From assembly GCA_016196885.1 (NCBI GenBank), contig JACPWU010000020.1, positions 1-32,000 on the forward strand: a stretch of DNA of 32,000 bases, given 5' to 3'. Both the position numbers and the translations under genes were made by a program. The number at the start of each line of letters is the position of its first letter. The stretch's first letter is position 1. Below, one piece after another: positions 1 to 32,000 of the stretch. This DNA is from Chlamydiota bacterium. GTDB taxonomy: Bacteria > Auribacterota > JACPWU01. The notes below the pieces were generated by a model, which was given only the letters and a program-made list of their open reading frames with translations, made no database searches and had not been told where the DNA came from.

Positions 1-273
1 CTGGATTTGTTGGCCAGGGGCGGATACGCTTTTCTTTCCTCTGTATAAGGATGTGACGATGTCTATTTGACCTGTGACTTCCATGGAGCCTAATGAAGGG
101 GAATACGGATTGGGGGTGGCACTTAGATTTTGGATTTGAAGAGAGGATCTTGTTAGATTGGCCTTTTTTTCGAGGGGTTTTCCCTGGACTTGAGAAGACA
201 GAAGGATGAACAAGAAAATAGAAAAAGGGAATGAGAGAGAATGAAATACGCCGGGATGATGGGGAAATTTCAT
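1..273 (-). CDS. Partial ORF (first 91 codons, runs off the left window edge): exported protein of unknown function
   Basis: Not in the ORF track because it has no stop in the window. ATG at 273 (complement) stays open in frame to position 1. GGGAG lies 7 nt upstream. The N-terminus MKFPHHPGVFHSLSFPFSIFLFILLSSQVQG resembles a signal peptide. Confidence 0.4.
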   Translation of the reverse strand, partial: MKFPHHPGVFHSLSFPFSIFLFILLSSQVQGKPLEKKANLTRSSLQIQNLSATPNPYSPSLGSMEVTGQIDIVTSLYRGKKSVSAPGQQIQ

Positions 274-342
274 GCAAAATCTCCCTTTTCAAACCTCTTC
301 TCCCGGCGCGGAAAAATAGGTTGAGGGTCTAGATTTTCCATA

Positions 343-372
343 AGGATAAATACTTTTGCTCGTGCTTGTCAA
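343..372 (-). promoter_or_regulatory. Candidate sigma70 promoter for the partial ORF at 1-273
   Basis: On the minus strand, TTGACA (372-367), an 18-nt spacer, then TATCCT (348-343), about 70 nt upstream of the ATG at 273. Confidence 0.35.
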
Positions 373-401
373 GAAAATCTTAAAGGGTTTTAAATAATTC
401 A

Positions 402-587
402 CTAACTCAAAAAATGTACCAAAAACGAAATCCCTACTGCACAAGCCGTAAAAACAAAGAAGGTTTTCAATCCTTCATAAATCACCCGCTTCGCCTCTCT
501 ACGATTTAAGGCCGCCCACACAAAAGAAACAACCCCGCAAAGATATAAAAACAGGACCCCATATTTAAGAAGAGCTGCGGATATCAT
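402..587 (-). CDS. Small (61 aa) two-helix membrane protein, last gene of the long minus-strand operon
   Basis: ORF with two hydrophobic segments. Its ATG overlaps the upstream stop as ATGA (584-587). Confidence 0.45.
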   Translation of the reverse strand: MISAALLKYGVLFLYLCGVVSFVWAALNRREAKRVIYEGLKTFFVFTACAVGISFLVHFLS

Positions 588-952
588 TTTCCCCCTCGAT
601 ATTCTCTAAACGTCTCTATTAAATTCAACAGCACCAAAAGATTTAAGGAGCCTGAAACCAAAATGAAGGTTGTTCCGACTTCATTAAACGAAAAGGAAAG
701 CATTTGTGTGATCTCGTGTCTTAAAGTCAGAAGAAAGGGAAGGCCGTTAAAAAATTTTACAACGTAGGCAAGAACTGTCAGAGGGTTCATCTCCTCCCAC
801 AAAATCCCGCCTCCAAGCCAAAGGCCGATGCCGTAAAGGGATAAAATAGAAAGAGAAAGAAAAAAACCCAAACCTTTTCTCCCTAAATAAAAATGACCCG
901 CTCCCGGAATTAGAAATCCTAAAAAGAACGCCAAGGGATAATGTTTTTTCAT
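584..952 (-). CDS. Small polytopic membrane protein (122 aa) with a PGAGHFYLGRKG motif; family uncertain (TM2/DUF-like)
   Basis: Three to four hydrophobic helices. The ATG at 952 directly abuts the TAA (953-955) of the sugar transferase gene. Confidence 0.55.
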   Translation of the reverse strand: MKKHYPLAFFLGFLIPGAGHFYLGRKGLGFFLSLSILSLYGIGLWLGGGILWEEMNPLTVLAYVVKFFNGLPFLLTLRHEITQMLSFSFNEVGTTFILVSGSLNLLVLLNLIETFREYRGGK

Positions 953-2353
953 TTAATACGCATTCTCTCTCGCAAAAAGGGTTCGAAAAATAATCTTGAG
1001 GTCTAAAAGAATAGACCAATTTTCCAAATAATAAAGATCATACTTAATTCTTTCAGAAATGGAAGTATTTCCTCGAAGCCCATTGACTTGAGCCCAACCT
1101 GTCATGCCGGACTTGATTTTATGACGAGACATGTACCGGGGAACACGATCCTTAAATTCATTCACAAAATGCGGCCTTTCAGGGCGAGGGCCCACGAGAC
1201 TCATCTCGCCTTTAAGCACATTCCATAATTGCGGCAATTCATCCAAATTATATTTTCTCAAAAATTTTCCAATTTTGGTTCTGCGGGGGTCTTCACGACT
1301 CGTCCACACAGGACCTGTTTTTTCTTCCGCATTTTCATGCATGGTCCTAAATTTAATCATCGTAAAAGTGCGACCATCCTCCCCCACCCTTTCCTGCTTA
1401 TAAAAAACAGGCCCTCGAGAACTTCTCTTGACGAGAATCGCCAGAAAAAGAAAGAAGGGGGAGATCAGCACAAATCCAAGGCCCGCTCCTAAAACATCCA
1501 TTGATTTTTTCAAAAAGCGATTTGTCGCTTTTTCCAAAGGAAAAGGTTTCAATCCCAAAAGCGTCACGCCATAAAAATTTTCTATCTCTACCTGACTCGT
1601 CAAAATTTCAAAGACATTGGGAATCATTCGGAAATAAATCATCTCTCTTTCACAAGCAAGAATGACTTCTACCACCTTTTTTTGCTCCAATTCCGGAACG
1701 GCGAGCACCACCTCATCTATTCTTTCCTTTGCCAACACCTCGGAAAGAACATCCAGTGTTCCCAAGAGAGGAATTTTAGAATCTAAAAAAGAAACTTTAG
1801 CAGACTCTGCCAGAACGCCTATGATTTCATAAAAATCTCTTGCCTTTTCAAGCCCTCTGACAATTTTCCCAGATAAATCATTCACCCCGATGACCAAGAC
1901 CCTTTTTTTAATTCCAAAGCGCTTATAAAGAAATTTCTGAAGCTCTCCCAAACATTTTCTCCCCAAAAGAACAGAAACGACGCATAGAAGCCAAGCCACA
2001 ACGACCAAAAGTCTTGAATAGGAAACATCGCGATAAACAAAGGTCAAAGACATCAGAACAAACATCCCAAAAGTTACAGACTTGATCATTTGAAAAGGAC
2101 GGATTCCAGAACCTAATTTTCGACGAACATACAAGCCTCTCGCTTTAAATATCCAAAGCATGACCAAAATAGCCACCGGGAAATTAGCTTGATAGGAAAG
2201 AAAAGCGGGAATCCCTCGTGTCACTTGCAGGAGCCCTGAATGAAATCGAACCCAGAAGGCAAGACAAAAAGTGAGATACAGGACAAGGGCGTCTGTTAAG
2301 AAGGAGGCAACGGTCATCCAAAAATCAATCATGCGCTGTTTTGCTTTAGGCAT
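953..2353 (-). CDS. Polyprenyl-phosphate sugar-phosphate transferase (WbaP/WcaJ-type initiating enzyme, bacterial sugar transferase family)
   Basis: 466 aa with N-terminal TM helices and a central nucleotide-binding-like domain. The C-terminal catalytic block has RPFPLEK..., KFRTM and DELPQLWNVLKGEMSLVGPRP. Confidence 0.9.
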   Translation of the reverse strand: MPKAKQRMIDFWMTVASFLTDALVLYLTFCLAFWVRFHSGLLQVTRGIPAFLSYQANFPVAILVMLWIFKARGLYVRRKLGSGIRPFQMIKSVTFGMFVLMSLTFVYRDVSYSRLLVVVAWLLCVVSVLLGRKCLGELQKFLYKRFGIKKRVLVIGVNDLSGKIVRGLEKARDFYEIIGVLAESAKVSFLDSKIPLLGTLDVLSEVLAKERIDEVVLAVPELEQKKVVEVILACEREMIYFRMIPNVFEILTSQVEIENFYGVTLLGLKPFPLEKATNRFLKKSMDVLGAGLGFVLISPFFLFLAILVKRSSRGPVFYKQERVGEDGRTFTMIKFRTMHENAEEKTGPVWTSREDPRRTKIGKFLRKYNLDELPQLWNVLKGEMSLVGPRPERPHFVNEFKDRVPRYMSRHKIKSGMTGWAQVNGLRGNTSISERIKYDLYYLENWSILLDLKIIFRTLFARENAY

Positions 2354-2362
2354 AGAGAGGAT

Positions 2363-3460
2363 TTATTCTAACAAATTTCGTTCCTTCAAGAATTTTTTAA
2401 AGTCTCTGAGAAAAACATCCTTCCCAAATCGAAGGGCATTCTGTCTGAGAATCTTTCTATCATAAGAGAAGCTTTTAAACTTTTCAAGCACTTGACTCAA
2501 ACTCTCTTTCGTCTGTTCGTCAAAAAAGAGCCCCGTCTCTCCCTCCCTTACAGTCTCAAGCGCCCCCCCTTTTCGAAATGCGATGACAGGGGTTCCGCAG
2601 GCCTGCGCCTCTAGGGGCGTAATCCCAAAGTCCTCCTCACCCGGGAAAATCAAGGCTTGGGCCTGGGCATAATATTGACGGAGCTCCTCATCCGATCGCC
2701 ATCCCAAAAATTCAATGTGATTCTTGGCCATCCTTTTGAGTCTGTCAAGTTCAGTCCCAGCCCCTATCACCTTCAGAGGGCAATTTCCTTCATTAAAAAC
2801 TTCGATGGCCAATTCTATTTTTTTATAAGGGACCAAGGCCGAGACAATTAAAAAATAATCTTGCCTCTCATCCTTTTCGCGATAACAGAATTTCTCTCCA
2901 TCTACCGGCGGGTAAATCACAACCGCTTCTCTCTTATAAAAACGCTGAATCCTCTCGGCCACATGATTTGAAATTGCAATAAAATAATTTACATTCTGAA
3001 CTGTTTTTAAATCCCAGCGCCGAAGGAGATTCATGACGAGATTTAAACCCAGACGCTTCAGTCCGTGATACGGCCCCTTGCCAAAATATTCTTCATAAAA
3101 ACCCCACAAATATCTCATCGGCGTCAAACAATACGAGACATGCCTCGCTCCTCTTGGAAGGCGAACGCCCTTGGCCGCACAATGGCTGACACTGATCACC
3201 AAAGAAGGATGACCCAAGGAAAGACTCCGAATGGCCCAAGGGAAAAGGGGCAGATAATACCTGTATTTCAAGCGCCAGGCAGGTAACTTCTGAATCCATG
3301 AAGTTCGAATCTGCGACTTTTTAATCTTTTCAGAAATTTTTTCTGGCTCACACAATAGTGTGAAGATGGGAGCCTGCGGGAAAATATCCAACAAAGATTC
3401 TAGACATTTTTCCCCTCCCCTCATTCCGTTCAACCAATCATGAACAAAGGCAACGCTCAT
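2363..3460 (-). CDS. Glycosyltransferase, GT4 (GT-B, Glycos_transf_1) family
   Basis: The probable start is the ATG at 3460 (MSVAFVHDWLNGMRGGEKC), which forms an ATGA overlap with the upstream stop. The ORF-track start at 3514 would overlap the upstream gene by 58 nt. The C-terminal half carries an EDFGITPLEA-type GT4 motif. Confidence 0.85.
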   Translation of the reverse strand: MSVAFVHDWLNGMRGGEKCLESLLDIFPQAPIFTLLCEPEKISEKIKKSQIRTSWIQKLPAWRLKYRYYLPLFPWAIRSLSLGHPSLVISVSHCAAKGVRLPRGARHVSYCLTPMRYLWGFYEEYFGKGPYHGLKRLGLNLVMNLLRRWDLKTVQNVNYFIAISNHVAERIQRFYKREAVVIYPPVDGEKFCYREKDERQDYFLIVSALVPYKKIELAIEVFNEGNCPLKVIGAGTELDRLKRMAKNHIEFLGWRSDEELRQYYAQAQALIFPGEEDFGITPLEAQACGTPVIAFRKGGALETVREGETGLFFDEQTKESLSQVLEKFKSFSYDRKILRQNALRFGKDVFLRDFKKFLKERNLLE

Positions 3461-4593
3461 TTTTTGACAAGCTCCTCGTAAGTTTTGATAAGCCCCTGAG
3501 CCGCCGTCTCCCATGAAAATTTTTTCAATTGAGCATAACCTTTTTTGATCATCTCTTTTCTCATCTCTTCATTCTTTAAAACATGCTCGAGCGTTTCCAC
3601 CCATTTTCCAGAATCTTGAGGATCTAAAAGAATTCCAGCCTCTCCTGCCACCTCCGGCAAAGAAGCCCTATTCGAAACAACTGCAGGAACACCCGCGCTA
3701 AAAGCCTCTAGCACAGGAAGACCAAAACCCTCATAAAGAGAGGGCATCACGAAGAGATCGGCCAACTGATACAATCCGACCAATTCAGCTTGAGAAAGAA
3801 AGTCTGTTAGAATCACTTTTTTCTCCAGGCCCAGTTCTTGAATCAGAGAAAAAAGCTCTGGATACCTTTCATCACAAGGACCGGCCAAAACAAGCGATGC
3901 GTGGGGCAACTTTGTCAAAAGACGATGAAAAATTTTAACCAGGCCCATTAAATTTTTATAAGGATCCTGACGCCCCACACAAAGAATCATGGGGTGCGTT
4001 AGATTCAATTTCTTCTCGACATCCGAAGAAGGCTCTGATTTTTCAAAAGAAGGGTCAATGCCAAATTTCAAAACGCTTGTTTTCTGAAGGGTGTTTGGAA
4101 AATGGCTTACAAGATCCTGATAAGAATGTTCCGAGTCTACAAAGACATGATGAACCCTTTTCACAATCCAAAACATGAGAAGGCGATAAAGCTTATAAAA
4201 CCGGCTTTTCTTGGAACGCGGAGCAAAATGAGGAAAAAGAAACGGTATCAAATCGTGAAGGGTGACCCCCAGCCGGGTGCCAAAAGTAAAAAGTGGAATC
4301 ATAAAATTTGGGGAATGAAAAATATCAATTTTGAGTTTTTTTAAATGGAGGGGTAAAAAAATTTGACTCGAGAGAGAAAAAACACCATGAGGGAAAAGAA
4401 CGAGATGAAAAAAGGGGTCCTGAAAAATTTCTAAAATCTCGCAAGTCTCTTTCATGATTTTTTTATTTGAAAAAAATAAAAAATATTCGTCGGTTTTATT
4501 TTCCTTCATCAAAAATCGAATCATATTGATCGTATATTGACCAATCCCAGAAGGCTTTTCAATGATCCACCGAGCGTCTATTGCGATCTTCAT
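3457..4593 (-). CDS. Glycosyltransferase, GT4 family
   Basis: 378 aa starting MKIAIDARW...GIGQYT, with the YEGFGLPVLEAFSAGVPAV motif. ATGA overlap at 4590-4593. Confidence 0.85.
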   Translation of the reverse strand: MKIAIDARWIIEKPSGIGQYTINMIRFLMKENKTDEYFLFFSNKKIMKETCEILEIFQDPFFHLVLFPHGVFSLSSQIFLPLHLKKLKIDIFHSPNFMIPLFTFGTRLGVTLHDLIPFLFPHFAPRSKKSRFYKLYRLLMFWIVKRVHHVFVDSEHSYQDLVSHFPNTLQKTSVLKFGIDPSFEKSEPSSDVEKKLNLTHPMILCVGRQDPYKNLMGLVKIFHRLLTKLPHASLVLAGPCDERYPELFSLIQELGLEKKVILTDFLSQAELVGLYQLADLFVMPSLYEGFGLPVLEAFSAGVPAVVSNRASLPEVAGEAGILLDPQDSGKWVETLEHVLKNEEMRKEMIKKGYAQLKKFSWETAAQGLIKTYEELVKK

Positions 4594-5690
4594 TTAAAAC
4601 AGCTCTCGTAAACTTCTAATGTTTGACGCGCAGACTTTTCCCAATCAAATTTTTTAACCTGCTCGAGACCCTTTTGAATAAAGTCTTTTCTCAAACCCTG
4701 ATCCCGAGCCATCTTTTCCAACCCCGAAGCCAATTCCTCGGTATCCTCAGGATTTTCAATCCACAAGGCCGCATCCCCTAACACCTCTGGTAAAGAGGCC
4801 TTGCGAGAAGCAATGACAGGGATGCCAGAGGCCATGGCCTCCAAAGGGGGTAGGCCGAAACCCTCATAAAAAGAGGGGTACACAAACATCATCGAACTTT
4901 GATAAAGCTGGATCAACTCATCCTCAGAGACATAATCCAAAACTTGTATCCGATCCCGATACCGATGACGCTGAAGCGCCTTAAAAAAGCCCTCGCAAAG
5001 CCACCCCCTCATGCCTGCAATGACGAGGCGATAATCTCGCAATAAAGTTTTATCTAAAAAAATTTCAAAGGCCTTTAAAAGTCCCTCCAAATTCTTCCGA
5101 GGCTCCAGGGTTCCCACAAATAAAATTTGTCTTTCAGGCGTTTTTTTGACCGACACAAAATGACTCGCCAGGCCCAGATGAATGACATGAATTCTCTTCT
5201 CGTCTATTTTAAAAAGATCTAAAAGCTCCTGCTTGGTAAAAAGTGAATCCGCAATGATTTGATCTGCCACTTCTAACGTTCTTTTAAAAGAAGTCGTTAA
5301 ATATTTCAGATTTTTAGACTCCGTATATTGAGGATATCTAAAAAAGGAAACATCGTGAAGGGTCACAACTTTTTTGCCCCTTCGAAGGGGTTGAATCACA
5401 AAATTTGGAAAATGATAAACGTCACCTTCCCCAAAGAAAAAATCATAGGGAGGCCACTGGATTTTCTTCCAAATCTGTTGAATAAAACGTCCCGGGAGAG
5501 GACAGGCCACTTTTTGGAAATTCGCTCCCAAAGAAGGAACTTTTGAACCGCGTTTCTTAAAATCAAAAAATGAAAGGCGGTAATCATTTTTCGCGTCTAC
5601 TTTTGAAAGGCCATGAATCAGCCCCCAAATGTAATAGCCGACACCCGACTTGGCCCCCAAAAGCGGTTGAACGTCAATCGTGATTTTCAT
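4590..5690 (-). CDS. Glycosyltransferase, GT4 family
   Basis: 366 aa with the [19 protein letters not shown] motif. ATGA overlap with the upstream GspM-like gene at 5687-5690. Confidence 0.85.
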
Positions 5691-6109
5691 GAGGTTACAA
5701 GGCTCAAAGACAAGGTAAGCGTTCCGGATAAACCTCCGGGTGTGATGGAAACACTTTTAAGTCGAAAGGTATTCAATTGATCAAGCTCTTTCAAAAAGGT
5801 CAGCATCTCATTCTGAGTGATGTTTTGAAGAAGGAGCTCTGCCTCTCCAGGAAGAGGTTTTAAATACGAAATTTTTTCTTTCAAAGAAAGCCGATTCATG
5901 ACTTCACTTAAATCTTTCAAGACAGAACTTGAAGAACCTTTCATTTTTTGTTCCATTCTCTCCTTTAAATGCAACCATTCTGAATATTCTCTCTCGAGCT
6001 CTCTATTCTCAGACTGAAGGACATGAAGAGAGCGAAAGGTGAAGAAGAGCCCAAGGACTAAACCTGAAAGGACGATAAAAATAACAGAGAAAACTATTTT
6101 TCTTTTCAT
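5687..6109 (-). CDS. GspM/PilO-like bitopic inner-membrane protein (assignment by topology and context)
   Basis: 140 aa with one N-terminal TM helix (IVFSVIFIVLSGLVLGLFF), a coiled-coil stretch and a small C-terminal domain. It sits directly after the GspL-like gene with an ATGA overlap (6106-6109). Confidence 0.5.
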   Translation of the reverse strand: MKRKIVFSVIFIVLSGLVLGLFFTFRSLHVLQSENRELEREYSEWLHLKERMEQKMKGSSSSVLKDLSEVMNRLSLKEKISYLKPLPGEAELLLQNITQNEMLTFLKELDQLNTFRLKSVSITPGGLSGTLTLSLSLVTS

Positions 6110-7416
6110 ACATCCACCGTGATGCTAAAAAACCATTTTCCTTCTTCCCCCGAGCGATCAATACCGATCAAACGAATTTTATCCCCCTTTTCTTTTTTAA
6201 GATCTTCTACCCATTGTTGAATCCGTTCGACAGAAGAGCCTACGCCTTCTAACTTTAAAGAATCTTGTTCCAAAAAAATCTTTCCTATTTCAATATCCGT
6301 GGACTTAAAACGATAAAGAGAAGAGAGTGCCTTCAAAAATAAAGAGGGTGTCACTTTAGGCAAAACACCCGCGCTGCCTAATTTTTCTTTCAATTGTTCT
6401 AGGGGATTGAGCAGAGGGGTATCTGGAGGAAAAATTTGATGGAATTCCTTTTCCATTTGGATTTCGAGAAAATCCTTTTCTTTGTGTTTTTGATATAGAC
6501 CCACAGATCCTAAAAATTCTGCACAGAACATGCTCAAAAAAAGGAGGAGCGCTGAACGTGTCAAAGATTTTTTAATCAAATTGTTCTTCCAAAGCGTTTT
6601 TGTAACTGATTCGCAAACAACCGCTGGATTGAGGAGGCCTTGACTAAAAGCAACCGCCGTTGCAACCAGAAAGAGTTCGTCCTGCATTCCTTGAATCGGT
6701 TTGGGCAATAGATCACCCTTAAGATGAATCCAGGGATAAGCTCGCCGATCTAGAGAGCGACGGGTTTCTTCATCCACCCAGGAAAAGAATTTTTGAAGGC
6801 CGAGATCCTGTTGAAAAGTTTGTTCTAAAAAAGACGGGAGGCTCTCAAAATGAGATGAGCGAAACACCCTCAAGCCCAACATCTTTCCATTCTTCCCCCA
6901 AAGCAATTGAAAATTTTCATCACCCTTTAGCAAAATCACGCATGTTTCCCCCTGAGGAAATTTAAAAATAAAGGAAAGCCCTTGAAACAAGGCCCCCGGA
7001 TCCATTTGTAAAATCGCGCGATCCCCCTTATTTTTGAATGGAAGCTTTTCTCTGGGGAGCAAAAATTGAAGATAGGAATCGCTTGTTCCCTTTTTCCCCA
7101 CGGGTAAGCTATAAACTTCACAATCCTCCTCACGGCTTGGAATCGCCATTTCAGAAGCTGTGCTTAAAATTTGATCCTTCACTTTTTTCGAAATGTTGCA
7201 AGGAGGCATGGTTTCGTACAAATAAGAATTCTCCAAAGGGAAAGGGATACAGAGAAGAGAAAATTTCTTCTGTAATCTCTCCAGGGAATTTTCCTCGAGG
7301 CGCTCCTTGGAAAGCTCGGCTTGTTCAATTCCCTCATCCTTGAGAGAGAGATGTAAAAGGTGATACTGATTGTCTTTTAGGAATTGAATGGCTGTTATTT
7401 TCATTGTTCTACCCAT
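6106..7416 (-). CDS. GspL-like (or PilM-PilN-fusion-like) assembly protein
   Basis: About 290 aa of cytoplasmic domain, a single TM helix (ALLLFLSMFCAEFLGSVGLY) and about 120 aa of periplasmic domain, which is the GspL topology. An alternative start at 7404 gives an ATGA overlap with the gspK stop. Confidence 0.5.
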   Translation of the reverse strand: MGRTMKITAIQFLKDNQYHLLHLSLKDEGIEQAELSKERLEENSLERLQKKFSLLCIPFPLENSYLYETMPPCNISKKVKDQILSTASEMAIPSREEDCEVYSLPVGKKGTSDSYLQFLLPREKLPFKNKGDRAILQMDPGALFQGLSFIFKFPQGETCVILLKGDENFQLLWGKNGKMLGLRVFRSSHFESLPSFLEQTFQQDLGLQKFFSWVDEETRRSLDRRAYPWIHLKGDLLPKPIQGMQDELFLVATAVAFSQGLLNPAVVCESVTKTLWKNNLIKKSLTRSALLLFLSMFCAEFLGSVGLYQKHKEKDFLEIQMEKEFHQIFPPDTPLLNPLEQLKEKLGSAGVLPKVTPSLFLKALSSLYRFKSTDIEIGKIFLEQDSLKLEGVGSSVERIQQWVEDLKKEKGDKIRLIGIDRSGEEGKWFFSITVDV

Positions 7417-8198
7417 TCTCGGATCTTCATTTCTCCAAGAGATCTTTCTACCATCACGCTGAGTCTGGCTTTACCTTCCGACAAATCCCGGATGATCACA
7501 TGAAAAGAGGTGCTTCTCACAGCCAAGAAACTCGAAACATCACGGGACAGGCTTCGAATCTCTTCCTCGGAAAGAGGCCTTTTTTGCCTTCGAGAAAGAA
7601 TCTCTTTTACCAGAAAGGGCTCCCCCTCTTCCAGCAAAACCTCTAAAACCTCTTTCGGGGCTGTATTCACATTGACGCGACCCTCCGAGTGAACCGTCAG
7701 ATAACGCGCAAGATTCAAATGCGATTCTTTTTGAGCTCGCTCTAAAATGGGGATCTGATTCAACGTTTGAAAAGGACCCTTTGATTTGACAAATTCAAGA
7801 ATCCCTTGTCTAAGGAATGGAGAAAGATGGAGTTTCTCAAACAACTTTTCAATCCATTTTTGATATTGCCCTCTCAAGGTCTCATCGGAACTCACCAGTT
7901 GATTAAGATTCAGTTTGCCCGATTCATCTTCAAGCTGGAACTCAAAAGGCAAGTTTTTTCCCAAAGCCTGGAGGCGCGTCCAGTCCGCATTCTTCTCACC
8001 CTCTCTTGCTACCTCATCTATGATTTGACAAACGCAGGACCGAGCCTCTATTTTCTTACGATTTTCCTCCATTTCTCCATGAACCTTCATGCGGTATTGA
8101 TTCACCCTCCCCGCGAAGAAAACCAAAAACGACACAAGAATAAATAGACTCAAAACGCATTGAATTAAAATAAACCCTTCTTTTCTTTTCATATCCAT
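7401..8198 (-). CDS. gspK: Type II secretion minor pseudopilin GspK
   Basis: N-terminal hydrophobic helix (EGFILIQCVLSLFILVSF). GspK hallmarks EDESGKLNLNQL and GRVNVNTAPKEVLEVL are present. I chose the ATG at 8198 (or 8192). The ORF-track start at 8258 is a TTG inside a repeat region. Confidence 0.8.
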   Translation of the reverse strand: MDMKRKEGFILIQCVLSLFILVSFLVFFAGRVNQYRMKVHGEMEENRKKIEARSCVCQIIDEVAREGEKNADWTRLQALGKNLPFEFQLEDESGKLNLNQLVSSDETLRGQYQKWIEKLFEKLHLSPFLRQGILEFVKSKGPFQTLNQIPILERAQKESHLNLARYLTVHSEGRVNVNTAPKEVLEVLLEEGEPFLVKEILSRRQKRPLSEEEIRSLSRDVSSFLAVRSTSFHVIIRDLSEGKARLSVMVERSLGEMKIREWVEQ

Positions 8199-8204
8199 CC
8201 CGCA

Positions 8205-8370
8205 TTTCTCATCACATTTCTGCTGCTCTTCTCCGATTCCGCCTCGTCTGCTTCGCAAGAAAGGTCGGCCACGCTCAACATACTGTAAAGTATGCCTCGC
8301 GTGGCCTCAGTCGTCTTCCTCGCATTCAAAGCGGACTCGGGCGTTCCTCGCGACGAAATCTGATGAGAAA
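8205..8370. repeat. About 166-nt nested imperfect palindrome inside the gspJ-gspK spacer
   Basis: Outer arms are TTTCTCATCACATTTC (8205-8220) and GAAATCTGATGAGAAA (8355-8370), matching 15/16. Inner arms are GGCCACGC (8267-8274) and GCGTGGCC (8299-8306). The apical hairpin is CATACT-gtaa-AGTATG (8279-8294). Confidence 0.75.
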
Positions 8371-8411
8371 CGGCCATGACTGTCCGTCACAAAGGGGGAT
8401 GAAAATCACCC

Positions 8412-8460
8412 TTGTAGTCGCCCCATTTATGGGGCTGCCCGATGAATCGGGCGACTACAA
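8412..8460. repeat. Three-way-junction palindromic element, copy 1 (core only)
   Basis: TTGTAGTCG / CGACTACAA forms the outer stem. It encloses two 5-bp hairpins, CCCCA-TTTA-TGGGG and CCCGA-TGAA-TCGGG. The same core occurs at 18527-18596 and 20653-20711. Confidence 0.8.
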
Positions 8461-8488
8461 GTCATCATAACTTATTGTATAAGAATAA

Positions 8489-8947
8489 CTAAAGACTATT
8501 TTCAGATGAAATGCTCCATCGAATGGCCTGGGGTTTCTCACCTTCATGGCATTCCTCAACCCATTGATCCTGAATCCAAAAAGACCAGTCTGACTCCTCA
8601 AGATGGTTAAGGAGAATTTTTTTACCGGGGGAAAGCGTGTCCAAAAGATAAAGCGATCCCCGTTCATAAGCATACTTTGTCTTTCCTGAAGCCTTTTGGA
8701 AAACAAGGTTTTTTGAGTCTCCTTCAAAAGGCTCTAGAGGAAAGGCGATCTCTCTTTCCAATATTTGGACAACATTTCTAAGACCCTCCGATGGATCTTG
8801 AGTCAAAACTTCCTTGAGAGAAAGCCGCATTTTCAAAAGCAAGGTGGAGGCCGCTCCCCACACCAAAAGAATCATGCACAAAGCTACCATGATTTCGAGC
8901 AGGGTAAAGCCAGATAAGTTTTTATTTCTTATTTTGAGAAGGTGCAT
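8489..8947 (-). CDS. Minor pseudopilin (GspJ-like), prepilin-type N-terminal domain
   Basis: Has the SGFTLLEIMVALCMILLV prepilin cleavage/methylation motif. The ATG at 8947 leaves a 13-residue leader. Confidence 0.65.
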   Translation of the reverse strand: MHLLKIRNKNLSGFTLLEIMVALCMILLVWGAASTLLLKMRLSLKEVLTQDPSEGLRNVVQILEREIAFPLEPFEGDSKNLVFQKASGKTKYAYERGSLYLLDTLSPGKKILLNHLEESDWSFWIQDQWVEECHEGEKPQAIRWSISSENSL

Positions 8948-9326
8948 AAAAAAATTCTTCCAAAGAATCGCCCGCAAGACCTCGACGTGCCTGCCAGTAA
9001 ATCTGTACTTGAATTTTCCTCAATGCAGGGCCCTCCACGGAGACCTTGCAAGAAAAATTAAAATGGATATTCTCTACGGACCGAGACGGACAATCAAAAT
9101 GTTTTTCTAGAGGGGCCTGGCCGATCAAAACTTCAGATTCTATTTTCGCAAGCTCTATTTGAGCCAGTAAACCTGCCTCCTCTTCCAACTGAAGCTCGTG
9201 GTACTGAAAAATCTGATTTTGTAAAAACTGATAGGCCGACGGGAGAAGAATGGCGAGAATGCCCAGGGAAAGAATCGCTTCCAGAAGAATAAAACCTTGA
9301 CAATGAAAAGACCTTTTAGAACCCAC
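8922..9326 (-). CDS. Minor pseudopilin (GspI/GspH-like), prepilin-type N-terminal domain
   Basis: Has the QGFILLEAILSLGILAILL motif. The likely start is the GTG at 9326, 2 nt after the gspG stop. The ORF-track start at 9359 is a TTG that overlaps gspG. Confidence 0.6.
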   Translation of the reverse strand: MGSKRSFHCQGFILLEAILSLGILAILLPSAYQFLQNQIFQYHELQLEEEAGLLAQIELAKIESEVLIGQAPLEKHFDCPSRSVENIHFNFSCKVSVEGPALRKIQVQIYWQARRGLAGDSLEEFFYAPSQNKK

Positions 9327-9328
9327 CG

Positions 9329-9769
9329 TTAAACCGAATTTTCTTCGTTCAAATTCCAACTTTCAATATCCTGATCCCACCCTGAGCCACCCCGGCGGCC
9401 ATCCTGTCCAAAGGATGCAATGTCATAAGAACGCCCCTGAAGACCTGGCGAGAGATAAAGATAGGGATGCCCCCAGGGATCTAGCGGGATTTTATCTGCC
9501 TCTAAATATTTCTTATGATTTTGATTTCCTACTCGAATCAGCCCATCTAACCCCTCACTGCTGGTCGGGTATACTCCTCGATCCACGTTGAAAAATTCCA
9601 AGGCGTCCTGAAAAGATTTGATCTGAAGAACAGCCTTCAAGTGCTTGGCCTGCTTAGGCCGCTGTGAAAGTTGAGGAACAACAATGACAGCCAAAATCCC
9701 CAGAATGGCCATCACAATCAGAATTTCTAGTAAAGTAAACCCCCTTTTTTTAGACACGTGATAAAACAT
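9329..9769 (-). CDS. gspG: Type II secretion major pseudopilin GspG
   Basis: KRGFTLLEILIVMAILGILAVIVVPQ at the N-terminus, plus the C-terminal GspG signature DPWGHPYLYLSPG...YDIASFGQDGRRGGSGWDQDIESW. Confidence 0.9.
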   Translation of the reverse strand: MFYHVSKKRGFTLLEILIVMAILGILAVIVVPQLSQRPKQAKHLKAVLQIKSFQDALEFFNVDRGVYPTSSEGLDGLIRVGNQNHKKYLEADKIPLDPWGHPYLYLSPGLQGRSYDIASFGQDGRRGGSGWDQDIESWNLNEENSV

Positions 9770-9776
9770 GAAATGG

Positions 9777-9804
9777 ATTATACTTGAAAGCCCTCCCTTT
9801 TCAA
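9777..9804 (-). promoter_or_regulatory. Candidate sigma70 promoter of the gspG operon (leaderless or near-leaderless)
   Basis: On the minus strand, TTGAAA (9804-9799), a 16-nt spacer, then TATAAT (9782-9777). Only 7 nt separate the -10 box from the ATG at 9769, and there is no Shine-Dalgarno. Confidence 0.45.
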
Positions 9805-9812
9805 TAAATAAT
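9784..9812 (+). promoter_or_regulatory. Candidate sigma70 promoter of the D-aminoacylase/peptide-transport operon (leaderless or near-leaderless)
   Basis: TTGAAA (9784-9789), a 17-nt spacer, then AATAAT (9807-9812). Seven nt separate it from the ATG at 9820, and there is no Shine-Dalgarno. Confidence 0.4.
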
Positions 9813-9819
9813 AGCCATT

Positions 9820-11394
9820 ATGATTGATCTTCTCTTTAAAAATGTCTCTGTCGTTGATGGCACGGGAAGTAAGCCCAGGCTTTCCGATGTCGCCATTTCT
9901 GGCGATCACATCCTAGAGATTTCTCCAAAAATAGAGGCCTTGGCGAAAAAGGTCATTGATGGAAAAGAAAAAATTCTCTCACCCGGTTTTATTGACATGC
10001 ACGGCCACACCGATCATTTCTTTTGCGTGGATCCCCAATCCTCGAGCAAAGTCCTTCAAGGAGTCACAACAGAGGTCTGTGGAAATTGCGGCTATTCCCC
10101 TTTTCTGCTTACGCAAAAATTTATTCCTCACTTTCAGCCAGAATTAAATCAATACGGCCTGGATCAAAATTGGCATGACTTGGCATCCTTTAAAAATGCG
10201 GTCTCTCAATCGAAACCTGCGATCAACTGGCTCACCTTGGTAGGCCACGGAACACTGAGACTGGCATGCATGGGGTATGACAATCGGCCTCCCAGGCCTG
10301 AAGAATTAAAATGGATGAAGCTCGAGCTCGAGAAGGCCATGGACCAAGGGGCCATCGGGTTTTCAACAGGCCTCATTTATACGCCCGGCTGTTTTGCCGA
10401 GAAGGAAGAACTGATTGAACTGGGAAAAGTTGTGGCTCAAAAAGGGGGGTTCTATGCGACGCACATGAGAAGCGAAGGGGATCAACTGTTAGAATCCATT
10501 GAGGAAGCCCGCCTCATTGCTCGGACTTCTCAAATCCCTCTCCAAATTTCTCATCTTAAAACGGCCGGCGAAAAAAATTGGAATAAAATAGGTCCCGTTC
10601 TAGAAAGTTTAGAAAAGGCTCAAGCGAGTGGCGAAGACATTTTATGGGACCGCTACCCCTATGCCGCCTCCTTCACTTCTTTGGACACCTGTCTTTCTAG
10701 AGACCTCTTTGATGGGGGAGACCTTCAGGCCGTTCAAAGGCTGAAGGATCAAAAGATACGCGATCCATGGATTCATAAACTGAACGAGTTAAGCCCCCGG
10801 TTCGCAAGCACACTCATCGCCTATTTACCTGGCAAAGAGAATCAACAATGGATCGGAAAAAATTTAAACGAGTGCGCCCTTCTGAACAAAAAAACGATTG
10901 GAGAATTTGTCATTGACCTTTTGGTCGCTGAAAAAATGCAAGTGAACGCCATTTTCTTTTCCATGTCTGAAGAGAATTTAGACCGCATCCTTTCTCATCC
11001 GAGCGCCATGCTCGGGTCAGACGCCTCTGCAAGAAGCCGCAATGGAAAAACATTTTTAAATACGGTACACCCACGCACGTATGGGACTTTTCCAAGATTT
11101 ATTAAAAAATATGTCATAGACTCAAAAAAGATTTCTCTGGAAGAAGCCGTTCGAAAAATGACGGGCCTTGCCTCTCAAAGATTGAAACTTAAAAAGCGTG
11201 GGTTTATCAAGCGGGGTTATTACGCTGATCTCGTTTTGTTCGATCCCAAAACTCTAGAAGACTGTGCCACCTTTCAAAATTCGACAGAAGATTCAAAAGG
11301 AATAGAAAGGGTCTTGGTCAACGGAAAAACAGTGGTTGAAAAAGGAAGAGAGACAGCGCAAAGAGCCGGGATTTTTCTGGAAAGAGAAGCGTGA
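9820..11394 (+). CDS. N-acyl-D-amino-acid deacylase (D-aminoacylase), amidohydrolase superfamily
   Basis: 524 aa with GFIDMHGHTD (metal HxH), QGVTTEVCGNCG, the THMRSEG block and the C-terminal ADLVLFDP motif typical of this family. Confidence 0.85.
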   Translation: MIDLLFKNVSVVDGTGSKPRLSDVAISGDHILEISPKIEALAKKVIDGKEKILSPGFIDMHGHTDHFFCVDPQSSSKVLQGVTTEVCGNCGYSPFLLTQKFIPHFQPELNQYGLDQNWHDLASFKNAVSQSKPAINWLTLVGHGTLRLACMGYDNRPPRPEELKWMKLELEKAMDQGAIGFSTGLIYTPGCFAEKEELIELGKVVAQKGGFYATHMRSEGDQLLESIEEARLIARTSQIPLQISHLKTAGEKNWNKIGPVLESLEKAQASGEDILWDRYPYAASFTSLDTCLSRDLFDGGDLQAVQRLKDQKIRDPWIHKLNELSPRFASTLIAYLPGKENQQWIGKNLNECALLNKKTIGEFVIDLLVAEKMQVNAIFFSMSEENLDRILSHPSAMLGSDASARSRNGKTFLNTVHPRTYGTFPRFIKKYVIDSKKISLEEAVRKMTGLASQRLKLKKRGFIKRGYYADLVLFDPKTLEDCATFQNSTEDSKGIERVLVNGKTVVEKGRETAQRAGIFLEREA

Positions 11395-12104
11395 ATATGA
11401 AACCTGAAATTGCCATTTTAACAGGCCTAGAAAAGCCGCCGGAAAAACCTTATCCGGACGCGGTCACAAATTATTTTCAAGCCGTTTCAGACTCCGGGGG
11501 AGAACCTCGACTTCTTTCACCCTTGGATGCTTCCAGTGCCTCACCTCTTTCTTACATCCATGGCCTTTTACTCACAGGAGGCGGAGACATCCCTTCTTAT
11601 TTTTGGGGAGAAAAATCAGACATTCCCCCAAAATCAAAAGACGAAAGAAGAGCAAAGTTCGAAATTCCTCTCATCCGTCAAGCGGCTCAGCAAAAAATAC
11701 CCATCCTAGGAATATGCCTGGGACTTCAAGCCATCAATGTCGCTTTTGGAGGAAGCCTCTACACCGATTTTACAACGACGGCACATTCTCAACTTCACTG
11801 TCGAAAATTAGACGGGAGCTCCTCTTATCACAAAATTGAAGTTTTAGAAAAAACCAAACTAAGAGAAATTCTGCCGCCCGTGACCGAAGTGAACAGCCGC
11901 CACCATCAAGCCATCAAACGCTTGGGAAAAGGGCTTCAGATCTGTGCCGTCGCCCAGGATGGCATCATTGAAGGGATTGAAGGGAAGGACTTTCCCTGGC
12001 TAATAGGTGTCCAATGGCATCCTGAAGACCTGTTTCAGGATCATCCCACTCAGCACAAAATCTTCGAAAAATTTGTCGAGGCATGTAGAAAATATGAGAC
12101 TTAA
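11391..12104 (+). CDS. Gamma-glutamyl-gamma-aminobutyrate hydrolase family protein (peptidase C26, class I glutamine amidotransferase-like)
   Basis: ILGICLGLQAINVAFGG (nucleophile Cys), SRHHQAI and GVQWHPE. The start is either the GTG at 11391 (GTGA overlap with the upstream stop) or the ATG at 11397. Confidence 0.85.
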   Translation: MNMKPEIAILTGLEKPPEKPYPDAVTNYFQAVSDSGGEPRLLSPLDASSASPLSYIHGLLLTGGGDIPSYFWGEKSDIPPKSKDERRAKFEIPLIRQAAQQKIPILGICLGLQAINVAFGGSLYTDFTTTAHSQLHCRKLDGSSSYHKIEVLEKTKLREILPPVTEVNSRHHQAIKRLGKGLQICAVAQDGIIEGIEGKDFPWLIGVQWHPEDLFQDHPTQHKIFEKFVEACRKYET

Positions 12105-13734
12105 AAATAAAAGTTGGAAGTTGGAAGTTGGAAGTTGGATGCAAAAACCAAGAACATTCTTTTCTTTTTTGCCTTTAACCTTCAACCTTCAACCTCCAAC
12201 TTTCTTCTTAATCAGTCTGTGCATTTTATTCCTCCATGGCTGCTCTAGACCTATAGATGATTCTAAAACCCTCAACCTCTACTTCGATGCAGACCCCATC
12301 ACTTTAGATCCCGCCCTCATCACGGACGTTCGCAGTGGAAAATTGGCCGCGCTTCTTTACGACACGCTTCTTCAATATGATGAAAAATTAACTCTCATCT
12401 CTAGTCTCGCAAAATCTTGGAAAATTTCGAAAGACGGCAAGGTCTATACCTTTCTTCTCAGATCTGACGTCCCCTTTTCAAATGGGCGCTTTTTAAAAGC
12501 TAGAGATGTCCGCTTCAGCCTAGAACGCCTGGCTTCTCCCTCTAATCAATCCCCCCGAGCTTGGATTTTATCTCATGTTCAGGGATTTCAAGAATTTCAA
12601 GAAAAGAAGAACAAACATATCTGTGGGATCAGAATTCTCAATTCCCACAAAATAAAAATTGTTCTCCAGAGGCCTTTCTCACCTTTTTTATCGATGCTCA
12701 CCATGCCCAATGCCAGCATTATTTCTAGGCAATCAGGCCAAGCCTTCATTGGCTCAGGACCTTTTAGACTTGCTCATTGGCGTCATGATTATGAAATGGT
12801 GCTTAAAAAAAATCCTAACTATTTTCAAGGGGCTCCCGAGATCAAGCAAATTTGCTTTAGAATCATCAAAGAAACCCTTTTCGTCTCTTCAGAATTTAGA
12901 CGCGGACATCTGGATATGATAGAAGTCCCAGGCCCTGAACTCTCTCTTTATTTAAAAGATCCCCAATGGGAAAATCACCTTGTCTTTCAAGAGAATCCCA
13001 ATCTTTATTATCTGGGATTCAATTGCCGTCAAGAAGCCCTTCAAAAAAGTGAAATACGTAAGGCGATCGCCACCGCCATCGACCTCCCTCTACTGCTTGA
13101 AACCCTCAAAAAAAATAAGGCCTCTCGGATCAACGGTCCCATACCCTCTCTTTTAGAGGACCCTTCTCCCCTCCAACCTCTTTCCTACCATCCTGATTTG
13201 GCTCGAGAAATTCTCATTCAGAATCATTTTAATTTTGACCGTCCATTGACCCTGCTTCAAAGCAGCAACGAAGAAACCCTAGAGCTCTCAGAGGCGCTCC
13301 AATTCATGCTTCAAGCGATTGGCGTTCAAGTTAAAATTGTGGAAAAAGAATGGAGCTCCTTTAAATCGAGTTTGAACCAAGGAGATTTCGACCTCTTTCT
13401 CATCAGTTGGTGGGCTGATTATCCGGACGGAGAAAATTTTCTCTATCCCCTTTTTCACTCCTCCAATTGGCCGAGCGGTGGAAATTATACAGGCTTTTCA
13501 AATTTAGAAATAGATTCCTTGATTGAAAAATTACAAAACTCATCCTCTTCTAACGAACAAAGAAAAATATCCGATACGATTCAAGAAAAAATATTAGACG
13601 AATCCCCCCTTGTTCCGCTCTACAGTTCACGAACGTGCTTGCTCGAACAGCCCTGGATCAAAGGCTACACGCCTCATCCCCTTTACAATGGCAATAAATA
13701 TCTTCATATCTCAAAGGAGATTTCCTCTCCATGA
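12094..13734 (+). CDS. ABC transporter substrate-binding protein, family 5 (peptide/nickel; OppA/DppA-like), probable lipoprotein
   Basis: Family-5 SBP length and motifs (DADPITLDPA, WWADYPD). FLHGC is a lipobox-like site. The start is uncertain, either the ATG at 12094 or at 12139. The track start at 12007 lies inside the previous gene. Confidence 0.85.
   Translation: MRLKNKSWKLEVGSWMQKPRTFFSFLPLTFNLQPPTFFLISLCILFLHGCSRPIDDSKTLNLYFDADPITLDPALITDVRSGKLAALLYDTLLQYDEKLTLISSLAKSWKISKDGKVYTFLLRSDVPFSNGRFLKARDVRFSLERLASPSNQSPRAWILSHVQGFQEFQEKKNKHICGIRILNSHKIKIVLQRPFSPFLSMLTMPNASIISRQSGQAFIGSGPFRLAHWRHDYEMVLKKNPNYFQGAPEIKQICFRIIKETLFVSSEFRRGHLDMIEVPGPELSLYLKDPQWENHLVFQENPNLYYLGFNCRQEALQKSEIRKAIATAIDLPLLLETLKKNKASRINGPIPSLLEDPSPLQPLSYHPDLAREILIQNHFNFDRPLTLLQSSNEETLELSEALQFMLQAIGVQVKIVEKEWSSFKSSLNQGDFDLFLISWWADYPDGENFLYPLFHSSNWPSGGNYTGFSNLEIDSLIEKLQNSSSSNEQRKISDTIQEKILDESPLVPLYSSRTCLLEQPWIKGYTPHPLYNGNKYLHISKEISSP
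12109..12204 (+). repeat. Inverted heptamer arrays forming a long hairpin around the SBP start codon
   Basis: (GTTGGAA)x4 lies at 12113-12140. The complementary array CTTCAAC CTTCAAC CTCCAAC lies at 12178-12204. That gives about 26 paired positions, with 3 A-C mismatches and 2 G-U pairs on the + strand. Confidence 0.85.
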
Positions 13735-14672
13735 AAAATTATTTTTTGAAAAAATTATCGAGCTCTGTCTTTGTTTTATTGGGAACTCTGCTCCTTACCT
13801 TTATTCTCATTCAAGCCATTCCGGGAGATCCCATCCAAAATTTCATAGGTCAAAGGGCCGATCTAGAAACCATCGCCCATCTAAAACAGGAATGGGGGCT
13901 GGACCAATCTATTCCTTATCAATTCATGAAATACATCGGGAGAACTCTTCAAGGCAATCTGGGACAATCCTATTTCACCCATGAGTCCGTTCTCAACAAT
14001 TTGCTCGAGCGATTACCTGTGACAGCTCTTTTGGCAGCCCTGGCCATTCTGATCGGCGCCTTGATAGGAATTCCTTTTGGGATTTTATCGGCAACATATC
14101 CCAACACCTTTCTAGCAAAAATGCTTCTTTTTCTCACCCTCTTGGGAAGTTCTTTACCTGTTTTCTGGGCCGGGGTTCTCATTCTCATTGCGGTGTCTAA
14201 AATTAAAATGTTGGATGCCACGAACAGCCTCAGTCCTCTGGCGATCAATTTATTTTTGGCGGCCCTTGTTTTAGGAATCCGTCCCTGGGCCATGTTGGCC
14301 CGCGTCACCCAATCTCAAATGGGAGAAGTGCTCCAGGAGGACTATATCCTGAGCGCCTGGGCGCGGGGTCTCTCGAAAAAGAGAATCATTCTCAATCACG
14401 CACTTCGGAATTGTTGGGCCCCTATTTTAACAGCCCTGGCTCTAGACTTTGGAAGCCTCTTAAGTGGGGCCGCCATCACGGAAACCATTTTTGGAATCCC
14501 GGGCATGGGAAAATTTGCCCTCACAGGTCTTGCCAGGAGAGATTATCCTGTCATCATGGGCATGGTCCTTTTTTCAGCACTCATTTTTATCAGCATTAAT
14601 TTTTTGACAGACTTGATGCTTCCAATATTAGATCCAAAAATTAAAAGAAATAACTCCCCCAACCCCTCTTAA
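13731..14672 (+). CDS. Peptide ABC transporter permease (OppB/DppB-like)
   Basis: 313 aa with six TM segments and the SAWARGLSKKRIILNHALRN EAA-loop region. ATGA overlap with the SBP stop. Confidence 0.9.
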   Translation: MKNYFLKKLSSSVFVLLGTLLLTFILIQAIPGDPIQNFIGQRADLETIAHLKQEWGLDQSIPYQFMKYIGRTLQGNLGQSYFTHESVLNNLLERLPVTALLAALAILIGALIGIPFGILSATYPNTFLAKMLLFLTLLGSSLPVFWAGVLILIAVSKIKMLDATNSLSPLAINLFLAALVLGIRPWAMLARVTQSQMGEVLQEDYILSAWARGLSKKRIILNHALRNCWAPILTALALDFGSLLSGAAITETIFGIPGMGKFALTGLARRDYPVIMGMVLFSALIFISINFLTDLMLPILDPKIKRNNSPNPS

Positions 14673-14723
14673 AATAAGAGGGGAGCTCTGCTCCTTTTGT
14701 ACTCTCCCCTTACTTAAGGGGAG
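14663..14723. repeat. Twin short palindromes (REP-like) between the two permease genes
   Basis: CCCCTCTTA-aaa-TAAGAGGGG (14663-14683) and CTCCCCTTA-ct-TAAGGGGAG (14704-14723). A related copy, CCCCGCTTA-tt-TAAGGGGGG, lies at 30218-30237. Confidence 0.7.
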
Positions 14724-14762
14724 ATGGAGGGGTTAATTTTTTATTAAAAAAGTAAAAAAATC

Positions 14763-15578
14763 ATGAAACTAAAATTAGATACATCCGGCCTCATCGGCCT
14801 CTTAGGAATCATTTTATTATTTTTGCTGGCCCTGGGTGCCCCTTTCATTGGACAACATTCTCCCTTTAAAATGAACCTTGTGAGTGAACCACAAGGCCCC
14901 AGCATCCAGCACTTATTCGGAACAGACCCACTGGGAAGAGATTTATTTGCAAGAACGCTCTATGCCCTGAGGCACAGCCTTTTCATCAGTGCTGTAGCGA
15001 GCCTTCTCACACTGGGCCTGGGCGCTTTTTTAGGGATGCTGAGCGGCTACTTCCGAGGTGTGATAGACCTGGGCCTCATGGGGCTCATAGACTGCATGCT
15101 GGCCTTTCCTACGCTTCTCTTGACCCTTGCTGTTTGTGCCGTCCTAGGTCCTGGCAACAGGACCCTTCTTATTTCCCTCGTTATTTCTGGATGGGCCGGT
15201 TCTGCCCGAATCATCCGCTCACACGTTCAATCCATTCGCTCCAAAGAATTTGTGATCTCTAGCCTTCTCTTGGGAGCCTCCCACACACATGTTCTCAAAA
15301 AACATATTTTCCCCCATTGCCTGCCTCTCCTCTGTGTGCTTCTTCCAACTTTATTGGGCACCAACCTTCTTTCAGAATGCAGTCTCTCTTTTCTCGGATT
15401 CGGCCTTCCTCCCCCTCACCCCACATTAGGAAAAATGGTTTACGAAGGGGCTCGTTACTTTAGACTGGCCCCCTGGTGGAGTTTTTTTCCGGGCCTCGTC
15501 ATTGCCCTTGGAATTTTAAGTGTAAATCTTCTGGGAGACAGCCTCCGCAAGAATTTACAAGGGGACACCCATGATTAA
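14763..15578 (+). CDS. Peptide ABC transporter permease (OppC/DppC-like)
   Basis: 271 aa polytopic membrane protein with an LLLGASHTHVLKKHIFPHCLP EAA-loop-like region. Confidence 0.9.
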   Translation: MKLKLDTSGLIGLLGIILLFLLALGAPFIGQHSPFKMNLVSEPQGPSIQHLFGTDPLGRDLFARTLYALRHSLFISAVASLLTLGLGAFLGMLSGYFRGVIDLGLMGLIDCMLAFPTLLLTLAVCAVLGPGNRTLLISLVISGWAGSARIIRSHVQSIRSKEFVISSLLLGASHTHVLKKHIFPHCLPLLCVLLPTLLGTNLLSECSLSFLGFGLPPPHPTLGKMVYEGARYFRLAPWWSFFPGLVIALGILSVNLLGDSLRKNLQGDTHD

Positions 15579-16311
15579 CATCAAAAATTTGACCCTCTCC
15601 TTTCCCCATCCTCAAAAAGGATTTGTAAATGTCGTGGAAAATCTCTCTCTTGAAATTTCTAAAAATAAAATCCTCGGGTGGGTCGGCGAATCAGGCTCCG
15701 GAAAAACCATGACCGCTCTTTCGATCGCAGGACTTTTAAAATTAAAATTTCCCAGTGCTCGAATGAAAGGACAAATTTTGTATGAAGGCGAAGACCTTGC
15801 TTCAGCCGATGAGAAGAAGCTTCGCCTCTTGCGAGGAAAGAAAATCAGCATGATTTTTCAAAATCCCTTCACATTTTTTAATCCCTCAATCAAAATAGGT
15901 CATCAATTTAAAGAAATCTCAAGAGGACCTTCCTCTCCTATTTCTGAAATCCTCAAAAAAGTAGAGCTCTATGACCCAAATAGAATTTTAAAAAGTTATC
16001 CCTACGAATTAAGCGGAGGACAATTGCAGCGGCTGGCGATTGCCCAAGCCATTCTGCACGACCCTGAAATCATCATTGCCGACGAACCCACTACGGCGCT
16101 CGATGCCTCCCTCAAATGGGGAATTTTAACCCTCCTCAAAAAAATCAAAGAGGAGCAAGGGCTAACACTCGTCCTGATTTCGCATGACCTCGCTTCCCTC
16201 CCAGGAATCTGTGATGAAATCGCCCTTTTTGATCGAGGGCATTTGCTCAAAAAAACACCCGCAGCTACTTTCTTCGAAAAAACAGGGACATCCCTATGCC
16301 CCTCCTCTTAG
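15571..16311 (+). CDS. Peptide ABC transporter ATP-binding protein (OppD/DppD-like, short form)
   Basis: Walker A GESGSGKT, signature LSGGQLQR and Walker B IIIADEPTTALD. It is only 246 aa and has no C-terminal oligopeptide-transporter extension. Confidence 0.9.
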   Translation: MINIKNLTLSFPHPQKGFVNVVENLSLEISKNKILGWVGESGSGKTMTALSIAGLLKLKFPSARMKGQILYEGEDLASADEKKLRLLRGKKISMIFQNPFTFFNPSIKIGHQFKEISRGPSSPISEILKKVELYDPNRILKSYPYELSGGQLQRLAIAQAILHDPEIIIADEPTTALDASLKWGILTLLKKIKEEQGLTLVLISHDLASLPGICDEIALFDRGHLLKKTPAATFFEKTGTSLCPSS

Positions 16312-17204
16312 AAGGCAAAAATCTCTCTAAACATTTCCATCAAAAGGGAAAATCCGTACGTGCCGTGGACGCCGTGGACTTGACCCTTGAAAAAGGCGAA
16401 GTGCTTGGAATCGTCGGAGAAAGCGGCTCTGGGAAATCAACGCTCGCCAAACTTTTGACGGACCAAATAGCCCCAAGCTCAGGAGAAATTTTATTAGAAG
16501 GAAAAAGATTAAGCAGTTACCCCAGAAAAGAAAAAGCCTCTCTTATCCAAATGGTCTTTCAAGATGGGTCCTCTTCCCTGGATCCCAAAATGAAGCTCAT
16601 GGATATTTTGACCGAGGGATGGCTGATTCACCAAACCCATCCTCCAAAAGAAATGCAAAAGAAAATATTAGAATGGCTTGAGTCCTTTCAACTCTCTGGC
16701 GAAATTCTAAATCGAAAACCCAGAGAACTGAGTGGAGGACAACTTCAACGCGTTGCCCTCGCCAGAACTTTAAGCATTCATCCTAAAATCCTCATCGCCG
16801 ATGAACCCACGGCCTCTTTGGATCTGGCCCTAAGGAATCAAGTCATTCAACTTTTGAGAAAAAAAGTCAAGGAGATGAATCTCTCCCTCATTCTCATCTC
16901 TCATGATTTAGACACCGTCCTTTCCTTGGCTGATAAAATTTATGTCATGTTTAGAGGACGCATGCTTGAAAAAGGAACAACTCTACAAATCTCAAAAAAT
17001 TTTATTCACCCCTATACCCAGAGACTCCTTCAACCTCAGAAAACCTTGATACATGAAATCCATTGGAACGACCTTTCCGCTTCCTTCGAATGGGCAAACG
17101 CCTGTCCCTTCAACAACGTCTGCCGAAATGCATTTGAAAAATGCCAATCCTTCCCTCCTTGGAAAATTTACGGAGAAAAACACGAAGCTTTGTGTCATTA
17201 TTAA
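16296..17204 (+). CDS. Peptide ABC transporter ATP-binding protein (OppF/DppF-like) with Cys-rich C-terminal extension
   Basis: Walker A GESGSGKST, signature LSGGQLQR and Walker B LIADEPTASLD. The C-terminal segment HPYTQRLL...ACPFNNVCRNAFEKC...ALC is present. Confidence 0.9.
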   Translation: MPLLLEGKNLSKHFHQKGKSVRAVDAVDLTLEKGEVLGIVGESGSGKSTLAKLLTDQIAPSSGEILLEGKRLSSYPRKEKASLIQMVFQDGSSSLDPKMKLMDILTEGWLIHQTHPPKEMQKKILEWLESFQLSGEILNRKPRELSGGQLQRVALARTLSIHPKILIADEPTASLDLALRNQVIQLLRKKVKEMNLSLILISHDLDTVLSLADKIYVMFRGRMLEKGTTLQISKNFIHPYTQRLLQPQKTLIHEIHWNDLSASFEWANACPFNNVCRNAFEKCQSFPPWKIYGEKHEALCHY

Positions 17205-17241
17205 ATACAATTATCAATTGCTTTTATAAAAGGAGTGAAAC

Positions 17242-17739
17242 ATGGCCACGGAAAGTTCTTTCGATATCGTATCCAAAGTCAATCTTCAAGAAGTAGACAA
17301 CGCCATCAATCAAACAGGTAAAATGATTCTCACACGCTACGATTTAAAAGGAACCTCTTGCAAGGTCGCATTCGACAAAAAAGAAAATCAGATTCAAATC
17401 GGTGCTCCCGATAAAATGAAGCACGAGGCCGTCTCTGATATTTTGAAAGAGCGATTGGCCTCGCGTGGAATTTCCCTTAAATCCATTGAATGGTCTCTTC
17501 CTGAGCAAGCCCTAGACGGCTCCCTTCACCAAAACGTAAAATTAAAAATGGGCATCCCCGCAGACACGGCCAAGGACCTCTCAAAAATGATTCGAGATCT
17601 TAAACTGAAGGTGCAACCCCAGATCCAAGCAGATCAAATTCGAGTCACAGGCAAAAACAAAGATGATCTTCAATCGGTCATCCAATTTTTGAGAGAAAAG
17701 GAGTTGACCGTCCCTCTTCAATTCATCAATTTTCGTTAG
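17242..17739 (+). CDS. yajQ: YajQ family nucleotide/cyclic-di-GMP-binding protein (UPF0234)
   Basis: 165 aa. The N-terminus SFDIVSKVNLQEVDNAINQ and the overall length are typical of YajQ. AAGGAG RBS upstream. Confidence 0.85.
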   Translation: MATESSFDIVSKVNLQEVDNAINQTGKMILTRYDLKGTSCKVAFDKKENQIQIGAPDKMKHEAVSDILKERLASRGISLKSIEWSLPEQALDGSLHQNVKLKMGIPADTAKDLSKMIRDLKLKVQPQIQADQIRVTGKNKDDLQSVIQFLREKELTVPLQFINFR

Positions 17740-17806
17740 CCTCTTATTTTCTTGATTTCAAAAGCAGCCTTATGGTAATTTTTAGATCTCAACCAGGAGG
17801 AGAAAA

Positions 17807-18400
17807 ATGAGTAATAAGTGGATGATTTTGATGCTTTCGTGTTTGACCTTTATAGGTTCACAAGCCTTTGCAGAACAAAAGTTTGGCGTAGATGTTTATC
17901 CGGGCGCAACCGCGGACTCCGCGCTGACAGACCTGTCCAAAGAGAGTGCCGATAAAATGCAGGAGGGAATTCCGGAAGCCAGCCGCATCAAGTTCGAACA
18001 AGAAGTTTATGTGACTTCCGACTCATTCGATAAAGTGCTTGAATTCTATGAGAAAATCTTCGGCATGAAGGCTGCAGAGTTTGATCCTCAAAACCCATCG
18101 GCCCTCAAACCAGAAGGCTTTGCCCTCCTTCAATCGGTAGAGATGAAAGACGTCGCAACCTCTGCAAAGATTTTTAATCCTACTCTGGACGGTTCCAAAT
18201 ACGAAGGACAAGTAAAACTGGCCCTTTTCAATAAACCTGATCTACCCATGGTTCAAATTGTGGATCAAGGACTCAACTGGAAAAGCGGTGAGGTCATCAA
18301 AAAAACAGTTGTTGGAATTACCAAGCAGCCAGAGATGCCCAAGCTTCCCGAATCCGCTCCTGAAGCACCTGCTGCAGGCACCCCAACAGCATCCAAGTAA
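17807..18400 (+). CDS. Secreted protein of unknown function with Pro/Ala-rich C-terminal tail
   Basis: Signal peptide MSNKWMILMLSCLTFIGSQAFA, AGGAGG RBS upstream and a strong terminator downstream. Confidence 0.6.
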   Translation: MSNKWMILMLSCLTFIGSQAFAEQKFGVDVYPGATADSALTDLSKESADKMQEGIPEASRIKFEQEVYVTSDSFDKVLEFYEKIFGMKAAEFDPQNPSALKPEGFALLQSVEMKDVATSAKIFNPTLDGSKYEGQVKLALFNKPDLPMVQIVDQGLNWKSGEVIKKTVVGITKQPEMPKLPESAPEAPAAGTPTASK

Positions 18401-18423
18401 TTAAGGTTTTAAGTTCAAAAAAA

Positions 18424-18456
18424 GCACACGATTCCTTAAGAATCGTGTGCTTTTTT
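18424..18456 (+). terminator. Rho-independent terminator (bidirectional architecture)
   Basis: GCACACGATTC-cttaa-GAATCGTGTGC forms an 11-bp stem, followed by TTTTTT and preceded by an A-run. Confidence 0.8.
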
Positions 18457-18480
18457 GTCTCTATACAAATCGGGGGAGAA

Positions 18481-18629
18481 ATCTAAAATAGGCATATGCA
18501 CTTGATTCCCCTCAGATAGAAAGAATTTGTAGTCGCCCCATTTATGGGGCAGCCTTGTGCCCCTTGCATGGATTGCCCGATGAATCGGGCGACTACTAGG
18601 GGAATCAAGTGCATATGCCTAATCTAAAA
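18481..18629. mobile_element. MITE-like non-autonomous element (133 bp) with perfect 24-bp terminal inverted repeats and an 8-bp target-site duplication
   Basis: TIR-L is TAGGCATATGCACTTGATTCCCCT (18489-18512). TIR-R is its exact reverse complement (18598-18621). Flanking direct repeats ATCTAAAA lie at 18481-18488 and 18622-18629. There is no ORF inside, and the interior carries the three-way-junction core. Confidence 0.7.
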
Positions 18630-18653
18630 TATCTCGTATGATTTGGAAAAGGA

Positions 18654-18701
18654 TTTCTCAGTCGGACCCTCCGATATACATCGGAGGGTCCGACTGAGAA
18701 A
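18654..18701. repeat. Perfect 22-bp stem / 4-nt loop hairpin
   Basis: TTTCTCAGTCGGACCCTCCGAT-atac-ATCGGAGGGTCCGACTGAGAAA. It lies about 90 nt downstream of the stop of the minus-strand 18794-20608 gene and has only a weak U-tract. Confidence 0.8.
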
Positions 18702-18793
18702 TGACACGCATGATAGACTTAACATCCCAAGTCATTTCGAACGAGACCGAGGCGAGTGAGAAATCTTGCTTTCAACGGAGCCCGCTCTTGGTA

Positions 18794-20608
18794 TCACTCA
18801 GGAGCCATCACAACCGAATCGCTGTTTTTAAACTCTTTTAACACCTTTAAAGCAAAGACATGTTGAGGATTAAAGGTAAGGGCTCGTCTTAAAAGAATTT
18901 TACCCTCAGACACCTTTCCCATTCTTAAAAGAACAGAGGCCAGCTCACAAAGCCTCTCAGGGTCATAAGGATTCATCTTCACCTGAATCTGAAGATGACG
19001 ACGCGCCTCTTCTAGCCGATTCAGCCGAGCATCCACTACGCCTAAATTCCCATGGAGAGAGGCAAAAAAGGGGGCCATGCGAAGCACCTTCTCATAGGCA
19101 TTTCGGGCCTCTTCATTCCTCTTTAAAAAACCATAGAGATAAGCCATTCGATATTGTGCCTCTAAATGCTGAGGATAAACCTCAAGTGCCTTCTCATAAA
19201 AAAGAAGGGCCTGTTCGAAACGCCCCTCACCCTTTTCAAAAACGGCTCTTTTAAAATAACAGTCACTTAAAAAGGGTTTGATAAATCCAAAATGGAAGAA
19301 AAATACAAGAAGGGCCGCTCCCAAAATTCTCAAAAAAGGTTTTAAAATCACTTTCTTTTCATCCAAGGTTATACCTGGCGAGACAAAACCATACCCCCAG
19401 CCCAGCAGGGACCAAAAAAGATAGGCGGACGACATAAAGCGTAAGTTTACATCCAATAAATTTTCAATCCATAAATTCAAAACACCCAGGAGAACCGCAT
19501 AAACAATTGTTCGGTCATTCTTCGGCAAAAACCGCACCCGTCTAAAAACAAATCTCAGCCACGCAAAAACAAAAAAGAAGAAACTCAATACACCCATCAA
19601 CCCCGTTTCCGCGCATAATTCCAAGAGCTCGCAATGGGCATGATCTGTGCTGTCCACACTCTCGGGATAGGCGAAATATTCTGGAGGACGATAAGGGGGA
19701 TAGAAAATCATAAATTGCCCTGCCCCCCATCCCAAGACAGGACTCGACCGTATCATCCCTGCCGCCCCCTTCCAAATCATGGGACGCACATCTTCTGAAA
19801 TCTGCTTTATGAAAGAAGTTCTCGTAAACGGAATGGAAAAGAGAATCATCAGACAAGCACCATACCCTAGCCATATTCCAACACGCCTTCGAGAAAGGCC
19901 TGAGAACAAAAAAACGAGGAAAAATCCTGCCCCCGCCAAACTCAAAATGACCGCCCAAGATCTTATGAAAGAAACATTCACAACAAAAAGTAACAATGCC
20001 AAAACCCCCAGCGCCTTCCAGACCTTTCGATCCTCCCTCAATTCAAGCAGCAAGAGAGGGAGCATGGCTACAAGATAGGCTCCAAACGCATTCGGATTTC
20101 CAAAAGTAGAGATGGGCTTATTTCCGGTCCAGGGACTTAAATGAAAAAGGATTTGAACAGTCCCAATTAAAAGGACAGAGAGCAACCCGACAAGATGAAA
20201 CCTTAAGAAAACCGTTCGTGAAAAACTTTTACTTAAAAAAGCATATGCAAAAAAAAGAAAAATAACAGCCGTCAGCTCAAAAAAATAACTCCCTCCGTGA
20301 TAAAAAGTGGAACGAACCCATAAGCTCAAGAAGTTGACCCCGAGAAAAAGAGCCAAGCTGACATTCACCCAAAGGGAGGGGAATTTCCACCTCCCTAAAT
20401 TTCCCCTGGCCAGAAAGAGACCTCCGGCACAAAAGAATAGAATCCCCACTCCTAAATTTTTACCTAAAGTCGGGGTATAGGTCACTTCGCTATAGAGACA
20501 AGGGATGAGGATCCAGGAGAGAAAAAAAAGCTTCTCTATCCAAGAAAGAATCTCTGATTTTTGTTGAGTGTTTGAAATGGGGTGTTTGGTTATGTTAGAC
20601 AGATACAT
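18794..20608 (-). CDS. O-antigen ligase family (Wzy_C; WaaL/PglL/TfpO-like) polytopic membrane protein fused to C-terminal TPR repeats
   Basis: At least 10 TM helices and a large loop with the conserved-His motif DHAHCELLELCAETGLMG. The C-terminal ~170 aa is TPR-like (ALLFYEKALEVYPQH..., ARNAYEKVLRMAP...). The start is uncertain, either the ATG at 20608 or the GTG at 20629, which lies inside a repeat. Confidence 0.8.
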   Translation of the reverse strand: MYLSNITKHPISNTQQKSEILSWIEKLFFLSWILIPCLYSEVTYTPTLGKNLGVGILFFCAGGLFLARGNLGRWKFPSLWVNVSLALFLGVNFLSLWVRSTFYHGGSYFFELTAVIFLFFAYAFLSKSFSRTVFLRFHLVGLLSVLLIGTVQILFHLSPWTGNKPISTFGNPNAFGAYLVAMLPLLLLELREDRKVWKALGVLALLLFVVNVSFIRSWAVILSLAGAGFFLVFLFSGLSRRRVGIWLGYGACLMILFSIPFTRTSFIKQISEDVRPMIWKGAAGMIRSSPVLGWGAGQFMIFYPPYRPPEYFAYPESVDSTDHAHCELLELCAETGLMGVLSFFFFVFAWLRFVFRRVRFLPKNDRTIVYAVLLGVLNLWIENLLDVNLRFMSSAYLFWSLLGWGYGFVSPGITLDEKKVILKPFLRILGAALLVFFFHFGFIKPFLSDCYFKRAVFEKGEGRFEQALLFYEKALEVYPQHLEAQYRMAYLYGFLKRNEEARNAYEKVLRMAPFFASLHGNLGVVDARLNRLEEARRHLQIQVKMNPYDPERLCELASVLLRMGKVSEGKILLRRALTFNPQHVFALKVLKEFKNSDSVVMAPE

Positions 20609-20617
20609 TTTCTTATT

Positions 20618-20711
20618 GGCATATTGCACTTGATTCCCCTCGATGGCAAGAATTTCTAGCCGCCCGATTTATCGGGCAGTCCATACACGGCCCCATAAGT
20701 GGGGCGACTCC
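20618..20711. repeat. Partial copy of the MITE / three-way-junction element (one TIR plus core)
   Basis: GGCATATTGCACTTGATTCCCCT (20618-20640) matches TIR-L with a 1-nt insertion. The core hairpins CCCGA-TTTA-TCGGG and CCCCA-TAAG-TGGGG are present, the outer stem is degenerate, and no second TIR is found. Confidence 0.7.
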
Positions 20712-20714
20712 ATT

Positions 20715-20752
20715 AAAAAACAAGAGACACCACCTGGTGTCTCTTGTTTTTT
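20715..20752 (-). terminator. Rho-independent terminator after the pilin gene
   Basis: AAAAAACAAGAGACACC-acct-GGTGTCTCTTGTTTTTT gives a perfect stem. On the minus strand it is followed by a U-tract, 27 nt after the pilin stop. Confidence 0.85.
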
Positions 20753-20778
20753 AAAATCCAACTCCTGCCGAGAACAAA

Positions 20779-21276
20779 TTAACTGACCGTATTGGACGGC
20801 GCTGACGCTGCGCTATCCACGTGACCATCCACATGCAACACGTTGAAGGATCGCGGGGCGTCATGACGAGCCGTATCATCATTGGAAATGGCAGAATCTG
20901 AGTTGCTGTTTTCTGAGAGCGTATCGTCATAATTAAAGTCTGACGCACCACTCGCAGCCACACTACTAGAAGAAGGACACAAGTAAACATTCAGATCTGT
21001 CAAATAATCCGTTTGCATCAACGTCAAAGATGTTTTGCCATCAACGGTGGTATCTCCATTGTTTGGAAATTGTTCATTATAGTCAATGGAATACGTATGC
21101 AAAGCCGTACCAATTTGCTTCAAGTTGTTAATGCATTTGGTCTGAGCTGCACGACGACGTGCCTTGGCCAAAGCAGGAAGCAACATGCTGGCTAAAATTG
21201 CAATAATCGCAATGACGACCAGCAATTCAATCAAGGTAAAACCTTTTTTGCTTTTTCTTAAATATAAGAGTCGCAT
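20779..21276 (-). CDS. Prepilin-type N-terminal cleavage/methylation domain protein (pilin/pseudopilin of the H-X9-DG-like class)
   Basis: [34 protein letters not shown] at the N-terminus and NVLHVDGHV near the C-terminus. A Ser/Asp-rich middle region is present and the last residue is Ser (..APSNTVS). AAAGGAGAG RBS upstream. Confidence 0.85.
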
Positions 21277-21316
21277 ACTTCTCTCCTTTCATGAATAAAG
21301 AGTTTGACTAAGATTA

Positions 21317-21332
21317 AGCAAGTTTTATTCCA
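21317..21332 (-). promoter_or_regulatory. Sigma54 (-24/-12) promoter upstream of the pilin gene
   Basis: The minus strand reads TGGAATAAAACTTGCT, that is GG-N10-GC with TGG and TTGC cores. It lies about 40 nt upstream of the ATG at 21276, and an NtrC-family activator is encoded immediately upstream. Confidence 0.65.
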
Positions 21333-21460
21333 CAGAAAAGATTAAAGCCTAAATAAGGGATGATTTCTTAACTATCTATGAATGAATAGGTTATAAATAA
21401 TAAGTCTGAGTAAGAACGAACAATTTTGTAAGAGACTCTGACTTTAGGCGCGATATACAC

Positions 21461-22840
21461 TCATTCTGCGTTTAAATCACGCCTGTCCTTAAAATACTTT
21501 AACAGATAATGCCTCAGGGCATGACGAGACAAGCCAAGGGCCTGTGCGGCAAGGCTCACGCGGTTTTGATTTTTCTCAAGGGCCCAAAGAATCATTTGCT
21601 TTTCATAATTTTCAACGGCATTCTTAAAATCTATTTTACCGTCCGTTTCCATCTTTCCCCGAGTTAAGTCTTTTGAATGAAGAATTTCCCTCGGTAAAAA
21701 TTCATTTCGAATCAAATTTCCCTTTTCAAGAATGATAGAGCGTTCAATGATATTGCGCAATTCCCGAACATTGCCCGGCCAATCGTACTCAGTCAAAACT
21801 TTCAAAGCCTCAGGATGGACCCCTTGGATGTCTTTTCCATAGAGCACATTAAAATGACGAATAAAATGGCCGATGAGTTTGGAAATATCGCTGATTCTCT
21901 CCCGCAAAGGCGGGATTGCTAGCGTCATCACATTGAGCCTAAAATATAAGTCTTCTCTAAACGATCCCTCTTGAATCGCTTTTTTCAAATCCTGATGGGT
22001 CGCTGCAATAATCCTCACCCGTGTTTGAATGAAATCTGTCCCTCCCACTCTTTGAAACTTACCATCTTCCAACACTCTCAAAATTTTGGCCTGCAAGGCC
22101 AAGGGCATGTCTGCGATCTCATCCAAGTAAAGGGTTCCTCCCTCTGCGATTTCAAACTTACCTTTTTTGGTATAAAGCGCCCCCGTAAAGGAACCTTTCT
22201 CATGCCCAAAAAGCTCGCTTTCAAGAAGAGCCTCTGGAATGGCTGCGCAATTGACCGGGATAAACATTTTATCATGGCACAGACTCAGCTCATGAATGGC
22301 TTTGGCTACCAATTCTTTACCCGTCCCACTTTCTCCGTGAATGAGAACCGTCGCCTGCGTGGGGGCCACGGTTTGAATCATCTGACGAATCGCCGCCATG
22401 AGAGAATCATCGCCGATGATCTCATTTAAGGCCTTTTGGCCCTGGAGCGTTTCTTTGAGCTCCCGATTCTCCTTTTGAATGGAGCAAAATTCCAAGGCCC
22501 GCCTGACAGAAAAAATAATCTCATCCGGATCAAAAGGTTTTGAAACATAATCAAAGGCTCCGGCCTTAATGGCCTCCACTGCAGACTTAGGAGTTGCATA
22601 AGCCGTAATCATAATGACGGGAAGAGCTTTTTTTTTCTTCACGGCTTGGAGAAGATCTAATCCACTCATCTCGGACATTTTCATGTCCGTGATCATCAAA
22701 TCAAAGGGACTCTCCTCCATTTTCTGAAGCGCTATTTCAGCACTGTTCGCAAGAACCACCCGAAAACCCTCCTCACGAAAAATGGCCTCCAAGGAGATCA
22801 ACATATTTTTCTCATCATCCACAATCAAAAGAGACGGCAT
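21461..22840 (-). CDS. Sigma54-dependent response regulator (NtrC/PilR family: REC + AAA+ + Fis-type HTH)
   Basis: REC domain (LIVDDE...DLMITDMKM), Walker A GESGTGKE, ESELFGHEKGSFTGA (GAFTGA-type loop) and the C-terminal HTH LAAQALGLSRHALRHYL. Confidence 0.9.
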   Translation of the reverse strand: MPSLLIVDDEKNMLISLEAIFREEGFRVVLANSAEIALQKMEESPFDLMITDMKMSEMSGLDLLQAVKKKKALPVIMITAYATPKSAVEAIKAGAFDYVSKPFDPDEIIFSVRRALEFCSIQKENRELKETLQGQKALNEIIGDDSLMAAIRQMIQTVAPTQATVLIHGESGTGKELVAKAIHELSLCHDKMFIPVNCAAIPEALLESELFGHEKGSFTGALYTKKGKFEIAEGGTLYLDEIADMPLALQAKILRVLEDGKFQRVGGTDFIQTRVRIIAATHQDLKKAIQEGSFREDLYFRLNVMTLAIPPLRERISDISKLIGHFIRHFNVLYGKDIQGVHPEALKVLTEYDWPGNVRELRNIIERSIILEKGNLIRNEFLPREILHSKDLTRGKMETDGKIDFKNAVENYEKQMILWALEKNQNRVSLAAQALGLSRHALRHYLLKYFKDRRDLNAE

Positions 22841-22850
22841 ATTAAACTCA

Positions 22851-22885
22851 GTTCCTAGTTTTTAGTTCTTAGTTTTTAGTTCACT
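22851..22885. repeat. Five tandem heptamers (GTTYYTA) in the kinase-regulator spacer
   Basis: GTTCCTA GTTTTTA GTTCTTA GTTTTTA GTTCACT occupies most of the 54-nt spacer. Confidence 0.85.
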
Positions 22886-22894
22886 CGTCATAAC

Positions 22895-24172
22895 TCATTC
22901 CACAATGGTTCTGATCGGCAATTTCAGCACAAAGGTACTTCCCTCGCCCTTCCTGCTTTCTACCTCAATAGAACCATCATAAGTTTGAAGTAAATTTTTG
23001 ACAATAGACAAACCCAATCCTGTTCCCTTTTCCTTGGTGGTAAAAAAGGGATTGTAAATTTTGTTCATTGCACTCTCATCCATTCCGATCCCGGTGTCTG
23101 AGATGGAAATATTCAAAACATCCTCGTCGCTCCAATAAGTCATCAGGGTGATGACCCCTTCAGGCCCCTTTGCTAAAATGGCCTCCGCTGCATTGATGAC
23201 CAAGTTCTGAAGGATTTGACGCAAATGCCCTTCGTCAAAAAAAATCAAAGGGATGTCCTTACGAAACTTTTTTCTGATCTCCAGCTTCGGATAAGCTGCT
23301 TCAAAATGAATTTCCTCAATGACATCCGTTAACACTTGATTGACATTCAATTTGGCCAATTTTACATTAGATAGTTTCGCATAGTCCATGATCTGATTCA
23401 AAATTTTATCAGACCTTTCCACTTCTTCACGAATGATATGAAGGTGTTTTTGAATTTCTACACTTTTTTCTTCAGCGTGTCGCTCTAAATAATAGGCAGC
23501 ATTATACATGATGCTCAGGGGATTTTTAAGCCCATGTGCAATTTCACCCGCGAGGCGACGAACGGCATGAATTTTTTCGCGCCTTAATTGAAGTTCTCTC
23601 TCCTCTTCCCTTTTGAGCGCCCTTTGTTGAATCAGGGCATAAATTCCCCAGCAGCAAATCGAAACCAAAACAAGAACCACAATCCTCAAGTAAAAGACTT
23701 CCCGAAAAAAAAGATCTGATTCCCTTTCTGCCAAATAAACAACGCCCCCATAAAAAAAACAAAAGGCCAAGTTGATGATTCCCTGTTCAGAAATCTTAGG
23801 AAAATTAACGGCATTGCGAATCATCAGACCCGAATACATCCAATAGAGCGGACTTTCGAGCCCTCCGGTCATGGGAATCAAGAAGCTCAAATAAAGATTG
23901 TCAATGATGGAGAGAAAAAAGGCTGAGATGCGGATTGAAAGACTGGCTTTCTCTCTCCTCTGAGCCCACGTGAGGATGATAAAAAAAATCACATTTGCCG
24001 TAATATAGAGGGCCGTCTGATAATACAAAAATCTCCTGGAAAGAATATGAAATTCGGCAGAGGGCACCCAAAAGAAAAGAAAGGAAAACAAGAGAAAGGC
24101 TGCCTTCACAGGCATCATGATCATTTTTTCTACAATCAAAATGCGACGGAGATGACGGTTCTTAATGTCCAT
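22895..24172 (-). CDS. Sensor histidine kinase with polytopic (about 6 TM) N-terminal domain (PilS-like architecture)
   Basis: H-box EIAHGLKNPLS, N-box NLVINAAEA and G-boxes DTGIGM / GTGLGLSIV. The N-terminal ~190 aa is hydrophobic. Confidence 0.85.
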   Translation of the reverse strand: MDIKNRHLRRILIVEKMIMMPVKAAFLLFSFLFFWVPSAEFHILSRRFLYYQTALYITANVIFFIILTWAQRREKASLSIRISAFFLSIIDNLYLSFLIPMTGGLESPLYWMYSGLMIRNAVNFPKISEQGIINLAFCFFYGGVVYLAERESDLFFREVFYLRIVVLVLVSICCWGIYALIQQRALKREEERELQLRREKIHAVRRLAGEIAHGLKNPLSIMYNAAYYLERHAEEKSVEIQKHLHIIREEVERSDKILNQIMDYAKLSNVKLAKLNVNQVLTDVIEEIHFEAAYPKLEIRKKFRKDIPLIFFDEGHLRQILQNLVINAAEAILAKGPEGVITLMTYWSDEDVLNISISDTGIGMDESAMNKIYNPFFTTKEKGTGLGLSIVKNLLQTYDGSIEVESRKGEGSTFVLKLPIRTIVE

Positions 24173-24821
24173 AAAGTTTAACCGCTTTTTGAATAAGCTC
24201 TCGCGCCAATTTTCTCTTTGTCCAAATTTTAAAATCCGGATGAGAAATGCGGGCTTGATCTGGGGTCAAGAATGCAAATTCTATTTTATCTGATTCAAAG
24301 CCGCATGCTTGATGACCTACACGATTGGCTACGATCATGTCCAAATTTTTGGAAAGCATTTTTTTTCTTGCATTTTCAAGGAGATGATCCGTTTCCGCAG
24401 CAAAACCGATCAGACGCTGATTCTTTTTATGGGCACCTGCCCAGGCTAAAATATCCGGATTTGGAATCAGTGCGAGGGTTTGAGGTGATTTCTTTTTCTT
24501 AAGCTTATGCCTGCTTAAATTTCCAGGGCGATAATCAGAAACGGCTGCCGTCATGATGAGAACATCACAAGTATGAAAATATTTTTTGACAGTCTGAAAC
24601 ATCTCTCGAGCAGAAATGACGTGAACCATTTTGATCGGCAAGGGAGTCAAACTGACAGGACCACTGATGAGCGTGACAGAACAACCCTGCTTGCAGGCCT
24701 CATCTGCAATGCAATATCCCATTTTGCCACTGGAGGGATTGCTTAAAAAACGCGTAGGATCTAAAAATTCTCGGGTGGGGCCGGCGGTTACTAAAATTCT
24801 AGGAAGAAATTTTACGGGCAT
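24162..24821 (-). CDS. coaB: Phosphopantothenate--cysteine ligase (CoaB), stand-alone
   Basis: ILVTAGPTREFLDPTRFLSNPSSGKMGY and AAVSDYRP motifs. The probable start is the ATG at 24821. The track start at 24842 lies inside a tandem repeat. Confidence 0.85.
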   Translation of the reverse strand: MPVKFLPRILVTAGPTREFLDPTRFLSNPSSGKMGYCIADEACKQGCSVTLISGPVSLTPLPIKMVHVISAREMFQTVKKYFHTCDVLIMTAAVSDYRPGNLSRHKLKKKKSPQTLALIPNPDILAWAGAHKKNQRLIGFAAETDHLLENARKKMLSKNLDMIVANRVGHQACGFESDKIEFAFLTPDQARISHPDFKIWTKRKLARELIQKAVKLYGH

Positions 24822-24828
24822 GTTATTC

Positions 24829-24907
24829 AGTCCATAGTCCATAGTCCATAGCCCACAGAAAAATAATTCTTTATAAACTATCGACCGTGGACTATCGACT
24901 ATGGACT
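24829..24907. repeat. Inverted heptamer arrays forming a ~20-bp hairpin that fills the coaC-coaB spacer
   Basis: (AGTCCAT)x3+AGCCCAC lies at 24829-24858, then a 19-nt AT-rich loop, then the complementary ..GTGGACT ATCGACT ATGGACT at 24878-24907. Of the first 20 positions, 19 pair. Confidence 0.85.
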
Positions 24908-25458
24908 TTTTTAAGACACGATTCTATTTTCTTCAAAATAGCGTCCTGCGAGGCCAATCGCCCAATCCCTTCATATCCGCAAGCCAGATACCCACTTTCA
25001 GGTTCGACAAAATGGTATCCATGAGCCTTTAATTTTTTGAGATTCTCCTGAAAGATCGTATTCATATACATTTGGTCATTCATGGCAGGGGCAAAAATCA
25101 CAGGAGAGCGTGTAGCAAGAAGGGTGGTCGAAACAATGTCATCTGCAATCCCATGGGCGACCTTTCCAATGATATTGGCTGTTGCAGGAGAGATGACGAT
25201 TAAATCCGCCCAATGCGCCACTTGAACGTGCATGATATTGTCAAATTCTTCTTCATCAAATATATTCTCAATCACCGGATGTCCGGATAAAGTTTTGAGA
25301 GTCAGAGAGGTTACAAAATGGAGGGCATTTTTTGTGACAAGGACATAAACCGAGGCCCCTTCACTCACAAGAGAGCGAATGAGTTCACAAGTTTTATAGG
25401 CAGCGATAGAGGCGCAGATCCCCACCAATATTTTTTTGTTCGAAAACTTTTTTCTCAT
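24892..25458 (-). CDS. coaC: Phosphopantothenoylcysteine decarboxylase (CoaC flavoprotein), stand-alone
   Basis: KKILVGICASIAAYK and APAMNDQMY flavoprotein motifs. The ATG at 25458 lies 2 nt after the gmk stop. Confidence 0.85.
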   Translation of the reverse strand: MRKKFSNKKILVGICASIAAYKTCELIRSLVSEGASVYVLVTKNALHFVTSLTLKTLSGHPVIENIFDEEEFDNIMHVQVAHWADLIVISPATANIIGKVAHGIADDIVSTTLLATRSPVIFAPAMNDQMYMNTIFQENLKKLKAHGYHFVEPESGYLACGYEGIGRLASQDAILKKIESCLKKVHSR

Positions 25459-25460
25459 TT

Positions 25461-26090
25461 TTACATTTCTTCCTTGATCGAATTTTCCAAAACTTTCACC
25501 CATTCCCTTTGACGTTCCAGCCGATGCCTTTCTGCTAAGATGATCGCCTGAAGGGTCAAAACAGTTGTATCAATGCGATCATTGGTTACCCCATAATCAT
25601 AACGCTGAGCCACTTGAATCTCGCGGTGAAACTCTTTCAATCTTAGGTTGATTTCCAGATCGGTGTCTGTCTTACGATGATACAACCTTCCCTTTAAAAT
25701 TTCCAAGGAAGGTGGAAGAATAAAAACAAGAACGGACTTTCGTTTAGACTGAATTTGAAGCGCCCCCTGGGTATCCACATCCAAGAGAACATCTTTCCCC
25801 TCTTTTAAAGCCTGGTCAATCGGCTCACGGGGGGTCCCATAAAAGGATTGATACACCTGGGCATACTCTAAAAAAAGATTTTTCTCTTTTCTCTTTTGAA
25901 ATTCTTCTGGAGAAATAAAAAAATAATCTTTTCCATCTATTTCTCCAGAACGAGGTTTACGGGTTGTGCAAGAAACAGAATAGAAAAGATCCGGAAGCAT
26001 TTCTAAAAGTTTTTTTCGCACGGTCGTCTTTCCTCCCCCCGAAGGAGAGGAAATGACGATTAAAAGGCCTGGTAAATGTGAATGGCTCAT
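25461..26090 (-). CDS. gmk: Guanylate kinase
   Basis: P-loop SPSGGGKTT, TTRKPRSGE and the typical ~200 aa length. Confidence 0.9.
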   Translation of the reverse strand: MSHSHLPGLLIVISSPSGGGKTTVRKKLLEMLPDLFYSVSCTTRKPRSGEIDGKDYFFISPEEFQKRKEKNLFLEYAQVYQSFYGTPREPIDQALKEGKDVLLDVDTQGALQIQSKRKSVLVFILPPSLEILKGRLYHRKTDTDLEINLRLKEFHREIQVAQRYDYGVTNDRIDTTVLTLQAIILAERHRLERQREWVKVLENSIKEEM

Positions 26091-26129
26091 AAGATTCTAC
26101 CCAAAACTCCGGCGGATCACCCCCTTAGA

Positions 26130-27008
26130 TTATTCAATATTCTGAATCTGCTCTCTGATTTTATCCAATTCATTTCGGACTTCAACTGTCAATCTGGAAA
26201 TATCCAAATCATTGGACTTCGAGGCCACGGTGGTAATCTCGCGCACCATTTCTTGCGTGAGAAAATCTAGGAGCCTCCCAATGCTTTCGTTGTTGGATTC
26301 AAACGCCTGATAAAACTGACTCACGTGGCTTCCCAGACGAACGATTTCTTCCGTGATATCCAACCGCTCCGCCATCAAGGCCACTTCTCGAATGACGCGG
26401 TCCTCATTGTCCTCTCGATCCGCCAGAAGCTCAGAGAGCTTTTTACGAACACGCGTCTCATACCGTTGAAGGGCCAGAGGAGCCAGGGCTTCAACTTCCT
26501 TGACCTTCACTTGAATTAAACTAAGTCTCTTAGAAATATCTTCCAGCAGTACCTTGCCCTCCCTTTCTCTCATTTGAGTCAACTCATGAAGAGCTGAAGT
26601 CAAAGTTTCGCAAACCCCCCTTTTAATTTCTTCTTCATTCAAAGGGGTTCTTTCAAAGGACAAAATATCCTTGTAGGAAAGAACATCTTTCAACGTAATA
26701 TCATCTTCCAAATCGAGTTCGTCACTCAAGGCCCTTAAGGCCTCTACGTATTTATGGGCCAATTCCGTATCAATCACAAATTCGACATCGTCTGGCATAA
26801 TCTGAAGATCTACATAGGCCTGAACCCGTCCCCTCTTCACATGTTTCCCAACCGTGTCCTTTAAAGACTGTTCAAAACTCGCCAATTCCTTGGGAAGATT
26901 AAGAGAAACCTCCAAGTATTTCCGATTGGTCGTTGAAAGCTCAACCACGATTTTTCCGGAGGCAAGTTGACCTTCCGCTCGCCCGTAGCCTGTCATGCTT
27001 TTGATCAT
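26130..27008 (-). CDS. yicC: YicC family protein (YicC N-terminal domain + DUF1732)
   Basis: MIKSMTGYGRA at the N-terminus and a C-terminal QEMVREITTVASKSND block. 292 aa. Confidence 0.85.
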   Translation of the reverse strand: MIKSMTGYGRAEGQLASGKIVVELSTTNRKYLEVSLNLPKELASFEQSLKDTVGKHVKRGRVQAYVDLQIMPDDVEFVIDTELAHKYVEALRALSDELDLEDDITLKDVLSYKDILSFERTPLNEEEIKRGVCETLTSALHELTQMREREGKVLLEDISKRLSLIQVKVKEVEALAPLALQRYETRVRKKLSELLADREDNEDRVIREVALMAERLDITEEIVRLGSHVSQFYQAFESNNESIGRLLDFLTQEMVREITTVASKSNDLDISRLTVEVRNELDKIREQIQNIE

Positions 27009-27018
27009 AAGTCCCTTT

Positions 27019-27612
27019 CTATTTTTTTATCCTCTGACTCCCCGGCTTCGTCACTGGCTTACCTTCCTGACACAAAGGACATTTGCTTCGATCATACGTC
27101 GGGAAATCCGCATGGATGAGAGCCTCTAGGCGGAAGGGCCATTCAATTTTTCCTCCGGTCCTATCCACCCAAGTTGCAAAGCCCAAGACATGCGCTCCTA
27201 AATTCTCACATAAATGAGCCAATTCTAGTATAGATCCACCTGTTGTGACAACATCTTCTACCAGGAGAATTCTCTCGCCTTTTTTAATCTCAAAACGTCT
27301 CAATTCGAGAGCGGCTTCTTTGCGTTCTGCATAAATCGCCCGTTTCCCTAAAATCCTCCCCATTTCATAAGCAATGATAATGCCCCCCATCGCCGGCCCC
27401 ATGACCCCATCTACCTCCTTGGCGGAAAACCGAAGGGCCAGCCGCTGGCATAATGAATGGGCTATGTCCGGATATTGAAGAAGGCGAGCACATTGAAGAT
27501 AAAAAGCGCTGTGTTTCCCAGAGGCCAATTCAAAATGGCCTTCTAACAGGGCTTCTTTTTCCTTAAAAAGTTTGAGCAATGCTTGTGAAGCAGTTTGCTG
27601 AGGCATGTCCAT
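27019..27612 (-). CDS. pyrE: Orotate phosphoribosyltransferase
   Basis: LEGHFELASGKHS and the PRPP-binding loop ILLVEDVVTTGGS. The start is the ATG at 27612 or 27606. The longer track ORF starts with a GTG inside the repeat. Confidence 0.85.
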   Translation of the reverse strand: MDMPQQTASQALLKLFKEKEALLEGHFELASGKHSAFYLQCARLLQYPDIAHSLCQRLALRFSAKEVDGVMGPAMGGIIIAYEMGRILGKRAIYAERKEAALELRRFEIKKGERILLVEDVVTTGGSILELAHLCENLGAHVLGFATWVDRTGGKIEWPFRLEALIHADFPTYDRSKCPLCQEGKPVTKPGSQRIKK

Positions 27613-27631
27613 AAAATACCGATTAAAAATT

Positions 27632-27693
27632 AAGAATGAAAAATGAAAAATTTTCAAAGCAACTACATTTTTCACTCTTCATTTTTCACCCTT
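27632..27693 (-). repeat. Inverted tandem-repeat hairpin in the pyrF-pyrE spacer
   Basis: The arms are 27632-27650 and 27675-27693, 19 positions each. On the minus-strand RNA all 19 pair (15 Watson-Crick plus 4 G-U). On the plus strand the same 4 positions are A-C mismatches. Confidence 0.8.
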
Positions 27694-28410
27694 CATTGAT
27701 TTTATCATTTTTTCATACACCTCACGGGGTCTTTCGGCTTCATAAAGCGGGCGACCCATAACCAAATAGTCGGCTCCTTTCAGGAGGGCTTCCCGAGGCG
27801 TAAGCGTTCGCTTTTGATCCGCCTTCGCATTCTCTTCCATGCGAATTCCAGGACAGACAATTTTAAAATCCTTTCCGGCAAGAGCTCGGATCAAATCAAT
27901 CTCTTGAGGAGAAGCAACCACTCCATCCAAACCACTTTCTTTCGCAAGCACGACCAGTTGAGAAACAAACTCTTTCAAGGAAAGATTTATTTTTAATTCA
28001 TTCCTTAAAACAGCCTCGTCCAGACTGGTTAAAACACTGATCCCGACGATATAGGGTTTTGCCATTTTGAGCTGTGACGAAATTTCAGAAGCGCTTTTGA
28101 GAGCGGCCTCCAACATCTGTCTTCCCCCTGCCAAATGAACGGTAAGCATTCGAACGCCCCACGGCACAACGCTCGAAATCGCAGAGGCAACGGTGTTGGG
28201 AATGTCATGAAATTTAAAATCGAGAAAGATTTCCAACCCCCTTTTTTGAACCATTTTTAAGAGGGCCTCCCCATGCTTGTAAAAAGTAGAGGAGCCCATT
28301 TTGACCATTTTTAGATAGCCAGACAGTTCATCCAGCACAAACTCCGCCCTTTTTAAATCGGGCATGTCTAAGGCTAAAATGATTTTTTGATAAATTTCTT
28401 GTTTATTCAT
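27679..28410 (-). CDS. pyrF: Orotidine 5'-phosphate decarboxylase
   Basis: ALDMPD and DFKFHDIPNTV motifs. 243 aa. ATGA-type overlap with pyrD. Confidence 0.9.
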   Translation of the reverse strand: MNKQEIYQKIILALDMPDLKRAEFVLDELSGYLKMVKMGSSTFYKHGEALLKMVQKRGLEIFLDFKFHDIPNTVASAISSVVPWGVRMLTVHLAGGRQMLEAALKSASEISSQLKMAKPYIVGISVLTSLDEAVLRNELKINLSLKEFVSQLVVLAKESGLDGVVASPQEIDLIRALAGKDFKIVCPGIRMEENAKADQKRTLTPREALLKGADYLVMGRPLYEAERPREVYEKMIKSMKGEK

Positions 28411-29306
28411 TTTAGTTTTAATTCATTGATATTTTTAAATCCAAACTTTTTCATGTAATCTTTTAGACCTTTTAAAATTTTCACGGCGGCCAAGGGATCA
28501 TAAAAATTAGCCGTTCCAATAGAGATGGCCGTCGAGCCTGCCAATATAAATTCTACTGCGTCCTCGGCTGTCGAGATTCCTCCCATTCCTAAAATGGGAA
28601 TGTTGACCTTCGAATGTATCTCATAAACCAAACGAAGCGCAACGGGTTTAATGGCAGGACCTGAAAGACCTCCTGTAATAGATTTTAATACAGGCTTCCT
28701 TCGATCAATATCAAAGGCCATTCCGATCAGGGTGTTGATCACAGAAACTGCATCGGCCCCGGCAGATCGAACCGCCTCGGCCATGGCCACAATATCTGTC
28801 ACATGGGGAGAAAGTTTGGTCAAAACTGCGCGGGAAAATTTTTTCCGAACCCGAGAGGTGACTTCATAGACCTTGTCAGGATTTGTTCCAAAATGAATCC
28901 CGCCCTCTTTGACATTCGGACAAGAAAGATTGATTTCCAGGGCCGCCACTTCTGGAATCGCATTTAAACGCTCTGCAATTTCCTCATATTCTTCAACGGT
29001 GACCCCATTGATATTGGCCAAAATGGCCGTGTTGTATTTTTTTAAGAATGGAATTTTCTTTTGAATAAAAGCTTCAACGCCCACATTTTGAAGACCGATG
29101 GAATTGAGCATGCCGGAAGGAGTTTCAACAATTCTCTGAGGAGGATTTCCTTTTTTGGGCTTGAGGGTCAGTCCCTTTACAAAAATCCCGCCCAATTCAT
29201 TGAGATCTATGAGCTGGCTAAATTCCTCACCATAGCCAAAGGTGCCTGAGGCAACCGTGACTGGATTCTTTAATTTTAATCGGCCTAATTCAACTGAAAG
29301 ATTCAT
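28407..29306 (-). CDS. pyrD: Dihydroorotate dehydrogenase, class 1B catalytic subunit
   Basis: NLSCPNVKEGG active-site loop and GGISTAEDAVEFILAGSTAISIGTA. It is adjacent to pyrK. Confidence 0.9.
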   Translation of the reverse strand: MNLSVELGRLKLKNPVTVASGTFGYGEEFSQLIDLNELGGIFVKGLTLKPKKGNPPQRIVETPSGMLNSIGLQNVGVEAFIQKKIPFLKKYNTAILANINGVTVEEYEEIAERLNAIPEVAALEINLSCPNVKEGGIHFGTNPDKVYEVTSRVRKKFSRAVLTKLSPHVTDIVAMAEAVRSAGADAVSVINTLIGMAFDIDRRKPVLKSITGGLSGPAIKPVALRLVYEIHSKVNIPILGMGGISTAEDAVEFILAGSTAISIGTANFYDPLAAVKILKGLKDYMKKFGFKNINELKLK

Positions 29307-29354
29307 AAACTTTTAAACCTTTAACCCTTTAAACTTTTGAACTTTTGAACTTTT
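29307..29354. repeat. Six tandem octamers that constitute the entire pyrK-pyrD spacer
   Basis: AAACTTTT AAACCTTT AACCCTTT AAACTTTT GAACTTTT GAACTTTT is exactly 48 nt, running from the pyrK stop to the pyrD ATG. Confidence 0.9.
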
Positions 29355-30170
29355 TTACTCCCAAACAATATGGTCTGCCATAAAAACAGGTCCCTCGCGA
29401 CAGACTCGCTCGTACTGGCCCTCTTTACCGTTATGGCACTTCACCACACAGCCCATGCAAGTCCCAAGACCGCAGCCCATGTATTCTTCAAAAGCGACCT
29501 GGCATCTTAAGTGATATTCTTGAGCCAATTGTGCCACAGCCTTTTCCATCAGGCGAGGGCCACAGGTGAAAAGCTCGATAGGGATGAGTTTTGAGTTTTG
29601 AGTTTTGAGTTTTTGATCTAAGAATTTTTTAACGGCATCCGTCACCCATCCCTTTTCACCGTAACTTCCATCCTCCGTTACAAAAATGACTTTGCAATTC
29701 AAGTCTTCAAATTCTTTTTGAAGAATGGCCTGGTCTTTATTTTTAATTCCAAAATAGAGCGTCATAGAAATATTTTTCGGAGCTTCTTGAGCTAAAAAAA
29801 GAAAAGGGGCGACCCCGACCCCACCCGCTACAAAAGCCCATTCGCGAAGAGAAGTTTCTTGAAAACCCTTTCCCAAGGGGCCCCAAATATTTATTTTTTC
29901 CCCGGATTTAACCCTTGAAAGTTCCCTCGATCCTTTTCCATAAATTTTGTAGAGAAATGAGAGGATATCCCCTTCTCTTTTGTAAACGCTGTAGGGTCTT
30001 CCAAGAAGGACACTCGATCTTTCAGGTTTGAGCATTGCAAATTGTCCGGGGAAGGCCCCTCGAGCCATTTCTGCGGTTTGGAGGGAAAGAATAAAAAATT
30101 TGTCCGCTATTTTTTCATTTTTTAAAACAGGAAGTGTCTGATAAAAAATCAAGTCGGGAATCTTTCCCAT
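29355..30170 (-). CDS. pyrK: Dihydroorotate dehydrogenase electron-transfer subunit (FAD/[2Fe-2S])
   Basis: RPYSV FAD-binding motif and GGVGVAP. The C-terminal cluster CGLGTCMGCVVKC...VCREGPVF is present. Confidence 0.9.
   Translation of the reverse strand: MGKIPDLIFYQTLPVLKNEKIADKFFILSLQTAEMARGAFPGQFAMLKPERSSVLLGRPYSVYKREGDILSFLYKIYGKGSRELSRVKSGEKINIWGPLGKGFQETSLREWAFVAGGVGVAPFLFLAQEAPKNISMTLYFGIKNKDQAILQKEFEDLNCKVIFVTEDGSYGEKGWVTDAVKKFLDQKLKTQNSKLIPIELFTCGPRLMEKAVAQLAQEYHLRCQVAFEEYMGCGLGTCMGCVVKCHNGKEGQYERVCREGPVFMADHIVWE
29586..29613. repeat. Four perfect tandem heptamers (GAGTTTT) inside the pyrK coding sequence
   Basis: GAGTTTT x4 encodes QKLKTQNSKL on the minus strand, just before the conserved ...FTCGP segment. 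Confidence 0.9.
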
Positions 30171-30275
30171 TTTTTAAGAACCTCTCTATTACGTGGTTAT
30201 AGCAATAACCCACCTCACCCCGCTTATTTAAGGGGGGAACGGGGGATTACCTTTCTATAGCCTTCTAACCTTGCA

Positions 30276-32000
30276 CTATACTTGAAGAGGGGCCTGATGT
30301 CTTTTTTTCCCCTCTTGATGAAACTCTTGAAGAGAGCGCACTCGAAGCCCCTTTCCCAAAATGGCCTCGATGGCATTCACCGTGGCCGAAGCCCCTTGAA
30401 GCGTCGTAATAATGGGAATGTTATGCGCGGTGGCCGTCACCCGAATGTGTTTTTCATCCTCTTTTGGGCCCTTGCCTCGAGGGGTATTGATGACAAGATG
30501 AATTTCCTGATTTTTCATTAAATCTAAGACATTGGGCCTTCCCTCTTGAATCTTAAAAAGTTCTCGAACCCCAACGCCATTGTTCTTTAAAATTTTTGCG
30601 GTCCCCGAAGTCGCAACGATATTAAATCCTAGACTTGCGAGACGTTTCGAAAGATGCACCACGTCTCTCTTGTCCTGATTTTTGACACTGATAAAAACAT
30701 TTCCTTTTAAGGGTAATTTTTGCCCTGCGCCAAATTGGGCCTTGGCAAATGCAGTTCCAAAATCGTCATCAATCCCCATCACCTCACCTGTGGATTTCAT
30801 CTCGGGCCCAAGCAAAACATCCACCCCCGGAAAACGGGCAAAGGGGAGAACCGCTTCTTTAACGCAGAAATGACTGATTTTAATTTCCTTCGTGAAGCCA
30901 AGAGATTTCAAACTTCTCCCGATCATCACCTGGGTGGCTAGCCTTGCAAGCGAAACTCCAATGGCCTTGCTCACAAAAGGCACGGTGCGAGAAGCCCGAG
31001 GATTCACCTCTAACACATAAACCTGGTCATTTTTGATGGCGAACTGAATATTCATGAGGCCAATGACTTTCAAGCCCTTGGCCAATTGATGCGTGATGTC
31101 GCGGATTTCTTCCATCAAATCATTCGAGAGAGAAAAGGGAGGAATGGCACACGCGCTGTCACCTGAATGAATACCCGCTTCCTCAATGTGTTCCATGATG
31201 GCACCCAGCACCACCGTTTCTCCATCTGAAATAGCATCCACATCCACTTCAATGGCGTCCTCCAAAAATTTATCCACAAGAATGGGCCGCTCAGGAGAGG
31301 CTTCCACGGCTCGATACATATAATCCTTGAGAGTGATTTCATCATAAACCAACTCCATGGCCCGGCCTCCCAGCACATAAGAAGGTCTCACGAGCACGGG
31401 GTAGCTGATTTCGCGAGCGACCTCGATTGCCTCATCTACACTCACGGCCGTCCCACTGGGGGGCTGGAGCAAATTCAATTTTTCAATCAACTCCTTAAAA
31501 AGTTTTCGATCCTCTGCAATGTCAATGCTCTCAGGAGAAGTCCCGATGATTTTCGCGCCTTCACGATGAAGTCCCCACGCCAAATTCAACGGCGTCTGAC
31601 CGCCAAATTGCACAATCACCCCATCGCATGCTTCTTTTTCGTAAATGGCCATGACATCTTCCAAGGTCAAGGGCTCAAAATAAAGTTTGTCCGAGGTATC
31701 ATAATCCGTGCTCACCGTTTCAGGATTTGAATTCACCATGATGGTTTCATATCCTTCTTCCTTGAGCGCAAAAGCCGCATGGACACAGCAATAGTCAAAT
31801 TCTATTCCCTGCCCGATGCGATTGGGCCCTCCACCCAGAATCATGACTTTCTTCTTTTTCACTTGAGGATGAATCTCATCCTCTAGTTCATAAGACGAAT
31901 AATAATAGGGCGTATAGGCCTCAAATTCAGCCGCACAGGTATCTACCAATTTATACGAGGGTTTGACGCCCAGCGCTTTTCGAGATTTTCTGACATCGTC
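30276..32000 (-). CDS. carB: Carbamoyl-phosphate synthase large subunit, C-terminal ~575 codons (continues beyond the right window edge)
   Basis: Second ATP-grasp half and MGS-like domain ([44 protein letters not shown]). The frame stays open from 31949 to 32000, and the track start at 31949 is an internal TTG. Confidence 0.95.

Follow-up and report, generated by a model that had tools for sequence, protein, structure and literature searches.

Gene content of the locus

The window, by which we mean the whole 32-kb stretch of DNA that was analysed, carries 12 minus-strand genes in one run at 402-9769, leading from gspG to two small membrane proteins. The run encodes, in this order, GspG, two minor pseudopilins, GspK-like, GspL-like and GspM-like proteins, three GT4 glycosyltransferases, an initiating transferase, a DUF6677 protein and a 61-aa protein:

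9777-9804, minus strand: sigma-70-like promoter match
9329-9769, minus strand: gspG, major pseudopilin, 146 aa
8922-9326, minus strand: minor pseudopilin, GspI-like by size and position, 134 aa
8489-8947, minus strand: minor pseudopilin, GspJ-like, 152 aa
8199-8488, no strand: non-coding gap of 290 nt between the second minor pseudopilin gene and gspK, holding a repeated palindromic element
7401-8198, minus strand: gspK-like minor pseudopilin, 265 aa
6106-7404, minus strand: gspL-like assembly protein, 432 aa
5687-6109, minus strand: gspM-like protein, 140 aa, directly after gspL
4590-5690, minus strand: GT4 glycosyltransferase 1 (GT1), 366 aa
3457-4593, minus strand: GT4 glycosyltransferase 2 (GT2), 378 aa
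2363-3460, minus strand: GT4 glycosyltransferase 3 (GT3), 365 aa from ATG 3460
953-2353, minus strand: initiating polyprenyl-phosphate hexose-1-phosphate transferase, WcaJ/WbaP class, 466 aa
584-952, minus strand: DUF6677 small membrane protein, 122 aa
402-587, minus strand: conserved 61-aa protein with two hydrophobic segments

GspG, with the leader motif ...KKRG/FTLLE, matched TIGR01710 at 126.6 bits (cutoff 88.85) and Pfam T2SSG (E value of 1e-28), and shares 64-70% identity with its orthologues in the relatives L004, L006 and L008. The GspI-like protein (...CQG/FILLE; orthologues 29-35% identical) contains a hydrophobic segment at residues 11-29 and an N_methyl match (E value of 0.008). 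The GspJ-like protein (...LSG/FTLLE) matched N_methyl (E value of 0.001) and weakly T2SSJ (E value of 0.01), a faint T2SSJ match being on record also for its orthologues in L004 and L005; its C-terminus is approximately 10 aa shorter than in relatives. The likely start codons of these two minor pseudopilin genes are GTG 9326 and ATG 8947 rather than the TTG codons of the longest open reading frames. The GspK-like protein (...KEG/FILIQ; orthologues 32-37% identical) lacks, as GspK does, a Glu at position +5, and it matched NF037980 at 48.7 bits (E value of 7.6e-13, below the cutoff of 130) and Pfam T2SSK with an E value of 0.006.

The next two proteins fell under every HMM threshold (E values of 0.003-0.04): the GspL-like protein matched GspL_C (0.01) and T2SS_L_SYNERG (0.007), and the GspM-like protein matched T2SSM (0.04) and T2SS_M_SYNERG (0.003). 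The AlphaFold model of the former, built from 9 sequences (pLDDT 82), displays a cytoplasmic actin-like (PilM/GspL) domain, a transmembrane helix at approximately 285-303 and a small periplasmic C-terminal domain with a predicted beta-beta-alpha-beta-beta fold. Foldseek aligned the model with PilM (5eou, E value of 6e-9), the cytoplasmic domain of GspL (4pht_X, E value of 1e-7, TM-score per target 0.57) and PulL (5tkw), and the likeness to the PilM and GspL cytoplasmic domains supports a GspL-like identity for the modelled protein. Its family is rare, with 9 members, the query counted, and one marginal unrelated match among 1.8 billion cluster representatives. The GspM-like protein has an N-terminal transmembrane segment (residues 5-23) followed by a coiled stretch and, at the C-terminus, a small domain; T2SSM was the most frequent weak match of its orthologues (3/6, best E value of 0.0017), which is only consistent with a GspM identity. 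The earlier note had considered the products of 5687-7416 to be of the GspL/M type, and of this assignment the GspL fold was borne out by the model, the GspM part being left with the weak T2SSM matches.

All three glycosyltransferases matched Glycos_transf_1 (E values of 3e-36, 3e-36 and 5e-30 for GT1, GT2 and GT3, respectively). The orthologues of GT1 and GT2 are 55-63% and 55-58% identical, and the family of GT3, which bears the N-terminal motif VHDWLNGMRGGEKCL, spans more than 10 phyla at approximately 46-54% identity. The initiating transferase scored 450 bits against TIGR03025 (cutoff 296), 437 bits against the WcaJ model TIGR03023 (cutoff 411) and an E value of 2e-73 against Bac_transf. 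The DUF6677 protein (PF20382, E value of 2.5e-19), a family of which we found no mention in the literature, is confined among the loci examined to this clade and Ca. Theseobacter exili. A family search with the 61-aa protein gave no match; orthologous reading frames are present in L004, L006, L008, L009 and L033. Collectively, profile matches, prepilin motifs and the GspL model agree with the gene content and order that had been proposed.

All five ATGA overlaps noted earlier (7401-7404, 6106-6109, 5687-5690, 4590-4593 and 3457-3460) are present, and a sixth joins the genes of the DUF6677 and 61-aa proteins (584-587); the gap between GT3 and the initiating transferase amounts to 9 nt and that between the latter and DUF6677 to 0 nt. 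The genes had been described as running straight through, which applies to the overlaps from gspK to GT3 but not to the 290-nt gap before gspK. Relatives do not have this gap, and their J and K genes overlap there. The gap harbors a double-hairpin repeat element at 8411-8461 (RNA fold of -37.7 kcal/mol, z of -4.6), further copies of which lie at 18527-18599 and 20654-20714. Among the other same-strand junctions of the window, 7/20 overlap as well, including the CoaB/histidine kinase pair. Since overlaps of unrelated genes are commonplace in this genome, the fixed stoichiometry that the earlier note had deduced does not follow from 4-nt overlaps. The sigma-70-like match (TTGAAA-16-TATAAT, 11/12, a consensus match only) sits between gspG and the divergent gene upstream, in an intergenic region of 50 nt; its −10 element ends 8 nt before the gspG ATG, so that a transcript from it would be leaderless or nearly so. 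In keeping with the proposed single operon, a terminator scan across the glycosyltransferase genes revealed no convincing terminator interrupting them.

Genes for a secretin, GspE, GspF, GspC and prepilin peptidase, reported as not adjacent, are absent from the entire window, and none was found in the flanks (up to 10 kb per side) of L004, L006 and L008, the relatives with domain annotation on record. Genes for a polymerase, copolymerase, flippase or Wza-type exporter are likewise missing from the locus.

Conservation of the join and distribution of the cassette

The complete order G-I-J-K-L-M-GT-GT-GT-initiating transferase-DUF6677 recurs in L004, L006, L008 and L009. On the short contig L007, whose GC content is 57.6% versus approximately 40-43% in the window and the other relatives, the order is kept from G to GT1, and in L033, the Omnitrophota MAG Ca. 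Theseobacter exili, genes for a PilN-domain and an M-like protein accompany the cassette and DUF6677. The adjacency, whose conservation the earlier note had proposed to check, is thus retained in at least six other lineages (four complete, two partial), and the join of the gsp and glycan genes is real and conserved. Identity to the relatives is approximately 21-34% for GspL and 55-68% for the enzymes. Downstream flanks vary, ExbBD genes coming next in the relatives and not in the window. The upstream neighbors, encoding an amidohydrolase and a peptidase C26, are likewise conserved, and slow rearrangement in a narrow clade may account for part of the conserved adjacency.

We recovered the cassette of three glycosyltransferase genes and an initiating transferase gene at 80 loci from more than 10 phyla, where gsp genes hardly ever accompany it; of the 74 loci having room downstream, 44 carry the initiating transferase gene in an adjacent position, and among all the recovered loci a full gsp set is present in L009 only. 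The cassette is therefore an autonomous, widely distributed module. In seven loci (L026, L034, L039, L040, L049, L055 and L084), the initiating transferase gene is directly followed by a homologue of a Wzy_C-domain gene that the window carries elsewhere, and no pilin gene was found near such cassette-adjacent homologues of other phyla. In L039, a deltaproteobacterial MAG, the cassette and a Wzy_C/TPR gene immediately precede gspE-F-G-H, a single co-location that is about what chance would yield among roughly 78 loci.

The Wzy_C gene, a pilin gene and nearby regulator genes

The absence of Wzy, as claimed earlier, holds inside 402-9769 but not for the window, which contains a Wzy_C-domain gene 9 kb from the run and beside a pilin gene:

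18794-20629, minus strand: membrane protein of the Wzy_C (O-antigen ligase/O-oligosaccharyltransferase) superfamily with C-terminal TPR
20779-21276, minus strand: type IV pilin-like protein, N_methyl and DUF1559
21461-22840, minus strand: sigma-54-dependent response regulator, upstream of the pilin gene
22895-24172, minus strand: histidine kinase, upstream of the pilin gene

The first of these proteins, which probably starts at ATG 20608, matched Wzy_C at 47 bits (E value of 2.8e-12, cutoff 31.7) and TPR models; R275, H325 and E334 are invariant, and a PglL_A domain was not detected. To our knowledge, the Wzy_C domain is carried by all known O-oligosaccharyltransferases, and Wzy_C proteins also include O-antigen ligases and polymerases. 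The protein is the candidate user of the lipid-linked glycan made by the cassette.

The pilin gene, located 11 kb from the gsp/glycan run, was assigned by its domain matches, and its product has a Ser/Ala/Pro-rich, Ser-terminal tail. TfpO and TfpM act on a type IV pilin at its C-terminal Ser or Thr. Type IV pilins are well known to be glycosylated by Wzy_C enzymes, and TfpM tolerates glycans whose reducing end is glucose (PMC9829042). The DUF1559 pilin, a pilin other than GspG, would accordingly be the best candidate acceptor of O-glycosylation. The regulator and kinase genes upstream of it resemble the PilS/PilR layout, and a sigma-54-like −24/−12 match precedes the pilin gene at 21317-21332, such matches being no commoner in the window than by chance. 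At 20713-20754 lies a perfect hairpin of 20 bp, accompanied by a T-run. A metagenome scan for the pilin/Wzy_C pair returned no relatives for comparison.

A composite operon and its possible function

The explanation that we favor, and to which we give about as much credence as doubt, is a lineage-specific composite operon that pairs the expression of a pseudopilus with that of a short glycan; a Wzy_C enzyme would pass this glycan on, perhaps to pilin-like proteins. The first part would be the distal half of a T2SS operon, with genes for the pseudopilus (GspG as the major subunit; I, J and K at the tip) and for GspL and GspM, assembly proteins of the inner membrane; its secretin, ATPase, GspF and prepilin peptidase partners would have to come from genes located elsewhere. 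In the second part, the WcaJ-type enzyme would load hexose-1-phosphate, probably glucose, onto undecaprenyl phosphate, and the three GT4 enzymes would extend it to a lipid-linked tetrasaccharide, with no polymerase involved. Following translocation by an unlinked flippase, the glycan would be used by a Wzy_C-type transferase, for which the protein encoded at 18794-20629 is the candidate, and the adjacent, putatively sigma-54-controlled pilin would be a plausible acceptor, possibly along with further envelope or pilin-like proteins. The short-oligosaccharide pathway suggested earlier fits the WcaJ-type enzyme with three GT4 enzymes and gains strength from the Wzy_C genes that follow the initiating transferase in seven genomes.

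Less probable, yet a serious competitor, is that the two halves are neighbors and nothing more: compact genomes would have brought half of a T2SS operon and a cassette for an envelope glycan into a single transcription unit, with no mechanistic or substrate link and with inherited gene order as the source of conservation. In that case a WaaL-type Wzy_C enzyme might, for instance, attach the glycan to lipid A-core as a single O-unit or as an extension of the core. The lack of gsp genes beside the cassette in nearly all other lineages, the conserved upstream synteny, the frequent overlaps in the window, unrelated pairs among them, and the Wzy_C genes that adjoin the cassette elsewhere without a nearby pilin all point this way. 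However, the gspM/GT1 junction is kept, mostly as a 4-nt overlap, despite GspL identities of 23-33% and a GC range of 38-58%, and it is kept in Ca. Theseobacter exili as well. Moreover, the downstream flank of the window has changed with the operon intact, L039 offers a second cassette/T2SS adjacency in a different order, and the glycan pathway is approximately 50% identical across phyla, unlike the usually hypervariable O-antigen genes.

The two hypotheses of the earlier note fared worse. We consider it improbable that the pseudopilus, together with GspL/M, works like a piston that pushes a glycan or glycoconjugate out. Such export was once proposed for the hormogonium polysaccharide of Nostoc, and the cyanobacterial hps cluster, in which minor pilin genes and polysaccharide synthesis genes lie together, is a described parallel to a locus for which the earlier note knew none (PMC12288463). 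Here too, pilin-type and glycan genes form one cluster, two conserved small membrane proteins of unassigned role close the operon, and in the hps case polysaccharide is no longer released once pilB or pilQ is lost (PMC12288463, PMC7690835). Nevertheless, the piston idea has stayed unresolved in Nostoc, where a Wza-type route was found later (PMC12288463), the glycosyltransferases of the locus reach 44-85 bits against HpsO/HpsP cutoffs of 550-575, and one initiating enzyme with three glycosyltransferases would yield an oligosaccharide, not a polymer, at a locus devoid of polymerase, copolymerase, flippase and any Wza-type outer-membrane exporter.

Similarly unlikely is that GspG or the minor pseudopilins are dedicated acceptors of the tetrasaccharide, which would explain the tight coupling of the genes. 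The putatively co-transcribed genes, their conserved order and the established pilin glycosylation by Wzy_C enzymes (PMC9829042) are compatible with it, but the last residue of the GspG orthologues is V, N, I or T, and they have neither a conserved Ser/Thr tail nor a Ser/Ala/Pro-rich stretch, and the Wzy_C gene stands beside another pilin that does have such a tail. A limited literature search found no report of a glycosylated T2SS pseudopilin. Finally, a chimeric MAG contig is hardly credible: the multi-copy repeat does break short-read assemblies of the same organism, whose contigs stop in the gap at 8199-8488 and just before the copy at 20654-20714, but gspK through the initiating transferase (K-L-M-GT1-GT2-GT3 and the transferase) lie on a single independent Logan contig of that organism, and the identical order occurs in at least five independent assemblies (NCBI, JGI, Logan and GTDB genomes).

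In Vibrio cholerae, type II secretion output is affected by O-glycosylation status (PMC6901666). At this locus, half of a T2SS operon and a widespread four-enzyme pathway for a lipid-linked glycan have been joined in a small group of uncultured bacteria. The two halves may be tied together beyond co-transcription, and the fusion would have a secretion apparatus or surface filament co-expressed with a short glycan that may decorate type IV filament or envelope proteins.

Gene content and junctions of the pseudopilus-glycan operon

Twelve genes occupy the minus strand from 9769 down to 402. Apart from the gspL-like and gspM-like genes, which follow the gspK-like gene, the run comprises:

9329-9769, minus strand: GspG (TIGR01710, 126.6 bits against a cutoff of 88.85; T2SSG, E value of 1e-28; N_methyl, E value of 5e-9)
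8922-9326, minus strand: minor pseudopilin with the prepilin motif G|FILLE and a hydrophobic N terminus
8489-8947, minus strand: minor pseudopilin with the prepilin motif G|FTLLE, a hydrophobic N terminus, and a weak T2SSJ match (E value of 0.01)
7401-8198, minus strand: GspK-like protein of 265 aa (NF037980, E value of 8e-13, 48.7 bits against a cutoff of 130) without Glu at +5
After the gspM-like gene, minus strand: three GT4 glycosyltransferases (GT1 to GT3), found by profile search
953-2353, minus strand: initiating transferase of the WcaJ/WbaP class (TIGR03025, 450 bits, and TIGR03023, 437 bits, both above cutoff)
584-952, minus strand: DUF6677 membrane protein, second-last gene of the run
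402-587, minus strand: 61-aa protein with two hydrophobic segments, last gene of the run

The first product is a major pseudopilin with a prepilin leader (G|F..LE) and qualifies as the GspG of a type II secretion system (T2SS). The three prepilin-motif genes at the I, J, and K positions have the expected order and sizes, with HMM scores that all lie below the cutoffs, and Glu+5 was missing from the K protein in all five orthologues examined, as in GspK. No GspH was found at the window locus. The canonical T2SS operon runs gspC-D-E-F-G-H-I-J-K-L-M (Klebsiella pul, Vibrio eps). The window resembles it in having G, the minor pseudopilins, K, L, and M in the usual relative order, with a GspG that passes the equivalog model, a GspK without Glu+5, and a GspL composed of a PilM-like domain, a transmembrane helix, and a periplasmic domain. 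It differs in that I, J, K, L, and M have diverged beyond the reach of the curated thresholds and in that the operon runs unbroken into glycan synthesis genes.

The earlier note saw no gene for a secretin, the ATPase, GspF, GspC, or a prepilin peptidase adjacent to the run, and the whole 32-kb window contains none. At the locus level, gspD, gspE, gspF, and prepilin peptidase genes were also absent from the flanks in the relatives L004, L006, and L008, and the whole set of gspC, D, E, F, H, N, and O was found neither in the window nor in the relatives' flanks. In related uncultured Omnitrophota, T2SS-like loci lie next to giant genes, and gspD, gspE, gspF, and small class III signal-peptide genes are dispersed over separate loci (bioRxiv 10.1101/2023.11.21.568195), so that a split T2SS is plausible. 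Unlike those loci, which carry secretin, ATPase, and GspF genes and flank giant adhesin-like genes, the window holds the pseudopilus and L/M half fused to glycan genes, and its membership in the Omnitrophota is uncertain.

All five 4-nt ATGA overlaps listed in the earlier note are present in the sequence. A sixth lies at 584-587, and the two remaining junctions measure 9 nt and 0 nt. We found no convincing terminator within the run 402-9769, and a sigma-70-like match (11 of 12) is situated in the 50-nt divergent region upstream of gspG. The overlaps indicate co-transcription and make translational coupling likely, in keeping with the previous reading; the fixed stoichiometry drawn from them, or a shared function, does not follow from overlaps alone, because tight packing is typical of this genome. 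Indeed, 7 of the 20 same-strand junctions outside the cluster, within the window, also overlap, including those of CoaB with a histidine kinase and of a peptidase C26 with a solute-binding protein, and tight gene packing is a general property of this genome. As a separate observation, CoaC (flavoprotein) and CoaB (DFP C-terminal domain) are encoded at 22895-25503 by separate genes rather than by a fused coaBC, and the last 11 nt of coaB are shared with the start of the histidine kinase gene, to which it is unrelated.

The run is not seamless but is broken once by a 290-nt noncoding gap (8199-8488) between the second minor pseudopilin gene and gspK. Since the J and K genes overlap in relatives, this gap represents an insertion. 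Inside it, at 8411-8461, lies a double-hairpin palindromic (REP/MITE-like) element with further copies at 18527-18599 and 20654-20714. Its outer stem, GTAGTCG...CGACTAC, encloses the inner hairpins GCCCC-ATTTAT-GGGGC and GCCCG-ATGAAT-CGGGC, and paired G/C swaps distinguish the inner hairpins of the copies. Inverted arms of 29 nt (18484-18512 and 18598-18626) bracket the copy at 18.5 kb. In short-read assemblies of the same organism, contigs stop inside the J-K gap and immediately ahead of the 20654-20714 copy, which is the behaviour of a multicopy repeat. Rfam returned no match for the element or for anything else in the window. Elsewhere in the region, a gene for a Wzy_C-domain protein with a TPR tail is followed, shortly after its stop codon, by a perfect inverted repeat of 23 nt with a spacer of 4 nt (18653-18702), possibly a terminator or a further repeat element. 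The gene at 17807-18400 encodes a predicted secreted protein of 197 aa with a signal-like N-terminal segment and a Pro/Ala-rich C terminus, which matched no Pfam or NCBIfam family.

Diverged GspL- and GspM-like proteins and their conserved position

The 432-aa product of 6106-7404 gave only marginal matches to GspL profiles, with E values of 0.007 to 0.04 that fall below the cutoffs (GspL_C, E value of 0.01). Its family is very rare: among 1.8 billion cluster representatives, searched exhaustively with HMMER, nine belong to it, the query among them, and one further, marginal hit was unrelated. A word-indexed homologue search returned the sequence itself alone when started from the sequence and 2 proteins when started from the alignment, and the family profile had no hits among PDB sequences. 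An AlphaFold model built from the single sequence was unusable (pLDDT of 38), whereas the nine-sequence alignment yielded a pLDDT of 82. In Foldseek searches with the latter model, the N-terminal 270 residues matched PilM (5eou, E value of 6e-9; also 3jc8 and 2ych), the GspE-bound cytoplasmic domain of GspL (4pht_X, E value of 1e-7, TM-score per target of 0.57), and PulL (5tkw). A long hydrophobic transmembrane helix (residues 285 to 303) follows this domain, and the C terminus forms a beta-beta-alpha-beta-beta domain to which Pfam GspL_C aligns weakly. The predicted structure thus has the GspL architecture of an actin-like (PilM-like) cytoplasmic domain, one transmembrane helix, and a periplasmic domain, the last being ferredoxin-like in GspL, and these fold matches bear out the assignment of the earlier note, which had left room for a product unrelated to GspL or PilM.

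The 140-aa GspM-like product (5687-6109) likewise matched GspM profiles marginally (E values of 0.003 to 0.04; T2SSM, 0.04). T2SSM was the most frequent weak match among its orthologues (three of six, best E value of 0.0017), and a profile of the GspM-like family retrieved only coiled-coil noise from PDB sequences. The protein has an N-terminal transmembrane segment and its gene directly follows gspL; size, topology, and position are consistent with GspM but leave this identity unproven.

The adjacency of gsp and glycosyltransferase genes, for which conservation in related genomes had been proposed as a check, is indeed conserved. It recurs in five relatives, each from an independent source:

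L004, NCBI MAG GCA_016178055.1: G through DUF6677
L006, Logan contig: G through DUF6677
L008, JGI contig: G through DUF6677
L009, GTDB species representative: G through DUF6677
L007, contig with 57.6% GC: G to GT1 covered

The enzymes of these relatives share 55 to 68% identity with those of the window and GspG shares 64 to 70%, with I, J, K, L, and M at 23 to 37%; the M protein of L008 gave no significant pairwise match to that of the window. At the gspM/GT1 junction, the 4-nt overlap is found in the window, L006, L007, and L008, and 27 nt separate the genes in L004. In the Omnitrophota MAG Candidatus Theseobacter exili (L033), the first gene encodes a protein cut short by the contig, with a PilN domain and a transmembrane helix; an M-like protein, the same cassette of three glycosyltransferases and initiating transferase, DUF6677, and a small protein come next. 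The upstream amidohydrolase and peptidase C26 genes are conserved in L004, L006, L008, and L009 as well, so part of the adjacency signal reflects general synteny. An ExbBD pair lies downstream in relatives and is not adjacent to the operon in the window.

NCBI labels the proteins of the window and of L004 as those of a Chlamydiae/Chlamydiota MAG, and the nearest cassette outside the clade belongs to an Omnitrophota MAG. A DUF1559 pilin encoded in the window and the link to Ca. Theseobacter suggest the wider PVC/Omnitrophota neighbourhood, with the true placement uncertain. CarB homologues were uninformative for taxonomy, at 61 to 75% identity across many phyla.

The glycan cassette and Wzy_C-type enzymes

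Searching 185,579 species genomes with the GT3 alignment yielded at least 583 loci, of which the best 80 were analyzed in a census using HMMs built from orthologue sets. These 80 span more than ten phyla at approximately 46 to 54% identity, with L009 apart at 64%. Among them, 44 of the 74 loci with room for it have the initiating transferase immediately downstream, 36 of 69 have a GT1- or GT2-like gene immediately upstream, and L009 alone has the full gsp set. The glycan half is an independent module. Among these loci, a prepilin-motif scan found true pilin-type neighbours only in L009, L039, L082, and L088. The last was rejected as a T2SS link, as ThiC and other unrelated genes separate its two GspG genes from the cassette. 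In the deltaproteobacterial MAG L039 (L039:10396-20354), a GT3-initiating transferase cassette and an 818-aa Wzy_C+TPR protein are followed within 1 kb by gspE, gspF, gspG, and gspH. This second, independent cassette-T2SS association has a different order and is suggestive only, being by rough estimate at about chance level among approximately 78 loci.

DUF6677, which carries an N-terminal PG.GH.Y.G motif, is paired with a conserved protein of approximately 60 aa with two hydrophobic segments; the pair lies at 584-952 and 402-587 in the window and at 6120-6661 in L033. Throughout this clade and in Ca. Theseobacter exili, the two genes invariably come after the initiating transferase gene. Casting the pair as a flippase or accessory subunit would be pure guesswork; the literature searched contained no mention of DUF6677, and a metagenome scan with its alignment returned one 1.6-kb contig only.

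The absence of Wzy claimed by the earlier note holds within 402-9769, but the product of 18794-20629 has a Wzy_C domain and a TPR tail. Profile searches found no Wzx, Wzy, or Wzz/Wzc within 402-9769, the sole related gene being this one, 9 kb off, and the operon contains no genes for Wza or sugar-nucleotide synthesis. Homologues of the protein directly follow the initiating transferase in seven loci, from Omnitrophota (L026, L055, and L084), Planctomycetia (L034, L040, and L049), and L039; in all but L039, they measure 400 to 440 aa. Gene context thus ties the cassette to a Wzy_C-type transferase. Neither the curated family models nor the literature searched gave a specific function for this widespread GT-GT-initiating transferase-Wzy_C arrangement. 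The window protein scores 47 bits for Wzy_C against a cutoff of 31.7; R275, H325, and E334 are invariant across seven homologues, with the Arg and His in the expected periplasmic loop, and no PglL_A domain was detected.

Its gene belongs to a minus-strand stretch (18794-24172), approximately 9 kb from the operon, with a layout like pilS-pilR-pilA-tfpO:

Upstream of the pilin, minus strand: pilS-pilR-like part, a histidine kinase and a sigma-54 response regulator
21317-21332, minus strand: -24/-12-like match, 41 to 56 nt before the pilin start codon
20779-21276, minus strand: pilin (N_methyl and DUF1559) ending in Ser after a Ser/Ala/Pro-rich stretch
20713-20754, minus strand: perfect 20-bp hairpin with a T-run, between the pilin and Wzy_C+TPR genes, before the repeat element

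The sigma-54 pattern occurs 9 times in the window against 12 matches expected by chance, and only the position of this match upstream of the pilin counts, as suggestive. The Wzy_C+TPR gene starts 150 to 170 nt downstream of the pilin on the same strand. Of the features looked for in O-glycosylation by a Wzy_C oligosaccharyltransferase, the domain with its His and an adjoining pilin with a Ser end or sequon were found. Metagenomes yielded no relatives of the Wzy_C+TPR protein and none of the pilin/Wzy_C pair.

All known O-oligosaccharyltransferases carry a Wzy_C domain, and TfpO and TfpM modify the Ser or Thr at the C terminus of type IV pilins (PMC9829042). Pilin-adjacent Wzy_C enzymes of this kind comprise TfpO/PilO (Pseudomonas aeruginosa 1244, Acinetobacter), TfpM (Moraxellaceae), and PglL (Neisseria) (PMC9829042). 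As in these systems, the window has a pilin gene followed on the same strand by a Wzy_C-domain gene, a pilin ending in Ser after a Ser/Ala/Pro-rich stretch, and a short lipid-linked glycan pathway in the same region. That pathway probably starts with an enzyme of the glucose type, and glucose at the reducing end is tolerated by TfpM and PglS (PMC9829042). However, TfpO and TfpM have 420 to 470 aa and no TPR, whereas the putative Wzy_C transferase of the window has 604 to 611 aa with a C-terminal TPR, and the window glycan genes lie in the gsp operon instead of beside the pilin. TfpO/TfpM is the nearest parallel for the pilin/Wzy_C pair; neither it nor the cyanobacterial hps cluster includes GspL/M.

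Possible fates of the glycan and their meaning

The likeliest reading, at about even odds, is that the locus is a lineage-specific composite operon in which the distal half of a split T2SS would be co-expressed with an autonomous glycan cassette. The cassette would build a short undecaprenyl-diphosphate-linked glycan of one hexose-phosphate and three sugars, and the Wzy_C-type enzyme would transfer it to the neighbouring Ser-tailed pilin and perhaps to other envelope proteins. In Vibrio cholerae, O-glycosylation is functionally connected to type II secretion (PMC6901666).

Alternatively, the two halves may be mere neighbours and the glycan may have an LPS-type fate, a possibility to which we give tentative weight. 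Wzy_C proteins include O-antigen ligases too, and the Wzy_C domain and catalytic-type His are common to WaaL ligases and do not separate an oligosaccharyltransferase from a ligase. The operon resembles Wzx/Wzy O-antigen and capsule loci in its large WcaJ/WbaP transferase with CoA_binding_3 followed by GT4 enzymes acting on undecaprenyl diphosphate; unlike them, it has no Wzx, Wzy, Wzz, Wza, Wzc, or sugar-nucleotide genes, and its cassette is conserved across phyla. O-antigen loci are usually hypervariable.

It is doubtful that the GspL/GspM platform forms a physical unit of fixed stoichiometry with a membrane-bound glycan assembly line of the initiating transferase, three glycosyltransferases, DUF6677, and the 61-aa protein, with a pseudopilus that would be built tetrasaccharide-decorated or would push a glycoconjugate through the envelope. 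Pilus-driven export of the Hps kind is highly improbable. In Nostoc punctiforme and other filamentous cyanobacteria, hps joins minor pilin-type and glycosyltransferase/polysaccharide genes in one conserved cluster, and a functional tie between filament and glycan is suspected in both hps and the window (PMC12288463). However, the hps system makes its polysaccharide by a Wzx/Wzy-type route, has a Wza/Wzc-type exporter, and works with type IV pili, whereas the window lacks polymerase and exporter genes and its filament genes are of the T2SS type, including GspL/M. The window glycosyltransferases are not Hps orthologues by score (EPS_HpsP, 67 to 85 bits, and EPS_HpsO, 44 to 49 bits, against cutoffs of 550 to 575). 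Among described systems, hps is the nearest parallel for joined pilin-type and glycan genes and shares only that general theme; no account of gspL/gspM joined to glycan synthesis genes emerged from the literature we searched. Glycosylation of the pseudopilus proper is very unlikely as well, as GspG orthologues have no conserved Ser/Thr tail. An assembly artefact is barely conceivable.

The work defines a widespread, uncharacterized four-gene glycan cassette, often with a Wzy_C enzyme next to it, and a very rare, fast-evolving GspL family missed by sequence models. Its main value lies in this newly delimited GspL family and in a testable candidate glycosylation system, and the initiating transferase, three glycosyltransferases, Wzy_C+TPR protein, and Ser-tailed pilin form a testable candidate set for glycoengineering. 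If the genes are co-transcribed only, the locus would represent an ordinary operon fusion in compact genomes. If the GspL/M platform is truly tied to the glycan line, uncultured PVC/Omnitrophota-like bacteria would have a type IV filament machine of a new functional class. Were the link functional, these would be the first T2SS-type assembly genes (GspL/M) translationally coupled in one operon with a lipid-linked glycan pathway, which would point to glycan decoration of filaments or of secretion machinery in uncultured bacteria that are poorly known and possibly host-dependent.

Follow-up and report, generated by a model that had tools for sequence, protein, structure and literature searches.

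The genes for the O-oligosaccharyltransferases (O-OTases) TfpO and PglS lie directly downstream of their cognate pilin genes, with pglS adjoining comP, and to our knowledge no O-OTases linked to pilins have been described outside Proteobacteria. A general O-OTase such as PglL usually has no such link to a pilin. Characterised WaaL ligases are proteins of about 400 aa with 12 transmembrane (TM) helices, and we know of none with a periplasmic protein-binding domain. The S-layer glycan of Paenibacillus alvei, host of the O-OTase WsfB, is Tyr-linked. All four characterised proteobacterial O-OTase families carry the Wzy_C domain, and tfpM genes likewise lie directly downstream of the cognate pilin gene, the active-site histidine of TfpM being H286 (PMC9829042). 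For PglL, the minimal motif is WPAAASAP, and a proline at +2 favours glycosylation (PMC4850263). According to a review, the S-layer O-OTase WsfB and PglL bear a C-terminal TPR motif, and Geobacillus encodes a separate TPR protein, WsaA, beside the TPR-less WsaB (PMC2943079).

We analysed a 32,000-nt stretch of contig JACPWU010000020.1 from an Auribacterota genome (the window), in which the gene after a prepilin gene encodes a 611-aa polytopic protein, here called the ligase (Table 1). An earlier interpretation made from the letters alone (the sequence-only reading) had placed the two ORFs where we find them, on what is the minus strand, and had proposed that they form a pilin O-glycosylation module. 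Our analysis suggests that the ligase is on balance probably, though far from securely, a Wzy_C/WaaL-fold protein O-OTase that modifies the upstream DUF1559-type pilin and possibly other periplasmic proteins.

Table 1. Features of the pilin/ligase locus and its surroundings, in window coordinates
Feature	Position	Strand	Basis or remark
WcaJ-type phosphoglycosyl transferase and three GT4 glycosyltransferases	953..5690	-	Pfam Bac_transf, Glycos_transf_1
Secreted protein, 197 aa, Pro/Ala/Ser/Thr-rich C-terminal tail	17807..18400	+	Travels with the ligase; possible second acceptor
Perfect 23-bp hairpin, bidirectional terminator-like	18653..18702	.	Between the convergent ligase and 197-aa genes
Wzy_C/WaaL-fold membrane enzyme with C-terminal TPR, 611 aa	18794..20629	-	Pfam Wzy_C and TPR; candidate pilin O-OTase
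TPR domain, about 4.5 repeats	18830..19264	-	Residues 456-600; Pfam TPR_1/2/8; predicted periplasmic
13th TM helix	19271..19339	-	Residues 431-453, AF2 helices; takes the C-terminal domain across the membrane
Predicted periplasmic catalytic loop	19631..19834	-	Residues 266-333; R282, GWGAGQF motif, H330/H332
REP-like double-hairpin repeat element	20630..20709	-	Between terminator and ligase start
Intrinsic terminator	20713..20754	-	Perfect 20-nt arms, A-tract and U-tract; directly past the pilin stop codon
Prepilin gene, probably DUF1559 type, 165 aa	20779..21276	-	Pfam N_methyl and SBP_bac_10; candidate glycan acceptor
Sigma-54 type -24/-12 promoter-like element TGGAATAAAACTTGC	21318..21332	-	TGG-N8-TTGC, 42 nt 5' of the pilin ATG
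Sigma-54-dependent response regulator, PilR-like position	21461..22840	-	Pfam Response_reg, Sigma54_activat (1.8e-70), HTH_8
Membrane sensor histidine kinase, PilS-like position	22895..24172	-	Pfam HisKA and HATPase_c

The pilin gene, its regulators and the gap before the ligase

The pilin has a class III signal peptide with KKG before the cleavage site, and its N-terminus is that of a type IV pilin or pseudopilin: a short basic leader, Gly at -1, Phe at +1, Glu at +5 and a hydrophobic helix. It matched N_methyl in Pfam (2.1e-10), TIGR02532 in NCBIfam (2.1e-9) and DUF1559/SBP_bac_10 (PF07596; 4.6e-9, 37.2 bits against a cut-off of 23.3), the last over profile positions 2-38 of 268 only. TIGR04294 was absent among its NCBIfam matches; close homologues carry the JGI name H-X9-DG proteins, and orthologues are numerous at 56-69% identity. 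The Ser-rich segment singled out by the sequence-only reading is present, but it corresponds to a motif conserved in the family, (S/T)E(N/F)S..DS...DD, rather than to low-complexity sequence.

The pilin tail (residues 155-165) does end in Ser, as had been noted. A TfpO-style acceptor at that residue, however, finds no backing in the family, as the last residue of the orthologous pilins is D in four, E in three and A in one. All orthologues carry a Ser/Thr/Pro-rich tail after DGH, and an S/T-x-P motif 7-9 residues past DGH recurs in Auribacterota and Verrucomicrobiia pilins. The tail of the window pilin, SAASAPS, includes AASAP, the core of the PglL motif, as a short low-complexity string.

Upstream of the pilin, the response regulator contains a GSFTGA loop, and the order kinase, regulator, pilin is repeated in four related loci (L001, L083, L087 and L089). 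Over the full window the -24/-12 pattern occurred 5 times against 4.96 expected and so was not enriched; the pilin genes of L001, L085 and L087, however, are preceded by TGGCAY-N5-TTGC elements, and near-matches occur in L083. The locus thus appears to have a PilS/PilR-sigma54 arrangement, in which a kinase and a sigma-54 activator adjoin the pilin and a predicted -24/-12 promoter precedes it.

The pilin and the ligase are separated by 150 bp on the same strand. This intergenic segment folds with z = -7.55, and terminators of differing stem sequence occupy the same position in L001, L083, L085 and L087. Because a conserved terminator separates the two genes, they are not a simple co-transcribed pair, and the ligase is probably made at a low level by read-through. 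The REP-like repeat beyond the terminator occurs in three copies in the window (8416-8456, 18531-18594 and 20658-20709; none expected by chance) and is absent from the relatives' loci. Since the first seven ligase codons, counted from the GTG start, fall within this repeat, the true start may be the ATG at 20608.

Recurrence of the pairing and its neighbours

The sequence-only reading had made conservation of the adjacency in relatives a check on its proposal, and the adjacency proved to be conserved. One or more pilin genes followed by a Wzy_C/TPR gene were found in 6/6 distinct Auribacterota-type loci (the window, L001, L083, L085/L086, L087 and L089). The pairing persists there despite different flanking genes, and it is kept where an RHH/PIN toxin-antitoxin pair (L085) or an additional ORF (L089) has been inserted. 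All eight testable Verrucomicrobiia loci have a DUF1559 pilin 0-84 bp upstream of the enzyme on the same strand, as does L033 from one further lineage; in Verrucomicrobiia the pair is flanked by PMT_2+TPR (TMTC-like) genes. When the enzymes were arranged in a neighbour-joining tree, the pilin-linked ones occupied three separate positions. This recurrence in several little-known bacterial lineages suggests glycosylation of the pilin as the most likely role of the enzyme.

Across the wider family, the upstream gene was pilin-like in 7 (automatic gene call) or 9 (regex scan) of the 67 related loci in which an upstream gene was called, and by Pfam in 10/69 loci, L001 included, against a background of 2/554 other flank ORFs (Fisher p = 3.8e-6), an excess beyond chance. 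Family members stand beside a WbaP/WcaJ-like phosphoglycosyl transferase in 15/69 loci, as do the Omnitrophota and Ratteibacteria relatives, and beside their own paralogues in 10/69. Because in most other phyla the neighbours are phosphoglycosyl transferases or paralogues and not pilins, pilin modification does not account for the family as a whole.

The secreted 197-aa protein encoded convergently with the ligase had no match in Pfam or NCBIfam. L001, L083 and L085 each encode a 58-65% identical protein, again convergent with the ligase, and the low-complexity tail varies in length among these loci. Farther away, the phosphoglycosyl transferase of the glycosyltransferase cluster scored 437 bits against TIGR03023 (WcaJ_sugtrans; cut-off 410.75), and the cluster overlaps an upstream pseudopilus operon by 4 nt. 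The sequence-only reading had cast this cluster as a plausible supplier of the donor glycan. Its composition, one phosphoglycosyl transferase plus three glycosyltransferases and no polymerase, is as described; the link to the ligase is no more than plausible, given the distance of 13 kb and the lack of a flippase within the window.

A phosphoglycosyl transferase as a frequent neighbour also raises the prospect that the ligase belongs to an exopolysaccharide pathway, as a Wzy-like polymerase or another enzyme that processes undecaprenyl-diphosphate (Und-PP)-linked glycans, with the TPR domain as a scaffold to the export machinery and the pilin unrelated. Some Wzy polymerases match Wzy_C too, the glycosyltransferase cluster lacks a polymerase, and in the 15/69 loci just mentioned the family member directly follows the transferase. 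TPR scaffolds are known in polysaccharide export, going by a reference cited in the review (PMC2943079). We nevertheless consider this assignment quite improbable: neither the surroundings of the ligase in the window nor the pilin-linked loci contain Wzx, PCP or OPX export genes, the cluster is remote, the Arg/His motif is of the ligase type and aligns with WaaL and PglL, and the recurrent pilin adjacency would be left unexplained.

The Wzy_C core and the TPR domain

Assignment of the ligase to the Wzy_C/WaaL family, with a conserved-His loop, held up. Wzy_C (PF04932) matched residues 210-351 with E 2.8e-12 and 47.1 bits, above the cut-off of 31.7. Residues R282, G300, G302 and H332 vary little or not at all within the family, H332 being the nearly invariant His in DHAHCELLELCAETG, and R282 and H332 align with the Arg/His motifs of two solved structures, WaaL 7TPG and the PglL-like OTase 9RMK. 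AF2 models had pLDDT values of 78-79 (79 for the window ligase). In Foldseek searches against the PDB, the only strong fold match of the TM core was WaaL 7TPG (E 6e-8, TM-score 0.58-0.65, 18% identity), which says little because 7TPG is the sole Wzy_C-fold structure in the library. WaaL 7TPG likewise ranked first for the family profile against the PDB (E 2.3e-18), and 9RMK was marginal (E 5.5e-3). Neither PglL_A nor Wzy_C_2 was matched in Pfam at E <= 0.01. The NCBIfam matches of the ligase included no exosortase/PEP-CTERM O-glycosylation ligase model, which we take TIGR03097 to be, and the window contains no exosortase gene. The sequence and fold criteria used here do not separate an O-OTase from WaaL.

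The ligase could accordingly be the organism's own WaaL, transferring an Und-PP-linked glycan to lipid A-core, its pilin neighbourhood reflecting shared surface regulation or inherited gene order. This would accord with 7TPG as the best profile and fold match, with Wzy_C as the O-antigen ligase family, with the phosphoglycosyl transferase beside the Omnitrophota and Ratteibacteria relatives, and with the terminator between pilin and ligase. We judge it unlikely, as the fold match to 7TPG tells little for the reason given, the window holds no waa/LPS-core genes, and 13 TM helices plus a TPR domain are unlike the characterised WaaL enzymes known to us. Pilin adjacency maintained over three deep lineages and through local rearrangements is, moreover, hard to explain for a lipid-directed enzyme.

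Residue P431, at the start of the 13th helix (TM13), is invariant. With an N-in topology the short loops contain 12 Lys and Arg residues inside and 3 outside; this positive-inside bias, combined with 13 TM helices, is predicted to place the TPR domain in the periplasm, beside the catalytic loop. The TPR fusion announced by the sequence-only reading is real, at about 150 aa and not the 170 aa suggested. Nor is it without precedent, since a C-terminal TPR motif has been reported for WsfB and PglL (PMC2943079). A search with the TM core only yielded 5483 relatives, and almost every one of the top 150 was 550-800 aa long, so the long form is a coherent family.

Among solved TPR structures, OGT and SPINDLY come closest, and the top NCBIfam matches of the TPR part were PilW (E 6e-11, 42 bits against a cut-off of 154) and Tgl (E 1e-7, 32 against 225). 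Together with the neighbouring pilin gene, the PilW and Tgl matches could point to a protein that is mainly a pilus-assembly factor, with a TPR domain like that of PilF, PilW or Tgl on a catalytically irrelevant Wzy_C anchor. Such a role is very improbable: both matches lie far under the curated cut-offs and reflect generic TPR similarity, and the near or complete invariance of the catalytic Arg, His and GxGxG even in very divergent relatives speaks for an enzyme function that has been retained.

TPR domains, that of OGT among them, typically bind a variety of extended peptides, and the ligase might be a general PglL-like O-OTase that modifies many periplasmic targets through Ala/Ser/Pro-rich disordered segments, linked to the pilin because the pilin is its most abundant substrate. 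The Pro/Ala/Ser/Thr-rich tail of the convergent secreted protein and the PglL-like motif in the pilin tail fit this picture. The tight, conserved pilin linkage seen here, not usual for general O-OTases, and the weak similarity to 9RMK speak against it, and we think it no likelier than an LPS ligase.

Proposed mechanism and place among known enzymes

Since the gene architecture is that of TfpO, TfpM and PglS, pilin O-glycosylation is the best available reading. Gene order and its conservation, the WaaL-type fold, the Arg/His site and the predicted periplasmic TPR domain lend partial support to the module as first proposed; the terminal Ser drops out of it, and the two genes are no simple co-transcribed pair. 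Under pilin O-glycosylation, the PilS/PilR-like kinase and sigma-54 activator would drive strong pilin transcription from the -24/-12 promoter, the terminator past the pilin gene would stop most transcripts, and a small amount of enzyme would be made by presumed read-through or from a weak promoter of its own. The 12-TM core would bind an Und-PP-linked glycan at the periplasmic face, and the Arg282/His332 site would transfer it en bloc onto the hydroxyl group of a serine or threonine. TM13 would set the TPR repeats in the periplasm near the active site, where they may recognise or hold the acceptor; the likeliest site would be the flexible Ser/Thr/Pro-rich tail of the membrane-anchored pilin.

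TfpO (P. aeruginosa group I, Acinetobacter) and TfpM (Moraxellaceae) share with the ligase a polytopic Wzy_C architecture, a gene that lies immediately 3' of the pilin in the same orientation, a conserved active-site His (TfpM H286, H332 here) and a regulated, highly expressed pilin (here by prediction). They differ, by their descriptions, in being about 425-460 aa long with no extra domain, whereas the ligase adds TM13 and TPRs within 611 aa. They glycosylate the very last Ser/Thr, a position held here by S, D, E or A, and they serve T4a pilins with a disulfide loop in Proteobacteria, not PVC-type DUF1559 pilins in Auribacterota and Verrucomicrobiota. PglL (Neisseria) and PglS (Acinetobacter) are of similar size (520-600 aa), have a Wzy_C core with Arg/His motifs and act on internal sequons, with acceptor sites in Ala/Ser/Pro-rich segments; the tail of the window pilin has the short AASAP string of the PglL motif. 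The marginal profile match to 9RMK, the missing PglL_A and Wzy_C_2 domains and several clear, high-scoring TPR repeats distinguish the ligase from PglL.

WsfB of P. alvei, by description, combines Wzy_C with a C-terminal TPR motif in the two-part design also seen here (PMC2943079), but it has a Gram-positive host and an S-layer protein acceptor and is not pilin-linked. WaaL of Cupriavidus metallidurans (7TPG) shares the core of 12 TM helices and the Arg/His-bearing periplasmic loop; its length of about 400 aa, the lack of TM13 and TPRs and its lipid A-core acceptor contrast with a pilin-linked ligase outside any LPS-core context. Eukaryotic OGT/SPINDLY and TMTC-type enzymes, in which a TPR array on a glycosyltransferase selects protein acceptors, offer an analogy of design only, as their catalytic folds differ and their donors are nucleotide sugars or Dol-P-Man, not Und-PP-glycans.

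As a tentative extension, Wzy_C, TM13 and a periplasmic TPR domain might define a fifth, widespread O-OTase class (PVC, Omnitrophota, Elusimicrobia and other candidate phyla) whose acceptors are TPR-selected as in OGT and TMTC, and which is dedicated in Auribacterota and Verrucomicrobiota to DUF1559 (H-X9-DG) pilins, which would then be glycoproteins.

Pilin-linked O-OTases are sought-after glycoconjugate vaccine tools, limited by their acceptor and glycan specificity. If the proposal is right, a pilin-coupled enzyme of PVC bacteria and candidate phyla with a built-in periplasmic TPR acceptor module would be a mechanistically different class, and it would work on glucose-initiated glycans should the WcaJ-type pathway nearby supply the donor. 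Few protein families in Planctomycetota, Verrucomicrobiota and their relatives are as expanded and as poorly understood as the DUF1559 prepilins, and pilin O-glycosylation, if true, would give the first functional handle on these prepilins.

Gene content and expression signals of the pilin locus

The sequence-only reading had described a pilin-type gene followed by one for an O-antigen-ligase-family/TPR protein, and this observation was correct in all essentials. The prepilin carries a class III signal peptide of textbook form (KKG↓FTLIELLVV...) and matches N_methyl (2.1e-10) and, above the cut-off, the start of DUF1559/SBP_bac_10 (4.6e-9) in Pfam; DUF1559-type pilins are hugely expanded in the PVC group. 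Pfam assigns residues 210–351 of the 611-aa enzyme to Wzy_C, with a score over the cut-off (E 2.8e-12), and residues 456–600 to several TPR families. The kinase and sigma-54 activator beside the pilin resemble the PilS/PilR/sigma-54 arrangement, which is that of major type IVa pilins (Pseudomonas, Myxococcus, Geobacter).

Coordinates of features in the window and in related loci from other genomes or samples
Feature	Positions	Strand	Description
Glycan cluster	953-5690	-	phosphoglycosyl transferase, three GT4 enzymes
T2SS-like pseudopilus operon	5687-9769	-	GspG above cut-off, two pseudopilin-like ORFs, GspK-like ORF, 436-aa and 140-aa unknowns
REP-like element copies	8416-8456, 18531-18594, 20658-20709		intergenic
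Secreted protein, 197 aa	17807-18400	+	convergent with enzyme gene
Membrane protein (enzyme), 611 aa	18794-20629	-	fourth of four genes
Hairpin	20713-20754		perfect 20-nt arms, flanking A- and U-tracts; right after pilin stop codon
Prepilin, 165 aa	20779-21276	-	third of four genes
TGG-N8-TTGC element	21318-21332		42 nt 5' of pilin start
Sigma-54-dependent response regulator	21461-22840	-	Response_reg, Sigma54_activat (1.8e-70), HTH_8; GSFTGA loop
Membrane histidine kinase	22895-24172	-	first of four minus-strand genes in order
Housekeeping block	24162-31949	-	5' of kinase: split CoaBC, Gmk, YicC, phosphoribosyltransferase, PyrF, PyrD and PyrK-like subunit, CarB fragment
L085, toxin-antitoxin pair	6747-7392	+	RHH/PIN
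L087, genes after pilin	3029-7048	+	truncated Wzy_C (305 aa), TPR protein (432 aa), full Wzy_C/TPR (596 aa)
L029, TPR membrane proteins	1158-3257, 8681-10786	-, +	700 aa

The consensus TGGCAY-N5-TTGC occurs 5' of pilin genes in three related loci (L001, L085 and L087), with near-matches in a fourth, L083. Across the whole window the sigma-54 pattern showed no enrichment; what counts is only where it lies and that relatives conserve it. The main pilin terminator was missed by the terminator scanner and was found by folding, in which the pilin–enzyme intergenic RNA gave z = -7.55, and by an inverted-repeat search; an Rfam search of the window gave no match. In L001, L083, L085 and L087 a terminator is found at the same place but with a different stem sequence, indicating that pilin and enzyme do not form a plain operon. 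Read-through past the terminator would likely provide abundant pilin and scarce enzyme. P. aeruginosa 1244 reportedly has a major pilA-only and a minor pilA-pilO transcript (work ascribed to Castric, 1995).

A REP-like double-hairpin element (AGTCGCCCCAYTTATGGGGC ... GCCCGATRAATCGGGCGRCT) is present in three intergenic copies in the window, where chance would give 0. The enzyme gene lies between two of them, which are in opposite orientation, and its annotated GTG start is covered by a longer repeat (GGGGAATCAAGTGCA.ATGCC). The element is absent from the relatives' loci, and the flanking copies were rejected as signs of a mobile cassette because relatives hold the gene at the same place without them. 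In the housekeeping block, CoaBC is present as two ORFs, DFP and Flavoprotein, and the visible part of the block (Pribosyltran/YicC through DFP) is syntenic in L001, L083 and L089.

Fold, motifs and topology of the enzyme

AlphaFold2 modelled the full enzyme, with 14 homologues in the alignment, at a mean pLDDT of 79, and residues 1–450 separately at 78. Foldseek searches with the whole model were swamped by TPR matches, so the transmembrane core was modelled and searched separately. Its only strong fold match was the O-antigen ligase WaaL of Cupriavidus metallidurans (7TPG; E 6e-8, TM-score 0.58/0.63, 18% identity), with the SEDS proteins FtsW and RodA far behind and the PglL-like oligosaccharyltransferase structure 9RMK absent from the Foldseek results. 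Against PDB sequences, phmmer returned TPR proteins only for the full enzyme and no match for the core alone; reaching WaaL and 9RMK required a 17-sequence profile of the core, which gave E 2.3e-18 for WaaL and E 5.5e-3 for 9RMK ("Oligosaccharyltransferase", 610 aa, with a PglL-like FTHSHN motif), on which a literature search found nothing relevant. Arg282 (DVRPxIW, invariant in the family), GxGxGxF and His332 (HAHxE) align with the corresponding motifs of both proteins, and by this alignment the catalytic apparatus of the superfamily of ligases and O-oligosaccharyltransferases (O-OTases) is intact in the enzyme. The rival reading that the enzyme is a WaaL draws on these profile figures, the only ones that discriminate; they lean towards WaaL but compare single structures.

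The models predict 13 transmembrane helices. If the N-terminus is taken to be cytoplasmic, the Lys and Arg residues of the short loops number 12 on the cytoplasmic and 3 on the periplasmic face. Helix 13 (residues 431–453), which follows an invariant Pro, carries the chain across the membrane, so that the TPR domain is predicted to be periplasmic, as is the catalytic loop (266–333) in the models. A search of 1.84 billion representative proteins with the core only retrieved 5483 relatives, 570 of them at E <= 1e-10, and almost all of the 150 best ones measure 550–800 aa, indicating that the core and its C-terminal extension form a coherent family rather than a sporadic fusion. Three other assignments of the enzyme were rejected: the IctB family (28.7 bits against a cut-off of 366), a PilW- or Tgl-type TPR lipoprotein (scores far below cut-offs) and an exosortase-associated ligase (no match, and a context that does not fit).

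The sequence-only reading had described the TPR fusion as not a feature of TfpO or PglL, a claim of novelty that was too strong: according to a 2010 review, the S-layer O-OTase WsfB and PglL carry a TPR motif at the C-terminus, and WsaB has a separate TPR protein encoded beside it (PMC2943079). The TPR feature is therefore not wholly new. Searches of the literature found almost nothing on either DUF1559 pilins or enzymes that combine Wzy_C with TPR.

Conservation of the pilin–enzyme adjacency

In relatives, the adjacency of pilin and enzyme genes seen in the window is conserved well beyond chance, in Auribacterota-type and Verrucomicrobiia loci and in L033, a locus from one unclassified MAG. 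The closest database relative of the enzyme (43% identity) is in L001, a contig fully syntenic with the window that has two pilin genes upstream of the enzyme gene. The pilin has many homologues at 56–69% identity, some named Chlamydiota bacterium or Candidatus Theseobacter exili (phylum Auribacterota, PVC group), and the loci of four were examined. L083 contains kinase, regulator, two pilins and Wzy_C/TPR genes, with differing downstream genes; L089 contains kinase, regulator, pilin, one inserted ORF and Wzy_C/TPR; L085/L086 contains SecA, Lnt and PrfB upstream, then three pilins, a toxin-antitoxin pair and Wzy_C/TPR, without kinase or regulator; and L087, from Candidatus Theseobacter exili, contains kinase, regulator, pilin, a short Wzy_C gene, a gene for a TPR protein and a complete Wzy_C/TPR gene. 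The toxin-antitoxin pair lies between the last pilin and the Wzy_C/TPR gene in L085 (GCA_016178055.1) and again in the second sample, L086; the short Wzy_C and TPR genes of L087 could have come from a duplicate of the fusion that split or is decaying.

When each species was represented by one genome, a scan with a 3-sequence alignment as query, the 14-sequence alignment A1 being too divergent, returned 284 relatives of the enzyme, the best 80 of which (23–32% identity) belong to Omnitrophota, Ratteibacteria, Elusimicrobia, Verrucomicrobiota and other candidate phyla. An N_methyl+DUF1559 pilin gene lies upstream on the same strand in 8/8 Verrucomicrobiia loci with upstream DNA present, and likewise in L033, its end 0–84 bp from the enzyme gene; among the remaining ORFs of the flanks, 2/554 are pilin-like (Fisher p = 3.8e-6). 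Such gaps suggest direct co-transcription in Verrucomicrobiia. Pilin-linked enzymes fall at three separate places in a neighbour-joining tree, whose deep branches are weak, indicating either an ancient pair long kept or a pair that arose more than once; either way, a functional link is implied. In Verrucomicrobiia the pair is flanked by membrane proteins of 700 aa that carry long TPR arrays (L029; L042 and L048 have similar genes). One of these proteins matches PMT_2 and so is a putative protein O-mannosyltransferase of TMTC-like type, which gives these loci several TPR-bearing GT-C-type enzymes.

TfpO and PglS genes adjoin their pilin genes, as TfpM genes do, so that three of the four recognised O-OTase families share with the window pair a pilin-then-enzyme architecture. 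All four families (PglL, PglS, TfpO and TfpM) have Wzy_C and were described from Proteobacteria, and the pilin-then-enzyme order is the basis for finding and screening TfpM–pilin pairs (PMC9829042). The window pair differs from these systems in its DUF1559 pilin family and its occurrence in other phyla, the enzyme in its 13th helix and clear predicted periplasmic TPR array, and the pilins, compared with those of TfpO and TfpM, in having no conserved terminal acceptor residue. On balance we regard, with moderate confidence, a pilin-modifying O-OTase with a TPR acceptor-binding module as the likeliest reading of the enzyme.

Candidate acceptor and donor glycan, and other contexts of the family

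TfpO and TfpM act on the C-terminal residue of pilin (PMC9829042). The window pilin has Ser as its last residue, but the C-terminal Ser acceptor suggested for it did not hold up in its orthologues, which end in D, E or A, and a strict mechanism of this type is not supported as a conserved feature by the sequences. Conserved instead is a short tail after a DGH motif, rich in Ser, Thr, Pro and Gly and probably flexible (GVRSLPSGSAG... and DSTSTNPSGPTA in Auribacterota relatives; NSLPSTCGTND... in Verrucomicrobiia), in which an S/T-x-P motif recurs 7–9 residues past DGH. Within the window tail lies AASAP, which forms the core of WPAAASAP, the minimal motif recognised by PglL, in which Pro at +2 enhances glycosylation (PMC4850263); the match is suggestive but short and of low complexity. 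The stretch past the conserved CPS motif, variable and Ser/Thr/Ala/Gly-rich in all Auribacterota orthologues, is a second candidate acceptor site. Another stretch of the Ser/Ala/Asp-rich segment earlier described as low-complexity turned out to be a conserved motif in the orthologues and is thus probably structural.

The secreted protein of 197 aa, for which neither Pfam nor NCBIfam gave a match, occurs at the same position in L001, L083 and L085 (58–65% identity). Its Pro/Ala/Ser/Thr-rich C-terminal tail (...PESAPEAPAAGTPTASK) varies in length and resembles low-complexity segments of the O-glycosylation type.

The phosphoglycosyl transferase of the glycan cluster scores above the NCBIfam cut-off for WcaJ-type undecaprenyl-phosphate glucose phosphotransferases (437 bits against 410.75). 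The cluster, 13 kb away, may supply the enzyme's glycan, in which case the enzyme must accept a glucose-initiated glycan; among known O-OTases, only PglS and TfpM do so (PMC9829042). A polymerase-like function is another rival reading of the enzyme; no polymerase or flippase was found in the window. The cluster is translationally coupled to the pseudopilus operon by 4-nt overlaps, in a run that continues through three GT4 genes, the WcaJ-type transferase and a DUF6677 protein; this physical joining of pilus-type to glycan-building genes is unusual and intriguing.

A general O-OTase is a further rival reading of the enzyme. Taken together, the family is not bound to pilins: the gene next upstream encodes a WbaP/WcaJ-type phosphoglycosyl transferase in 15/69 loci (an Omnitrophota/Ratteibacteria clade) and a Wzy_C/TPR paralogue in 10/69 (Elusimicrobia and others). 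In the Omnitrophota/Ratteibacteria clade, the Wzy_C/TPR gene lies directly 3' of a 430-aa Bac_transf phosphoglycosyl transferase (30% identity to that of the window), and the next gene after it is recJ, on the opposite strand (L005, L006, L009, L010, L013, L015, L019-L021, L024, L027, L031 and L036; about 4–7.5 kb each), a minimal two-gene module of initiating transferase and ligase. Tandem paralogues of 660–845 aa each occur in Elusimicrobia and in MAGs labelled Clostridia (L043, L044, L046, L053, L058, L062, L070, L071, L077 and L080). The transferase and paralogue contexts fit a family that uses undecaprenyl-diphosphate-linked glycans and was recruited to pilins in some lineages.
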